DNA of 58,858 nt, taken from Planctomycetaceae bacterium. Its GTDB lineage: Bacteria; Planctomycetota; Planctomycetia; Planctomycetales; Planctomycetaceae. Positions 1 through 58,858 of the stretch are shown here, piece after piece; position 1 is the first letter of the stretch, and every line of letters begins with the position of its first letter. Location: assembly GCA_049790855.1 (NCBI GenBank), contig JBAQZJ010000088.1:1-58858 (forward strand), written 5' to 3'. The position numbers and the translations under genes are program-made. Below the pieces are notes generated by a model. That model did no database searches, was not told the origin of the DNA, and saw only the letters and a list, made by a program, of their open reading frames with translations.

Positions 1-18
1 ATCATACACCACCGACGG

Positions 19-1170
19 TCAAAAATCGCCGACGATGTCGCCCCCGCTGATGGAACCCAGCGCTCCCCAGACCCCGTAGGGGCTGGGTCCGCCCCAGGCG
101 CCGGAGCAGGGGGTGCCGCCGCCGGCCGAAGCGTCGGGCGGCGGACAGGTCGTGTTGCCGGTGTTGACGCTTTCGCTGACGAACCGCACGGCGCCGTCGC
201 CCATCAGCACATGCACGCCCCCGGTATGATTGCTCGTCGGCTCGTAGATGCCGTCCTCGCCGTCCCAGGTGTTCTGCGTGCAACTCGCCTTGTTCGGGCC
301 GAGGACGGTCGTATGGCCGGTAAAGGCCGACGCACCATCAGGCCAGCGGGTGCCGCCCCAGTGGCCGACGGCCACGGTGTAAGTGTTGTTCGGTCCGACG
401 GTCGCCTGGCACAGCGACGGGTTCGTCCGCACGAAGCCAGGGCCTTGACTCATCGCGGTGCCGCCGTCGAGGACGCGGCTGCCGTTGCCCTTGGCCTTGA
501 CGCGCTCGCTCATGGCGATCGTGTTGGAAAGGCCGTCGGTGATGTCACCGAACTTGACGGTGTGTCCTTTGTCCGGGTCTGTAATATTGTCGCCGAGACC
601 CATGAACATGCCCCGCATGCCGCGACCGCCGTTGCTGCCCCACTGGTTATGGTCCCAAGGGCTGTCGCCGCGGCTGAACATGTAGTTCGTCTTGCCGATC
701 GCCCCGCCCGCGGTCGTGTCGGCGTCCGACGGGCACAGAAATCCGGGAATCTTCGCGGTGAAGGGCGTGTAGTTCTGGTTCCACGGCTCGCACAGGAACG
801 GACCCCACGTGGTACCGCCGGCGTTCGTGAACGTGCCGCTGATCTGCTGATACAGCGGACCCTGCTCGATGTAGGGCAGCATGCCGACGAAGCCGCTCTG
901 GCGCCGGCCTCCGACGCCGCCGGGGTCGGAGATCCCCTCGCCGATGGGCAACGTGCCGTGCACGTCGTGGTAGTTATGCAGAGCCAGCCCCAGTTGCTTG
1001 AGGTTGTTCTTGCACTGGGTTCGCCGGGCGGCTTCGCGAGCCTGCTGGACGGCGGGAAGCAACAGTGCGATCAGGACGGCGATGATCGCGATGACGACGA
1101 GCAATTCGATGAGCGTGAATCCGCGGTCCCACCAACGGCGGGTGCCCGCTCGAATCGTAAGGCGTGGCAT
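19..1170 (-). CDS. DUF1559-family protein with prepilin-type N-terminal cleavage/methylation motif
   Basis: N-terminus [54 protein letters not shown] and C-terminal [18 protein letters not shown] are the canonical planctomycete DUF1559 signatures. Confidence 0.85.
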
Positions 1171-1495
1171 GGCAAGATTTCTCTCAAGATGTGAAAAAAA
1201 GAAGAGAAACGCGAGACAGACTCGCGAGAAATCCTACGGAAGATCGTGAAAGCCGCTTCTTAATGGCATATCCGGTGCAGGTCATCTCGGCAAGCTAAAA
1301 GTCCGTCCGAATATTAAGGTTTTTCCCCGGCCGGTACGTCCACTCGCCATGCCGCCGCTGGCGACCCGCGTGCTGACGAGAGTGGAACGTCGTCGGAGAT
1401 CGGCACGCGTCGAAGTTTTGACCGGGATAAACGGCCAAATTTGCCGGCATCAACGGTCGAAAGTCGGCACACGAGTCGCGGCGTTCGCCGGCAAA

Positions 1496-3337
1496 TCACC
1501 GCGGAATCGCAAAGACGCTTCGTCCTTCCACCGCGATCCACTGCCCTGCGGAGAGATCGTCGTGGGTGTCGATCGTTCCCGAAGGCCAATGAAGACGCAC
1601 CGTCGCGGTGGCGAGATCGCCGAGGCCGACGTGGACTTCAGGAGCCGACGCCGACTGGAAGCTGCCGCCGCCGAACAGCGTGCGGTCGATCTTCGTCGCG
1701 GCGTTCAGCACTTCGACGCGGGCACAGTAGCCGTTGCGATTCGATTCGACTCCCACGAGTTGCAACACCAGCGAGCGACCGGCCGTCGAGGTTTCGTTTC
1801 GCAGCGCGATCGACGGTGCGAGTTGATGGGCCACGACCGCGTCGAGGCACCCGTCGCGATCGAGGTCGCCGACGGCCAGCCCCCGTCCCAGCCACTCGGC
1901 GGTGAAGTAGTCGCCGCAGGAGTCGGAGACGTCGGCGAATGTGCCGTCGCGACGGTTGCGGTAGACTTTCGGCCGCATCTGATACGGTTCACCTCCTTGA
2001 GGCATCCAGGTGCGATCGTCGACATGCCCGTTCGTCACCAGCAGATCGAGCCAGCCGTCGTTGTCGATATCGACGAAGACGGTTCCCCAGCCGAGAGTTC
2101 GCCGGCTGGCCGCACCGATGCGGCTGGCGCGAGTGGCGTCTTCAAACAGCAGTCGGCTGCGATTCGCATAGAGCGTGCTGGTATCGCCGTAGAAGTTCGT
2201 CAGGAACAGGTCGGTGGTTCCGTTCGCGTCATAGTCACCCGCGGCGATGCCCATGCTGGCCTGGGCATAACCTAGTTCATTCAGCGCGATATTGCCTGCC
2301 AGTGCTCGCTCGTCGTAGACGAGAGACGAGAGACCGGTTGCGGACTCATTCTGTCTTTCGTCCCTCGTCCCTCGTCCCTCGTCCCCCCTCGCCACCAGCA
2401 GGAAATTCGCCTGACCGTCGTTGGCGACATAGATTTCGGGCGGGCAGTCGTTGTCGAGATCGCCGATGACGACGCCCAGCCCCTTGCCCTTCAATCCGGC
2501 AAGCCCGGCGGTCGCCGTGGCATCGACGAAGCCTCCTTCGCCGTCGGAGAGAAACAGCGCATCATCGACGCCGTCGAATACGGCGGGAGAGCATTGTTCG
2601 TAGCCGTCGGGGCTGGCGGCATTCGGGCAGAGCTTCGGCGATTCGTCCGATTCATCGAGATAGTTCGTCACGTACAGGTCGAGATCGCCGTCGACGTCGA
2701 GGTCGGCGAACGCGGCGCTGGAACTCCACTGCGGAACCTGCGTTCCCGTCGCGTCGGTGATGTCGCTGAATGTGCCGTCGCCGTTGTTGCGCCAGAGTGC
2801 GTTCCGACCATACGCCGTGACGTACAGATCGTCGAAGCCGTCGGCATCGACGTCGCCCACGGCACAACCGTGTGTGTAGCCGAATTGCCGGACGAGCGAA
2901 GTATCGGTGACGCGATCAAACTGCATCGCACCGCGATTTCGAAAGAGCTGGCACGGCGTCTCGCGATCGTCGGGGTTCCGCGGGAGCCGGCAACCGTTCG
3001 TCAGAAACACGTCGAGCCGCCCGTCGCGATCGAAGTCGAACAGGCCGACACCGCCGCCGTTCGCCTCGAGGATCCGATGTTGCCCGCGGATGTCGTCGTA
3101 ACGCTCGAAGTCCAGCCCCGACTCGGCAGCAATCGTCTGGAAGGAAAAGGACCGGCCCGGAGGTTTCGGCGTGTCGGAGGAACGCCGATTGGGCGAGGCG
3201 ACGCTTTCCTCGTCCGTCGCCGGCTGGTTCTGATCGGAAACGCCGGCGGCCTGATCCGTTTCGTCGCGACAGCCGGCGACGAACACGAACCACCCCATCG
3301 ATGCGACGACGAGATGCCGATGCGAAGCCGCTGCCAT
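1496..3337 (-). CDS. CRTAC1-family FG-GAP/VCBS-repeat protein with ASPIC/UnbV-like C-terminus
   Basis: Repeated DxDxDG loops (FDFDRDGRLDV, GDVDADGFDD, ADLDVDGDLDL, DIDNDGWLDL, GDLDRDGCLD). C-terminal RVEVLNAATKIDRTLFGGGSFQSASAPEVHVGLG resembles the ASPIC/UnbV domain. N-terminal signal/lipobox-like VFVAGC. Confidence 0.8.
   Translation of the reverse strand: MAAASHRHLVVASMGWFVFVAGCRDETDQAAGVSDQNQPATDEESVASPNRRSSDTPKPPGRSFSFQTIAAESGLDFERYDDIRGQHRILEANGGGVGLFDFDRDGRLDVFLTNGCRLPRNPDDRETPCQLFRNRGAMQFDRVTDTSLVRQFGYTHGCAVGDVDADGFDDLYVTAYGRNALWRNNGDGTFSDITDATGTQVPQWSSSAAFADLDVDGDLDLYVTNYLDESDESPKLCPNAASPDGYEQCSPAVFDGVDDALFLSDGEGGFVDATATAGLAGLKGKGLGVVIGDLDNDCPPEIYVANDGQANFLLVARGDEGRGTRDERQNESATGLSSLVYDERALAGNIALNELGYAQASMGIAAGDYDANGTTDLFLTNFYGDTSTLYANRSRLLFEDATRASRIGAASRRTLGWGTVFVDIDNDGWLDLLVTNGHVDDRTWMPQGGEPYQMRPKVYRNRRDGTFADVSDSCGDYFTAEWLGRGLAVGDLDRDGCLDAVVAHQLAPSIALRNETSTAGRSLVLQLVGVESNRNGYCARVEVLNAATKIDRTLFGGGSFQSASAPEVHVGLGDLATATVRLHWPSGTIDTHDDLSAGQWIAVEGRSVFAIPR
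2359..2391. repeat. Tandem heptamer array (CGTCCCT)n, i.e. GAGGGAC on the coding strand, embedded in-frame in the CRTAC1-like CDS
   Basis: cgtccctcgtccctcgtccctcgtcccccctcg. It encodes ...ARGDEGRGTRDE... The same heptamer occurs in the prophage intergenic hairpin at 36578-36645. Confidence 0.8.
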
Positions 3338-3373
3338 GGGTGAGTCCGTCGGTTCCGGGGTGTCATGAAAAAT

Positions 3374-4603
3374 TCAAAGTGGGACGGCCGTCGTCCGTCC
3401 GGGCCGGCGATCGGGTTGCGCGATCCGCTCGGAGTGCCGCCGAAAGGTCTTGGCGGCAGCCGTCAGGCCCATGTTTTCACAGGTCTCGGCGAGTTTCCGC
3501 GACGCGTCCGCGTCTTCTTCGGTGAGGCCGACGAGACGGACGCGAATGTCGGCGAGTACGCTCGAGCGTTGCAGGACTTCGTCGCGTGCCGCGTTGTTCT
3601 TCAAGCCGGCATAGGCGCGAGCCAGACCCATATGGCAGGCGGGATCTGCGGGATCTTTCGTCAACACGTTCTGAAAATGCGAGACGGCGTCGTCCCAGCG
3701 CTGCTCTTCGAGTGCGAACTCGCCGCGCATGCGGGTCAGCAGCCAAGGCTCATCGTCGCGATGCTTCGGCAGCGTTTTCGCCACCTGGGCGAAGCTGTCG
3801 AGATCGGCCTGCTCGTATAGGCACTCGAGCAGCGCGGCGGTCACGGCAAGGTCGCTCGGATGCTCGCGGTGCAGCGTTTCGAGCAACGTTCGGGATTCGT
3901 CGAGCATTCCGTCGGTCGTGAGATATCGACCATAGGCCGTCTGCAGCATCAGGTCGTCGGAGTCCTGTTCGAGGAATTGGACGAGCCGATGCCGTCCGGT
4001 CGAGGAATGCCAGATGAGCAGGGTCGGGAAGTGATATTGCTTCGAGTCGTAGACGTCGGCATGCCCCGACGCATGCAGTTCGGCGAGAACACGCCGTCGT
4101 TCCTCGACCCTCAATTCGACCGAGAGAAGATAAGCGAGCCAGGTGCGGGCCGTCACAAGATGGCTGCGGGGCACCGTGGCGTCGGTCTTAGCATGAGAGA
4201 GAAACTCGCGCAAGCTGCGTTCGGCATCTCGCGCCCGGTCCAGTCGTATCAGAACCTGACTCTCCTGCAAACGGGCGGAAAGCCCATACTGGTCGTCCGC
4301 AGTCGGGATCGCCCCAAAGCACGCCGCCGCCGTTTCCAGCCGATCTTCCGCGACCGATAATTCCGCCAGCAGCGACAGCGCTTCAATCCGATTCGGTTCG
4401 CGTCGATAGACCTCGTGAAACTGCCGTGCCGCCTGTTCGTATTCCTGCAGACTGACGCCGACCGGCAACGCCGGCTCGCGCAAGAGAGACCATGCCGCGA
4501 TGCCGGCCCCGCCTGCGACGAGCAGCGCGAGCGCGAACCAGACGCGACGGGCCGTTCGGCGCCGCGGAGGACTGCTCGTCTCGGGAAGGCTGGAAGAACT
4601 CAT
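3374..4603 (-). CDS. Membrane-anchored TPR-repeat protein
   Basis: N-terminal TM segment (VWFALALLVAGGAGIAAWSLL) followed by helical repeat sequence. Co-directional with the CRTAC1-like and multihaem genes. Confidence 0.6.
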   Translation of the reverse strand: MSSSSLPETSSPPRRRTARRVWFALALLVAGGAGIAAWSLLREPALPVGVSLQEYEQAARQFHEVYRREPNRIEALSLLAELSVAEDRLETAAACFGAIPTADDQYGLSARLQESQVLIRLDRARDAERSLREFLSHAKTDATVPRSHLVTARTWLAYLLSVELRVEERRRVLAELHASGHADVYDSKQYHFPTLLIWHSSTGRHRLVQFLEQDSDDLMLQTAYGRYLTTDGMLDESRTLLETLHREHPSDLAVTAALLECLYEQADLDSFAQVAKTLPKHRDDEPWLLTRMRGEFALEEQRWDDAVSHFQNVLTKDPADPACHMGLARAYAGLKNNAARDEVLQRSSVLADIRVRLVGLTEEDADASRKLAETCENMGLTAAAKTFRRHSERIAQPDRRPGRTTAVPL

Positions 4604-4690
4604 GCCTTCAGCATCACGCGGTGCGGGGTGAGGATCAACCGGTGCATGACTCGAGAACTCGTCGGAGACGTCCGCGATCCGGCGAACGTT

Positions 4691-6574
4691 TCAGCGCGGC
4701 GGCCGGGCGTTCCGCATCCGTCGGAGCAGCCGCTCTTGTTCCTCACGGTCGTCCGTTCGACCGACGGCGGCGTAGGCTTTGACGAGCCATTCACGGACGG
4801 CAATCAGCGTCGGATTGAGATCCAGCGCCTTCTCGGCCGACGTGATTCCTTCGTCCTGCCTGCCCGTCAAGGCGAGAGCGTCGGCCCGCAGCGTCCAGGC
4901 CTTCACGTCGTAGGGATCGATTTCAATCAGACGATCGGCGCACTCCAAGGCGTTCGGGAAATCGGAACTCGCATAGTAAAGATCGAGCAACGCCGAGAGT
5001 GCCGCTTCTTCGCTGGCCGGCAGCTTCCTGGCTCGTTCGTAATAACTCACCGCGCGGTCGGTCAGCCCGTTGCGAGCGGCTATCGCACCCAGCACGCTGA
5101 GTGAAGTGCCGTCGTCAGGCGCCTTCTCGACGACGTCGAGCAGCCGGCGTGCTGTTTCGGGCGAAAGCGGCTTCTCGGACTGGTTCAACTGCACCCAGGC
5201 CGCCAGAGCGACCGCCCGATCGTGTTCCCAGTCGGGCAGTCGTTCGTCCATGTGGTTGAAGAACACCAGCGGCTTCGTGCCGGTGGTCGCTGTGTCGCTC
5301 GATGGGTCGTCGGGCACCCGCCGAACGCGGTGATCGGTCTGCGTGACGTGCGAGATGTTGCTCGACTCGCGTCCCGGCATGTGGCAGGCGATGCACGAAT
5401 CGTTCTGTTTGTCCCGTTCGGCTCGCGGCGATGAACAGTCGGCCTCGCCGTGGCAGTTCAGGCATCGCGTTCGATAGAACGTGATGCGTTCCGACTCGGC
5501 CGGTGCGCGATGCGGATCGTGACACGAGATGCAGCCGAACCGCCCGTCGCTTTCGAGAAAGCAGCGGCTGTCGCGCATCTGCTGGACGTGATTTACCGAC
5601 TTGGTCTTCCCCTCGGAAGTCACCTCGCTGCCTTCATCGAGCACCGTCCAGATCTCCGACAGCCGCTGACCGGGACGGAAATCGAGTTCGCTTCGACCAT
5701 AACGCGGCAGACGAACCTCGGCGATCAGGTGGCACTGATAACAGACGCTCTCGCGCTCGTCGGGAGTCAGTCGGGCGGGGTTCACGATCGGGTCGGTCGA
5801 ACCGGCAGAAGTTCGGCCGGATTCATGCCAGGCGACGTGCGACGCCCCCGGCCCGTGGCAGTTCTCGCAACCGATCGCCATCTCGTGAAACGCCGGCGTT
5901 TCATATTTGTTCAGCGAACGGCCGACGGCGGCGATCCGACCCGCATGGCAGGCCAGACAATCATCGGTGACGCGACGGCTGAACCGCCGGGGATCGTCCG
6001 GCGTGTAGCTGGGCGCCATGTCCCACTTCTGCGTCTGCGAGTACCAGTTCAGCGGCGACATGAAGAGCAGATCGCCCTTCTGGTGCAGGTAGGCCTTCGC
6101 GCGGCGCCCGGATCCGACCACGTAGTCGACCGCATGGCCCTGGTCGTAAATCAACTCACCGTCGGCATCGAACATCCGTTCGTGATGGACCATGACGTCG
6201 TCGTGAATCTCGACGTCGTAAACCCGCTGATTGCCGGCGATGAGCGTTTTGCTGCGAGGCACCGTTGCGTCTTCGGCCGTCGGGTCGACGCGGGTGATCG
6301 AACGCGACATCGGGTGCGTCTTGAACGTCTCCGCGATCTCGGCATGGCACCGGGCGCAGGTCTCGCTGCCGACGTACCCTTCACTCGACGGCGGCTGATA
6401 CGCTGAACCCGACTTCTCGCGATCCGTTTCAGAAACAAGTGCGGGTTCGCCGTCCGAATGTCTTGTGAACCACCACGCCGCGGCGGTCCCCGTCACGACA
6501 CACACCGCAGCGAGCGACGCGACGACCCGCCGCGTGGTGAAGCCACAGAATGCCGAGCGGTGGTGGGTCCGCAT
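4691..6574 (-). CDS. Multihaem c-type cytochrome fused to C-terminal TPR repeats
   Basis: Seven CxxCH motifs (CARCH, CLACH, CENCH, CYQCH, CISCH, CLNCH, CIACH), an N-terminal TM/signal segment and a TPR-like C-terminal third. Confidence 0.8.
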   Translation of the reverse strand: MRTHHRSAFCGFTTRRVVASLAAVCVVTGTAAAWWFTRHSDGEPALVSETDREKSGSAYQPPSSEGYVGSETCARCHAEIAETFKTHPMSRSITRVDPTAEDATVPRSKTLIAGNQRVYDVEIHDDVMVHHERMFDADGELIYDQGHAVDYVVGSGRRAKAYLHQKGDLLFMSPLNWYSQTQKWDMAPSYTPDDPRRFSRRVTDDCLACHAGRIAAVGRSLNKYETPAFHEMAIGCENCHGPGASHVAWHESGRTSAGSTDPIVNPARLTPDERESVCYQCHLIAEVRLPRYGRSELDFRPGQRLSEIWTVLDEGSEVTSEGKTKSVNHVQQMRDSRCFLESDGRFGCISCHDPHRAPAESERITFYRTRCLNCHGEADCSSPRAERDKQNDSCIACHMPGRESSNISHVTQTDHRVRRVPDDPSSDTATTGTKPLVFFNHMDERLPDWEHDRAVALAAWVQLNQSEKPLSPETARRLLDVVEKAPDDGTSLSVLGAIAARNGLTDRAVSYYERARKLPASEEAALSALLDLYYASSDFPNALECADRLIEIDPYDVKAWTLRADALALTGRQDEGITSAEKALDLNPTLIAVREWLVKAYAAVGRTDDREEQERLLRRMRNARPPR

Positions 6575-6654
6575 CTGTTGAATCCTCGCCGGTTCGCGTG
6601 GCGCGTCGTCGCTTCCATCTTACGACCGCATCCCGCGTTCCCGAAAGCCGCGCC

Positions 6655-7533
6655 TCAGCGGAGCTTCGACTTCGACGACGCGAGAGTCCGGGCAAGCTCG
6701 ACCGGAAGTTCGCTGCGAAACTCGATGAACTCGCCGCTGACGGGATGGCGGAATCTCAGGAAGCAGGCATGCAAGCCGAGCCGTCCCGACGTGCGACGTT
6801 TGCCGTAACGGTCGTCGCCGATGATCGCGTGCCCCAGGTCGGCGAGATGGACGCGAATCTGGTGTTTGCGGCCGGTCTCCGTTCGGACCTCGATCAACGA
6901 ATGAGGGCCGCAATCTTTCTGAACGGTGTAATGCGTCACCGCATGCTTCGACCGCTTCGTCTTCCTACCGGAGAACACGCTGAGCGCAGCGGTTTCCGTG
7001 AGGTCGCTTTCGACGGTGCCCGTCGGTTCGGCTGGTGCTCCTTCGACGATGGCGAAGTACCGCTTTTCGACGTCGTCCCAGGTGTCTTGCAGCCGCTGCT
7101 TGGCGTCGGCCGTCTTCGCGAACAGCAGCAATCCCGACGTCTCGCGATCGAGACGATGGACGATGAACGCACGCGCCGGTTCGCCGCGCTGCCGGCTTTT
7201 GAGATACTCGGTCACCTTGAAGTACGCGGTCTTCGTGCGTTCGGTGTCGGTGGCGATCGTCAGCAGCCCGGCCGGCTTGTCGACGACGAGAATCGACTCG
7301 TCTTCAAAGACGATCTCCAGCCCCGGAATGCGTCCGGGGATCGTCGGCACGACGTTCGATTCGATCCGGACGACGTCGCCCGCGGCCAGCGGCTGATCAT
7401 GCCGGCCGGCGGCCTCGCCGTTGACCGTGATCCGTCCGAGCCTCAGCCACTTTTTGGCCCGCGTGCGATTGTTGATCACACGGGCCAATGCGTCGAGCAA
7501 CGGACCCGGTTGTTCGATGTGAAAAGTCTGCAT
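6655..7533 (-). CDS. RluA-family pseudouridine synthase (S4 domain + catalytic domain)
   Basis: HRLDRETSGLLLFAK catalytic-Asp motif. S4-like N-terminus (AKKWLRLGRITVNGEAAGRHDQPLAAGDVVRI). Confidence 0.85.
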   Translation of the reverse strand: MQTFHIEQPGPLLDALARVINNRTRAKKWLRLGRITVNGEAAGRHDQPLAAGDVVRIESNVVPTIPGRIPGLEIVFEDESILVVDKPAGLLTIATDTERTKTAYFKVTEYLKSRQRGEPARAFIVHRLDRETSGLLLFAKTADAKQRLQDTWDDVEKRYFAIVEGAPAEPTGTVESDLTETAALSVFSGRKTKRSKHAVTHYTVQKDCGPHSLIEVRTETGRKHQIRVHLADLGHAIIGDDRYGKRRTSGRLGLHACFLRFRHPVSGEFIEFRSELPVELARTLASSKSKLR

Positions 7534-7733
7534 GGGGAAGAGTTTCTACGAGCGGCCTGACAATCAGCAGCCTACCAGCGCCTGCGTCGCCGACCAACAC
7601 CGCCGCTTCCGTACGACGGCCTTTAAGGCCATCGAAACCAGCGGCGTGGGCGAACCCGACGGGCTAGAAAGCCCGTCGTACAACGGGAGATGCAAAGCCC
7701 GTCAGGTTCCGTTAGGCTTCTCGACGGCCCGAA

Positions 7734-8519
7734 TTGGCCGGATGGCCCGCGGCCCGTCGGCTGAACATGCACCAACGAGGCGTGATGACTGCCGATTGGA
7801 CGTCGATTCTGGTGCCGCTGGTGCTCTTCGTCGCCACGTTCATCCGTTCGGCGTTCGGGTTCGGCGAGGCGCTGATCGCCGTGCCGCTGCTCGCACTCCT
7901 GATGCCGATCGACGTCGCGGCTCCGGTGGCCGTGCTGGCCTCGATCGTCGTCGCCGGGTTCGTCGTCGCACAAGACTGGCGGCACGTTCATTTCCGCAGT
8001 GCGTCGCGGCTCGTTCTCGCGACGCTGTTCGGCACGCCGCTGGGCCTGCTGCTGTTGACCGCGGTCGACGAACGGATCGTCAAATCGATTCTCGCCGTCG
8101 GCATCGTCGCCTTCGCGTCGTTCTGCTTGCTCAGTCGACGGCAGGCTGCACTCGCCGACGATCGAACGGCATGGTTGTTCGGCTTCTGCGCAGGAGTTCT
8201 CGGCGGCGCGTACGGCATGAACGGTCCGCCGCTCGTGATTTACGGGTCGCTCCGCGGCTGGTCGCCGCAGCACTTCCGGGCGACCCTGCAAGGCTACTTC
8301 CTGCCCGCCAGCCTGCTGGTCTTTGGCGGCTACTGGCTGACGGGCCTGTGGATACCAACGGTGACGCGACACTTCCTCATCGCCTTGCCGGCCATCGTGG
8401 CAGCGATCCTGCTCGGCCGACTGGTGAACCAGCGAATGCGCGGCCCGTCGTTCCTGCGTTACCTCCACATCGGCCTGATCGCCGTGGGTTTCGTCCTGCT
8501 GGCGCAATCGGTCGCCTGA
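7734..8519 (+). CDS. TauE/SafE-family anion exporter (membrane protein)
   Basis: Polytopic membrane protein with FGFGEALIAVPLL and GGAYGMNGPPL segments typical of TauE/SafE. The true start may be the internal Met at 7785. Confidence 0.75.
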   Translation: MAGWPAARRLNMHQRGVMTADWTSILVPLVLFVATFIRSAFGFGEALIAVPLLALLMPIDVAAPVAVLASIVVAGFVVAQDWRHVHFRSASRLVLATLFGTPLGLLLLTAVDERIVKSILAVGIVAFASFCLLSRRQAALADDRTAWLFGFCAGVLGGAYGMNGPPLVIYGSLRGWSPQHFRATLQGYFLPASLLVFGGYWLTGLWIPTVTRHFLIALPAIVAAILLGRLVNQRMRGPSFLRYLHIGLIAVGFVLLAQSVA

Positions 8520-8583
8520 CGACTCGAAGGCGGAGTCAAGAATCCTGTTGACCCCGCAGAACATGGACAAGATAATGTCCAGT

Positions 8584-8841
8584 ATGGAGATCATCAGCTA
8601 CACCGCCGCTCGCGAGAACCTCGCCTCGACGATGGACAAGGTCTGCGACGATCACGTCCCCGTGGTCATTACTCGCAAGCGGGACCAGGCTGTCGTGATG
8701 CTGTCACTGGAGGATTACGAGTCTTTGGAAGAGACCGCCTATCTCGTTCGCAGCCCGGCGAACGCCAAGCGACTGCTGGAAGCGATTCACGCCCTCGAGA
8801 GCGGCAAGGGTGTCAAACGCAAGCTCAAGCTCGACGAATGA
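8584..8841 (+). CDS. yefM: YefM-type (Phd/YefM) antitoxin
   Basis: MEIISYTAARENLASTMDKV...SLEDYESLEETAYLVRSPANAKRLLEAI is colinear by eye with E. coli YefM. ATGA overlap with the downstream toxin. The track ORF begins at 8548 but homology starts at 8584. Confidence 0.9.
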   Translation: MEIISYTAARENLASTMDKVCDDHVPVVITRKRDQAVVMLSLEDYESLEETAYLVRSPANAKRLLEAIHALESGKGVKRKLKLDE

Positions 8842-9092
8842 ACCTCGTCTTCGCCCCGCAGGCGTGGGAAGATTATCTCTACTGGCAGGCGACGGCCCCG
8901 AAGACCGTCGCCCGCATCCACCTGCTCCTCAAAGACATCCTCCGCAGCCCGCACGCCGGCATCGGCAAACCCGAACCCCTCAAACACGCCTTCCGCGGCT
9001 ACTGGTCACGGCGGATCGACGCGGAGCATCGGATCGTGTATCGGGTGAGTGATGCGGGGTTGTTGATTGCGCAGTTGAGGTATCGCTACTGA
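8838..9092 (+). CDS. yoeB: YoeB-type mRNA interferase toxin
   Basis: 84 aa, position-for-position colinear with E. coli YoeB (WEDYLYWQ, GKPEPLKH, WSRRI..EHRIVY). Ends RYRY rather than RYHY. Confidence 0.9.
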   Translation: MNLVFAPQAWEDYLYWQATAPKTVARIHLLLKDILRSPHAGIGKPEPLKHAFRGYWSRRIDAEHRIVYRVSDAGLLIAQLRYRY

Positions 9093-9101
9093 CGGTCCGC
9101 C

Positions 9102-9851
9102 ATGATTTCAATCACCGTCGGCTCCGACACCTATGGGAGCGTCAAAAGAGTCGGAGGCACACGCATCGTCACGCAGTTCGCGATGCTGAACGGCGTTCCG
9201 CTGTATCCGCTCGCGTCCTTCTACTGCGCGGGTGCCGGCCCGATGACCGCGACGGGACTACCGTTCGTATTCAGCGTCAAAAGCGCGTCCATCGTCGGGC
9301 TCCCGCTCGCAAGAATCGACCGATTTTCGACGACGATGGCATACGTTCGCGGACTATGCGGCACTCTCGTGGTCATTGGGTTCTTGTCGATCGTTCCCAT
9401 CGTCATGCACCTTTCCGGAGAGCGCCTCGATGACTTCGCGACGGCAGCAATGATTGCTCTGATGTGCTCGTTCCTGATCGGATGCATCGGCGGCGGGATG
9501 TCTTATCTCATTCCGCTCGGAGTGAGCGAACGTGACCAGAGCATTCGGCTTTGGTGCGGGCGGATACTCGGCATCGAGGCCGACCCGGCCGCGGTGCGTG
9601 CCGATGTTGTTGAACACCTCGCAGAGGCATTGAGCGAAGCGGCCGAGCAGGAGGAAATCGACAGCAAGGACGACAGGTTGGCTCAAGAGCTGACTTTGGT
9701 GCGGTTGAAGATCGCGCTCGGCGATCCCCCTGAAGCACTCGAAACTCGAACTGACCGGCTCCTTGAACGACTCGGGTTGGCGACGGGTGACGACGCCAAA
9801 CCCTATCAGGAGCGTGAAGCGCGGCAGGCGATCGAGGATTCGCAGACATGA
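9102..9851 (+). CDS. Hypothetical membrane protein with acidic helical C-terminus
   Basis: Three to four hydrophobic segments, then an acidic coiled region. Strong GC3 bias. No family recognised. Confidence 0.5.
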   Translation: MISITVGSDTYGSVKRVGGTRIVTQFAMLNGVPLYPLASFYCAGAGPMTATGLPFVFSVKSASIVGLPLARIDRFSTTMAYVRGLCGTLVVIGFLSIVPIVMHLSGERLDDFATAAMIALMCSFLIGCIGGGMSYLIPLGVSERDQSIRLWCGRILGIEADPAAVRADVVEHLAEALSEAAEQEEIDSKDDRLAQELTLVRLKIALGDPPEALETRTDRLLERLGLATGDDAKPYQEREARQAIEDSQT

Positions 9852-10109
9852 CCGACGCTGCGCAGGGTGGCCCCGACGCCGTCGAGGCGTCGGGGTCGCG
9901 TCCGCGACGAGAGGGCGCGCCATCCGCTCTCCTCACTCGACCATCGACGACAACTCACTCGGCAGGATGCCCTGGCCGCTCGCCCCGTCTCGACGGATCG
10001 CGAAAAAAATCTCCCACGCCTGTCGAATTCCCGATCGGTTGTTCGTCGTACTCAGGGAAGACAGCTCATGACGCTGTCGCGTTTTCAACAACCAGCGTGA
10101 AGGCCGACG

Positions 10110-10529
10110 ATGACCAAGATGATTTTCGTGAACCTGCCCGTGACGGACCTCGCCGCGTCGATGGCGTTCTACAAGGCGCTCGGCTTCGTGAACAATCCGA
10201 CTTTCTCGGACGAGACTGGCTCCTGCATGGTCTGGAGCGAGGCGATCCACGTCATGCTGCTCACCCATGCCAAGTGGCGCACGTTCACCGACCGTCCGAT
10301 TCCGCCCGCCAACTCCAGCGAAGTGTCGCTTGCCTTGACGTGCGACAGTCGCGAGGCCGTCGACGCGATGAACGAGACGGCTGCGGCGAATGGCGGCACA
10401 GCCGACGTCAACCCCGTCCAGGAACTCGGCTTTATGTACGGCCGAGACCTGCTGGACCCCGACGGGCACATCTGGGGGCCTTTTTGGATGGACCCCGCCG
10501 CGATTCCCGCAGGCGATCAGGCAGGCTGA
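10110..10529 (+). CDS. VOC-family (glyoxalase/bleomycin-resistance fold) protein
   Basis: MIFVNLPVTDLAASMAFYKALGF...GRDLLDPDGHIWGPFWMDP is typical of small VOC proteins. Confidence 0.8.
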   Translation: MTKMIFVNLPVTDLAASMAFYKALGFVNNPTFSDETGSCMVWSEAIHVMLLTHAKWRTFTDRPIPPANSSEVSLALTCDSREAVDAMNETAAANGGTADVNPVQELGFMYGRDLLDPDGHIWGPFWMDPAAIPAGDQAG

Positions 10530-10542
10530 AAACGCACCAACG

Positions 10543-10571
10543 AAAAAGCCCACCGGCCGCCGCCGGTGGGC
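10543..10571 (-). terminator. Rho-independent terminator downstream of sat
   Basis: Perfect 10-bp stem GCCCACCGGC/GCCGGTGGGC (10548-10557/10562-10571) with a 4-nt loop. Followed on the minus strand by TTTTT (10543-10547). Confidence 0.7.
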
Positions 10572-10580
10572 TTCGCAATC

Positions 10581-10617
10581 TACTACATCCTACTTCCCAT
10601 ATCCCACATCCTACTTC
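10581..10617. repeat. CTACATCC/CCCACATCC-type heptamer-like repeat, a copy outside the prophage
   Basis: tactacatcctacttcccatatcccacatcctacttc. Same motif family as the tracts upstream of the start codons at 36546, 39398 and 42867. Here it overlaps the sat stop codon and 3' UTR. Confidence 0.7.
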
Positions 10618-11870
10618 GCCGCCATCGCCTCGCCGAGAATCTTCGACGTGCTCGGCCGCATGATGCGGGGATCGACCATCTCGCCCTTCTGAAGCGTCGC
10701 GCGGACGTCTTTGCCCGAGATGAACACCGGCTTTTCGTCCTTGTGGTTCTCCATCAGGTCGACGCGGCCGGCCGATTCGTAGTAGGCGGCGAAGCCGACC
10801 TTCACCGGCTGGATTTGCAGGTCGCCGTTCAGCTTGCCGAAGATCTCCTGGGCGTCGAAGTCGCCCCAGATCGCGCTGCCGTCGTGGTAGGGGGCGTCGG
10901 CGTGCTTGCGGCCGATGACGATGTTCGTGTAGCCGAAGTTCTGGCGGTAGATGCTGTGCATCACCGCTTCCTTCGGACCGCCGTAGAACATCTTGATGTC
11001 GGTTCCCAGCAGCACGACCCGATCGGGAACCGCCCCGCCGACCTTGCTCCACAGTTCGGCGTCGCTGTCGCCTTCGCCCAGGCCGCGGTCGGCGATCAGC
11101 CGCTCGTAGGTCTTCATGCGGACGACGGCGTTGACGTCGTCTCCCTTCGTCTCGCCGACGAGCGGGTTGAGCACCGCCCCGGCGTTCTTGCCGCGACGCA
11201 GCAGCTCTTCCAGACCATAGACGAGGGCGTACTCGTGAGCGCGGTGCAGGGGGTTGCGGGTCTGGAAGGCGACGACGGCGTCCCAGCCCTTCGACGCGAC
11301 GAGCTTCCGCGTCTCGCGGGGCGAAAGGACGTACTTGCCGAAGTCGGGGTTCTTCGGCTGCGGCAGGGCGCGGAGCTTGCCGCCGATGAGGTGCGTCTTG
11401 TCGGCGTCGCCCTTCAGGACCATGTCGGCCCCCGGATGGTCGGTGCGGTCGGTGCCGTAAACGCTCTTGATGTATTGCGGCTTGTCCCACTCGAAGACGC
11501 TCTCGACCTCGACGGTGGCGACGACGTCGCCGCCGTTGCTCGTCAGGGCGACCGTCTGGCCTTCTTTGATCTGCTTCGCGAGTTCGGCGGTGACCGGGAA
11601 GGCGAGCGGAATCGTCCAGGCGTACTTTTTCCCGTTCGACTCGATGACGGCTTCGTCGAGAACGCGGTCGTAGACCGCCTTGGTCATCGGCCCGACGAGC
11701 GGGCTGAGCGTGCCGTCGGCGATGCGGTAGACGGTCGACAGATCGGCCGCCGAGACGGGAACCTTGGTCAGCGTCGCGGCCTCGGCCTGAAAGGCGGCGC
11801 GTTCGGCTTCGGGAACGGTGCGGTCGACCGGCTCGGCAAGCCCTCCGTGAACGGGAATCAGATCAGCCAT
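10611..11870 (-). CDS. sat: Sulfate adenylyltransferase (ATP sulfurylase)
   Basis: [14 protein letters not shown] motif and overall ATP-sulfurylase architecture. Homology starts at [10 protein letters not shown] (ATG at 11870). The track ORF extends to 12023 through non-protein-like sequence. Confidence 0.9.
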
Positions 11871-12398
11871 GGACGGAACATTTCCTGACAAAAGCCTCGG
11901 GAACGGCCGCGAACCGAGACGCCGCGGCAAAGAACATCGACCGCGACAGTAGGGAAACCGGCCACACGCGTCAAGCGGGGCGACGGAGTCGCCGTCGGAC
12001 GGAATCGCAGAAACGAAGCTCATCGCGGCTCGCTCGGAGAGGGCTTGCGCGCCGTCGCATCGATGCTGCGCTCATCCAGGCTAGAGAAACACGCACGCTC
12101 TTCGAAACACAACACTTATATGACAGGCGTCACAGCGACCTCAAGCTCACGATGCAGACCGACACGACTCCTCGGCTGCTGGAGGTGGCCGGGGCCGTCG
12201 CCGGGCTGCCATCGTTGCCATTCGGCCGCGTCATGTCGCGACGACGGAAAGAGACCGTTGTGGCTGTCGATCCGGGCCAGCTTGCACCAACTTGGTGCAA
12301 GCCAGGGCAGAACGAGGCGGATTCAGGCAGTTTGATGAGGTGTGTGTCATGTCGTGGTGAAAGAGTCTGCCAACGACACGAAAACGCGAAAACCCAAT

Positions 12399-12433
12399 AA
12401 AAAACGCCTCATTTCCAAGTCGGAAATGAGGCG
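12399..12433 (-). terminator. Rho-independent terminator (minus strand)
   Basis: 12-bp perfect stem CGCCTCATTTCC/GGAAATGAGGCG (12405-12416/12422-12433) with loop AAGTC. Followed on the minus strand by TTTTTT (12399-12404). Confidence 0.7.
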
Positions 12434-12796
12434 TCAATCAGTCGGGGCGACAGGCCCTCGTTTGAACCGTTTGCCGGATTTGTTGAGGGGTTCATGAGCG
12501 TTTTCCTGCGATCCACTTCGCCGGATGTGCAGCATCTGACTTGTCTTACGCGGGAAAGGATCGCTTGAGCCGAGCTAGCAAACGGCCGCACCTGGGTTGT
12601 GACGACGCTGCGGGAGCGGTCGCGACTGCTGAAGGTCGGCCGCAAACTGGGCACGCCGTTGCGTAACCTGATGTCGATCGCCAGCGACGAGTTCTTCTGC
12701 GGTTGGGTTCGCTTGGTGGAGGGCAGCGAGAAACTCGACAAGGAGGCATCTGCACCGACACGGAAACCGGGGTCGGCCTCGGACCGCGGAGGAAGT

Positions 12797-12843
12797 CCCT
12801 GCTTTGGTTTTTCACCGATCCAAAGCAGGGAAGAGCATTTTTT
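12797..12843 (+). terminator. Hairpin plus distal T-run (possible plus-strand terminator)
   Basis: CCCTGCTTTGG/CCAAAGCAGGG 11-bp stem (12797-12807/12820-12830). The T6 run at 12838-12843 lies 7 nt after the stem. Confidence 0.35.
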
Positions 12844-12953
12844 GTCCATGTATGGGGTTGACATCGCGTCTTTCACGGGTCATTTTGACCAATCATATCG
12901 GCTGGCGTTGATGCGATTGTCCATTTTGCGACATCGATTCTGACGACGGGCCA

Positions 12954-14564
12954 ATGACAACAAGCGCGATCGCCGAAGACCGAACTGCGGATGTGGTCGG
13001 TCGAGACCCCGAAGCGTCCGGTCCGTCGAGCGGCGGGGCCGACTCTGGTTCCGTCCTGGGCCGTGCTGCTGCTTTCCTCCGCTCTTCGCGGTTCGGTCGT
13101 TTTGCCGTGCCGGCGGCGGTTGTGACGCTGCTGGCGATTCATGCCGGGTTGCTGGCGTATGGCGCGACGCGGCATAGTCCAACGCTCAACGAGCCGGGGC
13201 ACCTCGTCGCCGGCTTGGCGATGTGGGAGTTCGGTCGGTTCGAGGTCTACCGGGTCAATCCGCCGCTGACGCGGCTGATCGCCGCGCTGCCGGTGCTGGC
13301 GGCCGGGTACGAGATGGACTGGAGACGGTTCTACGAGGGGTCAGGTGCCAGACCTGAGTTCGCCCTTGGGGCTGACTTCATCAAAGCCAACGGCGAGCGG
13401 GCGATCTGGTTGTTCACGATCGCTCGCTGGGCCTGCATTCCGATCAGTCTGCTCGGCGGCACGTTCTGCTTCCTCTGGGGGCGGGAGCTGTACGGGACGC
13501 TCGCTGATATGTCCTCTCCACCAATCATTAACGGCCGCTCGGCCTTGGCGCTGTCAACTCATCAGGGCAGTTATCCGCATTCAACGATCAGCTCAGGCGT
13601 CTTTGGGGATTCGCTGGTGCTCGCCTGTCTCTGCCCGCTGACTGTTGTGTCGTTCCCCCGTTGCTGCTGGTGCCTCGCCTTGGCTACTGGCCTCCTGCTT
13701 CCGTTGAATGGTTATTCACAACCACCGACGCCAACGGCCGACCTGGGTGGGCCAACAGCACCGCCGATGCCGACTGCTCCCCGCGAAGATTCTCTCGGAG
13801 TTTCACTACCTTCGCCGTCTCCTGCCACGGACAAACCGGCACCGCCGGTGGCAGATGCGGATGACGGATGGATCTACGCGAACGCGACCGCCGAAGATCT
13901 GGTGCGCCAGGCCAGGCATTATGATCCGATGTTTACACGGCAGGAACAACACGACAGGGACAAGGCCGTCGGTCTCTACAAACAGGCGATAGAAGCTCAG
14001 CCGGGGGCGAAGGTGAACGCGGCCTTGGCGAACCGCATCGCTCAGTTATATGCGTTTTACGAGAACCGTAAGAAGGGGATTCGTCCCGATCCCGACCAAG
14101 CGGCGATGTGGTGGAAGCGGTGCCTGGAGTCGACAGACACCACTCAGCTTCTCTGGGCACAAGCTCAAATGGGCCTCGCCAGCACCGGTGTCATGCGCCA
14201 AACTCCGGAATCATCGCTGTCGCCGCTGAATGAGATCTTGAAGCTCGACCCGATCAAGATCAAGTTGGACAACTGGAAGGAGAGTTCATACGAAAGCTCG
14301 CAGTGGCATCGACAGGAGCTGGAACGGCTTCGACAGGAACTTCGAGACCTCCAGGTCAACGTGCGGGATGACGCGGTTCCCTATGCGGAACGACTCGCTG
14401 CCGCGAAGAAAAAACAGCTTGCCCAGGCGCGCGCGACAGCACCTGCGTGGTCCGACGGCAGGGCGATCTTGATCGGACTGAACCTCGTGTTCGTGTTGGT
14501 CGTAGGCGGCTTGGTGGCGATGGCCCGATACCGAAAGTCCCGGAAGCGGACGTCCGTTTCCTGA
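12954..14564 (+). CDS. Chimeric ORF: N-terminal ~180 aa GT-C glycosyltransferase fragment read through into an unrelated Pro-rich/TPR-like/coiled-coil protein with a C-terminal TM anchor
   Basis: Residues ~70-181 (NEPGHLVAGLAMWEF...VNPPLTRLIAALPVLAAG...RWACIPISLLGGTFCFLWGRELYG) parallel the N-terminus of the full-length GT-C protein at 17162..19027. Similarity stops after RELYG (~nt 13500), where base composition also drops. A signal-peptide-like CCWCLALATGLLLPLNGYSQ follows, so an independent gene may start near 13620. Confidence 0.5.
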   Translation: MTTSAIAEDRTADVVGRDPEASGPSSGGADSGSVLGRAAAFLRSSRFGRFAVPAAVVTLLAIHAGLLAYGATRHSPTLNEPGHLVAGLAMWEFGRFEVYRVNPPLTRLIAALPVLAAGYEMDWRRFYEGSGARPEFALGADFIKANGERAIWLFTIARWACIPISLLGGTFCFLWGRELYGTLADMSSPPIINGRSALALSTHQGSYPHSTISSGVFGDSLVLACLCPLTVVSFPRCCWCLALATGLLLPLNGYSQPPTPTADLGGPTAPPMPTAPREDSLGVSLPSPSPATDKPAPPVADADDGWIYANATAEDLVRQARHYDPMFTRQEQHDRDKAVGLYKQAIEAQPGAKVNAALANRIAQLYAFYENRKKGIRPDPDQAAMWWKRCLESTDTTQLLWAQAQMGLASTGVMRQTPESSLSPLNEILKLDPIKIKLDNWKESSYESSQWHRQELERLRQELRDLQVNVRDDAVPYAERLAAAKKKQLAQARATAPAWSDGRAILIGLNLVFVLVVGGLVAMARYRKSRKRTSVS

Positions 14565-14587
14565 TTTCTCACTGACTCGGAGGCGGC

Positions 14588-16111
14588 GTGATGTTTGACA
14601 AAAACGATTCTTTGGCAAGCCGTTTCATGCGGCGGGGATCTCTTTTGTTGTTCGCATTGTCGGTCGGTTCCCTCTGCCCGCATGCGGCTGCGGAAGAGTA
14701 CGACGCACACACGCCCATCACCGACGTCGTGATGCAGAACCCGACCGAGGACGAAGTCTGGCTGATCGACTCGCCTCATACGCTGACCTGCTCAACATCG
14801 ACGGACACCGACCGGAAGCGGCCGAGCGAGGAAGATCCCTGGGAAGACGTCGGCGATTCCGTGACGCATTTCTGGTCCGCGACTGGTGGTCAATTCAAGA
14901 ACAACGATAACGTTGGCACGAGCGTCGAGTACATCTGCTCGCACGTCGCAGACTTTTACGGCATCACCGTCTATGCCGACGACGACTACGCGCCGGATAA
15001 CGACCCCGTCGTCGATGAGGATGCAAAATCCGATTCCGAGACTATTCAGGTCGTGGGGCTGGAAGTCTTCAGCGTCGGTTTCACCGCCGACCATTCTCTC
15101 AAGAAGACCCCTACTCCCGATCCTTGGGCCGACGGGGCGGCGGCCATCACCGATCCGATCTGGATCCTGGGCGGTACGGACAATGCCGCGACGAACCACG
15201 TATGCTGGACAAAGGGCGAAGGCGGTGATACGGCGACGGTCAAGGCCCGCGTCTCTAAGGCTTTGACTGAAGAGGCTTCGTTCCAGTTGGGGGGCACGGG
15301 GACCGGGACTTGGAATTGGGGGAACTGCTCGATCGGGTCAGGCTCGACCGAGTCATCGGAGGCGACTTGTACTCATGTCCAAGACTGGATCGACAAGGTG
15401 AGCAAGGGCGGCCTCACGTGCAACTGGCAATTCAAATATCCCACCGGTGCCAACGTTCAGAGAAGCCTTAATTCGAGCAGTCACTCTGTCTATCTGACAT
15501 ACGGAACCCCTGCGGGCAGCGATGTCACCGTAAAGCGGATCGACTTCGTCTGCGGCGCTGCCAATGGCCTGTCGGGTTTGGGCGAATGCGCTGATGCTGT
15601 GTTCGGTCAGCTGAACGGATCGTTTGACCTTGAAAGCGAAAATTGGGGGCCTGACCCGGTTTGGCTGCTCCACAACCCGCCGGGGACAGAGACCAGCCAA
15701 TGTCCCGGTCTGGCGTTTTTTGTCTCGAAACATTTTGAGATGCTCGGCTTGGGCGCAGGTGAAATCCGCTACTGTCACGCAACCGCTGCGGGGGGATATG
15801 CCGCACCTCTAAATTTTACAGTTCCCACTCGAACGATCGGAGCCGAGCATCCTGCCGGAACAGCTCACAATGACCATTCGTTGGAGGAAGAGATCGGTCA
15901 TGTTGACGGTAACGGAGGAATTAACAATTTCGAAGCGACCTGCTTTTTCAATGGCAAACATTACGCGTTGGGGGTGGGTGCCTTTTCCACAGCGAAAGAG
16001 GTCGTAAAAACGGCTTTTACTGTGGGCGGCGTGCTTCAGATTTACTGGTTCTATAGCGACGCGTCAGGGTGGGAAAAATGCACCGAGGCACCATGGGTTG
16101 AGGCTCCCTAG
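14588..16111 (+). CDS. Hypothetical secreted protein (507 aa)
   Basis: Signal peptide (LLLFALSVGSLCPHAAA). No family recognised. A weak Cys...His pattern (SQCPGLAFFVSKHF ... GHVDGNGG) hints at a papain/transglutaminase-like fold but is unsupported. Confidence 0.55.
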   Translation: MMFDKNDSLASRFMRRGSLLLFALSVGSLCPHAAAEEYDAHTPITDVVMQNPTEDEVWLIDSPHTLTCSTSTDTDRKRPSEEDPWEDVGDSVTHFWSATGGQFKNNDNVGTSVEYICSHVADFYGITVYADDDYAPDNDPVVDEDAKSDSETIQVVGLEVFSVGFTADHSLKKTPTPDPWADGAAAITDPIWILGGTDNAATNHVCWTKGEGGDTATVKARVSKALTEEASFQLGGTGTGTWNWGNCSIGSGSTESSEATCTHVQDWIDKVSKGGLTCNWQFKYPTGANVQRSLNSSSHSVYLTYGTPAGSDVTVKRIDFVCGAANGLSGLGECADAVFGQLNGSFDLESENWGPDPVWLLHNPPGTETSQCPGLAFFVSKHFEMLGLGAGEIRYCHATAAGGYAAPLNFTVPTRTIGAEHPAGTAHNDHSLEEEIGHVDGNGGINNFEATCFFNGKHYALGVGAFSTAKEVVKTAFTVGGVLQIYWFYSDASGWEKCTEAPWVEAP

Positions 16112-16213
16112 TTCAAAGTCGGCGACCTTTTATCCGAACCGGAAAAGTACCGGAAGGATATTAAAAACGCCCATTGGCAGGCGCAACTGGCAAAAACTGC
16201 AGCATCAACTCGT

Positions 16214-17095
16214 ATGGACAGGACAACGATAGGGAATCAGCTCATGCGAATTCACGCACTCGCGACGGTCAGCTATTTGTGGTTCATTTCGGTGGCTGCA
16301 TCCGCTCAGTTGCCTGATGGGAAACCCAAGGAGCCGACGACGCTCAAGGAAGCGATTCCGCCGTCTGCGTACAATCTGTTTCAGTGGCCGAACGAAAGCG
16401 TATTCAAAGGAGAGAAGAGCGTCGATCCGGGCGATCAGGCGGTCGCCTATGTCAAGGAGGGATCCAGGGGATGGATGCGGTACGTTCTGGATCCGGAATG
16501 GCTACCTCCGGCAGACGGCGCGATGGCATTTCTGCGTGACGAATTCGGCAAGACGGACACGAGCAGAATCGCCTGGGAGCACGACGGCTATCGCATCGAG
16601 ATGTCGCAGACGAGGTGCGTGATGACGATCAAATTGACCCCGCCGGGCGACGAGGACACCGGAACCGCTCCAAAGGAACGATTGGAGTACGCGCGTGACT
16701 TGGCCGTCAAACTATTTACTGATGACTTCGTAATGCGCGATTCTCAGGGGGAGCGTATTCCGATTTCCAATCTGAAAGAGGAGATTGCTTTGGTCTCGTT
16801 CAACTTTGATGACATCAAGCTACTGCGCACGGACAAGGTCGTCATCGGAAGGCCGCGTGCGAGGGCACGAGAGGAAGATGCGACGTCCGATCCCGCGGGG
16901 CCGATTGAGATTCCTGAGGATGCCGACAGGGAGATGGTCTCGCAACTGGCGCAGGACCATTGGTTTCGCAACATTCGATGGTGGAACGACGGACAGTCGG
17001 TCGGGTTCTACTTCCTTCGACAGGAAGGGATTGAAATGGCTAAAATCTCCTATGGCAGTCGGCTGAACAATCGGTGGATCAAGGAAAGCGAGTAG
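16214..17095 (+). CDS. Hypothetical secreted protein (293 aa)
   Basis: Signal peptide (MRIHALATVSYLWFISVAASAQ; the start may be 16244). No family recognised. Confidence 0.5.
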   Translation: MDRTTIGNQLMRIHALATVSYLWFISVAASAQLPDGKPKEPTTLKEAIPPSAYNLFQWPNESVFKGEKSVDPGDQAVAYVKEGSRGWMRYVLDPEWLPPADGAMAFLRDEFGKTDTSRIAWEHDGYRIEMSQTRCVMTIKLTPPGDEDTGTAPKERLEYARDLAVKLFTDDFVMRDSQGERIPISNLKEEIALVSFNFDDIKLLRTDKVVIGRPRARAREEDATSDPAGPIEIPEDADREMVSQLAQDHWFRNIRWWNDGQSVGFYFLRQEGIEMAKISYGSRLNNRWIKESE

Positions 17096-17161
17096 GCATC
17101 ATTTCGCGCTTTCATGAACCTCTCTTTTTCCACAGATACGACACTTTACCGGAACACTTGA

Positions 17162-19027
17162 GTGGCAGGCGTCGCCGAGATGGCAAATGACCGGCACGCA
17201 GTTCGCCTGCGGCTGACATTTATATGCGCCGGATTGCTGTCGGTGCAGGTGGTTTTGTTATTACATATCGGTTGGGCGATGAGCATCACGCCGACCGAGG
17301 TCGGGCATCTGGGTGCCACGGTCTATTGGTGGCATTCCTTCGCGAACGACGTCTATTGCGCCAATCCTCCCCTGACGCACGTCGTCTCCGGCCTGCCGGT
17401 CGTCTTGACCGGGGCGGCTTACGACGGCAGCGGATACTCGGCTCTCCCCTATGATCGACCGGAGTGGCCGATGGGCCGTGCGTTTCTCGATCAAAACAGC
17501 ATGGCGACGAATCGCTGGTGCGTTGCCTTGGCACGCTGGTCGTTGATTCCCTTCGTTTCTCTAGGAGGATACTTCGGGTGGCGACTGAGCCGCGAATTGT
17601 ATGGTGATGCGTCCTCGCTTGTCTTCCTTGCCCTGTGGTGCTTCTCCCCCTGGATTCTCGGGTGGGGGGGCACGATGTGTCCCGACGTCACTGCAGCATC
17701 ACTGGGGATTCTGTCGATCTATACCCTTCGACAATGGTTGAGGAAGCCCACCTGGACGAACGTCGCGGTTGCCGGCGCGTGCTTGGGACTGGCGAATCTG
17801 TCGAAGCTGACGTGGCTTATCGCATTTGCGGTGTGGCCATTTATTTGGTTACTCTGGACGTTTCCGCACAGCCGTGTCCCTAAGTCGCCAGCCGGCTCGG
17901 CCGGCTCCTTCGGGCAGATGCTAGCAGTCCTGTGCATCGGTCTTTATGTCGTCAACGTCGGCTACATGTTTGAGGGAACGCTGCGGCCTCTGAAAGACTA
18001 TGTATTTGTAAGTTCGCTCCTTCGCGGCGAGCCGCTGGCAGACGTTGGTCATGAGCCGGCAACGGGAAACCGTTTCGACGACACCTGGCTTGGAAACCTT
18101 CCGGTACCCTTGCCGGCAGCACACGTACAGGGTATCGACATACAGCGTTACGATTTCGAGAAAGGAAGGTGGTCGTATCTGCGAGGCGAGTGGCGCACGA
18201 AAGGCTGGTGGTACTATTATTTGTACGCGCTGGCCGTCAAGACGCCGACCGGAGTCTGGCTGCTTCTGGTGATGTCCGTAGTATATGCGGTGACGTCCTG
18301 CAGCGCTTCTGCGAATTGGCGCGACGAACTGATCATCCTGGTTCCGATGGTTGCTGTTCTCGTTCTTGTGAGCAGTCAGGCTGGTTTTTCAGCTCACCCT
18401 CGGTATGTGATACCGATACTGCCGTTTTTGTTCATTTGGATCAGCAATATAGCTCGTGTTTTCCAGATGTCGTTCGACATCAGAATCTCCGCTGCTCTGA
18501 GGGCGACTGTGATAATTGGCGTTGTCTGGGCGGTGGGCAGTAGCATGTCGGTCTATCCGCACAGCCTCTCCTACTACAACGAACTGGTGGGCGGTCCCGC
18601 CAACGGACCGAAGCATCTGCTGGGAAGTGCCACTGACTGGGGGCAGGATCTATTCTACTTGGAAGACTGGTGTGGACGAAATCCCGAGGCCCGCCCGTTG
18701 TACGTCGCTTACCGGGGCGGGTACCGGCTGGACGACACTGCGATCGAGTCGGCAGGGCTACCTCCGAGCATGGCGGCAAGTCATGGCGCCAATGGGGGGA
18801 CGAAAACCCTTTTGAAGCCGGGTTGGTATGCGTTGAGCGTCAACGACGTTTATGGACACGAGGACGATTATCAGTATTTCCAACGACTACACCCTGAAGC
18901 AATGGCGGGTTACTCGATATATATTTACGAGGTGGGCCGGACGAAGCTGAGGAAGTCAGGGAACGGCTTCCATCAAAAGAGCAATACAGTGTCCGCCATC
19001 GATCGGCCGCCCAGTTTAATACACTGA
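17162..19027 (+). CDS. GT-C fold membrane glycosyltransferase (family 39/83, PMT_2/ArnT-like)
   Basis: Ten or more hydrophobic segments. N-terminal loop TPTEVGHLGA...ANPPLTHVVSGLPVVL...RWSLIPFVSLGGYFGWRLSRELYG matches the fragment at 12954. Non-ATG start at 17162, alternative Met at 17180. Confidence 0.7.
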   Translation: MAGVAEMANDRHAVRLRLTFICAGLLSVQVVLLLHIGWAMSITPTEVGHLGATVYWWHSFANDVYCANPPLTHVVSGLPVVLTGAAYDGSGYSALPYDRPEWPMGRAFLDQNSMATNRWCVALARWSLIPFVSLGGYFGWRLSRELYGDASSLVFLALWCFSPWILGWGGTMCPDVTAASLGILSIYTLRQWLRKPTWTNVAVAGACLGLANLSKLTWLIAFAVWPFIWLLWTFPHSRVPKSPAGSAGSFGQMLAVLCIGLYVVNVGYMFEGTLRPLKDYVFVSSLLRGEPLADVGHEPATGNRFDDTWLGNLPVPLPAAHVQGIDIQRYDFEKGRWSYLRGEWRTKGWWYYYLYALAVKTPTGVWLLLVMSVVYAVTSCSASANWRDELIILVPMVAVLVLVSSQAGFSAHPRYVIPILPFLFIWISNIARVFQMSFDIRISAALRATVIIGVVWAVGSSMSVYPHSLSYYNELVGGPANGPKHLLGSATDWGQDLFYLEDWCGRNPEARPLYVAYRGGYRLDDTAIESAGLPPSMAASHGANGGTKTLLKPGWYALSVNDVYGHEDDYQYFQRLHPEAMAGYSIYIYEVGRTKLRKSGNGFHQKSNTVSAIDRPPSLIH

Positions 19028-19074
19028 TGTCGAGTCACAAGGGCAATGACTAACACTACAGAGAGTTCCTAGAG

Positions 19075-19854
19075 ATGCGACAAGACACGAGCAACGCGAC
19101 TATACCCAGCGGCAAACTTCAGCGATCGACAAGGATATTTCTGCCGAAGGCCGTTTGCGACGCCGGATTCTCTCTGATCGAGATGCTTGTCGTCTTGGGG
19201 ATCATCGGCGTGCTGCTCGCTTTGATCCTTCCGGGGATCTCGTATGTCCGGCAGCGGGCACGGGTCACGGACTGCGCGAATCGGCTGCATCAGATCGGGG
19301 TGGCACTGCAGACGCATCAGTCGCTTCATGGAGCGCTGCCTGCGGACGGAGAGAACGGTTACGGCTACGGCGTGTACCTGCTGCCCCATTTGGAGCAGTC
19401 AGCCTTGTACGACCAGGTCAGTCCGCAAAGCGCCAAATTCTCGAACGCGACGCCGAGCCAATTGAACGCAGGCAAAACAAAGCTGGAAGTCTTCCTTTGC
19501 CCCAACTTTGCAAAGGCGAAAGAGTGGCAACTAAAACCGTCTGGGTTTGCCCGTTCAAGCTATCCCGGCAACATTGAGCTTTTGGGAGACGGGATCGATC
19601 TGGCGAATGTGCTCGATGGCGAAAGCATGACGATTGTCGCGGGAGAGACGACCGATGATCGAAGCTGGATCGAGCCAAATACGGCGGCAGTCGCAGGCGG
19701 ACCCAACTCCGGCCCGTTTTCCAGCCGTCACCCATCTGGAGCGAACTTTGTGTTGTGCGACGGATCAGTCAGATTCATAACGGACACTGTCGATCCGGTA
19801 ACGTTTACAGCCTTAGGAACACCGAACGGCGGCGATGTTGTGGGGGAGTTCTGA
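19075..19854 (+). CDS. DUF1559-family protein with prepilin-type N-terminus (short form)
   Basis: GFSLIEMLVVLGIIGVLLALILP... and C-terminal HPSGANFVLCDGSVRFI. Confidence 0.8.
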   Translation: MRQDTSNATIPSGKLQRSTRIFLPKAVCDAGFSLIEMLVVLGIIGVLLALILPGISYVRQRARVTDCANRLHQIGVALQTHQSLHGALPADGENGYGYGVYLLPHLEQSALYDQVSPQSAKFSNATPSQLNAGKTKLEVFLCPNFAKAKEWQLKPSGFARSSYPGNIELLGDGIDLANVLDGESMTIVAGETTDDRSWIEPNTAAVAGGPNSGPFSSRHPSGANFVLCDGSVRFITDTVDPVTFTALGTPNGGDVVGEF

Positions 19855-19937
19855 TGCGGGATTCCGATGTCTTGTCGAATGACTGTTTCGATTAACCTCC
19901 GACATAACGCGGGTGTGATGCAGACGGGAGTTGCGAA

Positions 19938-20960
19938 ATGTCTTCACAATGGTACTTTCGCATAGTCGACGAAGAGCTGGGACCGATTTCCTATCCCGAG
20001 TTAATCGATCTTGTACGTAGCGGAACAGTTTGTGAAGGCGATCTTGTTCGCCAAGAGTGGCCTGCGGACGACTGGCGGCGGGCCGAATCGGTCGTGGGAT
20101 TGTTCTACATGGCTCGACGACGCGGATCCGCAGTCGCGCCCGTCTCGAGCGCTGCTCATCAGCCGGTTATCGATCTCGATTCGACTTCTCTAAACGTGAC
20201 CGCGGCACCGGTGGTGCGGACGGGATCTTCATGGCGAGCGGCGAAACTCTTCCGGCGGCTGCTGAAGAATCCGCCGACTGCGTCTGCCGTGACAACGACG
20301 AGGCAAGTTGACTGCGAGTCAACCTCCGGCGCTTTGTCGGATGACGAGTGTACCGGCACGTTGGATCGCGACGTTGGTGAGACTCCGGTGTCAGTCGGCG
20401 CGTTCCCGAATCGAGAGTTGGCCGATCAAAGCGCTACGTCAGCGACGGAGGAATGGGCTACGAACGTGACCGAGGCTCTCCGAGACGCACGAGCGCGCGA
20501 CGTGATGTTGGCCAGGGAGCAGGAGCGCAACGAAGCTCGAAGCCGTCGGCGGGGTGCGATTCCCATCCTCTTGGCGGCGATCGTCCATGCCGTGTCGCGT
20601 CCATTGGTGGACTTATACGATAGAGTCGTCCAGCCAGGCCAGGCGGCAACGCGGGACCGTGTCGCGGCAAGGCTCTCGGTGCTCGAGAGTTGGTTACCGA
20701 AGTCGGGAACGTTTCGGTTTGGATTCAAATTCGTCGCGGCACTTCTCGCCGCGAACCTCGCGGCGGTTGGAGTACTGCAGTGGTCTGAACGTCAGGCGCT
20801 GAGATTCCCCGGTGATGAATCGTCAACGATGCGATCTGTTCCCTTCGTTGGGGATTGCGGTCCAGCTGAGTTCGCCTTCGTCGTGTTCCAGATCGCGTTG
20901 CTTGCCGGAGCCGGAACCTACGGAATGGTCGCCGTTCTGGAGGCGAAAGCCGATGATTGA
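19938..20960 (+). CDS. GYF_2 (DUF4339) domain protein with C-terminal TM segments
   Basis: WYFRIVDEELGPISYPELIDLVRSGTVCEGDLVRQEWPADDWRRAESVVGLF fits the GYF_2 pattern. Hydrophobic C-terminal third. Confidence 0.65.
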   Translation: MSSQWYFRIVDEELGPISYPELIDLVRSGTVCEGDLVRQEWPADDWRRAESVVGLFYMARRRGSAVAPVSSAAHQPVIDLDSTSLNVTAAPVVRTGSSWRAAKLFRRLLKNPPTASAVTTTRQVDCESTSGALSDDECTGTLDRDVGETPVSVGAFPNRELADQSATSATEEWATNVTEALRDARARDVMLAREQERNEARSRRRGAIPILLAAIVHAVSRPLVDLYDRVVQPGQAATRDRVAARLSVLESWLPKSGTFRFGFKFVAALLAANLAAVGVLQWSERQALRFPGDESSTMRSVPFVGDCGPAEFAFVVFQIALLAGAGTYGMVAVLEAKADD

Positions 20961-22209
20961 TTTTGTTCCGTGGACGGCATGTTTCTGGCAATCTGTCGGG
21001 AGGCGGAGAAGCCGAGGGGGTTTCCTCGCCAAACAATTGCAGGCGGACGCGTTGAACGATAGTGCGCCGCGCGATTTTGTCGGACCATTCAGCAGACGTG
21101 GGGCGACTCATAATCAATGCAGCCCCGGTTCGATTCTGTCGAATCAACCGCGAATCGCACTCAGCCCACGCTTTGGGTATTCGATGGTCGAGCTGGTGGT
21201 TGTCTTGGCGATTCTCGGTTTGCTCGTCGCGATCACAATCCCGGCGATCAGCCGATCCCGCGCGTCGGCGAAGCGGCTCGAATGTCAGAACAACCTCCGG
21301 AATCTGGCGTTGGCGATGACGATGTGCGAACAGACGCTGGGCCGGTTGCCGGCCTCGGGCAACTACATCCCGAACGGTCCGAAGAGCACCAGTCACAATC
21401 ACTCCTGGGCCGTCTCGGTCCTGCCGTGGATCGATCAACAAGCGGTCTACGACCAGTGGGATTTAGGCAAGCCCGTCACCGATCCCGTCAACGAACCGTT
21501 GACGCGGCAGCGCATCCCGACGTTCATCTGCCCCGTCGACATCAGCCGGAGTCGGCGTGACGAACGGGGAGGCGACTTGAGCTACGTCGTCAACGGCGGG
21601 GTGGGGTTCACGGTTGGCCCGGCGTTCGACAAGGAGGACTGTCCGATCTCCCCCTTCGGCGGTCCGCTGGATCTGAACGGCGACGGCCAGGCGTGCGACG
21701 GCGGCGAGGGCGACGCCGCGGACTACGCCTATTTCAAGCACATGGGGTTGTTCTTCCTGGAAAACTGGAAGCAGGGAGTCGACCGGCATCATCGGCTCGC
21801 CGACGTCCAGGACGGCCTGACGCAAACGATCATGCTGACGGAGAACGTCAGAGCCGGCTTTGATCCGGACGATCCGGAGGCCAGCTACGCCACTCCGAAT
21901 CCCTATCGATGCGCGTTCTACATCGGCCATCCTTGTGGTGGCAAAGATTGCAGCGAAGGGAACGTCGACTACGCGTTCTGCAACAAGGGTGAAGCGGCGA
22001 TCAACGGCGGCACGCGAAGCGCCGAAGGACGTTCTCCTGTTCCGAATTCCTTCCATGGGAATGGAGTCAACATGGCGTTTGCGGACGGCCACGTGACGTT
22101 CGTTTCGGAAGCGATCACCGGCACGGTTTATGCCGCGCTCGTCAGCCCGCAGGGCGTCATGCTGCGCGGGACTCCGCTCGAACAAGGGGTCGTCACCGAA
22201 GGATTCTGA
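20953..22209 (+). CDS. DUF1559-family protein with prepilin-type N-terminus
   Basis: GYSMVELVVVLAILGLLVAITIPAISRSRASAKRLECQNNLRNLALAM and C-terminal FHGNGVNMAFADGHVTFVS. The start at 20953 overlaps the preceding stop, and the start is uncertain. Confidence 0.75.
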   Translation: MIDFVPWTACFWQSVGRRRSRGGFLAKQLQADALNDSAPRDFVGPFSRRGATHNQCSPGSILSNQPRIALSPRFGYSMVELVVVLAILGLLVAITIPAISRSRASAKRLECQNNLRNLALAMTMCEQTLGRLPASGNYIPNGPKSTSHNHSWAVSVLPWIDQQAVYDQWDLGKPVTDPVNEPLTRQRIPTFICPVDISRSRRDERGGDLSYVVNGGVGFTVGPAFDKEDCPISPFGGPLDLNGDGQACDGGEGDAADYAYFKHMGLFFLENWKQGVDRHHRLADVQDGLTQTIMLTENVRAGFDPDDPEASYATPNPYRCAFYIGHPCGGKDCSEGNVDYAFCNKGEAAINGGTRSAEGRSPVPNSFHGNGVNMAFADGHVTFVSEAITGTVYAALVSPQGVMLRGTPLEQGVVTEGF

Positions 22210-22281
22210 CCGTCGTCTGTTGTGAGCGTTTGCCACGCAGCCCGGGATTCGAGCGATGTTCCGCAGAGAGAGCGTGACGCA

Positions 22282-25200
22282 ATGCTGACATCGGCCAAAC
22301 AATCGACCTTGTGCCGGCTCACGCTGGTGATGCTGATCGTCTGTGGTCAGGTCGCCTCCGTCATGGCAACGCCGGCTACGGCTCAGGATTCCGTTCCCTT
22401 CGCCGATTGCGACACGAACGGAGACGGTCGGGTCAGTCTGTCGGAGTATCTGTCCCGTCAGGACAGCCCGGACGCACGACTCCGGTTTCACAGAATGGAC
22501 GACGACGAGAACGGCTCGCTGACCGAAGCCGAATGGAACCGCCGGGATCGTAGCGGGACGATCCCCGCCCGCCGATTGTTTCGCGGCTACGACGCCGACG
22601 GAAATGGAAGGCTGTCAGCGGATGAGTGGCTGACGCCGGTGCCGCCGGAGGCTCGGACGGAGTTCGAACAGAAGGCCAAGGTCTTCGATTTCGATCGCGA
22701 TGGGACGTTGTCCTATGAGGAGTTCACTGCAATCCCGGGCCTGGTCGCTGAACGGGAGCGGGGGGCGGTCCCCGATCCGATCGAACGACTCGCGAATCGC
22801 ACCGCCAGGCGCATCCTCAAGGCAACACGCGTGCCGGTTCCTGCCGACGCTTGGTCCGCCGTCGTGGATAGTCATCTCGGAGCCGGAATTCCTGCGACGA
22901 TCGCTCTCTGGGATCGCAACGGTGATCGACAAATCGACGCCGAGGAGATTCCGTCGGGAATCGAATTGGCTTACGGTGTCCGACGCGCCTCGACGGCCTC
23001 GGCCAGAACGCCGTCCGGCAGAGTCTGGAACGCGAACTATTTTCGCTCCCTCGATGCCGACGGCGACGGAGTCTGGACGGCGGAGGAATTTCTCTCCCGG
23101 CACCCAGCCGACCAGGAACGGGCGAATCAAGAGTTCCTGTCAGGGGACCTCGATTCAAACGGTCGCCTCGAACGGGACGAAGTCGATAAGGCGGGCCTCA
23201 GTCACTTCGATGTTCCGGTCCAATTCCTGCTCTGGGATTCCGACGGTGACGGCCTGGTCGGCGACGATGAACTGTCGGAGAATGCACGAAGTTGGGATCG
23301 AAACATCGCGGTGCATCTCCTGCCGGGATTCGACTCGGACGGTGACGGCGCACTGTCGCTGCTCGAATTTCGGGACACGCCGCTCGGCAATCCGCTGGCC
23401 GACTGGAATGCGGTTCGAAAGGACGCGAACGGCGACGGACGATTGGATCACGATGAGTTCTTCCGCCCGAACGGTTTGGCCTTGTCCGGCCTGGCGGCGC
23501 ACTTTTTTGACGGATTCGATCGCGACCAGAACGGCGCTCTCGACTTCACCGAGTTCGAATTTGACGTTGATCTCGACCGTGTGCCGGCCTCCCATCTGTT
23601 CGAGGCGTTGGATCGTGATCGGGACGGTCAACTCTCGCTTGGCGAGGCGTTTGCCCCTCCGGACGTCTCGATTGCGGCCGGTCGACCGTTGCTTCCGCCT
23701 CATCGGCTGGTTTTTCTTGACGCCGACGCTGACGGGGATCAGCGGCTGACGCGTACTGAGTTTTCGGCCGAGATCGCCGTGCGCCGGGCCGTCGTGGACG
23801 AGCGGTGGTACTGGCGCGTCGCGTGGCCCGGATTCCGCAAAGCGGACGTCGATCAGGACGGACAACTCAGTCTTTCGGAGTTGTTGGCGAGCGTCCCGGA
23901 GGACCGACATCCCGTCGCGACTCGAGACTTCCGGATCTTCGATTTCGACGGGCAGGGCGGTCTCGATTTCGCCGAGTCCGTCTGCATGCCGGGCGTCGTG
24001 CCGGCGTCGCGCCGCGGCCCGGTACCCGATCCGGTCGCCGACCGGTTGCACAACGAATTGTCCCAGGCGCTCGACCTCTTCGGCCAGGAGAACGGCGGGC
24101 GGCACCGCCTCGGCCGGGAGGATTGGGACGAGGCGACCACCGGCCGATGGTATTCGTCTCGCTTCAGCGAGATCGACCGTGATGGAGACGGCGGCGTCTC
24201 CGCCCAGGAGCTTCGCGCCGGGTTCGCCGTGATGTTCGGACTTCGAAGCGAGGACGGAAGCGAACTTCGACGCCGTTCCGGTCTCGTTTTCAACTGGAAC
24301 ACGTTCTTCGTGGTCTGGGATCAGGACGGCGACATGCGGCTTTCCAGAGAGGAGTTCGTTCCCCGGTTCTGGCGGGGATCGGAGGCAGCGGAACGACAGT
24401 TTGCCGGGGCCGATTCCGACAAGGACGGTTTTCTCGCGCCGGACGAGTTGGCGGCGACGGACTTCGTCTGGGTGGACGTCGTCGATCGGTTCCGGACGCT
24501 GGACAAGAACCTCGACGGGAGCCTGGATCCGGCCGAGCTTGATCAGGGGCTCGCCGCGTGGGAACGGCCGTATCTCGACCAACTCTGGCCGAGCTACGAC
24601 GCGGATGCCGACGCGCGGTTGACGTTCGAGGAGTTCCGTGCCACCCCGTTGGGGAACCCCGTTCTCGATTGGCGGGGCCGGTCCTATGACCAGGACGACG
24701 ACGGTCGACTGAGTCTGGCCGAATTCCATCCCGCGGACGGTCTCCGCTTCCTGGGGACGTCGAAAGTCTTCTTCGACAGGGTCGACCGTGACGGAAACGG
24801 CTCGCTCGACCTGTCCGAATTCGACTTCGACGTCGACTTCGGCCGCGTCCCCGCTCGCGTCGTGTTTCAGGCCGTCGAGCGGAATCAGGACGGGCGGTTG
24901 ACGTTGCGAGAAACGGTCGAGTCCCTCAGAGGATCCGATTCGGCCTTGGAGGCGATGAGTTCCTCGCTCCAGCGTCCGTTTCAGGAGAACGACCGGAACG
25001 GCGACGGCGTTCTGGACGCCGGCGAGTTCGCTGCCGCGGCTGATTTTCACGCGGCGATTCGAAGAGTCGTCTGGCGACACCGCAATTCCCGTCCGAAGTT
25101 TTTGAGACGAGACCTCAATGGCGACGGTTTTGTCGATCGCGACGAGTGGCTGGCGGATCGAGCGGACAACGAATTACCGGAGGCCGGATACGACTTCGTC

Positions 25201-26502
25201 CTGTGTGACTTCGACGGTGACGGGCGCCTTTCATTCAATGAGTTCTCCTGCGTCCCGAGTGTTGCCCCGCCTGCTCGTCGCGGGAATGTTCCCGACCCGA
25301 TCGTCGAACTGGTCGACAGCCTGCTGAAATCCATTGAAGGTCATGATCCGAATGAGGTGTCGGCGACGATCGCCGGGCAAACCGCGGGGGCGGCCCCGCT
25401 CGACGTCGTGCAAGGCTGGGACTCCGACCAGGACGGGCGGCTGACGGATTGGGAGCTCCGGCAAGGTGTTGAAATCCTTTTCGGCATTCGAGATCCGGAC
25501 GGCACGCCCTTGCGGCGTGAGACGGGCCAGGTGTTCGAGTTGCGTACTTTTCAGTCCTATGACCGGAGCGCCGACGGTGTGCTCGCGAAGCCGGAGTTTG
25601 TCGAGCGATACTGGGGCGGAGAGGAGCAGGCCGGGGAGGTCTTCACGGCGGCGGATACCGATGGAAACGGCGGGCTCACGGTCCAGGAAGCCGCCGGCGG
25701 CGACTTGTTTTGGGGCGACAGCCTGAGCTTGTTTCGCAGGTTCGATACGGATCGAAGCGGAGATCTGGATGCCAGCGAGCTGGCGAAAGCCGCCAAGCCC
25801 TGGGAGACCGCTTATCTCGAAATGGCGTTCCCGGGATTTGACGCTGACGGAGACGGCACGCTTTCGTTTCGGGAGTTTCGCGAAACACCGTTCTGCAATC
25901 CGCTGGCCGACTGGAATCGTCGGCGTGCCGACAGGAATCATGACGGCCGTCTCTCGCTGGATGAGTTTCATGACGGCAAGTCACCGGCCCGCCGAGGATT
26001 GTCCTCGTTGTTTCTCGCGCGACTGGACCGCGACTCGGACGGCCGCCTGTCAGTCCCCGAACTGGATTTCTCGGTCGATCTCCGTCGTGCTCCGATCGAA
26101 GTCGTCTTCGCGACGCTCGATGCGGACAGAGACGCCGCTTTGACGCTTTCGGAGGCCGTCGGCAAGGCTCCTGCTCCGGGAAACCCGGTTGCCCTACAAA
26201 ACTGGAACGAGCGGTCGATGCTTCTTGAGGACGCGTTTCGCATCGCAGACCATGACCAGAACGGTCGGTTGTCGCTCGAGGAATTCCTGAGGCCGGGGTC
26301 GGCGATCACGGATCTCGTCGTCGGTCGCAACCCGTCCCGGACGGTTTCCCGTCGCGCAAGAGATCCCGAAACGACTGGGAGCGCGCCTGCGAACGCGTCA
26401 CCAGCCGCCTCCTGGAACAGGCGGTTCGTCGCCCTTGTCGTCTTTGACGTGATTCTGTTGCTCGCACTGATCTGGGGAGGGCTTCGACGGGCGCGTCGTT
26501 GA
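22282..26502 (+). CDS. Giant secreted/anchored EF-hand repeat (Ca-binding) protein
   Basis: Signal peptide (LTLVMLIVCGQVASVMATPATAQD), dozens of DxDxDGxLxxxE loops and a C-terminal TM anchor (FVALVVFDVILLLALIWGGL). The track ORF starts at a GTG at 22222; the ATG at 22282 is more plausible. Confidence 0.85.
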   Translation: MLTSAKQSTLCRLTLVMLIVCGQVASVMATPATAQDSVPFADCDTNGDGRVSLSEYLSRQDSPDARLRFHRMDDDENGSLTEAEWNRRDRSGTIPARRLFRGYDADGNGRLSADEWLTPVPPEARTEFEQKAKVFDFDRDGTLSYEEFTAIPGLVAERERGAVPDPIERLANRTARRILKATRVPVPADAWSAVVDSHLGAGIPATIALWDRNGDRQIDAEEIPSGIELAYGVRRASTASARTPSGRVWNANYFRSLDADGDGVWTAEEFLSRHPADQERANQEFLSGDLDSNGRLERDEVDKAGLSHFDVPVQFLLWDSDGDGLVGDDELSENARSWDRNIAVHLLPGFDSDGDGALSLLEFRDTPLGNPLADWNAVRKDANGDGRLDHDEFFRPNGLALSGLAAHFFDGFDRDQNGALDFTEFEFDVDLDRVPASHLFEALDRDRDGQLSLGEAFAPPDVSIAAGRPLLPPHRLVFLDADADGDQRLTRTEFSAEIAVRRAVVDERWYWRVAWPGFRKADVDQDGQLSLSELLASVPEDRHPVATRDFRIFDFDGQGGLDFAESVCMPGVVPASRRGPVPDPVADRLHNELSQALDLFGQENGGRHRLGREDWDEATTGRWYSSRFSEIDRDGDGGVSAQELRAGFAVMFGLRSEDGSELRRRSGLVFNWNTFFVVWDQDGDMRLSREEFVPRFWRGSEAAERQFAGADSDKDGFLAPDELAATDFVWVDVVDRFRTLDKNLDGSLDPAELDQGLAAWERPYLDQLWPSYDADADARLTFEEFRATPLGNPVLDWRGRSYDQDDDGRLSLAEFHPADGLRFLGTSKVFFDRVDRDGNGSLDLSEFDFDVDFGRVPARVVFQAVERNQDGRLTLRETVESLRGSDSALEAMSSSLQRPFQENDRNGDGVLDAGEFAAAADFHAAIRRVVWRHRNSRPKFLRRDLNGDGFVDRDEWLADRADNELPEAGYDFVLCDFDGDGRLSFNEFSCVPSVAPPARRGNVPDPIVELVDSLLKSIEGHDPNEVSATIAGQTAGAAPLDVVQGWDSDQDGRLTDWELRQGVEILFGIRDPDGTPLRRETGQVFELRTFQSYDRSADGVLAKPEFVERYWGGEEQAGEVFTAADTDGNGGLTVQEAAGGDLFWGDSLSLFRRFDTDRSGDLDASELAKAAKPWETAYLEMAFPGFDADGDGTLSFREFRETPFCNPLADWNRRRADRNHDGRLSLDEFHDGKSPARRGLSSLFLARLDRDSDGRLSVPELDFSVDLRRAPIEVVFATLDADRDAALTLSEAVGKAPAPGNPVALQNWNERSMLLEDAFRIADHDQNGRLSLEEFLRPGSAITDLVVGRNPSRTVSRRARDPETTGSAPANASPAASWNRRFVALVVFDVILLLALIWGGLRRARR
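22762..26200 (+). repeat. Three tandem ~420-aa (~1.26 kb) super-repeats inside the EF-hand gene
   Basis: Anchor motif RG(A/P/N)VPDP recurs at nt 22762, 24016 and 25282. The flanking blocks are colinear (FDFDxxGxLxFxE..., F(R/E)xTP(L/F)xNP(L/V)(A/L)DW, DF(T/S)EF(E/D)FDVD...). The end coordinate is approximate. Confidence 0.75.
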
Positions 26503-26638
26503 TTTTGCTTTTCACGCATCGGCAGGCTTCATTGCCATCAGACGGGATCTGAAGCGTATCGGGTTTCAAGTCGGATGTGACCAGCCGCAGATTCCCGATT
26601 GCCTGCGGCATCGGCCACGGACCTGGAGGCTGCCGACC

Positions 26639-28624
26639 ATGTGTCGATTTCGGAAACAGGATGCGCGAGATCGAAATGCCGCGCGTGCGGGTTGGTCGAC
26701 GATGGACCTTCTCGTGTCGGCGGCGGCCGTCGCCCTCCTCGTCATCATTTCCGTGCCGATGGTGCTGCACAGCCGCGACGAGGCCCGACGCAATATCTGT
26801 CGCGACAACTTGCGCGCATTCACGCTGGCGCTCCATCACTATCACGATTCTGCCGGCACGCTGCCGTTCGCCGCTCGCTGGGACACCAACGCCACGACCT
26901 CGCTGGCGCTCCACCGGTCGAAGCAGATCGATCGGATCACTCGCGAAAACTGGGCTCTGCTCGTACTGCCTTATACCGGCGATCACTCGCTCGTCGAGGA
27001 GTACGACGCAAGCCGCCCTGTGGGAGATCCGGCCAACGCCCGTTTCCGCACGACGTCCCTCGCGCTAATGACCTGTCCGGCGGACGACTTCAACCGGGAC
27101 GACAACAGATATCGGTTTTCGCTAGGCGAGGTCGACAACGCATTCGTCGAGTTCGCCCGCGGCAACTACGCGATCAACGGCGGCTCCCATGACGCCCAAT
27201 TCGATCCGCCGGACACGACGTCCCCCAAAGGGGATGCGCTAAACCTGGTCATGCGGGAAGAGCCCCGGCGATTCGAAATGTGGGGCAACGGAATCGCCGG
27301 TATCAATCGTTCTTTCTCGCTGGATTCCTTCTCAAACGGTCAATCGACGCTCGTGGCGCTGGAAGAACTGCGATCGGGCGTGCATCCGCTCGATCCGCGC
27401 GGCGTGTGGGCTCTCGGCCAGATCGGCGGGAGCATCACGTGGGCGCACGGCGTCAATGGCGACGCCTTCGGTCCCAACAACCCATGGCCCCGCGCCGACG
27501 ACATCCTCGGCTGTGCCGCAGTTCACGAAGCCGTGGGAACCGATGCGCTCGCCCGCCACGGAATGCCCTGCGTCGACTACGTCGACGGCAACCAGCAGGC
27601 CGCCTCGCGAAGCCGGCATCCCGGCGGCGTTCATGTCGCCTTGCTGGACGGCGCGGTGAAGTTTATTGCCGACGACATCGATCCCGGCGTCTGGCATGTC
27701 ATGCATTCGCGAGACACTCCGGCGGATGTGCTGGGAGGAGATGCCGCCGGTTTCACGTCTTTTACCGGCTCGCTGGCCGAGGCACCTCCTCCTGAGCCGC
27801 CCCCCGGGTGGCTGCCGGCGGCCGGGCCGTCCCGGAGCGACTCGAGGGAAGCCGGCCCTGCTCTTGAGAATTCGCTGGGAATGTCATTCGCTGTGATTCC
27901 CGCCGGGGAGTTCCTCATGGGACTTCCCGACGCCGGGATCGGTCCTGGTGCTCCGCCGGAATGTCCGCCGCACCAGGTTCGGATATCGGAGGCATTCCGA
28001 TTCGGCGTGCATGAAGTCTCGCGCCGACAATATTTCGAAGTGATGGGAGAACCCTCCGCCGAGGGTGACGCGCTGCATGAGAATTCCCGTTTGGACGCGG
28101 AAAGCATTTCCAATGCCGATCACCCCGTCGTCCATGCGACCTGGCATGAAGCCGAAGAGTTTTGTCGTAAGCTGTCGCTGCTTCCTGCGGAGCGGCGGGC
28201 GGGTCGCTGGTATCGGCTTCCGACGGAAGCGGAGTGGGAGTACGCCTGTCGTGCCGGCGACACCCAACCGTATTCCTGGACCCGTCATCGCCGCCCGGAG
28301 GATGCGTCCGGCGAAGCCGCCGGTATCGTTCCCGCACTTTCCATCCAACCGGTCGGCTCGTATGCAACGAACAAGTTCGGTCTGCATGATATGAGGGGCA
28401 ACGCCTGGGAATGGACGGCCGACTGGTTCGACCGGGACTACTACCTGCGATCGCCGAGCCGCGATCCGCGCGGACCCGCCAATGGATATATTAAGGTCGT
28501 CCGCGGCGGCGATTGGCGATTCGTCGGCGAGGTCTGCCGCATCGACTATCCGGTCATGCCGCCGTGGAAGGCCAATCCGATCGTGGGGTTTCGCGTCGTC
28601 TGCGAGACGACGGCGCATGAGTGA
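26639..28624 (+). CDS. DUF1559-like N-terminal domain fused to an FGE/SUMF1-type (formylglycine-generating-enzyme family) domain
   Basis: N-terminal part has DUF1559 features (RDEARRNICRDNLRAFTLALHHYHD ... HPGGVHVALLDGAVKFIADDI). C-terminal part has FGE-sulfatase motifs (HPVVHATWHEAEEFC, RLPTEAEWEYACRAG, GLHDMRGNAWEWTADW, VVRGGDW). Confidence 0.8.
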   Translation: MCRFRKQDARDRNAARAGWSTMDLLVSAAAVALLVIISVPMVLHSRDEARRNICRDNLRAFTLALHHYHDSAGTLPFAARWDTNATTSLALHRSKQIDRITRENWALLVLPYTGDHSLVEEYDASRPVGDPANARFRTTSLALMTCPADDFNRDDNRYRFSLGEVDNAFVEFARGNYAINGGSHDAQFDPPDTTSPKGDALNLVMREEPRRFEMWGNGIAGINRSFSLDSFSNGQSTLVALEELRSGVHPLDPRGVWALGQIGGSITWAHGVNGDAFGPNNPWPRADDILGCAAVHEAVGTDALARHGMPCVDYVDGNQQAASRSRHPGGVHVALLDGAVKFIADDIDPGVWHVMHSRDTPADVLGGDAAGFTSFTGSLAEAPPPEPPPGWLPAAGPSRSDSREAGPALENSLGMSFAVIPAGEFLMGLPDAGIGPGAPPECPPHQVRISEAFRFGVHEVSRRQYFEVMGEPSAEGDALHENSRLDAESISNADHPVVHATWHEAEEFCRKLSLLPAERRAGRWYRLPTEAEWEYACRAGDTQPYSWTRHRRPEDASGEAAGIVPALSIQPVGSYATNKFGLHDMRGNAWEWTADWFDRDYYLRSPSRDPRGPANGYIKVVRGGDWRFVGEVCRIDYPVMPPWKANPIVGFRVVCETTAHE

Positions 28625-28669
28625 ATCGCAATCCTGCACGCCGGGCGACTGCCCGGGAGGCTTCGGAAC

Positions 28670-30178
28670 ATGTGGATCGACGGCGTGATCGTGACCTACG
28701 GCCTGCTCTGCGTCGTTCTGTTCGTGTTCCGCCTCGGATTCGCACACGTCCACTTTCGTCGTAGTCGTACTTCAGGCCGGCCGAAAGGTTTGACGAATGC
28801 GGCGATCTCCGTGATCTATCCGGTTTACAGGGAATCACCGGAAGTGCTCGAGACCGTGATGGAGCGTGCCTGTCGGTGTCTTGCATTACCAAACGTCGAG
28901 TTCGTCTTCGTGGACGACGGATCCCCCAATCGCGATGAACTGGAACCGATCTACCGACGTTTTCGGGCCAATCCGCGAATCCAGGTTCTGTACCAGGAGA
29001 ATCGAGGAAAACGTGAAGCTCAATATACCGGATTGGCGGTAGCGACCGGTGAGTACGTCGTTACCGTCGATTCGGACACGTTGATCGATCCTGAGGGACT
29101 TGCTTGTCTGACCGCCCCGTTTCAACGGGATGCTCGAATCGGAGCGGTATGCGGCGAAGTGTTGGTAGAAAATGCTTCACACAATTTGCTAACAAAAATG
29201 CAAGCCGTTCGATATTGGACGTCATTCAACGTCGAGCGTGCCGCCCAGAGCCTCTTTCGTTCCGTCCTGTGTTGCTGCGGTCCGTTTTCCGCCTACCGAG
29301 CGACCATCTTGCACGGAGTCAAAGACGCCTACGTCAATCAAAGCTTTTGCGGCCGACGATGCACGTACGGCGATGATCGTCATCTGACGAACCTTGTCCT
29401 CGCCGAAGGCAGCGAGGTCGTCTATCAGCCAGGGGCCGTCGCCTGGACGTTCGTCCCAACGACGTTAGGCGAGTACATTCGGCAACAGACGCGGTGGAAT
29501 AAGAGTTTCTATCGTGAGATTCTGTGGACGTTGAAGATCGCTGATCGCGTCCATCCTTATTCGTTGCTCGACATGCTCTTGCAGCCCCTACTGTTTCTCG
29601 CCTTCACGTTGTCGCTGAGCCACGCTCTTTATCTCGTCTGGATGGCCGCCGCTCCGGAATGGATTCTTTACTATTTGGCGATCCTGGTAACGATGGCTTT
29701 TGCCCGAGGGGCGTACGGCTTGTTTCGCACTCGCGATCCGAGATTCTTGCTGCTCGTCGCGTACGGCTTTTTGCATGTCTTCGTGCTGATCCCCGTCCGG
29801 TTCAAGTCGCTGTTGACGCTCACGGACAACAGATGGGGGACTCGGACGGCGGGACAGCTCCGAACTCCCGTGGATTTCTCCTTCTGGGCGGCCTGTTACG
29901 CCGCCCTGCTGCTGGCCAACGTCGCACTGCTGACGCTCTTCGAGCCGTCGTCCGTCGTCGAGTTAGATCGGTCCCAGACGTTATCAAAGGTCGTCCTCGA
30001 GGCTTGGAGAGCACATATCGCCGGCGCCGGGGCGATTGTCCTCACGACGCCCGCTCTGGTGGTCCTGCTCCGTTATCTTTCCAAACGGCGGCGCCCCGTG
30101 CCGAAGGTCGTGCATTCCTCACGTCGCAACTCGCATTCGACCACAGCCGTCCGGAATGGAAAGATACCCGGCGACTGA
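28670..30178 (+). CDS. Class I hyaluronan-synthase-like (HasA/NodC-type) processive family-2 glycosyltransferase
   Basis: Blocks colinear by eye with S. pyogenes HasA: VDDGSPN; VDSDT; FNVERAAQSLFRSVLCCCGPFSAYR (HasA FGVERAAQSL..ILVCSGPLSIYR); GDDRHLTN (GDDRCLTN); RQQTRWNKSFYRE (KQQNRWNKSFFRE); FLHVFVLIPVRFKSLLTLTDNRWGTR (ILHLFVLQPLKLYSLCTIKNTEWGTR). Confidence 0.8.
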   Translation: MWIDGVIVTYGLLCVVLFVFRLGFAHVHFRRSRTSGRPKGLTNAAISVIYPVYRESPEVLETVMERACRCLALPNVEFVFVDDGSPNRDELEPIYRRFRANPRIQVLYQENRGKREAQYTGLAVATGEYVVTVDSDTLIDPEGLACLTAPFQRDARIGAVCGEVLVENASHNLLTKMQAVRYWTSFNVERAAQSLFRSVLCCCGPFSAYRATILHGVKDAYVNQSFCGRRCTYGDDRHLTNLVLAEGSEVVYQPGAVAWTFVPTTLGEYIRQQTRWNKSFYREILWTLKIADRVHPYSLLDMLLQPLLFLAFTLSLSHALYLVWMAAAPEWILYYLAILVTMAFARGAYGLFRTRDPRFLLLVAYGFLHVFVLIPVRFKSLLTLTDNRWGTRTAGQLRTPVDFSFWAACYAALLLANVALLTLFEPSSVVELDRSQTLSKVVLEAWRAHIAGAGAIVLTTPALVVLLRYLSKRRRPVPKVVHSSRRNSHSTTAVRNGKIPGD

Positions 30179-30268
30179 TCTGACCGACGCGAACGACATT
30201 TTCGATTGGAGGAAGCGCACCATCGTATAAGAGACGTTGAGAGTGCCGGGCAACGCGATGGACGGCTT

Positions 30269-31966
30269 TCAATCGGTGGCCGCAGTTTCGCTCGTTGGCC
30301 ATTTGCCGAGCGGGCACTCGCTCGTCCGCCAGGCGGCCTTCTCCGCGAGATAGCAACCGCAAACGGTGCAGCGGTTCTCGCGGCGGTGTTCGCAAAGCGT
30401 GCAGATCGCCAGCCGGCGTTCTAGGGTCGCGGCATCGACCTTTGTCGCGCCGTCGGCGACGTGTTTCGCGACCGCCTGGGTGAAGTTTGCCGCCATCGTG
30501 ATCTTGCTCGGCAGTTGCGGCTTGTCGCGATCGTCGCGGCTGAGGACGGTCAGACCGCCGTCCTCCTGAGCGTGGGCGACGACCGACCACTCCGGCTGCT
30601 TGCGGAGGAACAGTCGCACGCCCGTCAGCCGGCCCGGACGTTGGGGCGAGTCGGCTTGATCGGTTCCCAGAACGACCAGAAGCCGCCTAGCTTTTTCGGC
30701 CGCGGTCGACAGTTGCTCCCGCAGCGCGGCACCGTCGGGATAGCCGCTGAGGACGATGAGATCGGCCTCGTACTTTGGCTCCGTCGCCGCCCCCGAGAGG
30801 AGCCGCAACCGCTCCTTGCCGTGTCGGTTGAAGGCTTCGAAGGCGTCCCGATCGTGGCGGGGCGAAAACGAGATCGTTTTCCCCGCGTGCAGTTCCGCCA
30901 GTGTCGCGGTCGCGGGCGAACCGGCCAGCGAATGCTCATAGACCACCCCCGCGTCGCCGATCCGCTCGATGAAGGGGCGGAGCCGTTCTGAATGGACCGC
31001 GAAATTATCAGACAACGTCTCTGATGGAACTGCGGCGGCTTTCCCCTGACAACCGCAATCGTCGGTATTCGTCACGGCGAGACTGGGAGTCGCGCGATGC
31101 GGCGGCAATGCGTCGCCGCGCTCGGCTGTCTTGGCGATCGCGTCGAACTTCTCGACTGGCATCAGCGTCGCAAAATGCTCCCGCACGGGCGCGAGATCCC
31201 AGCCGAGTTCGCCCCAGCCGACGCAGTAGTTCCAGGCTTTGTCCTCGACGGTGGCGACGTAGGGCGCTGCGCCCGGCACGAACTCGTTGAACCGATGCCA
31301 CCAGCGGAGCCAGGGCAGACAGAGGTTCTTCCCACCAGCCCGGCGGACCTTCTCGTGGAGATAGCCCTCCTCGCCGCCGAAGCCGACCATCCGCGAGTTG
31401 AAACCGGGGAAGGCGTCCTTCCGGCAGGCAAACAACCCGAGCCCCATCATCCCGATCTCGAACGCTTTTCCCTCGGGATCGAGACCGCGTTCGTCCGTCG
31501 CCCAGCGGCCCCACATTCCAGCCCCCCAGGCCGGCTCGAAGTGCGTCGCGATGCGGGCGTCCTTCCCATGCGCCGCGGTGAGGTCGTCCCAGACAATCGG
31601 TCCGGTCACGAGATCCCGCGACTCGGGATGCGCCTCGAACCAGTCGATCAGCCGGCCGACGACCCCCGGCGGCAGCAGGATGTGCGAGTCGAGACAGAGC
31701 ACCTGCTCGGACGCGGCCTGCTCGAAGATGTGCTGACGCGGGGCGGCCGTCCCCTGCGGCTCGGGAAACGACACGTACCGCACGCCGGTCTTCGCACAGA
31801 AGCGTTTGAGCCGCTCGCCGATCCGCGTCTCCGGCGTATTGTCGATGAGCAGCAGCTCGCACTGATCGATCACGTCGCGGTGATATAGCCGCAGCGCCTG
31901 CAGCGTAAACACCGGGCCGTCGAAGTCGCCGGCGGTCGCCATGCCGATCGTGAGTTTGGGAATCAT
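30269..31966 (-). CDS. Multidomain protein: N-terminal GT-A-like glycosyltransferase, unassigned middle region, C-terminal Cys-cluster (zinc-ribbon-like)
   Basis: GT-A-like start (LTIGMATAGDFDG...LLLIDNTPE...CLDSH). C-terminus CTLCEHRRENRCTVCGC...ECPLGKW. ATGA overlap with the upstream gene at 31963-31966. Confidence 0.6.
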   Translation of the reverse strand: MIPKLTIGMATAGDFDGPVFTLQALRLYHRDVIDQCELLLIDNTPETRIGERLKRFCAKTGVRYVSFPEPQGTAAPRQHIFEQAASEQVLCLDSHILLPPGVVGRLIDWFEAHPESRDLVTGPIVWDDLTAAHGKDARIATHFEPAWGAGMWGRWATDERGLDPEGKAFEIGMMGLGLFACRKDAFPGFNSRMVGFGGEEGYLHEKVRRAGGKNLCLPWLRWWHRFNEFVPGAAPYVATVEDKAWNYCVGWGELGWDLAPVREHFATLMPVEKFDAIAKTAERGDALPPHRATPSLAVTNTDDCGCQGKAAAVPSETLSDNFAVHSERLRPFIERIGDAGVVYEHSLAGSPATATLAELHAGKTISFSPRHDRDAFEAFNRHGKERLRLLSGAATEPKYEADLIVLSGYPDGAALREQLSTAAEKARRLLVVLGTDQADSPQRPGRLTGVRLFLRKQPEWSVVAHAQEDGGLTVLSRDDRDKPQLPSKITMAANFTQAVAKHVADGATKVDAATLERRLAICTLCEHRRENRCTVCGCYLAEKAAWRTSECPLGKWPTSETAATD

Positions 31967-33873
31967 GGGAGACGGGATTTGCGATGGGGGATGCGAGTCG
32001 GGACAAGGGACAAATGACCGCGGGCGGTGGCAGCGGATCGGGTAATTGCCGGTGCGGGCGGTGCGGCCGAGGACGGCGCGTCGGAGATCAGCCGCGCGAC
32101 GAGTTCTTCAAACTCGACGGTCATCCGCTGCATGCTGAGTTCGTTGAGAACCAGTTCGCGGGCGAGGTCGGTACAAAGGGGATTCGGCAAGACGGCCCGT
32201 TCGATCGCCGTCGCGACATCCACCGGAGTGGGATCGAGCGGCATTCGTTCGACGAGCGGGCCGTAGCGCGGTTCGAGTTCCTGGATCAGGCCGACGGGTG
32301 TCGAGGCAACGGACAGACCTGCTGCCCAGGCTTCGAGCGTCACCGTCGGCATGCCCTCCTCGTGACTGGCGACGACGAGGCAATCGAGACCGCGATAGAT
32401 GTCGCCCATCGGCTGCATCGCGGAACTCGTCCAGACGACGCGGACACCCAGTGCCGCGGCGATCTCCTGCCGGAGCGGATGTTGTTCATCCGCGGCCTGC
32501 GGTGAGCAGACGACGAGTTTTGCGTTCGGAAGGTGGGCGACGCCGCGGGCGATAATGACCGGATTCTTCTCGGCGCTGAGCCGGCCGACGTAGCCGACGG
32601 CCCGTTCTCCGGCCGTGATCCCCCAATCCCGGCGGATCTCCTCCCGCTCGCGGATCGCGACGGCCGCGCCGAGATCGGCCCCGCCGCGGATCAGCCGGGC
32701 CTTGTGCCGTTGCCGGACAGGAACGGTTCGCACGGCCCCGTGCGAGACGCAGACGAGGACGTCGACCTGCTCAGCGATCTGAGCGACGGCATTCCGCGTC
32801 CATTCCCCTTCGCCGTGAACGCCGTAGAGGATCGGTGCCTTCGTCAACTGCCGGATCGCCGCGACCTTGTGCGGCAGACCCCAGACGTAAACCGCATCGA
32901 CGCTTTGGCAGAGCCGATCGAGACCCTCTTCACCCGCTTCGAGCGGCGGCAGCCGGGCCAGGATTTCGGTGTTCCGCGGGGCTTCCTCCGGCACCCAGGC
33001 GGCAACCCAGTCGAGCCGCCGGGCATGGCGGATCTGGGCTACGATCTGTGTTTCCGCACCGCCCATGCCGGCGCTCGGACTCACGTACCCGATCCGCAGC
33101 GGCCGGCCGGGATCAGGAACGAGCCGCCGTTCCGCCTGCGAGGTCGCATCCTCGTCGTAGAGCCGCGAGAGCGTCCGATTTTTGCCGTGCCGGCGATGGA
33201 AATGCGTGATCGGGACGGCGGGATTCGCGATCCGCCAGCCGGCCCGCACGATCCGTTTCCAGCATTCCCAGTCCTCGGAAGCGACGCCGACCAGTGAAAA
33301 ATCCTCGAAGCAGCCTGACGCCTCGATGGCCGCTCGCCGCACGAGCGCCGCGCTCGTCACGCAGTTCTGGATCTCGACGTCGCCGGGACCGGCCGGAATG
33401 AAATCGCTGTCGGTGCCGAACCGCTGGATGTCGCCGCTGACGATGCCGACGCCAGGATCAGCGAACGCTGCGAGTCCGTCTTCGAGAGAGTTCGCGGAGA
33501 GGCGGTCGTCGGCATCGAGGAAGGCGAGGAACTCCGAGCGGGTCGATCGCAGCCCGAGCCGCCGCGACAGATGCGGATCGCAGGCATTGGTCGAGAGGAC
33601 TTCGACGGGATAACGGCAGGCGACTTCGTGCGATTCGTCGGAGCAATGGTCGAGGACGACGAGAATCGCGGTCGCCGGCAGCGACTGCGCCAGGACCGAT
33701 TCGAGGCAGTCGGCCAGGAACCGGCCGTAGTTGTGGCAGATGATTACAACGGCACAGGTATTGGGAGGCGAGGGATCGGGGGAGACGGGGGATCGGGGGA
33801 CGGAATCCGATCGCGAGATCTCCCGTCTCCCGCGCCTCTCCCGATCCCCCGTCTCTCGTGGTTCTTCAGGCAT
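31963..33873 (-). CDS. Bifunctional glycosyltransferase (GT2 GT-A domain + GT1/GT4 GT-B domain)
   Basis: GT2 part: CAVVIICHNYGRFL...FLDADD. GT-B part: GRLSAEKNP...ASHEEGMPTVTLEAWAAG (EX7E-like). The ATG at 33873 lies 3 nt after the stop of the tail-tip gene. The first ~37 codons are encoded by a heptamer-array hairpin. Confidence 0.75.
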   Translation of the reverse strand: MPEEPRETGDRERRGRREISRSDSVPRSPVSPDPSPPNTCAVVIICHNYGRFLADCLESVLAQSLPATAILVVLDHCSDESHEVACRYPVEVLSTNACDPHLSRRLGLRSTRSEFLAFLDADDRLSANSLEDGLAAFADPGVGIVSGDIQRFGTDSDFIPAGPGDVEIQNCVTSAALVRRAAIEASGCFEDFSLVGVASEDWECWKRIVRAGWRIANPAVPITHFHRRHGKNRTLSRLYDEDATSQAERRLVPDPGRPLRIGYVSPSAGMGGAETQIVAQIRHARRLDWVAAWVPEEAPRNTEILARLPPLEAGEEGLDRLCQSVDAVYVWGLPHKVAAIRQLTKAPILYGVHGEGEWTRNAVAQIAEQVDVLVCVSHGAVRTVPVRQRHKARLIRGGADLGAAVAIREREEIRRDWGITAGERAVGYVGRLSAEKNPVIIARGVAHLPNAKLVVCSPQAADEQHPLRQEIAAALGVRVVWTSSAMQPMGDIYRGLDCLVVASHEEGMPTVTLEAWAAGLSVASTPVGLIQELEPRYGPLVERMPLDPTPVDVATAIERAVLPNPLCTDLARELVLNELSMQRMTVEFEELVARLISDAPSSAAPPAPAITRSAATARGHLSLVPTRIPHRKSRLP

Positions 33874-33876
33874 GGT

Positions 33877-35751
33877 TCACCCCGCGGGCGGTGTCGTGGT
33901 CGAGGGATCGCTGCCGCCCTGGCAGCATTTGCAGCCGGTCGTGTCGTCGGCGAACCATTCGGCGGTCGCGGCGATATAGGGCGGCGTGCTGCACTGGCAG
34001 TCGTTGTTGGTCACCCAGTGAAAATTCCGGGCGCAGGGGAAATAGCCGTCGTAGGAAAAGGCGTTGCAGTTCGGCAGCTTCGAGCGATCGCAGCGGGCCG
34101 TCACCGAGTAAAAGTCTCCGCAGCGGAGCACGCCGCTGTAGAACCACTCGTCCTTGTCGCCGACGCGGGTGAAGGTGATCGGCTCATCGAACGAGCAGGT
34201 GCCGATGCCGATGAAGCGGGTTTCCCAGACATCGGGCAGATCACAGCAGTTCGCCGTGGTCGTCGTCGTGGTGGTCGTCGTCGTGGTCGTCGGTGTCGGC
34301 GGCGGCGAACCGCAGCAGGTCCGGGCGACGCCGCCGGCGGTTCCCGGTCCGCCGGGCGGCGGACAGAGACAATCCTCCTGGCATTCGGACGACTCGAACG
34401 CCCAGTCACTGCCGGTCCAGCTCCATTGGCAGCCGCCCTGGCAGGGATTGGCGACGCAGACGCCGCGGGCCAGCGGCGAGGGGCAGAAGTCCGAGCCGGG
34501 CTGTTCCGAGCCGGCATGCTCACAGCGGCAACCCGGTTTGCAGCCTTCGCCGACCCAGGTGCCGGAGTCGTAGTTGTAATAAGCCCGGCATTCGCCGCCG
34601 CAGTCGGCGCTGCCGGGACCGTAGCGCGGCCGGCAGAACGTCGTCGTCTCCTCGCAGGGCAGGCCGCGAAAGCCGGGTTCCGAGCATTGACAGCAGGCGT
34701 TTTCGCAGTCGCTCGCCAGCAAAATCCAGGCCCGGCTCGAATCGTTGGCATAGACCCAGCGACATTTGCCGCCGCCGCAGGACTCCCCGACACACTCCGG
34801 CGGCATCGTCGTCGGTGACCCGCACTCGGTGCTGCTGCCGGGCGGAGCGCTGCCGCAGGGCGTGAGCGTCGATTCGCCGGTTGATCCGGCGAGTCCCGTC
34901 GCGGGTGGTTCGCAGGGGCAGGAGTCCGGACAGGGATTCTCGTCGAGGGCCCAGGCGAGGCCGTCCCAGATCCAGCGGCAGGAAGCCCCGCAGCCCTGAT
35001 CCCGCTGCGCCGGCTCGCAGCAACTGCGGACCCATTCGCCGACGGCCGCCTGCTCGGGCGTCGGCGGCGTCTCGGGTTCGGCGCAGGCACAATCCTCGGC
35101 GCAGCTTTCCTCGGCGACGACCCATTCCGTCTCCGTCTCGCTGCCGGGGACGAACCGGGCCTCGAAGGCGCAGGAACCGTCCTCCTCGGGACAAGGATCA
35201 CAGTCGCTCTCCGCATCGGGATCTGCGATCCGCACGACCGCCCATTTGACGCCGGTGCCCGATTCCTTCCAGAGGAGGACCGCCGAACCCTTCGTGGTCG
35301 ACCGAAGGTGCTGCGTCTGACCGCCGGCAACCTCGGCGAAGCCGTGACACTCCTCTTTGACGTCGACCTTTGCGATCGCGACGCCGGCGACGACGGCACT
35401 GCCGATCGCTCCCTGCCGCAGCGGTTCGAGCAGGATCGCGTAGCGGCCGGCATGCTCGTCGGCCTTCGGCTCGACGCCGACGAGCATCGGCTCGTTGCGA
35501 AAGGCGTCGAGCCGGTCGTCGGGCGTGAAGATCGGCTTGTCGATCCCAAGAACGGCGAAACGCTCCTGATCGGCGTCGCTGCCGTTCTTGAGGCGGACGA
35601 TGCCAGTCTGCCGAAAGACCCGGTGCGTCTCCTGTGTCCGCGACTGCCGCCGAGACTGCAGGTCGCCGGCCGCATCGAGGAACGCATTGAACGCCTCGGC
35701 GGGAATCGCGAGTGGCTGCCCCCGTTGCACTTTCTTAAATGCATCCGCCAT
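33877..35751 (-). CDS. Cys-rich repeat tail-tip / putative receptor-binding protein
   Basis: Last gene of the tail module. Five copies of a C-x3/4-C-[RQ]-[WA]-x-[WY]...W...C-x3-C-x-C-x-P module, a T12 run, and a Cys-rich C-terminal domain. Confidence 0.6.
   Translation of the reverse strand: MADAFKKVQRGQPLAIPAEAFNAFLDAAGDLQSRRQSRTQETHRVFRQTGIVRLKNGSDADQERFAVLGIDKPIFTPDDRLDAFRNEPMLVGVEPKADEHAGRYAILLEPLRQGAIGSAVVAGVAIAKVDVKEECHGFAEVAGGQTQHLRSTTKGSAVLLWKESGTGVKWAVVRIADPDAESDCDPCPEEDGSCAFEARFVPGSETETEWVVAEESCAEDCACAEPETPPTPEQAAVGEWVRSCCEPAQRDQGCGASCRWIWDGLAWALDENPCPDSCPCEPPATGLAGSTGESTLTPCGSAPPGSSTECGSPTTMPPECVGESCGGGKCRWVYANDSSRAWILLASDCENACCQCSEPGFRGLPCEETTTFCRPRYGPGSADCGGECRAYYNYDSGTWVGEGCKPGCRCEHAGSEQPGSDFCPSPLARGVCVANPCQGGCQWSWTGSDWAFESSECQEDCLCPPPGGPGTAGGVARTCCGSPPPTPTTTTTTTTTTTTANCCDLPDVWETRFIGIGTCSFDEPITFTRVGDKDEWFYSGVLRCGDFYSVTARCDRSKLPNCNAFSYDGYFPCARNFHWVTNNDCQCSTPPYIAATAEWFADDTTGCKCCQGGSDPSTTTPPAG
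34341..35181 (-). repeat. Five tandem ~35-45-aa Cys-rich protein modules (coordinates approximate)
   Basis: GSCAFEARF..EWVVAEESCAEDCACAEP; CGASCRWIWDGLAWALDENPCPDSCPCEPP; CGGGKCRWVYANDSSRAWILLASDCENACCQCSEP; CGGECRAYYNYDSGTWVGEGCKPGCRCEH; CQGGCQWSWTGSDWAFESSECQEDCLCPPP. Confidence 0.7.
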
Positions 35752-35754
35752 GCC

Positions 35755-36546
35755 TCAGACTCCGATTCCGAGCGTGGCGAAGTTCCCCCAGGGATAAACC
35801 CGCTCGACGTAGGCGGCGACAGGGCGTTTCACGAGCGCCTTGGCCGTTTCGTCTTCGGCGTCTTCGTAGCGGACCCAGAGATAATCCCAGCCGGCTTTCG
35901 TGATGCCGCTGATGTCGCCGACGGAGAGGTCTGCGGCATTGGGGCTGGCGGCGAATTTGAAACTGATCTCCCAGTCCTCGCTGCCGCGTTTTGATCCCGA
36001 GGCACCGAGAAATAGCACTTCGCCCGCGGAAAACCCTTTGAAGGGGGCGTTGTTGGCACTGCCGGTCAGGAAGAACAGGGCCGCCTTGTAGGCGGGCGTG
36101 ACGACGGCATTGGCGAGGTAGTGCGTCTCGGAGAAGTGATAGACCGGGACCGTGACGTCGATCCCCTCGACGGCATCGGAGGTGACGCCGATCGCGCCGC
36201 GGAAGTCGGGCGCGGTGCGGTCCGGCGGGGCATACGAACCGACCGTGGAGAGCGACTGGGTGAGATGCTGACTGCCGCCGCCAGTGTCGAACGAGAAGGA
36301 GGAATCCCCCGTCGAACGGATCTGCCCGTAGCGGACGGTCCCTTCCCAGGCGTCTTCGGCGATCCGGGCCGTATGCGCGGACTGGCGGATCAGCCCGCCG
36401 TAGAGGATCGGTGCCGCGGCGAGCAGGGAGCTGTTGGCCGTGGCATCATCGTCGGTGCCGCGGATGACGTACCGGAGCTCGACCGACGAATCATCGCTGA
36501 TCGTCGTCTCGCGACTGTCCCAGGCTTCGGCGACGGAAATCGGCAT
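35755..36546 (-). CDS. Phage tail protein (distal-tail-protein position)
   Basis: Immediately downstream of the tape measure gene. Start taken at MPISVAEAW (ATG 36546), preceded by the CCCACAT leader. No family recognised. Confidence 0.55.
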   Translation of the reverse strand: MPISVAEAWDSRETTISDDSSVELRYVIRGTDDDATANSSLLAAAPILYGGLIRQSAHTARIAEDAWEGTVRYGQIRSTGDSSFSFDTGGGSQHLTQSLSTVGSYAPPDRTAPDFRGAIGVTSDAVEGIDVTVPVYHFSETHYLANAVVTPAYKAALFFLTGSANNAPFKGFSAGEVLFLGASGSKRGSEDWEISFKFAASPNAADLSVGDISGITKAGWDYLWVRYEDAEDETAKALVKRPVAAYVERVYPWGNFATLGIGV

Positions 36547-36645
36547 GGGATGTAGGAGGTGGGATGTGGGATGTGGTGAGACGAGGGACGAGGGACGATC
36601 TGTTCTGAAACCGTTCCTCAACCCTCGTCCCTCAATTCTCGTCCG
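36547..36645 (-). repeat. Composite intergenic element: heptamer-array hairpin plus G-free CCCACAT leader
   Basis: Minus strand after the TMP stop: arms built of GACGAGG/GAGGGAC heptamers (36578-36598 versus 36617-36645), then ACCACATCCCACATCCCACCTCCTACATCCC directly abutting the ATG at 36546. Confidence 0.8.
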
Positions 36646-38670
36646 TCACGTGAAGGCGACACCGCCTTGTTTGGCTTCTTGGAGCAGCCGCTTCGTGTTC
36701 TTCGCGGTTTCCTCGGTCGCTTTCGCGGTGCGTTCAGCGGGGCCTTCGGAGGCGAGACCGCGGGCGCCGAAGGCGTTGAACGTGCCCTGGACGCTCAGCT
36801 TTTCCTGGCCGATCTCGCTCAGCACCTCGCTGATGCCGGCCAGATCCAGCTGGCCCCGCTGCATCCGATTGGGACCGCCCGTCGCGTCGGCCTGCCGGCT
36901 GCGGGCCGCTTCGGCGAGCGCGGCCTCCCACTCCTTCCGGGCGGAGGCAATGGCGTCCTGCGAATCGGCGAGGTCGGCGGCATTCTGCCGCTGCCGCGCG
37001 GCACGGTCCGCGGCGGACATTTCCGCGACTTCGGCTTGCGCTCCCTGCCGCTCCGCTTCGATCTCGGCGCGGCGTTCGAGCCGTCGGCGTTCCCGCTCAC
37101 CGATCTGTCCGTGCAGCCGCTGTTCGTTCGTGGCGTTTTTGTTTGCGAACTCCTCGTCGAGAATGTTCGACGCTGCTTCGACGTCGAGTTCGCTGTCGAA
37201 CAGTTTCATCAGCCGCAGGATGCCCTTGCTGATCACGTTCTGGGCTTTGTTCCAGCCGGTCGTCAGGCTCGACGTGAACACGCTCCAGGCGTCCGCGAGA
37301 AACGCCGTCGTTTCGACCCCGGCGACCTGCAAGCCCGCCCAGGCATCGATCAGCAGCGACACGGCTCCGTAGAAGGCGTCCGAGGCCAGCGAGAGGAAAA
37401 ACTCCTTGAACCGGAGCCAGTGCCCTTCGAGGAACGCGACGCCCTTTCGCCATTCGATCTTGAGCGTCAGCCAGAGGATCTTCGCAGCCAGCGCGAGATC
37501 GCCGGCGGCGAGGGCGTCACCGATTCCCTTCCAGGCGGCGAGGGCATCGTCTTTCAGAATGCGGAACCGCTCGCCGAGCCAGTCGAGCGCTTTCGCCCCC
37601 AGACCGGACGCATATAAGAGGTATCCGGCGAGTCCCACGATCGCGGCCGCGGCAAGACCGATCGGCGTCAGAAGCGCGCCGATCGCGCTGCCGATGACGC
37701 CCAGCACCGTGCCGATGCCGGTGATCACGGCGGCCGCGAGGCCGAAGGCGGCACCGACACCCGAAATCAGCGTCCCGAGTACGATCAGCGCCGCGCCAGC
37801 GAGCGCCACGCCGGCGGCCATCTTGAACAGTGTCGTCACGAGCTGCCGGTTCTTCCCGATCACCTTGGCGACCCACTTGACGCCCTCGGCGAACCGGGCC
37901 ACGAGCGGCGTCAGCACCGGAATCAGCGCCGACCCGATCGCCGCCGCCGCGTCCTTGAGCGCGGATCGCATTCGCTTCAATTGATTCGCGAAGCTGCCGG
38001 CGGTCTTTTCCGCATCGCCCGCCGCGCCTTGTTTGCCGAGCGATTCCATGATGATCGCCACGCGTGCGAGGACCTTTTCCTGCTCGGTCGCCGAGGCCGT
38101 CGTCTTGTCGAGGCCCATTTCGAGGAATTTCGCATCGAGGGCGGCGGCCTTCGTATTGATGCCGAACTTGTCGAACACCTCGCTCGAACCCGACAGCGCT
38201 GCGAGAAAGCGTTCGTTGGCCTCCTCGTCGGAGAGATTGAAGAAGGAGGCGAAGTCGAGGGCGAGCGATTGCAGTTCCTGACTCATCTCCCGCGCCTTCG
38301 CGGGATCGAAGTCGAGGCCGACGAACATCGCCTGGAACGAGGACATCGAGTCCCGAATGTCGATCGCCGAGCGGCCGACGTCGGCGGCGAGTTGGTTGAC
38401 GAATTGACCGGCGACCGCTGCCTCCTTCCCGAACACGGCGTTGAACTTGTTCATTCCCTCCTGCAGATCGCTGGCGACGTCGAGCGTGGCGAGCAGCGGC
38501 GCCGTGAGCGTCGCCCCGCCGGCGAACAGTTTCGTGCCCAGCGACCGTACGCCGGTGCCGAACGCCTTCAGCCGCCGCTCGGCGAGCTTCAGGCCGCGCA
38601 CGAGCTTCGTGTCGTCGGCGAACAGCTCGACAAAGGCACGGCCGGCACGAATTGCGTGAGAGGAAGCCAT
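36646..38670 (-). CDS. Tail tape measure protein
   Basis: 674 aa, with helical/Ala-Gly-rich and TM-like central segments. N-terminal TP901-type TMP core pattern (FVELFADDTKLVRGLKLAERRLKAFG...). Positioned after the chaperone pair. Confidence 0.85.
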   Translation of the reverse strand: MASSHAIRAGRAFVELFADDTKLVRGLKLAERRLKAFGTGVRSLGTKLFAGGATLTAPLLATLDVASDLQEGMNKFNAVFGKEAAVAGQFVNQLAADVGRSAIDIRDSMSSFQAMFVGLDFDPAKAREMSQELQSLALDFASFFNLSDEEANERFLAALSGSSEVFDKFGINTKAAALDAKFLEMGLDKTTASATEQEKVLARVAIIMESLGKQGAAGDAEKTAGSFANQLKRMRSALKDAAAAIGSALIPVLTPLVARFAEGVKWVAKVIGKNRQLVTTLFKMAAGVALAGAALIVLGTLISGVGAAFGLAAAVITGIGTVLGVIGSAIGALLTPIGLAAAAIVGLAGYLLYASGLGAKALDWLGERFRILKDDALAAWKGIGDALAAGDLALAAKILWLTLKIEWRKGVAFLEGHWLRFKEFFLSLASDAFYGAVSLLIDAWAGLQVAGVETTAFLADAWSVFTSSLTTGWNKAQNVISKGILRLMKLFDSELDVEAASNILDEEFANKNATNEQRLHGQIGERERRRLERRAEIEAERQGAQAEVAEMSAADRAARQRQNAADLADSQDAIASARKEWEAALAEAARSRQADATGGPNRMQRGQLDLAGISEVLSEIGQEKLSVQGTFNAFGARGLASEGPAERTAKATEETAKNTKRLLQEAKQGGVAFT

Positions 38671-38685
38671 CGGATTGGAGCGGGA

Positions 38686-38892
38686 TCAGGTGTCGCGGAC
38701 GAAGACAGTTTTCAGGATGCTGACGTCGACTTTGGGTGCGGGTGAGGACGTTGGTGGAGATCGTTTCAGGGCGGGATGAAAATCGGCCGGTTTGAAGGCT
38801 TTTCCCTTCTTGGGATCGCGGTGGACGTTGGCGAGCAGGGCGAGCACCGCGGCGGTGTGGTTCCAGTAGTCGGTCTGTTTCGCATCGGCCAT
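38686..38892 (-). CDS. Tail assembly chaperone, -1 frame extension (gpT-like part)
   Basis: The frame is open far upstream of its first Met and overlaps the end of 38913..39398 in the -1 frame. Protein-like sequence ...PLTLRELVWMADAKQTDYWNHTAAVLALLANVHRDPKKGKAFKPADFHP. Confidence 0.5.
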   Translation of the reverse strand: MADAKQTDYWNHTAAVLALLANVHRDPKKGKAFKPADFHPALKRSPPTSSPAPKVDVSILKTVFVRDT

Positions 38893-38912
38893 CCAGACGA
38901 GCTCGCGGAGCG

Positions 38913-39398
38913 TCAGGGGTCCGGGGGCGAGGCCGACGATGCCGGCGAGTTGCCAGACGAGCTTCCAGGGGTCGAGGCGAGCGCCGCTGCCATCTGCCGT
39001 TCCAGTTCGTCGCTGTCGAGCCTCTCGTTCGCCGTCGCCAGCGCCATCTGCTCCAATGCCTGCAGCTTGTCGAGCGCCTTGCGAAACACCGCCCGACGCC
39101 CGCTCGGGAAAAAATCGACGAGTTCCTCCAGCAAGGCCGTCGTCGCGGCTTCCAGCACGTCGCCACCGAGCGACCGCCCGAATTCTTCGTCCGTGACCTG
39201 CTTCGCGATGGCCTCCGGCTCAACGAGCACGAACAGCACGTCGCACAGCAACACCGGATCGCCGACGAGCCGCTCGAGCAGCCGCCCTTCGATGGCGTCG
39301 AGCAGATTGACGTCGAGCCGCGCCCGAACGCGCCGGATCGCATCGACATTGATGACCACGCTCCAGGCCCGGCCGGCCGTGTCGGTGAAGGTGTGCAT
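38913..39398 (-). CDS. Tail assembly chaperone (gpG-like)
   Basis: Acidic 161-aa protein between the tail tube and tape measure genes. Ends ...GAC CCC TGA with a CCCC run. Confidence 0.6.
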   Translation of the reverse strand: MHTFTDTAGRAWSVVINVDAIRRVRARLDVNLLDAIEGRLLERLVGDPVLLCDVLFVLVEPEAIAKQVTDEEFGRSLGGDVLEAATTALLEELVDFFPSGRRAVFRKALDKLQALEQMALATANERLDSDELERQMAAALASTPGSSSGNSPASSASPPDP

Positions 39399-39542
39399 TG
39401 GCGGGTGGGATGTGGGATTTGGGATGTGGGAAATGGTTGAGGGTTGAGAGCTGAGGGTTGAGGAGACGGGAGAGACGGGGGACGGGGAGACGCGGGAGAA
39501 ATCCCTCGATCCCTCGTCTCCCCCCGTCCCCCGCCTCCCCGA
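39399..39542 (-). repeat. Composite intergenic element: heptamer-array hairpin plus G-free CCCACAT leader
   Basis: After the tail-tube stop: GGAGACG/GGGGACG heptamer arms (39464-39498 versus 39503-39540) and a GGTTGAG array (39437-39463). Then CCATTTCCCACATCCCAAATCCCACATCCCACCCGCCA abuts the ATG at 39398. Confidence 0.8.
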
Positions 39543-39983
39543 TCACGGCACCGTCATCCATTCGGGCGGATTCGCCGAATAGGTCGGCTTCGCCGTGACG
39601 CTGACGGTGATCGCTTCTTCGAGGGGTTCACTGCGGCTGAAGTTGGTGATCGACATCGTGGCCCGGAGCCCCTGTGAGCCGGAGGCGGCGACGTCGCCGT
39701 CCATGACCGCGAACTCGACGCTGCCGTTGGTCAGGAAGGCGGTGCGGATCGCGGTGAAATCGTCATCCTCGGCGTCCCAGACCATCTCGAACTCGAGGCT
39801 GGCGTCCCGCAGCGTGGCGATGTTCGCCCGCCAGCCGGCGTTGCCGCGGGTCGTCACGTCCGCCTCTCCGGCTTCGAGGCTGAGCGTCACGTCCTTGACG
39901 TTCGTGATCTCCGACCAGGTCGGCGTCGCGTAGACGCCGGTGTTGAGAAACAGCTTCGCATCCATCCCGAGCTTCACCGCCAT
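39543..39983 (-). CDS. Major tail (tube) protein, TP901-1-like family
   Basis: MAVKLGMDAKLFLNTGVYATPTWSEITNVKDVTLSLEAGEADVTTRGNAGWRANIATLRDASLEF fits the major-tail-protein pattern. The track ORF start (40097) adds a His/Arg-rich non-protein-like extension. Confidence 0.8.
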   Translation of the reverse strand: MAVKLGMDAKLFLNTGVYATPTWSEITNVKDVTLSLEAGEADVTTRGNAGWRANIATLRDASLEFEMVWDAEDDDFTAIRTAFLTNGSVEFAVMDGDVAASGSQGLRATMSITNFSRSEPLEEAITVSVTAKPTYSANPPEWMTVP

Positions 39984-40017
39984 CGCACAGCACTCCTCAG
40001 CAGCGGGGGAGGTAGTG

Positions 40018-40962
40018 TCAGGAGCGGGGCGAACCGTCCGTGCGGTTCGATGACTCCGATGGCGATGCCGATGCCGATGAAAACGATCCGCCGGCACGGA
40101 GTGCCTCGAGCAGCCGCTGGAACTGCTCGTCGCTGAGCAGCGTCTGCCGGCCGCTCTCGATCCGCCACCGGCGAAACATCCGCAGCAGCCACGGCACGCC
40201 GACCGCCAGCAGCAGCGTCACCAACGACGTGCCCGCCAGCGTGAACGCCGTGCCCCAGGAGCCGGTCGCCGGCGAGTCGGCCGGTTCGAGGTCGGGCGGG
40301 ATCAGCGGCCGGCCGTCCGGAAGCACCGGCGTGACGCTCGGCCGCGGATCGACGCGGGGCACCGGCTGCCAGGGCGGATCGATGCCGATCGCCTCCTCTT
40401 TGGAACGATGGGCGGGAACTTGCGGGGTGGCCTCAAACTTCGAGACGTATTTGCGGATCGCCGTCGTGATCTGCCGGGCCAGCCGCTGAGGGTCGCCGCC
40501 GTAAGTGCCCTGGAAGACGATCGTCTCGGGTTTACCGTAGCGGCCGCTACGGGGCGGCTGCACGACGATCGTCGGAAAGGCGGTCACCTGGAGCCGCTCG
40601 AAGCGGAACGCCTGACTCGCGTCCTCGCGGTAATAGACGTTGTAATGCGCCCAGGACTTGGCGGGATCGTTCGGATCGGCGAGCGCCAGCAGCCAGGGGT
40701 CGGTCGTCCAGTCGCGCTTGATCTGTTCGCAGGCCGCGCAGCCCCGCATCGAGAGCACCGTAATGAACCATTTGTCGGCGTCGCTCGCCGGCGGCCCCAT
40801 CGCCTCGACGAAGGGGTCGACCGGATCGCCGCCGATCCCGTCGACATGCTGCGCAAGGTTCCCCAGCCGCAGCACCTCGGCCTTGTCGACCTCCGGCGCC
40901 TGGCCGGCCGCGGCCGGCAGCGCGGCCAGCACGGCCATGATGGCAAGCGTCATTTGTTTCAC
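40018..40962 (-). CDS. Exported, membrane-anchored thioredoxin-fold protein (CxxC)
   Basis: Signal peptide (LAIMAVLAALPAAAGQ). WFITVLSMRGCAACEQIKRDW (CxxC), cis-Pro loop VTAFPTIVV, and a terminal beta-alpha (IVFQGTYGGDPQRLARQITTAIRKY). Pro-rich linker, TM (FTLAGTSLVTLLLAVGVPWLL) and a cytoplasmic tail. GTG start with GAGGAG upstream. Confidence 0.65.
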   Translation of the reverse strand: MKQMTLAIMAVLAALPAAAGQAPEVDKAEVLRLGNLAQHVDGIGGDPVDPFVEAMGPPASDADKWFITVLSMRGCAACEQIKRDWTTDPWLLALADPNDPAKSWAHYNVYYREDASQAFRFERLQVTAFPTIVVQPPRSGRYGKPETIVFQGTYGGDPQRLARQITTAIRKYVSKFEATPQVPAHRSKEEAIGIDPPWQPVPRVDPRPSVTPVLPDGRPLIPPDLEPADSPATGSWGTAFTLAGTSLVTLLLAVGVPWLLRMFRRWRIESGRQTLLSDEQFQRLLEALRAGGSFSSASASPSESSNRTDGSPRS

Positions 40963-41009
40963 GTCGTCTCCTCTCAGGTTTTCAGGGTTTCGAGGTCCGG
41001 TTGTTCTTC

Positions 41010-41043
41010 AATCCGCAATCCAAAATCCGCAATCCAAAATCCG
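41010..41043. repeat. Tandem repeat (AATCCGC AATCCAA)x2.4, i.e. a 7/14-nt periodic array
   Basis: aatccgcaatccaaaatccgcaatccaaaatccg, located between the stop of 41045..41611 and the start of 40018..40962. Confidence 0.85.
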
Positions 41044-41044
41044 T

Positions 41045-41611
41045 TCAGTCCCACCAGTTCACGTACTGCGGCCGGGCGGGATGCGGCGGGTAATCGAGAA
41101 TCACGACCCACTGGCCGCTGGCCAGATGCAGCCGCCGGAAGGCCGCCTCGTCGTAGGCATCGATCCGCTGGGGCGAGTTGTTGTTGCAGACGTACCAGGT
41201 GCCGGTTGGCTCGTCGTAGCCCATCAGCGTTTGAAAGTGGGCGGTGCCGGCGCCGATCGCCGCGCCGCGGCCGGTCCTGGCGGCCCACTTCATCCAGTCG
41301 AAGGTCCGCTCGCCGGTGACGTTGTAGATGCGGATGCCGCGCTGCCGGCTGTAGGCGGCCACGCGGGAGGGATAGGAGCCGCCCCGCTCGCGGGGGCCGT
41401 ATTCGCTGTCCCACAGCAGCGTCGCCGCGGCGGGGACGTTCTGGTCGACGCCGCACATGCCGATCGAGCACTGGACGCAGGAGCCGTCGGGATTGCGGTA
41501 CCATTGCCGGATCTCCGCCGGCAGGTCGACGGCGAGCTCGTCCTGGGCGAAGACGCGCGGCAGCGCCCCGAGCAGCAGCATCCCGAACGAGACGACGGCG
41601 ATCACACGCAT
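41045..41611 (-). CDS. Secreted papain/CHAP-like cysteine-peptidase-fold protein (putative)
   Basis: Signal peptide (VVSFGMLLLGALPRVFAQ). Candidate nucleophile context NPDGSCVQCSIGMCG and a downstream GTAHFQTLMGYD...NNN, consistent with a Cys-His-Asn/Asp triad. The assignment is by pattern only. Confidence 0.4.
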   Translation of the reverse strand: MRVIAVVSFGMLLLGALPRVFAQDELAVDLPAEIRQWYRNPDGSCVQCSIGMCGVDQNVPAAATLLWDSEYGPRERGGSYPSRVAAYSRQRGIRIYNVTGERTFDWMKWAARTGRGAAIGAGTAHFQTLMGYDEPTGTWYVCNNNSPQRIDAYDEAAFRRLHLASGQWVVILDYPPHPARPQYVNWWD

Positions 41612-41638
41612 ACGGGGGGTTCCTTCGATTCAAAAAGT

Positions 41639-42079
41639 TCAGCGAACGGAGTCTTTCCACAGGGCGGGCAGCTGCGATTGTTCTTTTTCGAAGGCCGGAC
41701 CCATGTAGGGCCGCGGCTCGATCTCGACACGGACGCGTTTTCGACGGGCTGTGGCGACGACCGCTTCACCGCCATGCTCGAGCGCGGCCGGAGCGCCCGA
41801 GCCGCCGCTCAGGCGAATCGGCCCGATCACGACCGAGCGCCGGTCGGGATCGAACAGGAAATAGATGTGCCGCTTGAGCAGCCCGGTCCGGTTCGTGGGC
41901 GACTCGCCCGGCCGGGACGTCCGCTTCCGGCGGCGAATCCGCTGTTTCGCATCCTGGCGGACGAAGGCCCCGAACTTCGAGAGCACCCGCCGCTCGGCCC
42001 GCGCGACCGCCGACTGCACCTTCGGGCGGTCGAAGAACAGGCCCTTCGCCTGGGCGAGACGGAATCCGACGGCCGGCAT
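41639..42079 (-). CDS. HK97 gp10-like head-tail/tail-completion protein
   Basis: Size, position and the pattern KFGAFVRQDAKQRIRRRKRTSRPGESPTNRTGLLKRHIYF...GGEAVVATARRKRVRVEIEPRPYMGPA. Confidence 0.55.
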   Translation of the reverse strand: MPAVGFRLAQAKGLFFDRPKVQSAVARAERRVLSKFGAFVRQDAKQRIRRRKRTSRPGESPTNRTGLLKRHIYFLFDPDRRSVVIGPIRLSGGSGAPAALEHGGEAVVATARRKRVRVEIEPRPYMGPAFEKEQSQLPALWKDSVR

Positions 42080-42085
42080 CAGCAG

Positions 42086-42514
42086 TTACGGAAAGACGCG
42101 GAACGTGAGCGTCAGCACGCTCGTGAAGGTCCGCAGTTGTTCGATGTGCTCGGGGGCATAGATCGGCTTGAACTCGGTTTTGACCCACGCCGCCGCGGGA
42201 AAGCTGTCGAGCCGCTTGCCCGTGAAGTGCGCCGCGATCTCTTCCGCGAGGGCCAGCAGCGAGTCGAGCGTGCCGTTCTCCTCGCTCGTCAGCTTCCGCT
42301 GCACCGCCACGTCGACGGCGACGTCCTGCTGCGTCTGTCCGCGGGCAACCGTCGCGATCGTCACGTGGCTCGGTACGACCGTCACGCAGAGCGACCGAAG
42401 CGCGGCGAGCTCGGCGCGGGGCAGGTAGGCCCGCTGCGCCGTGAACGACTGACTGAAGGTCGTCGCGTCGAGCTCCGCCAGCACGGCTTCGGCGACTTGA
42501 GTGATCAGCGGCAT
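42086..42514 (-). CDS. Phage head-tail connector-region protein (hypothetical)
   Basis: 142 aa with strong GC3 bias. ATGA overlap with the upstream gene at 42512-42516. Position between the capsid and tail genes. Confidence 0.5.
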   Translation of the reverse strand: MPLITQVAEAVLAELDATTFSQSFTAQRAYLPRAELAALRSLCVTVVPSHVTIATVARGQTQQDVAVDVAVQRKLTSEENGTLDSLLALAEEIAAHFTGKRLDSFPAAAWVKTEFKPIYAPEHIEQLRTFTSVLTLTFRVFP

Positions 42515-42867
42515 CAGGTCTCCGTGGCTCCGAGGAACTTCGTCGTGATCCGCAGCGTCTGCCGATACGGATCGGAATACCGCCAGTCGATGACTTCGAA
42601 CTCCCGCATCCCCTCGCGGACGACGTCACCCCGCGTCGGCTCGATCGCCTGGCCGTCCAGCACGAGGTCGGCCGCCAGCACCAGGAAGTCGCGGTCGGTG
42701 AACTCGATCCGGGCCACGGTGCCGTCGTCGGTCTCGTAGCGCGTCCGGCCGATCGTCGCGGCGATCTCGACCTGCGCTGTGCCGCGGCGGTAGGTGACGG
42801 TCGTCGTGAGATGCCGCGTCCGCTGCTGCTCAAGCCAGGCCGCTCCCTGGGCGAGGAGGTCGGGCAT
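42514..42867 (-). CDS. Putative head-tail adaptor/connector protein
   Basis: Start at MPDLLAQ (ATG 42867), directly preceded by CTACATCCCACATCCCACTCC. 117 aa, typical position after the capsid/decoration genes. Confidence 0.5.
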   Translation of the reverse strand: MPDLLAQGAAWLEQQRTRHLTTTVTYRRGTAQVEIAATIGRTRYETDDGTVARIEFTDRDFLVLAADLVLDGQAIEPTRGDVVREGMREFEVIDWRYSDPYRQTLRITTKFLGATET

Positions 42868-42965
42868 GGAGTGGGATGTGGGATGTAGAAGGTTGAGAGT
42901 TGAGGGTGGAGAGTTGAGTGAGGCAGGCGTATTTCCTCTCAACTCTCATCCATCAACTCTCAACC
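42868..42965 (-). repeat. Composite intergenic element: heptamer-array hairpin plus G-free CCCACAT leader
   Basis: Arms GGTTGAGAGTTGAGGGTGGAGAGTTGAG (42891-42918) and CTCAACTCTCATCCATCAACTCTCAACC (42938-42965) are about 26/30 complementary. Then CTACATCCCACATCCCACTCC abuts the ATG at 42867. Confidence 0.85.
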
Positions 42966-43295
42966 TCATTGGCTCAGCCTTACGCGGACGGTCGGGTCGG
43001 TCGTCGCCGCCGCGCGGACGACCTTGCCGATCGCCTTGTTCCCCGTCGCGGTCACGGTGACGACGTCGTTGACGTTGTCCCAGTAGAGAATCGTGCCGAC
43101 GGTGTAGGCGATGTCGGTCGTCTTGGCGAAGTCGAACACGCCGCAAATTGCCAGGACGCCGAGCGCCCCGGCCCGGATATCGAGCCGGGCGACGCCGAGG
43201 AGGTCGCCCTGGACGACGACCTCGCCGGCGGCGACGTCGGCTCCAGGGATGTAGTCGATCGCCGCCCCTTCCTGGACGAACACGGCTTGAGGCAT
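42966..43295 (-). CDS. DUF2190-family capsid decoration/cement-like protein
   Basis: MPQAVFVQEGAAIDYIPGADVAAGEVVVQGDLLGVARLDIRAGALGVLAICGVFDFAKT...GTILYWD matches the DUF2190 pattern. GGGAG lies 8 nt upstream of the ATG at 43295. Confidence 0.7.
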   Translation of the reverse strand: MPQAVFVQEGAAIDYIPGADVAAGEVVVQGDLLGVARLDIRAGALGVLAICGVFDFAKTTDIAYTVGTILYWDNVNDVVTVTATGNKAIGKVVRAAATTDPTVRVRLSQ

Positions 43296-43367
43296 CGAGG
43301 AGACTCCCAACGGACGGAATGAGGAATCAGCAGGCAATCCGGATCAGTAGGACGACGTCCACGACGA

Positions 43368-45593
43368 TTACGCAGCGCCCTGACTCTTCACTGCGGCGCG
43401 GATGTCCTGCATCGCGACTCCGAAGTCGAAGAAGCCGCGCCACTGCATGCCGAGCGTGTTGAAGTCGGTCTCGCCGCTCTCGATCGTCGGCACTCGCTTG
43501 CCGCGGAGATAGGCGATCTCGATCGCCGCCACGTCGCCCGGATTGGCCAAGAGGTACCAGGCGGTCGCGCTGTTGCCGGGGAGCGAGCCGACGCTCAGGT
43601 AGGGGGAGCAGACCGGCCGGAACTTCCCGGCGTGGGGGTTGCCCGCCGGTTTCGCCTTGTTGTTTGCCGGGACCTGGTTGAGCGGCAGCTCCTTGAACAG
43701 CTGCTCGGCCGTCACCTTGAGCGCCGTCGGCACGAGGAGGATCGCCGGCTGGACGAGGATCGGTTTCCCCTGGCTGTCGACCCGGTCCAGAAACATCCGC
43801 TCGGCGACGGTCAGTGACTCGATGTCGAGCGCGGTTTCCGCCCCCTCGAAGTAGTTTTTGTTCCCCAGGGAGAAGAACGCATTCGGATTCGACAGCAGCA
43901 GCGTGAACACGACCTCTTCGAGCGCCAGCGCCGACATGCGGCCGATCGCCCGCGGGATCTGCAGGAACGCCCCGAGGTCGTCGTTGATCATCATCTGCCG
44001 GGTCAGGGCGATCATCCGCCCCCAGGTCTCCAGCTGGTTCGTGTAGGACTCCTCCTCGAGCCCCGCATGCTTGAGTTCCCCGTCGGGGCCGACCTTCTGG
44101 AAGATGCCGGCCGCCGTCATCCGGTAGCGCGTCACCTGCTTGAAGTCGTTGACGTCGGTCGCACCCGCGATCTGCGTTGCGACGGCACTGACCGCCTCGT
44201 AGGCGGCGAGCATCGTCTTGGTGGCGACGTTCGAGAGGATCCCCGAGAGGCTCAGCGTCGAGAAGCCGCCCGAGGCCTGGATCAGGCGGTCGTTGGCCGT
44301 GAACGCCGCGCGGATCACGTCGTTGTCGATCCGGCCGGGCCGGACGGAGCCGCCCGAGGCGCGGATCACCTCGTAGAGCAGCATGTGCAGGCCGGCCCCG
44401 CGCAGTTCCCGCGAGACCGCCTGGTTCATGACCCGCTCGTCGTACCAGCGGCCGACGCGCTCCTCCGGCAGGCCCGCCGCGAGACACAGCGCCGCCTCGA
44501 TGCTCGCCGCCTTGCGGCCCGTGCCGTCCTCGCCGTAGACCGGCTGCACCGCGGCGCGCTCGGCGCGGAGTTTTTCCAGTTCGGCACGCGACATGTCCCA
44601 GCCTTCCTCCACGGCGCGGGCCTCGAGCTCGGGAAACTTGCCGGCGTACAGCGCGGCGATGGCGGCGATCCGCTTCCGTTCCTCGGCCCAGGTCTTCCGC
44701 ATCCGATCCACGAAATCGAGCGGCGGCTGCGGCGTCGAATGAGGCTGAAGGCTGGAGGCTGAAGACTGAAGGGTTTTGGACTTCGGCTCCACCGTCGTCG
44801 ATTCCTCGACTGACCTCTCACGAAAGAAGAGCGTTCCTTCCTTCAGCCTCTGGTCTTCAGCCTCCAGCCTCTCCCCGAACAGGGCCCGCAGGCTTGCCGT
44901 CTGCGGCTCGGTGAGCGTCTCCGGCTCGAAGCCCTGGGCCGCGACCCATTCGTCGAAGTGTTCGAAACGTTCGGATTCCATCGGCAGAACCTCGATCGGA
45001 GGAGCAGGGGGCGAAGAACCGGCGGCCATCCGGGCGTCCGTTTGATCGTCCGCCCCCAAGGCCACGAAGCTGACTTCCCGGAGCGTCGACTGCCGGGCGA
45101 CATAGAGGGGACCTGTGAACTTGCGGCCGTTGACCTCGACCGTTTCGCCGCGGTCGACGAACACCATCCGCTGGGCACTCGCCCCGATCGAGGCCTGCCA
45201 GGGAAATCCGTTGTCGCCTGACTCGCTCACTTCGCGGGCGTGTTCGTTCGAGCCGGAGACGACCCCACCCAGCCGGATCGAGGAGCCGTTGATCTCGATC
45301 GTTTCCGTGTGTCCCACGATCCGGCCGCTGTCGTGGTCCCGCAGGATCGGCCGGCTCTTCGAGGGAATCCGCATCCCCGACAAATCGACGACGACCGGGA
45401 AGGGGAAGTTCGCCAACGATAACTTGCCGCCGGTGTAAGCGGTCATCTGGAACCGCCGCAGTTGGCGGGCGTCCGGACCGTCGGGATCGGCGGCTTCCAG
45501 TTGAAAGTCGCTCGTGCCGCCGGCCTCGATGATCCGGAACTCGGCAGGCACAGAGTGTGGTTCAGGCGTCGTCTTTGTCTTCGTTTTCGGCAT
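43368..45593 (-). CDS. Prohead protease - scaffold/delta - major capsid protein fusion ORF
   Basis: N-terminal ~190 aa is HK97-type (U35/S78-like) prohead protease (RPILRDHDSGRIVGHTE...SIGA...). Linker and ERKRIAAIAALYAGKFPELEARAVEEGW segment. C-terminal ~400 aa is HK97-fold MCP-like. An internal Met (MRKTW, nt 44702) could also initiate a separate capsid protein. Confidence 0.75.
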   Translation of the reverse strand: MPKTKTKTTPEPHSVPAEFRIIEAGGTSDFQLEAADPDGPDARQLRRFQMTAYTGGKLSLANFPFPVVVDLSGMRIPSKSRPILRDHDSGRIVGHTETIEINGSSIRLGGVVSGSNEHAREVSESGDNGFPWQASIGASAQRMVFVDRGETVEVNGRKFTGPLYVARQSTLREVSFVALGADDQTDARMAAGSSPPAPPIEVLPMESERFEHFDEWVAAQGFEPETLTEPQTASLRALFGERLEAEDQRLKEGTLFFRERSVEESTTVEPKSKTLQSSASSLQPHSTPQPPLDFVDRMRKTWAEERKRIAAIAALYAGKFPELEARAVEEGWDMSRAELEKLRAERAAVQPVYGEDGTGRKAASIEAALCLAAGLPEERVGRWYDERVMNQAVSRELRGAGLHMLLYEVIRASGGSVRPGRIDNDVIRAAFTANDRLIQASGGFSTLSLSGILSNVATKTMLAAYEAVSAVATQIAGATDVNDFKQVTRYRMTAAGIFQKVGPDGELKHAGLEEESYTNQLETWGRMIALTRQMMINDDLGAFLQIPRAIGRMSALALEEVVFTLLLSNPNAFFSLGNKNYFEGAETALDIESLTVAERMFLDRVDSQGKPILVQPAILLVPTALKVTAEQLFKELPLNQVPANNKAKPAGNPHAGKFRPVCSPYLSVGSLPGNSATAWYLLANPGDVAAIEIAYLRGKRVPTIESGETDFNTLGMQWRGFFDFGVAMQDIRAAVKSQGAA
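44741..44872. repeat. Inverted pair of (R)AGGCTG heptamer arrays embedded in-frame in the protease-MCP linker
   Basis: Left arm gaggctgaaggctggaggctgaagactgaagg (44741-44772) and right arm ccttcagcctctggtcttcagcctccagcctc (44841-44872), separated by a 68-nt spacer. They encode ...LEAEDQRLKEG... and ...LQSSASSLQPHS... Confidence 0.8.
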
Positions 45594-47028
45594 CCGGCTC
45601 CTCGTCGTGGCGTTGATCCGCTGCTGGCGCAGGACCTGTCAGTCCCAGTTCGCTCATCAGCGCGAGCTCCTTGGCCCGCTGGCGCAATTGCGTTTCCCAG
45701 TCAAGACCGCGGCGGGCATACTCGTCCGCATAGGTCGTCGTGTGGTTCGCCAGCCGCAGCGCCTGGGCGCTCGATTCCTTGAGCGGATCGACATGCTCGT
45801 GGCCGTCGAAGAACCAGGTGTGCGGCGGCAGCTCGCCCCTGTTCCGCGCGGCGCCGGCGAGCAGTCCGGGAATCAGCGCCGCTTCGGCGAGCCAGGCCGC
45901 GAAGATCCGGTCGAGCACGACCGATTCGAGCTGCGCCTGCTCGACGCGGATCGCCTTGAAATACATCTGGTGGTCGAGCCGGCCGGAGGCGTAGTTGTAG
46001 CCCGAGGAGTTGCCGGCCGAGATCGCAAAGGGCATGTTCAGGCAGCGAGCGATCTCGTTGAGGATCTCGCGCTTGAACTCCCCGTAAGTCGTCGTCGGTT
46101 GCGAGGCCTCGAGCTGGCTCATCTTCCAGCCGCCCGGCATCGTCATCAGCATTCCGCGCTCAAGCTCGATGAGGTCCATCGGCTCGACCGATTCCGCCTC
46201 GCCGTTCGCCGGCGCGTCGGTGTAGAGCACGCCGCCCGGCAGCGCCGCAATCTCGGCGGCGGTGATCACCGCCAGCGTGTAGCGCCGCAGGTGCGCGAAC
46301 AGCGGCAGCGCGGGCGTGATGTCCGGGACACCTCGCGCCTGGCCCGCCCGGTCCTGGCGGAAGTAATGGATCACGAGGCGGGCCGGGAGGCGGACGTAGT
46401 CGCCGAAAGGTCCGCCGGCCGGTTCGCCGGGATGCTGCTTGAGAACGTGGTATTCGAGCGGGTTGCCGAAGCGGTCGAAGACGATCCCGTCGATGGCGTT
46501 CGGTTCGAGGCCGAAGAGGTCGGGCGTCGTGACCTGATCCGCTTCGATCAGTCGCAAGTCGAGCTGCACGGGCGTCGGCAGGGTCGGGTTGGTGATCAGC
46601 GTCGCGAATCCCTCACCGTCGGACGCCCGCGCCATCCGCAGCGTCCGCAGTTTCTCCGGGAGGCCCACGCTGCGGGACCAGGTCATCCACTCCTGTTCGA
46701 TCCGCCGGTTGAGCGGATCGTGTTCCGTCAGCAGCTGCAGCCGGGGTCCGGTGCCGATGACATCGTTCGCCAGCGTCAGCACGATCCCGCGGGCGTAGCT
46801 GTTGTTGGCGACCTCGTATCGAGCGCGGTTCCGCAGCAGCCGGCGGATCTCCGGGCTGTTCGCGGCGTTCGCCGAGAGGTTGTCGGCGTTCGCCCAGTGC
46901 CGGCGGTTTTCATCGCTGGTGACCGCCGCGTCGTAGCGGGCGCGGATCAGCCGCAGCGCCTGCACGACCGCCGGCGACGGACCTGCCGGCCGCGGCGTCG
47001 GCAAAAGCGTCTTGAGCCACGCCAGCAC
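45562..47028 (-). CDS. Portal protein, lambda (gpB) family
   Basis: ...NRRHWANADNLSANAANSPEIRRLLRNRARYEVANNSYARGIVLTLANDVIGTGPRLQ... fits the lambda-family portal. A GTG start at 47028 is proposed (GGGAG upstream, 2 nt after the W-like stop). The track ORF extends to 47478 through Arg-rich non-protein-like sequence, so the start is uncertain. Confidence 0.8.
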   Translation of the reverse strand: MLAWLKTLLPTPRPAGPSPAVVQALRLIRARYDAAVTSDENRRHWANADNLSANAANSPEIRRLLRNRARYEVANNSYARGIVLTLANDVIGTGPRLQLLTEHDPLNRRIEQEWMTWSRSVGLPEKLRTLRMARASDGEGFATLITNPTLPTPVQLDLRLIEADQVTTPDLFGLEPNAIDGIVFDRFGNPLEYHVLKQHPGEPAGGPFGDYVRLPARLVIHYFRQDRAGQARGVPDITPALPLFAHLRRYTLAVITAAEIAALPGGVLYTDAPANGEAESVEPMDLIELERGMLMTMPGGWKMSQLEASQPTTTYGEFKREILNEIARCLNMPFAISAGNSSGYNYASGRLDHQMYFKAIRVEQAQLESVVLDRIFAAWLAEAALIPGLLAGAARNRGELPPHTWFFDGHEHVDPLKESSAQALRLANHTTTYADEYARRGLDWETQLRQRAKELALMSELGLTGPAPAADQRHDEEPDAENEDKDDA

Positions 47029-47033
47029 CGTCA

Positions 47034-47237
47034 GGAGGCTCCCGGTGGAGCGAGTTTCGTGAACCGCAGCCCGCGGGCTTTGGATGCGGCGGCCTGCTTC
47101 GAGGCGAGATAGCGATCCACCTCGATCTGATCCTTGAGGGAATGCTGTTTGACGCTGCCCGAATCGCCGCTCGCTTCGGCCGGTCCCTGGGCGTTTTCGC
47201 GAATCGCCTGGTCGAGGCTGGCGTCGGCGGTCGGCAG
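47034..47237 (-). CDS. gpW-like small head-tail joining protein (no canonical start codon; absent from the ORF track)
   Basis: 69-codon open frame (47034-47240) with strong GC3 bias: TLPTADASLDQAIRENAQGPAEASGDSGSVKQHSLKDQIEVDRYLASKQAAASKARGLRFTKLAPPGAS. Its stop is at 47031-47033, just before the portal start. The only early start candidate is CTG at 47235-47237, with AGGGGGA 7 nt upstream. Confidence 0.55.
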
Positions 47238-47362
47238 TGTTCAGTCCCCCTACTGTTAGGCTTTCCGATTCGGGGGCAATCGGGCGGTGACGTTCCGAAA
47301 AGATTCCGGGTTGCCGCCGAAGCCGATCACGACGCCTGACGCTGGCACCGGCCAAACCGCGC

Positions 47363-47391
47363 TTGTGCGGACATCTTTCGTCCGGTAAGAT
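47363..47391 (+). promoter_or_regulatory. Sigma-70-like promoter candidate for the plus-strand cassette
   Basis: TTGTGC (47363-47368), a 17-nt spacer, then TAAGAT (47386-47391). Followed by AAGGAG (47404-47409) and GTG at 47417. Confidence 0.35.
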
Positions 47392-47416
47392 TTCGTTACC
47401 ACAAAGGAGCTTGGCC

Positions 47417-47707
47417 GTGCAAAACGATTCCGTCCGTTCGACTGTCCTCTGCTGCCTGAAGAGGTTTCTCGAATCCACAGGGCGACAGGCGGCAGAGCTG
47501 CACCCCGGTGCTCACCTCATGCAGGATCTGGGACTCTCCAGCGACGAGGGGGTGGATCTCGTCCTGGATCTCTGCGAAGCCCTGCATTGCGAACTGCCGC
47601 ACGATTTCAACCCTTGCGTTCACGAATCCGAGCAGCGGGACCGTCAAATCTCCGAATTGGTCGAGCGGGTCGAGCATCTCGTCGCGAGCGCAGGGACCGC
47701 AGCATGA
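47417..47707 (+). CDS. Acyl/peptidyl-carrier-protein-like small protein
   Basis: LMQDLGLSSDEGVDLVLDLCEALHCELP aligns by eye with E. coli ACP [28 protein letters not shown], with a Ser at the phosphopantetheine position. GTG start with an AAGGAG SD. The ATGA overlap at 47704-47707 couples it to the XRE gene. Confidence 0.45.
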   Translation: MQNDSVRSTVLCCLKRFLESTGRQAAELHPGAHLMQDLGLSSDEGVDLVLDLCEALHCELPHDFNPCVHESEQRDRQISELVERVEHLVASAGTAA

Positions 47708-48060
47708 ACTCCCCATCGACGCATCCCGCCGCAATCGGACAGCGACTGCGCTGGGCCCGCGAGCAAGCGGGCCTGTCGCAGGGGCAGGTCGCCCGCATGC
47801 TGGAATACCATCGACCGACCATCTCTCAGATCGAGGCCGGGAAGCGGATCGTCCGCCCGGACGAGATCGAGCGATTTGCCGACATCTACGGCGTGAAGGC
47901 GGTCTGGATCCTGCGCGGCGACGCGGCCTTTGCGGAAGAACAGGATCCGCGGATTGAACTGGCGGCGCGGGAGCTCTCGAAACTGCGTCGCGAGGATCTC
48001 GACGCCATCCTGCGGTTGATCAAAATCATGCGCACCGAGGAGAGCGACACGTATGGGTGA
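47704..48060 (+). CDS. XRE-family HTH transcriptional regulator
   Basis: IGQRLRWAREQAGLSQGQVARMLEYHRPTISQIEAGKRIVRPDEIERFADIYGV is a canonical HTH_3 domain. Helical C-terminal tail. Confidence 0.85.
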   Translation: MNSPSTHPAAIGQRLRWAREQAGLSQGQVARMLEYHRPTISQIEAGKRIVRPDEIERFADIYGVKAVWILRGDAAFAEEQDPRIELAARELSKLRREDLDAILRLIKIMRTEESDTYG

Positions 48061-48922
48061 TCGGACCTCCTTGGGGCGGATCGCGATGCGAAGTGCGCTG
48101 CAGCTGCGGCGGATGCTATCCGTTTCTCGCGAAGCCCCCGTCAACGTCTATGACGTGGCCCTTGCCCTCGGTGTCGAAGTCCAGTTCGTCGACCACCCAT
48201 CGCTGGAAGGGATGTTCTATCGCGGACCGAATCCGAAAATCCTGCTCCCGTCGTGGCGGCATCGGCCGAAGGGACGCATCGCCTTCTCGTGCGCCCACGA
48301 ACTGGGTCATTTTCAATTGGGGCACGGCACTCACGTCGACGAGTATCTCGACGATTCGCAAGGACGGGGACCAAAGTCTGACGCGGAGTTTGCAGCGGAT
48401 ACCTTCGCCGCGAGTCTGCTGATGCCGCGTCAAGCCGTCGTTGAGCGGTTCGTGCGGCGGCACTGGGACGTATCCCTCGCGAGCCCGACGCAGTTATTCA
48501 TCGTGGCCGGAGAGCTCGGCGTCGGCTACACGACATTGCTGCAGCACATGTGCTACGGCCTCGAACTGGTAACCGATGGTTGGCTGAAGGATCGTCTCAA
48601 AGCGAGTTCCAAAGAGATTCGGCAGGCCGTCACGGGAGTGTGCAACCCGCCGCGGACCATCGTGATTGACGAGGAATGGTCCGGGAGCCCGATCGACCTG
48701 GAGGTCGGCGATGCCGTCGCTCATCTTCCCGGCCTGACGGTCGCTGGTGGAGACGTCATCGAAAGGGCAGGTGGTGTGGGAGACTACGCAATCTGGCTCG
48801 GTCGTCGCGCCGGAGAATCAAACCTCGAGATCAACGGCCGAAGACACCGCGTCCGGGTTGCCCGAACGGGCTATTGTGGACTGCTCAAGTACCGATTCCT
48901 CGACGATCCGGACGAAGCATGA
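48053..48922 (+). CDS. ImmA/IrrE-family (COG2856, M78) zinc metallopeptidase with an extra C-terminal domain
   Basis: SCAHELGHFQLGH (HExxH) and EFAADTFAASLLMP motifs. About 100 aa of unassigned C-terminal domain. 8-nt overlap with the XRE gene. Confidence 0.85.
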   Translation: MGDRTSLGRIAMRSALQLRRMLSVSREAPVNVYDVALALGVEVQFVDHPSLEGMFYRGPNPKILLPSWRHRPKGRIAFSCAHELGHFQLGHGTHVDEYLDDSQGRGPKSDAEFAADTFAASLLMPRQAVVERFVRRHWDVSLASPTQLFIVAGELGVGYTTLLQHMCYGLELVTDGWLKDRLKASSKEIRQAVTGVCNPPRTIVIDEEWSGSPIDLEVGDAVAHLPGLTVAGGDVIERAGGVGDYAIWLGRRAGESNLEINGRRHRVRVARTGYCGLLKYRFLDDPDEA

Positions 48923-49737
48923 CTCTCGCGGGCCCCTTGGTGATCGAATCAACCTGTCTTTCCCACGCTTGGGGAAAGGCCTTCCTGCATGCCTTCGATA
49001 CTCCCCGGCGCGGACTGTGTCCGCTGCTGCTCTCTGTCGACGGGCTGTTGAATCAGCCGCCGACGGAAGACCCGGTATTGCGTGCGAGGGTGGACGCGGT
49101 CCTCGCCGAGCACGGAATGAATAGTGTTCGCGTCTCTGGGCTGATGATTTTTCCTTACGAGATCTGGGTTCGCCGCGGCCGACCGCCTTGTGGCGCGTTT
49201 ACCAATTTCTGTGTCGACCAACTGGCGCCTCGCCTGAAGGCACTCGATCGACGCAATGGGTATGGCACCTACTTCGAACGCATGATGCGATTTACTGGGC
49301 TTCGCAAGGGCCGCCCGCACACGGTCGATCAACTCGAGTTCGTGATCCGCTTGTTGAAGCGGTCGCGGAGGTCCAGACACTCCGCGCTGCAGATCGCGTG
49401 TTTCGATCCGGCCAAGGATCACACGGGACAGGCCGTCCGCGGCTTCCCCTGTCTGCAGCAGGTCAGCATTGCCCAGGACGATCAGCGCCGTCTGGCGATC
49501 AACGCCTACTACCCGACACAGTACATCTTCGATCGGGCTTACGGGAACTACCTGGGCCTCTGCCATCTCGGTCAATTCCTGGCTCACGAGACCAATTCAA
49601 CCTTCGTGCGGCTCAGCTGCTACGTCGGCCAACCGATCCTGGGAAACGTCTCGAAGCGCGATGTGCGATCGCTGGCCGAGTTCGTGCGAACAAGAATCGA
49701 CGGTGACGCCGGAGGAAAATCCGACAATGGCGACTGA
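48919..49737 (+). CDS. Thymidylate-synthase-fold (ThyA/dCMP-hydroxymethylase superfamily-like) protein, divergent
   Basis: TVDQLEFVIRLLKRSRRSR...GFPCLQQVSIAQDDQRRLAINAYYPTQYIFDRAYGNYLGLCHLGQFLA parallels ThyA HIDQITTVLNQLKNDPDSRR...[46 protein letters not shown]. ATGA overlap with immA-like at 48919-48922. Confidence 0.55.
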   Translation: MTLAGPLVIESTCLSHAWGKAFLHAFDTPRRGLCPLLLSVDGLLNQPPTEDPVLRARVDAVLAEHGMNSVRVSGLMIFPYEIWVRRGRPPCGAFTNFCVDQLAPRLKALDRRNGYGTYFERMMRFTGLRKGRPHTVDQLEFVIRLLKRSRRSRHSALQIACFDPAKDHTGQAVRGFPCLQQVSIAQDDQRRLAINAYYPTQYIFDRAYGNYLGLCHLGQFLAHETNSTFVRLSCYVGQPILGNVSKRDVRSLAEFVRTRIDGDAGGKSDNGD

Positions 49738-50644
49738 ATTGACTCTGCGCGAGTATCAGCGGGAGGCCGCACGAACCGATCAAATGTCTGGGAGTGACTT
49801 AACAGCGATGATGGTGCCGCTCCTGGGATTAGCAGGTGAAGCCGGTTCCCTGTTGACCGAATATAAGAAGTGGTTGCGCGAAGGGGACCGATACAAGCCG
49901 TTCACCGACCAGGTCGCGGAAGAAATCGGCGACATGTTGTGGTATCTCGCGAACATCGCCGCGAAGGCCGGCTTGGACCTGCAGGAGGTCGCGGAAGAGA
50001 ACCTGGCCAAGCTGCACGACCGCTGGGCCCTGGCGGATCGATCGGGATCAGCCCTCTTCGTCCAGGGACACTACGACGAACATTTCCCGGAGACGGAGCG
50101 GCTGCCGCTCCGCATGCGCGTCGAGTTCCGCGAAGGCGTGATTGACGGCGCATCCAAGCTGGTGATCACCTGCGACGGGAAGCCCTTCGGCCATCCGCTC
50201 ACCGACAATTCACATATCGAGGACGGCTATCGCTACCACGATGTGTTTCACGTCGCCTGTGCCATCCTGTTGGGCTGGTCACCGATCGTCCGCAAGTTCT
50301 TGAAGGTGAAACGGAAGTCCGTTCCCCAGATCGATGAAGTCGAGGACGGGGCGCGCGCCGCGGCGATCGAAGAGGCGATCTCGGCGTTCACGTTCGGAGC
50401 GGCTCGAGACTACTCGTTCTTCGACGGCTCCGATGCCGTCGAGTTCGGGATTCTTCGCACGATTCGCGTCATGACGCGATCCCTCGAGGTCCGCGACCGG
50501 AGTCTGCGAGATTGGGAAGACGTCATTCTCAAGACTTACGCAGTCTGGCGACAGCTCGTCGAGAAACGCGGCGGCGTGGTCGTCGGTGACGCTGCGACGA
50601 GAACGCTGCGCTATGAGCCACTCGCGCCCGTTCCGAAGGACTGA
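49727..50644 (+). CDS. MazG-like nucleoside-triphosphate pyrophosphohydrolase domain plus ~190-aa C-terminal domain
   Basis: LTLREYQREAARTD...LLGLAGEAGSLLTEYKKW...EEIGDMLWYLANIAAKAGLDL is the all-alpha MazG/EExxE pattern. The C-terminal half (YRYHDVFHVA...DGARAAAIEEAISAF) may be a second degenerate MazG-like repeat. 11-nt overlap with the upstream gene. Confidence 0.7.
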   Translation: MATELTLREYQREAARTDQMSGSDLTAMMVPLLGLAGEAGSLLTEYKKWLREGDRYKPFTDQVAEEIGDMLWYLANIAAKAGLDLQEVAEENLAKLHDRWALADRSGSALFVQGHYDEHFPETERLPLRMRVEFREGVIDGASKLVITCDGKPFGHPLTDNSHIEDGYRYHDVFHVACAILLGWSPIVRKFLKVKRKSVPQIDEVEDGARAAAIEEAISAFTFGAARDYSFFDGSDAVEFGILRTIRVMTRSLEVRDRSLRDWEDVILKTYAVWRQLVEKRGGVVVGDAATRTLRYEPLAPVPKD

Positions 50645-50648
50645 GGTC

Positions 50649-51209
50649 TCACGCGGCCTGTCGGCGCCGTCGTTTCGGATGGAACCGCTGCAAGGGCGTC
50701 TTGGCGGAGAGATAGAGCGGGTGACGCGGACAGCCGGCCTTCGTGACGCCGAGACAATGGACGTCATCCAAGCCCGCCAAGACGGCTGCGTCTCGGCTGA
50801 ACAGCGCGCCGTGATTACCCCAGGCAGCGACGATGCGATCCGCCCGCACTTGTTCGACGGCGATCCAACGGTCGTTGTCGGGACCAATGGGATCGTCGAC
50901 GTCGCTCAACGCCGACGGATCAGTGGTCCGGTAGGCGAACAGGTTGACGAGCGTCAGTGATCCGAATCCCCAACGCTCGGCAAATCCGAGGCAGCGACGA
51001 ACCGTGGGATCGTCGCGCTGGTCGTCCGCCGTGGATGGATTCAGGCCGATGAACAGGATCCGCGGAAGGGAGCGGCTCCACGTGCGCGACAACGTGTACC
51101 GGTACGTCTGGCAAGGCGATAAGCGGGCTGATCTTCGCATCCGTGCTTCCAGTCCGTGAGCGTTCTTCGTTGACGTGGATCGAAGTCGTGATGTTGTATC
51201 GTGTTTCAT
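50649..51209 (-). CDS. DUF1643-family protein
   Basis: ...LSPCQTYRYTLSRTWS...ILFIGLNPSTADDQRDDPTVRRCLGFAERWGFGSLTLVNLFAYR...AWG... matches the DUF1643 pattern. Start uncertain (51209 or 51140). Co-directional with terL. Confidence 0.7.
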   Translation of the reverse strand: MKHDTTSRLRSTSTKNAHGLEARMRRSARLSPCQTYRYTLSRTWSRSLPRILFIGLNPSTADDQRDDPTVRRCLGFAERWGFGSLTLVNLFAYRTTDPSALSDVDDPIGPDNDRWIAVEQVRADRIVAAWGNHGALFSRDAAVLAGLDDVHCLGVTKAGCPRHPLYLSAKTPLQRFHPKRRRRQAA

Positions 51210-51273
51210 GATCGCTGGCAGCCCCGGCCAGATCAAAGGGTGTGAGAATGATCCGCTGCCGAACCGACAGGGA

Positions 51274-53634
51274 TCAGAAAATGCCTTTCCTGAGACGGCG
51301 TTGGCCGCGCATTCCCTGACGCCTCTCGCGTTGAATCTTCGATAGAGTAAGATTTCGGGACGAGGATTGGGGATTCGTCGTATCTGCCAACAGGGCTACT
51401 CCAAGAACTGAAGCCGCCACGGCGCAGCCCACGAGACCGTCGAGCCAGTGGTTGTCCGGCTGGCCGGGACGGGGCTTCCATTCATCGACGGTGCGGCCGC
51501 GGCCTTCGGTGCGGACGCGGTATTCGGCCGTGAGATGCTCGGCGAACAGCCGATGCGCCTCCGGCTGCTGGCCATAGAGCGCCAGCGACCCCTTGTCGGC
51601 CATCGCCACCGCCAGTCGCGCGAAGACGAACGACTTCCAGAAGTTCGTGTCGAACGAGACGTGCCGCACGGCCCGCTTGCCCATCACCCCCGGAATCCGC
51701 CAGTTGAGACCGGTCCGATCGCCCGGCCGCCGCTTGTAGTCGGCGAACGGCAGGCTCGAGGCGCCCACGAACCGCCCGTGACAAGGCAGCAGCACCGCCG
51801 CATGCGGCGACTGCCGGCAGAACTGGTAGACGACGTCGGTCGAGGTGCCCCAGTTCGCGTCGATCAGGCAGCGTTCGATACGGAACGAGGCCCCGTCCTC
51901 CCGCTGCCATTCCCGCGTCAGCTGCCGCTCGGTCAGCATCTGCAGACCGGCATAAATCGCACCTTCGAGTCCCGTGCCCGGCGCCGTTGAGGCCAGCGTC
52001 TTCGTGACGTCCCGGAGCGTGAAGTAGGCCCGCTGAGGATCGGGCCAGGCGCCGTATTCGAGCACCGCGCCGCTGAAGTCCTCGCCCCAGCCGCAGACGA
52101 CGTAGAACAGCACCTTCTGCTGGACGTCGATGAACATCGTCAGGTGCTGGCAGCCGAGCGGCACGCGGCCTTTCGGCAGTCCGTTGAGCTTGGCAGCGAT
52201 CTGGTCGGCGGTCAGCTCGTTTTCGTCGGCCTGCACCTCCGGCAGCGGCTCGTTCTGGTATTCCGCCCAGAAGGCCGCCTCGTCCTGGAGCTTGAGATTC
52301 ATCGCATGCTGGATCGCCGAGAGCTCGTCGTAGTTGAACCGCTCCGGCCAGGCGATCGCCGCTCCGGCATCCATCTCAATACGGTGCCGGCGATAGAACG
52401 CCGTCGCCGCCGCACCGCCGTCCTCGTTGCGGAGGCCCTCAGCCCGGATCTCGGCGTAACGGTCCCAGAGCTTCGTCTCGGTCGGGAAGGCATAGACCAT
52501 TCGCGTCCGTTCACCCTGCCAGGCGGGATGGTGATCCCGGTTGAGAATGCGGTCCGCCATGTCGCCGGGCCGGATCACGGTACAGGGCATGATCCCGGAG
52601 ATCTTGTGCCCTGGTCCGGCGAGGCCGAGGACGGCACCGGCGAGGATGCTCTCCCGCTGCTGACATTGGGAGACGGAGCGGGCAGACTCGTCCGTCTGCG
52701 GATCGTCGAGCACGACGAGCGACGGCCGAACGCTCTTGCCGTCGGGCCGTTTGAACTTCATCCCGCGAATGCGGCCGGTGATTCCCGCGACCTTGATGAT
52801 CGCGCCGCTGGCAAGCGTCCGGCCGTCGGGACGCACCAGCAGGCCGAGCCGTTCATCCTCGCTCCAGCCCTGCGGCACGAGCGTCGGCAGCACGATCGAC
52901 TTGGCCGTCCAGCCGATATGCGTGCGTTCTCCGGCATAGAGCTGGCCGCCCGCGCGATTCGCGATCCCGTCAAGCGCCTGGATCGGATGACAGACCTCGG
53001 GATAGTCCGCCAGCAGCAGGTCGTTCGCATCGAGTTCGGTCTTGATCGATTCGAGCATGTCCATCGCATGCCCTTCGTCGCTGCCGATCAGGCAGACGAA
53101 CTCGCGGTGGCCGTTGAGGACCGCCCAGATGCAGGCGCACTCGCAGATCGTCGTCTTCCCCGAGCCGCGCGGCATCGCCATCGCGAACAGGCCGCCGTGC
53201 AGCACGGCCTGTTCGATCTTGCGGAGCACCTTGAGATGGTCCGGGGACCAGGCGAGGTGAAACGACTGCGGAAAATAGGCCTCGCAGAAGAACTGGAAGT
53301 TCGTCGCTGCCTGTGATCGTCGTTCGATCGCCGCGATCGCCGGCAATCTGCCGATGTCGCGTCCCGTGGCGGAGAGTTCGGCGCTGCGCCGAGCCGCCCG
53401 GTCCTTGTGCTGCTCATAGGACGAGACGGCGGGAGAGGGCTTCGGATGGTGCCTCCGGCCCGCCAGCCAGGCGACGTAGCGAAACAGGTCGACGTGCCGC
53501 CCGTCGCCGATCCGGAAGCCGGCACGTTGCCGATCGCGATAGAGCTGCCGCTCGCTCGTCACCTCACCGAGCGGCGTCGAGTTGAGCAGCCGGACGAGTT
53601 CGCTCGGTTTGAGCTGCCGGGGATCAATCGCCAC
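51274..53634 (-). CDS. terL: Terminase large subunit (lambda GpA-like)
   Basis: 786 aa with Walker A AMPRGSGKTT. Overall GpA-type architecture, positioned upstream of a lambda-family portal. Confidence 0.85.
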   Translation of the reverse strand: MAIDPRQLKPSELVRLLNSTPLGEVTSERQLYRDRQRAGFRIGDGRHVDLFRYVAWLAGRRHHPKPSPAVSSYEQHKDRAARRSAELSATGRDIGRLPAIAAIERRSQAATNFQFFCEAYFPQSFHLAWSPDHLKVLRKIEQAVLHGGLFAMAMPRGSGKTTICECACIWAVLNGHREFVCLIGSDEGHAMDMLESIKTELDANDLLLADYPEVCHPIQALDGIANRAGGQLYAGERTHIGWTAKSIVLPTLVPQGWSEDERLGLLVRPDGRTLASGAIIKVAGITGRIRGMKFKRPDGKSVRPSLVVLDDPQTDESARSVSQCQQRESILAGAVLGLAGPGHKISGIMPCTVIRPGDMADRILNRDHHPAWQGERTRMVYAFPTETKLWDRYAEIRAEGLRNEDGGAAATAFYRRHRIEMDAGAAIAWPERFNYDELSAIQHAMNLKLQDEAAFWAEYQNEPLPEVQADENELTADQIAAKLNGLPKGRVPLGCQHLTMFIDVQQKVLFYVVCGWGEDFSGAVLEYGAWPDPQRAYFTLRDVTKTLASTAPGTGLEGAIYAGLQMLTERQLTREWQREDGASFRIERCLIDANWGTSTDVVYQFCRQSPHAAVLLPCHGRFVGASSLPFADYKRRPGDRTGLNWRIPGVMGKRAVRHVSFDTNFWKSFVFARLAVAMADKGSLALYGQQPEAHRLFAEHLTAEYRVRTEGRGRTVDEWKPRPGQPDNHWLDGLVGCAVAASVLGVALLADTTNPQSSSRNLTLSKIQRERRQGMRGQRRLRKGIF

Positions 53635-53836
53635 GCGCCGCCTCCAAGACGAGCCAGGCGGCGTAGCGGACGAGATTCAGCGTGCCGTCGCCGTTCATCG
53701 GGGCGCCGGCGGCGACGTCCGCTTCGAGCTGCTCGACCGTGATCGACCGGCCTCCGGCCTTCGAGAGCAGCTTCGCCGCGTCGGCGAGCGACAGCGCCGT
53801 CGGGCTGAGTCGGGGCTTCGACGGGGAATCGGTCAT
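53624..53836 (-). CDS. Nu1-like small terminase / DNA-binding wHTH protein
   Basis: MTDSPSKPRLSPTALSLADAAKLLSKAGGRSITVEQLEADVAAGAPMNGDGTLNLVRYAAWLV resembles the Nu1 N-terminal HTH. Overlaps the terL start by 11 nt. Confidence 0.5.
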   Translation of the reverse strand: MTDSPSKPRLSPTALSLADAAKLLSKAGGRSITVEQLEADVAAGAPMNGDGTLNLVRYAAWLVLEAARGD

Positions 53837-54090
53837 CGCCTGGTCATCCGACGTGATGTGTGAATCGCGGCGGCCGCGTGCCGCAACGTGCGGCGCCGTG
53901 CCGCCCGGTTCGCCGTTTCTTGGGGCTCGGGCCGCCTCGTCGTTCGCGGCCCGGCACGGGCCCACGACGGGCCGCGTCGCGGGTCATTGGAGTGACGGTC
54001 GCGTCCACCGCCACCCGCGTTTCGCCTGCAAAAACGCGGGTGTGACGCAAATGACGCCGGTTTCGGAATCTTCTGAAATCGGTCGCGAAC

Positions 54091-54186
54091 ATGGCTGGAT
54101 GTGTCTCGGAAATCATGGCTTACATGTGTCACACGCGGGACGCACGGGCAACCCGCCAACGAACACCGCCAGCGACGGAGAACACG
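54091..54186 (+). promoter_or_regulatory. Reiterated promoter/leader unit P1
   Basis: Core AATCATGGCTTACATG (54111-54126), a CGCGGGACGCA box, a C/A-rich leader and ACGGAGAACACG-ATG. The -35-like TGGATG is weaker than in P2/P3. Confidence 0.4.
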
Positions 54187-54387
54187 ATGTACGAGACCTT
54201 CCAGGACGCGATTCGCGAGAACCTGACGCCGGCGGCGGTCGCTGCGATCGCTTGCCAGCTGCGATCGATCGACATCCCCAGCAACCGCGAAGTCGAAGGC
54301 GAGGTGAACGTCCTTGCCAAGGTGCTGATCGCGATGCTGGGGGCCGATGAATACAGCCGCCTCGTCGAAGACGAACTGGGATGGTGA
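54187..54387 (+). CDS. Small phage protein (66 aa)
   Basis: GGAGA SD, strong GC3 bias, MYETFQDAIRENL... Confidence 0.5.
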   Translation: MYETFQDAIRENLTPAAVAAIACQLRSIDIPSNREVEGEVNVLAKVLIAMLGADEYSRLVEDELGW

Positions 54388-54477
54388 GCCGAAACGCCCG
54401 CCCGGGCGTCGCGGCGGACCGGTTCCCGCCGCCTGACGATGGCAGCCGACCATCCCTCCCCGACGAAAGGACGACCG

Positions 54478-54747
54478 ATGCCCGCGAACCTGACCGCGAC
54501 CGAGCGCCGAGTGACCCGCGAAGCAGCGCAGGCGCTCGTCGGCCGCACTATCCGACGCGTGTTCTACCTGCCCGCCCGCACAGCGGACGACTTGTACTGG
54601 GACCACCGGCCGCTCGTCCTCGAGTTTGACGACGGTACGACGCTCTACGCCGCTTGCGACGAGGAGGGGAACGACGCCGGGGCCATGTTCGTCGATCGGG
54701 GGCCGCACTTCCTCTGCCTCGGACGCCTGCCGGTCGAGGGGAGGTGA
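54478..54747 (+). CDS. Small phage protein (89 aa)
   Basis: AAAGGA SD 7 nt upstream of the ATG at 54478. GC3 bias. Confidence 0.5.
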   Translation: MPANLTATERRVTREAAQALVGRTIRRVFYLPARTADDLYWDHRPLVLEFDDGTTLYAACDEEGNDAGAMFVDRGPHFLCLGRLPVEGR

Positions 54748-54750
54748 GCC

Positions 54751-55515
54751 GTGCCCGCCCTGTTGCATTTGCCGCCCGGCACGCGGTTCCGACAGCCCGA
54801 CCTGGGTCTGATCGGAACGCTGGTGCGGGTCAATGAGTGCTGCGCGATGGTCCGCGTCGACCAGCCCGAGCGCCTCGTCGCCATTCGCGGCAAGGGCGGC
54901 GCGACGCGGGAATTCTTCGCGCACCGGTCCACGCTCGTGGCGTGGACCCCGTCCGTGCGGGTCTTGCCTTTGGGGCAGACTCGCGTTGTTCCACCCCGTA
55001 ACGAAGGAGACGACACGATGGCGACGACCAAATCTCAGACGACCAGGAAGTCCTCCGCGAAATCGGCGGCCACGAAGACGACGCCGGCCAAGGCCACGAA
55101 ACCGACCAAGGCGAAATCCGGAAGCACCGAACGCAAACTCAGTGCCCTCGACGCGGCGGCGAAGCTGCTCGGCGAGGTGAACGCCCCGCTCACGGCGAAG
55201 GAGATGATCGAGACAATGGCCGCCCGCGGCTACTGGACCAGCCCCGGCGGCAAGACGCCGGAGGCGACGCTCTACGCCGCGATCATTCGTGAGATCGCGA
55301 AGAAGGGCAGCGACGCCCGGTTCCGGAAGCACGACCGAGGGCGGTTCGTGGCCAGCGCCGCACCCACCGCCAAGGCCAAGCCCGCCCCTACCAAGGCCCC
55401 GGCGAAGAAGCCCACCGCGAAGAAGCCCGCGAAGAAGACCACGACGAAATCGAAAACTGCGCCGGCCGACGGCACGGCGGGGCCGAAGGCCGTTTCCGAC
55501 CTGTTCAAGATCTGA
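54751..55515 (+). CDS. HARE-HTH-like DNA-binding protein with Lys/Ala/Pro-rich histone-H1-like tails (possibly two nested products)
   Basis: LSALDAAAKLLGEVNAPLTAKEMIETMAARGYWTSPGGKTPEATLYAAIIREIAKKGSDARF fits HARE-HTH. It is flanked by KSSAKSAATKTTPAKATKPTKAK and AKAKPAPTKAPAKKPTAKKPAKKTTTKSK. An in-frame internal ATG at 55018 has a strong AAGGAG SD. Confidence 0.6.
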   Translation: MPALLHLPPGTRFRQPDLGLIGTLVRVNECCAMVRVDQPERLVAIRGKGGATREFFAHRSTLVAWTPSVRVLPLGQTRVVPPRNEGDDTMATTKSQTTRKSSAKSAATKTTPAKATKPTKAKSGSTERKLSALDAAAKLLGEVNAPLTAKEMIETMAARGYWTSPGGKTPEATLYAAIIREIAKKGSDARFRKHDRGRFVASAAPTAKAKPAPTKAPAKKPTAKKPAKKTTTKSKTAPADGTAGPKAVSDLFKI

Positions 55516-55524
55516 GGGATCACC

Positions 55525-55713
55525 ATGACCACCGAACAACGAATCGCCGATGCCATTCGTGTCGTCGGCCTGAAGCTCGAAATGGCGATCGAAGAGGGCC
55601 ACCGGTCGAGCCACATCGACGCGAGCGACCTTCTGGAAGCGCTGTTCGCGGTCGCCGACGAACTCGACCCGCCGCTGGCGGAACCGCAAATGTCGGATCA
55701 ACCGTCGGATTGA
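55525..55713 (+). CDS. Small acidic phage protein (62 aa)
   Basis: GAGGGA SD, GC3 bias. Confidence 0.45.
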   Translation: MTTEQRIADAIRVVGLKLEMAIEEGHRSSHIDASDLLEALFAVADELDPPLAEPQMSDQPSD

Positions 55714-55740
55714 TCGCCGCCCGCGGGTTCCCCGCGGCAA

Positions 55741-55770
55741 CGCCCCACGGTTCGCCCGTGTGGGCGTTTT
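55741..55770 (+). terminator. Rho-independent terminator (copy 1 of a repeated unit)
   Basis: CGCCCCACGG-TTCG-CCCGTGTGGGCG followed by TTTT, then CTCGTG as in copy 2. Confidence 0.6.
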
Positions 55771-55920
55771 CTCGTGATCACGGCCGTTCCATCGCCGGTG
55801 GGAAAAGGACGCGGCACGGGGCGACGTGGGCGATTCCCGGCCGGGATTCTCGATCGCGCGAACGCGCGTTCGGCCAGCGAATTTCCACGCCGAAAGAACT
55901 TTCCGGAAATCCGAAAAAAC

Positions 55921-56022
55921 ATGGGAACGTCGGCTTGAGGCTGGTTCAGAATCATGGCTTACATGGGACATACGCGGAACGCAAACGAAAACGAACACGC
56001 CAACCAACGCACGGAGACGACC
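55921..56022 (+). promoter_or_regulatory. Reiterated promoter/leader unit P2
   Basis: TTGAGG (55935-55940), 17 nt, then CTTACA (55958-55963) inside the core AATCATGGCTTACATG. CGCGGAACGCA box, C/A-rich leader and ACGGAGACGACC-ATG. Confidence 0.45.
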
Positions 56023-56235
56023 ATGACCAACGCCGACCTCGCCCGCCTGACGGGATTCACCAACCTCGATCGGATCGCCCATCGCCCCGACCGCCTCGAG
56101 CAGGCGATCGCCTTCGCCGGAGCGAAGCTCGACAGGCTCGAACCGAGTGTTCCGCTGCGGATCAAAGCCGCCCTCGCCGAATACGCGAAGCGGGCCACGC
56201 ACCTGCTCGAAACCCCCGAACGCTACGACGACTGA
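56023..56235 (+). CDS. Small phage protein (70 aa)
   Basis: GGAGA SD, GC3 bias, MTNADLARLTGF... Confidence 0.5.
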   Translation: MTNADLARLTGFTNLDRIAHRPDRLEQAIAFAGAKLDRLEPSVPLRIKAALAEYAKRATHLLETPERYDD

Positions 56236-56265
56236 AAACCACGAACCACCACACGGGAGCACGCC

Positions 56266-56487
56266 ATGCGCAACGTCACCATCATGGGAATCGAGTACGA
56301 CCGCCCGATCGACGCCGTGGACGCCTTGTTCTTCTACCCCGGCCGCGCGATTACCATCGGCGGCAAACATCTCATCGTCTCCGAAGAGGAATACGCCCGC
56401 ATTGAAAGCCTCGACTTGCAACCGGCACTCTGGTCCCGGAGCACGAAACACGGCGGTCTGATGTGCGTTCCGGGCAGGCACGGTTGA
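56266..56487 (+). CDS. Small phage protein (73 aa)
   Basis: GGGAG SD, GC3 bias. Confidence 0.5.
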   Translation: MRNVTIMGIEYDRPIDAVDALFFYPGRAITIGGKHLIVSEEEYARIESLDLQPALWSRSTKHGGLMCVPGRHG

Positions 56488-56508
56488 ACCTCGAACCTGG
56501 ACGGCCGA

Positions 56509-56538
56509 CGCCCCACGTTTCGCACGTGCGGGCGTTTT
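56509..56538 (+). terminator. Rho-independent terminator (copy 2 of the repeated unit)
   Basis: CGCCCCACG-TTTCG-CACGTGCGGGCG followed by TTTT and CTCGTG. Confidence 0.6.
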
Positions 56539-56670
56539 CTCGTGGGACGGGGAATCCGTCGCCCCGGCGGAAACGCCCCGACGTGGGCGAACGTGGGCGA
56601 CTCCACGTCGCGTCGGCGCGGTGGCCAGGAACGGGAGCATGCCGCCTCGGTGAGGACGGTCCTGATTCTG

Positions 56671-56772
56671 GAAAATCATGCGCAATGCGGCTTGAGCCGT
56701 TCGGGAACGCATGGCTTCATGTGCATGTCGCGTCGAACGCGCCCCCAAGGAAACCTCGAACGGAAGACGATC
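56671..56772 (+). promoter_or_regulatory. Reiterated promoter/leader unit P3
   Basis: TTGAGC (56692-56697), 17 nt, then CTTCAT (56715-56720). GCATGGCTTCATGTGCATG core variant, C/A-rich leader and ACGGAAGACGATC-ATG. Confidence 0.45.
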
Positions 56773-56964
56773 ATGACCCAGCACACCCTGGAACGCATCG
56801 CCGAATACATCCGAAGTAGCGATCTCCCCCGGAAGGAGCAGAAGCTCGACGGACTGCGGGCGGCGTACTACAAGCGACGTAACCTCACGCTCGTGGGCGA
56901 CGTGCTGATGCATGACGGCATCGCGATCGACCCGTCCGAGCTGGAAAACGGGTATTGGCTGTAA
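56773..56964 (+). CDS. Small phage protein (63 aa)
   Basis: SD-like GGAAGA, GC3 bias, MTQHTLERIAEYIRSSDLPRKEQ... Confidence 0.5.
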   Translation: MTQHTLERIAEYIRSSDLPRKEQKLDGLRAAYYKRRNLTLVGDVLMHDGIAIDPSELENGYWL

Positions 56965-57020
56965 TCCCGGTCGCCGATCCTCCCGCGGAGTCCTCGGCGA
57001 TCGTGTGTTCCGTTCCGGCA

Positions 57021-58322
57021 TCATTCGCCCCCGACCCGTTCCGCTTTCCGCCCGGTGAACTGCTCGTAGCGCTGGACGATCACGTCGCAGTAGAGCGGGT
57101 CGAGTTCCATCAGGAGCGCCTTCCGGCTCGTCTGTTCGGCTCCGATCAGCGTGCTCCCCGAGCCGCCGAACAGGTCGAGGACGTGCTCGCCGGGACGCGA
57201 GGAGTACTGCATTGCCCGCACGGCCAGCTCCACCGGCTTCTCGGTGAGATGGACCATGCTCTGCGGGTTGACCTTCTTGACGTGCCACAGGTCGGTCGCG
57301 TTGTTGGGCCCGAAGAACGCATGGCCCGCCCCCTCCTTCCAGCCGTAGAAGCACCACTCGTGCGCGCCCATATAATCTTTGCGCGTTAATACCGGATGCT
57401 GCTTGTCCCAGATGATCGCCTGGGAGAAGTAGAGGCCGTGCTTTTTGAGGAACGGCGGGTAGTTCGCGCAGTTCGCATAGCCGCCCCAGATGTAGAAGCC
57501 GCGGCCGGCCACGAGCACCCGCGCGGCGTTGCCGAACCAGACGTCGAGCAGCCGATCGAACTCTTCGTCGCTGACGAAGTCGTTCGCGAGCGGCCGGTCC
57601 TTGGCCCGCAGTTTTTTGCCGGTCGGTTTCGCCTTCTCGGGATGCCGTTCGACGTCCAGCTTCTGGTGATGCGTCGTCCCCTGGAACGACGACAGGCCGG
57701 CGGCGATGGCGTTGTTGCTCCGCGGCTCGACTTTCACGTTGTAAGGCGGGTCCATATTGACGAGATGAATCGGCTCGCCGTCGAGCAGCCGGTCGAGATC
57801 GTCAATGCTGCCGCTGTCGCCGCAAAGCAGACGGTGCTCGCCGAGCAGCCACAGGTCGCCCAGTTGCGTGATCGCCTCGTCGGGCGGCGCGGGCACCTCG
57901 TCCGGATCGCAGTTTCCCTCCTTCAATTCCGGATTGAGGATCTTGTTCAGCTCATCGGGATCGAAACCGAGCAGGTCGAGATCGAAGTCGAGGCCCTGCA
58001 GGTCGGCGAGTTCGATGGGGAGCAGATCGTAGTTCCAGTCGGCAATCGTCGCCGTCTGGTTGTCGGCGATGCGGTAGGCCTTGATCTGCGCCGGCGTGAG
58101 ATCCTTGGCGACATGCACCGGCACTTTTTCCATGCCAAGCTGCTGGGCGGCCTTGTAGCGGGTGTGACCGACGATGATTACGCCTTCCTCGTCGACGACG
58201 ATCGGCTGGCGAAAGCCGAACTCGCGGATCGAGGCCACGACCGCCGCGACAGCGTCGTCGTTGAGACGGGGGTTGTTTTCGTAGGGACGGATCGACGTGA
58301 GGGAACGCAGTTCGATCTGCAT
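57021..58322 (-). CDS. ParB-like nuclease domain fused to an N6-adenine/N4-cytosine DNA methyltransferase
   Basis: N-terminal ParB/Srx-like (IRPYENNPRLNDDAVAAVVASIREFGFRQPIVVDEEGVIIVGHTRYKAA). MTase motif IV NMDPPYN and motif I VLDLFGGSGSTLI. Homology starts at MQIELRS (ATG 58322). Confidence 0.85.
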   Translation of the reverse strand: MQIELRSLTSIRPYENNPRLNDDAVAAVVASIREFGFRQPIVVDEEGVIIVGHTRYKAAQQLGMEKVPVHVAKDLTPAQIKAYRIADNQTATIADWNYDLLPIELADLQGLDFDLDLLGFDPDELNKILNPELKEGNCDPDEVPAPPDEAITQLGDLWLLGEHRLLCGDSGSIDDLDRLLDGEPIHLVNMDPPYNVKVEPRSNNAIAAGLSSFQGTTHHQKLDVERHPEKAKPTGKKLRAKDRPLANDFVSDEEFDRLLDVWFGNAARVLVAGRGFYIWGGYANCANYPPFLKKHGLYFSQAIIWDKQHPVLTRKDYMGAHEWCFYGWKEGAGHAFFGPNNATDLWHVKKVNPQSMVHLTEKPVELAVRAMQYSSRPGEHVLDLFGGSGSTLIGAEQTSRKALLMELDPLYCDVIVQRYEQFTGRKAERVGGE

Positions 58323-58341
58323 GCGGGGTTCTCCGGGACGG

Positions 58342-58593
58342 TCAGGCGTGATCGGGGGTGTCGTCAATCGGCATCGGAAACGAACACGGGTCCGTCGTTT
58401 CGAGGTCGGCCTCGAGCCGCCGGAGCCGACGCCACTCGCGGAGCGGCACGAGGATGACCTCGGCCCGCCGGTAGCGGCGGACAATCACCGGTTCGCCGGA
58501 CCGGGCGACCTGGCGGACCGTGAAGCCCAGCGATCCCCGCAGTTCGGTGACGCCGACCTCGAACTCGAACGACGATTCCCGGTCGCGGGCCAT
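58342..58593 (-). CDS. Phd/YefM-type antitoxin-like small protein (no cognate toxin seen)
   Basis: ELRGSLGFTVRQVARSGEPVIVRRYRRAEVILVPLREWRRL fits the prevent-host-death antitoxin N-domain. It sits directly upstream of the ParB-methyltransferase. Confidence 0.6.
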   Translation of the reverse strand: MARDRESSFEFEVGVTELRGSLGFTVRQVARSGEPVIVRRYRRAEVILVPLREWRRLRRLEADLETTDPCSFPMPIDDTPDHA

Positions 58594-58858
58594 CGGACAT
58601 TCCGGTCCTGTACAAGAAAGAAAGTCAGCCCCATTCCGCGACGGTTCCCCGTGGCGTAACCTATTTCTGCGTCAAGGGAAGGAACCATTCCCCGTAACGT
58701 AAGTCTCGATCCTTATGTTGCAGACCAGGAGGCTCCTGAGCAGCGATCAGGATCTGCGCATCCGGCCGCTCCTTGCCGTCGTCCGAAGTGTGCTGGGACG
58801 ACACCCATGCTGGGACAACTCGCAACTGACTTTCCGACGGCTGCTGGTGGGTGGTGGG

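Follow-up and report, generated by a model that had tools for sequence, protein, structure and literature searches.

What is a plus-strand block of apparent nucleotide enzymes, led by an XRE repressor and an ImmA-type peptidase, doing between the terminase and portal genes of a planctomycete prophage, and does it serve the phage or the lysogen? The window analysed here (the whole 58.9-kb stretch of DNA) was compared within a set of 20 MazG-type and 15 HMUDK-type loci, named after the genes that follow a shared front end. The coordinates, genes and junctions of g1-g5 given by the original prediction were all reproduced (Table 1). Reading frames overlap by ATGA at g1/g2 (47704-47707) and g3/g4 (48919-48922), by 8 nt at g2/g3 (48053-48060) and by 11 nt at g4/g5 (49727-49737), and the g3 stop/g4 start overlap recurs in annotated loci besides the window. 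With an HTH and an M78 gene 5' of and co-directional with TSL (g4) in 34/34 untruncated loci, down to 37% identity, these overlaps bear out the proposal that g1-g5 are a single conserved unit with coupled translation. The count of five genes was too low: DUF1643 (g6), formerly left among an unexplained 4.2 kb, is convergent with g5 with 4 nt between the gene ends, and adjoins the cassette in 20/20 MazG-type loci versus 0/15 of the other type, making it a sixth member. The GC content of the cassette (0.58-0.64) is below that of the flanking phage genes (0.65-0.70), which suggests acquired DNA.

Table 1. Cassette genes, control elements and neighbouring head genes in the window.
Feature	Position	Strand	Description
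Lambda-family portal	45562..~47030	-	Phage_portal_2 3.1e-59, domain from residue 195 of listed ORF
W-like small gene	47031..47240	-	5' of portal; assigned by position and conservation, no family match
Promoter-like element	47363..47391	+	-35-like TTGTGC 47363-47368, 17-nt spacer, -10-like TAAGAT 47386-47391
Candidate operator	47384..47400		17-bp palindrome GGTAAGATTTCGTTACC; family consensus GGTAAGATnTyCTTACC; overlaps -10-like hexamer
Shine-Dalgarno-like AAGGAG	47404..47409	+	7 nt 5' of g1 GTG
g1	47417..47707	+	GTG start, 96 aa, acyl-carrier-protein-like, invariant Ser42
g2	47704..48060	+	118 aa, XRE-family HTH repressor, CapH-like
g3	48053..48922	+	289 aa, M78/ImmA-type zinc peptidase, HELGH, E112
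g4 (TSL)	48919..49737	+	272 aa, divergent thymidylate-synthase-fold protein
g5	49727..50644	+	305 aa, MazG-type NTP pyrophosphohydrolase fused to MazG_C (PF18722)
g6 (DUF1643)	50649..51140	-	~163 aa counted from Met conserved among homologues; PF07799
Large terminase, gpA type	51274..53634	-	GpA_nuclease 8.4e-25; 444 relatives in IMG/VR

The short, divergent g1 protein, found in most loci, gave zero Pfam matches and weak NCBIfam ACP matches (1.6e-3) as a single sequence, and a profile of 18 homologues matched ACP structures (5e-09) with Ser42 aligned on the serine of the ACP DSL motif, in keeping with its earlier description as carrier-protein-like with a serine at the phosphopantetheine position. 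The g2 protein, encoded in 34/34 untruncated loci, matches HTH_31 (3.6e-19) and nearly the full length of the PADLOC capH model (1.5e-10). That g3 is a COG2856/ImmA peptidase with an extra C-terminal part was upheld: it matches Peptidase_M78 (5.2e-09) and PADLOC capP (2.6e-20), carries HELGH and FAASLLMP, keeps H82, E83, H86 and E112 invariant, and as a profile matches CapP (7t5t, 1.8e-08) and IrrE (3dte, 1.3e-07) in its N-terminal domain only. The C-terminal half (~150 aa) has no Pfam match, and no GAF or other sensor domain was detectable with the profile against structures or with Pfam. CapH/CapP, one of the examples cited in the original prediction, are the nearest relatives of g2/g3; CapP and IrrE, however, carry a GAF sensor, and CapH/CapP usually face away from the operon under their control, whereas g2/g3 are embedded inside theirs.

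Among the enzymes, TSL has zero Pfam matches and scores below the cut-off of the archaeal TS model TIGR03283 (7.5e-10), whilst its AF2 model (pLDDT 84.6) retrieved ThyA (7.5e-06), the phage dCMP hydroxylase 9iqu and MilA (5jnh) in Foldseek. Profile-profile alignment with TS (E 0.0021) places C178 on ThyA C146, R206 on R166, the R153 region on R126/R127 and E81 on E58. TSL has ~50 invariant residues, among them the FPC cysteine, the arginines that align with the phosphate-binding arginines of ThyA, and the motifs DPAKDHTGQxVRGFPC178LQQV and FDR206AYGN. TSL, whose family has 1108 clusters at 50% identity, is not an ordinary TS and falls outside the ordinary ThyA and dCMP-hydroxymethylase models, as expected of a divergent TS-fold protein. 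The extra domain that had been noted behind the MazG-like part of g5 (MazG, 2.4e-06) is MazG_C (6e-69), for which we found no structural match, no PDB sequence match and nothing kinase-like. In the AF2 model of g5 (pLDDT 80.4) the N-domain resembles DCTPP1/RS21-C6, iMazG, YpjD and DR2231, and E38, E45, E65, E66 and D69 are invariant. Judged by these conserved cysteine, arginine and acidic residues, the TSL and MazG enzymes look active. DUF1643 (PF07799 2.3e-46; phrog_3230 2.4e-56) shares the invariant motifs GLNPSTAD, DDPTVRRC, NLF, AWG and HPLYL; it had no PDB sequence match, and its profile gave nothing significant against one family-4 UDG sequence.

The promoter claimed ahead of g1 fared less evenly. 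TTGTGC-N17-TAAGAT agrees with the consensus at only 7/12 positions, and a sigma-70 scan of 46900-51400 called zero promoters; in an alignment of 11 upstream regions, on the other hand, TAAGAT stands at the equivalent place in all 11 loci within a conserved palindrome, and a TTG(T/A)(G/C)-type hexamer recurs ~17 nt 5' of it in most. The palindrome has ten invariant columns in this alignment and occurs once in the window (0.04 expected), and GGTA-N9-TACC lies ~30-40 nt 5' of g1 in 19/29 loci, distant HMUDK-type loci included. The Shine-Dalgarno sequence proposed for g1 was located as described, and AAGG(A/G)G is conserved; apart from these elements the 11 aligned regions hold no conserved stretch. 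We infer that g2 binds the palindrome, making it a candidate operator. With this conserved palindrome lying across the -10-like hexamer, the XRE/M78 pair seems to switch the cassette itself rather than lysogeny.

The original prediction had asked whether these genes co-occur elsewhere, and they do so widely, far beyond chance. Loci came from MAGs of Planctomycetota, Verrucomicrobiota, Acidobacteriota, Binatia, Myxococcota and Bacteroidota, and from the cultured Pseudobythopirellula maris. Across several phyla (the PVC group, Acidobacteriota and others) the front end ACP-XRE-M78-TSL is invariant. It is accompanied by MazG-MazG_C and DUF1643 in 20 loci (DUF1643 convergent in 9, upstream and co-directional in 11), and in 15 by a P-loop kinase, the helical domain of 5-hmdU DNA kinase (PF18723) and a PF00303-type TS, to which a dCTP-deaminase-like gene may be added. 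The same front end with exchangeable back ends is a modularity typical of defence systems. No TerL, portal or W homologue is adjacent in 12/20 MazG-type and 15/15 HMUDK-type loci, which, where annotated, lie among ordinary cellular genes, defence genes or insertion sequences; chromosomal copies stand beside Wadjet JetABCD (L001), Mrr and IS21 (L035), or IS1595 and PemK (L033).

The remaining 8/20 MazG-type loci are phage-borne, all at a single site in a single phage lineage, between TerL and W/portal. The lambda-like head order Nu1-A-[gap]-W-B claimed for the window stands as regards the gpA-type terminase and the lambda-family portal (whose true start by frame analysis is near 47030, downstream of that of the listed ORF), 'W' and 'Nu1' being placed by position and conservation with no family match. 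The W-like gene has no Pfam match and no ATG/GTG/TTG start in the window, and is conserved in three of the loci (L006, at 78%; L024; L034) and in 73/80 related viral contigs, the latter drawn from the 80 closest of the 444 TerL relatives. In these 73 contigs TerL and W are a median 337 bp apart, versus ~4.0 kb in the window, so the reported insertion at this junction is genuine. Cargo of 0.65-4.6 kb fills the gap in 12/73 related phages and includes Tiamat TmtA (8e-73), AbiEi/AbiEii (1e-81, 3e-107) and PDC-S02 (4e-134); the cassette itself was found in just 1/80 closest TerL relatives, and the TSL gene in just 1 of 2.9 million IMG/VR contigs. The five-gene block is inverted in the window, L006 and L024, whilst in L031, L034, L117, L118 and L119 all of the cassette runs in the late-gene direction; antisense placement is thus not conserved, and the suggested interference with the late operon is not a general feature of the cassette.

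The gene combination had not been recognised as a described system. No model of PADLOC-DB v2 matches g1, g4, g5 or g6, but there are partial precedents: a MazG + MazG-C + NMAD + UDG system predicted, without validation, by DefensePredictor (PMC13092281), and DS-4, an experimentally validated anti-phage set of TS, kinase, 5-hmdU-kinase, TIR and NMAD that is effective on its own in E. coli (PMC13092281). The HMUDK-type back ends, which replace MazG/DUF1643 behind ACP-XRE-M78-TSL, are homologous to DS-4, and one locus (L015) holds a complete DS-4-like set there, its TIR and NMAD proteins 58% and 48% identical to those of DS-4.

Together, the conserved unit, its own operator, the DS-4 link and its place as hotspot cargo make the conflict or defence role first suggested the best-supported reading. 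The cassette, which recurs in many uncultured bacteria, is probably an uncharacterised nucleotide-based defence system, most likely guarding the lysogen against other phages; its fuller description, as an inducible, nucleotide-modifying anti-phage system of six genes, autonomous, horizontally mobile and carried as prophage cargo, we hold at an even chance. At rest, g2 would sit on the palindrome and repress g1-g5, its own gene included. A signal of infection or DNA damage would activate g3, which would cleave g2 and de-repress the operon, with CapP/CapH, IrrE/DdrO and ImmA/ImmR as models; since g3 has no detectable sensor domain, a DNA-damage trigger would be only an analogy. The induced enzymes would target the pyrimidine nucleotide pool: the MazG domain would convert (d)NTPs to monophosphates, TSL, by way of its conserved cysteine, would modify a pyrimidine nucleotide at C5, and MazG_C, a kinase by others' prediction, would process the product. 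DUF1643, assumed here to belong to the uracil-DNA-glycosylase superfamily and to act as a glycosylase, would cut the resulting base out of DNA; in neither arrangement is its gene under the promoter that the operator would control. Replicating DNA would be poisoned or fragmented, or a canonical dNTP would run short, and phage replication would be blocked. Gene content, coupling, the conserved operator, the modular conservation, the hotspot setting and the tie to DS-4-like loci are observed; what sets the system off, the cleavage of the repressor, all enzymatic activities, what the ACP-like protein does and the phenotype are inferred. The ACP-like g1 is without a part in the scheme.

With eight phage-borne copies at one site, five of them running with the late operon, the cassette could equally serve the phage in lytic growth, by making a modified pyrimidine, removing uracil or dUTP, or countering a host defence aimed at the dNTP pool, and its switch would then tie expression to prophage induction. 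XRE/ImmA switches are triggered by the same DNA-damage signal as prophage induction, and MazG and DUF1643 both have PHROG families. Pyrimidine hypermodification in phages employs TS homologues, MazG-type pyrophosphatases and 5-hmdU DNA kinase (PMC5889632, PMC8989533). We nevertheless consider service to the phage unlikely, though first in probability among the alternatives: sister phages hold host-type defences at the same site, the sister architecture has a validated defence system as its homologue, and the cassette of the window lacks a DNA polymerase, transferase or aGPT-Pplase partner. The many loci with no phage neighbours and the rarity in TerL relatives and IMG/VR also weaken the original alternative of an induction-gated DNA-modification module of the prophage.

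Next in probability, and rather unlikely, is that the four front-end genes sense and regulate, TSL (perhaps with the ACP-like protein) binding an infection-signalling nucleotide, such as a phage-made 5-modified pyrimidine nucleotide or a dUMP/dTMP imbalance, and licensing repressor cleavage by g3, with the variable downstream genes as effectors. The front end is invariant whilst the enzymes behind it are exchanged, the g3/g4 overlap fits a complex, g3 lacks a GAF domain so that some other sensor is required, and L015 puts behind the front end a set that is self-sufficient in E. coli; yet the catalytic cysteine and invariant residues of TSL would be more usual in an enzyme than in a binding protein, and we found no precedent for a TS-fold sensor. 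TSL may be both. A mobile, DNA-damage-inducible system for nucleotide-pool sanitation and base excision, controlled like the Deinococcus IrrE/DdrO regulon, seems distinctly improbable: g2/g3 are as similar to IrrE/DdrO as to CapP/CapH, the MazG N-domain resembles the house-cleaning DCTPP1, DR2231 and YpjD, and a TS, a dUTPase-like enzyme and a uracil glycosylase would each curb uracil in DNA, but the ACP-like protein and the DS-4-like back end would go unexplained, TSL is distant from housekeeping ThyA, and the distribution is patchy, accessory and tied to mobile elements. XRE+ImmA pairs such as ImmR/ImmA govern the induction of mobile elements, and g2/g3 might accordingly be a lysogeny switch beside unrelated morons. 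This is very improbable and, as a mere lysogeny switch, contradicted: in all loci examined, non-phage ones included, the pair is inherited together with g1 and g4, with overlapping frames, the conserved operator stands at the cassette's own promoter, and the pair lies in the head-gene region, from terminase to portal, rather than in the early or immunity region.

A minus-strand, lambda-like head module occupies the right part of the window, and the left half holds Planctomycetes-typical cellular genes (DUF1559/SBP_bac_10 with FGE-sulfatase, glycosyltransferases), with a G+C of ~65% for the window. Between the large terminase (TerL) and the portal we recovered five plus-strand genes with overlapping junctions (g1-g5), at the same coordinates as in the original prediction, together with a sixth gene, g6. 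The cassette has a G+C of 0.58-0.64 compared with 0.65-0.70 for the flanking phage genes. Since the stops of g5 and g6 are only 4 nt apart and no terminator-like structure was found between them (50644-50649), the transcripts of the two genes and late read-through from the terminase must overlap. Among the cellular genes there is also a 1426-aa ORF (22222-26502, +) made up of dozens of EF-hand motifs (EF-hand_1, 7.5e-88).

Coordinates of the cassette, of its phage neighbours and of the copy in a cultured bacterium
Feature	Position	Strand	Remarks
Lambda-family portal	45562 to ~47030	-	
W-like small gene	47031-47240	-	Conserved among related phages
g1 (ACP-like)	47417-47707	+	
g2 (XRE)	47704-48060	+	
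g3 (M78 peptidase)	48053-48922	+	
g4 (TSL)	48919-49737	+	
g5 (MazG-MazG_C)	49727-50644	+	
g6 (DUF1643)	50649-51140	-	Convergent with g5
Large terminase, gpA type	51274-53634	-	
Complete copy in Pseudobythopirellula maris	SJPQ01000001.1, ~849.2-853.0 kb (L035 7119-10930)		GCA_007859945.1

We compared 35 non-redundant loci. Besides the window they came from GTDB species representatives (MAGs throughout, belonging to Planctomycetota, Verrucomicrobiota, Acidobacteriota, Binatia, Myxococcota and Bacteroidota), from metagenome contigs and from the cultured Pseudobythopirellula maris. The original prediction had left it to be seen if these genes co-occur elsewhere, and they do: an HTH and an M78 gene lie directly upstream of, and co-directional with, the gene for TSL, the thymidylate synthase (TS)-fold protein g4, in 34/34 untruncated loci, in most of which the ACP-like gene was also detected. 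What follows TSL is of two kinds. MazG-MazG_C is found there in 20 of the 35 loci (MazG-type), and a P-loop kinase with a 5-hmdU DNA kinase helical domain (PF18723) in the other 15 (HMUDK-type), usually accompanied by a PF00303-type TS and sometimes by a dCTP-deaminase-like gene; two of the latter (L016 and L029) also have a MazG_C-containing gene. ACP-like, XRE, M78 and TS-like genes thus form a transferable front end of four genes, which stands ahead of at least two different enzyme sets. DUF1643 is adjacent in all 20 MazG-type loci and in 0/15 of the other type, and is therefore a sixth component, left out of the five-gene unit first proposed. It lies convergent and downstream in nine of the 20 and upstream and co-directional in 11. 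Inverting the five-gene block with respect to DUF1643 turns one arrangement into the other; no convincing repeats that could explain the inversion flank this block. Among individual loci, the hybrid L016 (10838-14752, Pirellulales MAG) has, behind TSL, a fusion of a kinase with a 5-hmdU kinase, then MazG-MazG_C and an APH/protein-kinase-like protein of 447 aa that contains a TCAD9 domain; in L029, MazG_C is a separate protein of 190 aa.

The regions upstream of g1, aligned across 11 loci, showed near-zero conservation except for TGGTAAGATnTyCTTACCA, with a TTG-type hexamer ~17 nt upstream of this motif and an AAGGAG ribosome-binding site after it. In the window the motif corresponds to a 17-bp palindrome, GGTAAGATTTCGTTACC (47384-47400; 6-5-6), which contains the -10-like TAAGAT and is a candidate operator. 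It was the upstream alignment that revealed the palindrome, an inverted-repeat search near g1 with a seed of 6 having missed it. It occurs a single time in the window (0.04 expected) and, searched as a strict pattern, 19 of 29 loci have it, once each and always in the same place, distant HMUDK-type loci of other phyla included. The promoter proposed earlier is thus supported in that TAAGAT lies inside a conserved palindrome and both the TTG-type hexamer and AAGGAG recur, but a sigma-70 consensus scan of 46900-51400 called no promoter, with terminator-like sites at chance level, so that the assignment rests on conservation and not on score. Where DUF1643 is upstream and co-directional, the palindrome separates it from g1, which places DUF1643 outside the operator-bearing promoter in both arrangements.

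The protein that would act at this site, g2, is a small XRE-family HTH protein (HTH_31, 3.6e-19) whose best defence-library match is PADLOC capH (1.5e-10, positions 7-101 of a 103-position model), and g3 is an M78 peptidase (PF06114, 5.2e-09) whose best such match is PADLOC capP (2.6e-20), in agreement with the XRE and ImmA-type identities first given to the pair. H82, E83 and H86 of the HELGH motif and the downstream E112 of g3 are invariant in 24 sequences, and the g3 profile matches the structures of CapP (7t5t, 1.8e-08) and IrrE (3dte, 1.3e-07), the matches being confined to the N-terminal ~130 residues (ending at around residue 133). CapP and IrrE peptidases have a C-terminal HTH + GAF sensor domain that binds ssDNA, whereas the C-terminal half of g3 (residues 137-289) gave nothing except noise in Pfam at E<=1 and no HTH+GAF sensor detectable by sequence. 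The cassette shares with CapH/CapP, IrrE/DdrO and ImmR/ImmA a small XRE repressor beside an HExxH M78 peptidase and a palindromic operator (here a candidate) at the controlled promoter; a cysteine-switch loop, in contrast, is not evident. Described CapH/CapP pairs lie upstream of, and divergent from, the operon they regulate (10.1101/2022.04.27.489752), whereas in 34/34 loci g2 and g3 run in the direction of the operon that they presumably control and lie within it, here between g1 and g4. We infer that g2 binds the palindrome and auto-represses g1-g5 and, by analogy with CapP/CapH, IrrE/DdrO and ImmA/ImmR, that g3 would relieve repression by cleaving g2.

The AlphaFold (AF2) model of TSL (pLDDT 84.6) gave 82 PDB matches at E<=1e-3 with TM values of ~0.5-0.6, and all the top Foldseek matches were TS-family enzymes, including ThyA, the phage HY126 dCMP hydroxylase (9iqu/9iqc) and the CMP hydroxymethylase MilA. 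TSL has no Pfam match at E<=0.01, PF00303 does not recognise it, the archaeal TS model TIGR03283 scores it at 38.6 bits (cut-off 174.55) and a TSL profile search of PDB sequences returned zero matches. Alignments by hhalign to single ThyA or DS-4 TS sequences were not significant, and it was only the run of the TSL profile against a TS profile that gave E 0.0021. With a TS fold in the model, an invariant FPC cysteine and scores short of the PF00303 and TIGR03283 cut-offs, the protein fits its first description as a divergent member of the fold. FPC178, R206 and R153 are invariant in the family; in the profile alignment C178 falls on the ThyA nucleophile C146, R206 on R166, the R153 region on R126/R127 and E81 on E58, a mapping that is provisional because the alignments are weak (E 0.0021). 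In this same weak alignment ThyA D169 pairs with TSL G209, with N210 adjacent, and the base, sugar and folate contacts N177, H207 and Y209 are unaligned. An invariant loop, DPAKDHTGQxVRG, precedes the presumed catalytic cysteine and is the most strongly conserved stretch of the family. This loop (residues 163-177) is the only internal segment of g4 with an AlphaFold pLDDT of <50, and DS-4-type TS proteins have an insertion, DRDTNDSLRKKYNLENSVDIPC, at the matching place. At least 1609 TSL members are present in 90% clusters, and a profile search of 1.84 billion representatives found at least 1108 clusters at 50% identity; the family is mainly from Planctomycetota, Verrucomicrobiota and Acidobacteriota.

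g5 combines a MazG domain (PF03819, 28.2 bits against a cut-off of 22) with a C-terminal MazG_C domain (PF18722, 6e-69), which gives a name to the extra domain noticed originally. E38, E45, E65, E66 and D69 do not vary among 25 sequences, the residue three positions after E38 being Ser41 instead of Glu, and the MazG fold matches DCTPP1/RS21-C6, iMazG, YpjD and DR2231. Against viral structures (Foldseek) the MazG N-domain alone was matched, to phage MazGs, but MazG_C had no match to solved structures, kinases included, either by structure search or by PDB profile search. PMC13092281 words MazG-C as a 'predicted nucleotide kinase'. The product of g6 belongs to DUF1643 (PF07799, 2.3e-46; phrog_3230, 2.4e-56), which from its Pfam clan may be part of the uracil-DNA-glycosylase (UDG) superfamily and which is frequent in staphylococcal SCC elements and phages. 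Aligned by hhalign to an approximate family-4 UDG sequence, its GLNPS fell on GEGPG without significance, and a DUF1643 profile had zero matches among PDB sequences.

The g1 profile, built from 18 homologues, matched 130 ACP chains (best 5e-09), with Ser42, invariant in 18/18, aligned to the phosphopantetheine serine of the ACP DSL motif; as a single sequence g1 gave weak ACP matches that fell short of every curated ACP cut-off. Genes for PPTase, adenylation or acyltransferase functions were not called beside any annotated locus, and g1 remains without explanation in any proposed scheme. It is a long shot that the invariant pairing of an ACP-like with a TS-fold protein reflects carrier-linked nucleotide chemistry, in which an electrophilic C5-exocyclic-methylene pyrimidine made by TSL would be captured by the carrier and the adduct would be an immune signal or a replication-blocking lesion. 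The intermediate might then arise from a nucleotide, or from a 5-hydroxymethyl-uracil that the MazG_C or 5-hmdU-kinase partner had (pyro)phosphorylated, and the capturing group might be the phosphopantetheine thiol or the serine, giving a protein-nucleotide or a protein-DNA adduct. Such chemistry, if real, would be of a kind not previously described.

Eight MazG-type loci are phage-borne, all in one phage lineage and all between TerL and the W-like gene. The cassette is inverted relative to the late genes in three (the window, L006 and L024) and co-directional with them in five (L031, L034, L117, L118 and L119), so that antisense placement, on which the original prediction had built, is not a conserved design feature. 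Among the closest 80 of 444 TerL relatives in IMG/VR (L036-L115), 73 had a detectable W-like gene, with a median TerL-to-W gap of 337 bp, and 12 of these 73 held cargo of 0.65-4.6 kb. The cargo included Tiamat TmtA (8e-73), AbiEi/AbiEii (1e-81 and 3e-107), a PDC-S02/YhcG nuclease (4e-134), MerT/HMA plus an ankyrin protein, and a metallo-beta-lactamase-fold protein. The terminase-W junction is thus a defence-cargo hotspot in a large lambda-like phage lineage of environmental bacteria. The cassette itself was present in 1 of the closest 80 TerL relatives, and TSL is encoded by one contig of 2.9 million in IMG/VR. Chromosomal copies adjoin Wadjet JetABCD (L001), Mrr and IS21 (L035, Pseudobythopirellula maris) or IS1595 and a PemK toxin (L033), or lie among ordinary cellular genes (L002, L004). 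Cargo-bearing loci include L052, L071, L078, L081, L093, L104, L106, L108 and L110; L052, L078 and L093 have cargo ORFs of 280-430 aa without a family match, which may be further unknown systems.

The nearest published work in the literature searched is that on DefensePredictor (PMC13092281). It describes DS-4, which is made up of TS, P-loop kinase, 5-hmdU DNA kinase, TIR and NMAD proteins and was validated against phages in E. coli. Like the cassette, it is a cellular system of pyrimidine-hypermodification enzymes. Homology links the DS-4 TS to the second TS found in HMUDK-type loci (28% identity, 2e-17), and a 5-hmdU kinase of the DS-4 type is present in 15/15 of them. Yet the cassette TSL and the DS-4 TS belong to different families, and the DS-4 genes listed in PMC13092281 include no XRE, M78, ACP or TSL. 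Searched by tblastn, the five DS-4 proteins had zero matches in the window, NMAD included, and matched HMUDK-type sister loci only. One such locus (L015 3887-10851, Verrucomicrobia MAG) carries ACP-XRE-M78-TSL with a dCTP-deaminase-like gene, a kinase/5-hmdU-kinase fusion, TS, TIR (58% identical to that of E. coli DS-4) and NMAD (48%), and amounts to a regulated, extended DS-4. Since DS-4 homologues lie behind the same front end, ACP-XRE-M78-TSL is common to DS-4-like and MazG/DUF1643 back ends, and homology of one back end to a validated system offers a starting point for learning what triggers DS-4-type systems. PMC13092281 also predicts, in its Fig. 6F/S12B, an unvalidated MazG + MazG-C + NMAD + UDG system, sometimes in defence islands, and credits Burroughs et al. 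2015 (NAR 43:10633) with having made predictions for several of these domains before. Going by the figure legends, this system resembles the cassette in a MazG fused or linked to MazG-C, a UDG-type gene and a predicted defensive role, and differs in that NMAD is named and TS-like, M78 and ACP are not. In the literature searched, Burroughs 2015 and Iyer 2013 not being part of it, we found no description of the front end, no combination of DUF1643 with MazG and no mention of MazG_C/PF18722, nor any link of CapH/CapP to MazG or TS; these domains also go unmentioned in Iyer 2017 (polyvalent proteins) and in a 2026 BREX survey, and models for g1, g4, g5 and g6 are absent from PADLOC-DB v2. The gene combination, originally not recognised as a described system, has partial precedent in DS-4 and the predicted MazG-C system.

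Taking the anatomy, conservation, candidate operator, hotspot context and homology links together, we give about even credence to the view that the prophage carries, as cargo, an anti-phage system that is inducible and modifies nucleotides, its trigger, repressor cleavage, catalytic activities and phenotype all being predicted. The g2/g3 switch would open the operon, MazG and TSL, with MazG_C, would divert or modify a pyrimidine nucleotide, and DUF1643, expressed independently of the operator, would act on the resulting DNA. On this reading the cassette would be a repressor/peptidase-gated defence built from nucleotide-modifying enzymes. The original interpretation thus holds in part, its observation being confirmed but its gene number, antisense idea and account of precedent needing correction.

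A module serving the phage, for modification or counter-defence, seems unlikely. Phages hypermodify thymidine and cytidine with a dUMP/dCMP hydroxymethylase or hydroxylase, a dNTP pyrophosphatase and 5-HMUDK (PMC5889632, PMC8989533 and PMC13326640), and the same enzyme superfamilies occur here, as seen in the matches of TSL to HY126 dCMP hydroxylase and MilA and of the MazG domain to phage MazGs. However, most cassette copies are in cellular genomes and under a repressor/peptidase switch, TSL escapes PF00303, and the cassette has no aGPT-Pplase, glycosyltransferase or polymerase partner. That the front end acts as a nucleotide sensor and not as an effector is rather improbable, and we think more doubtful still a mobile module for damage repair and pool sanitation. 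Chance neighbours of a prophage lysogeny switch are scarcely credible and we rejected that reading: the XRE/M78 pair is co-inherited with the cassette, non-phage loci included, and the operator candidate lies at the cassette's own promoter. Were the preferred reading of an anti-phage system correct, a widespread family would join the small group of immune systems that make or alter nucleotides and do not cut DNA. To our knowledge the phage defences of Planctomycetota, Verrucomicrobiota and Acidobacteriota are almost unstudied; the cassette offers three uncharacterised protein families for study (TSL, MazG_C and DUF1643), and the complete copy in cultured Pseudobythopirellula maris makes experiments possible.

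Some minor features of the flanking genes were also recorded. The W-like ORF of the window comprises 69 codons after a TGA and begins ACA CTG CCG, with no ATG, GTG or TTG start within 47031-47240; its identity to the homologues in L006, L024 and L034 is 68-78%. The ORF might start at CTG or some other rare codon, or insertion or inversion of the cargo might have damaged it. Neither the W-like nor the Nu1-like protein had a match in Pfam. Just upstream of the chromosomal cassette of L033 is a 1374-aa protein without a Pfam match (3217-7341, -), close in size to the 1375-aa Tiamat TmtA-like protein in the phage hotspot of L108 (5404-9531, -). In the related phages L031, L116 and L118, a HARE-HTH protein with a lysine/alanine-rich, histone-H1-like tail adjoins the small and large terminase genes, accompanied by a ParB_N-N6_N4 methyltransferase, and an ORF with a similar basic tail is present in the window (54751-55515, +).
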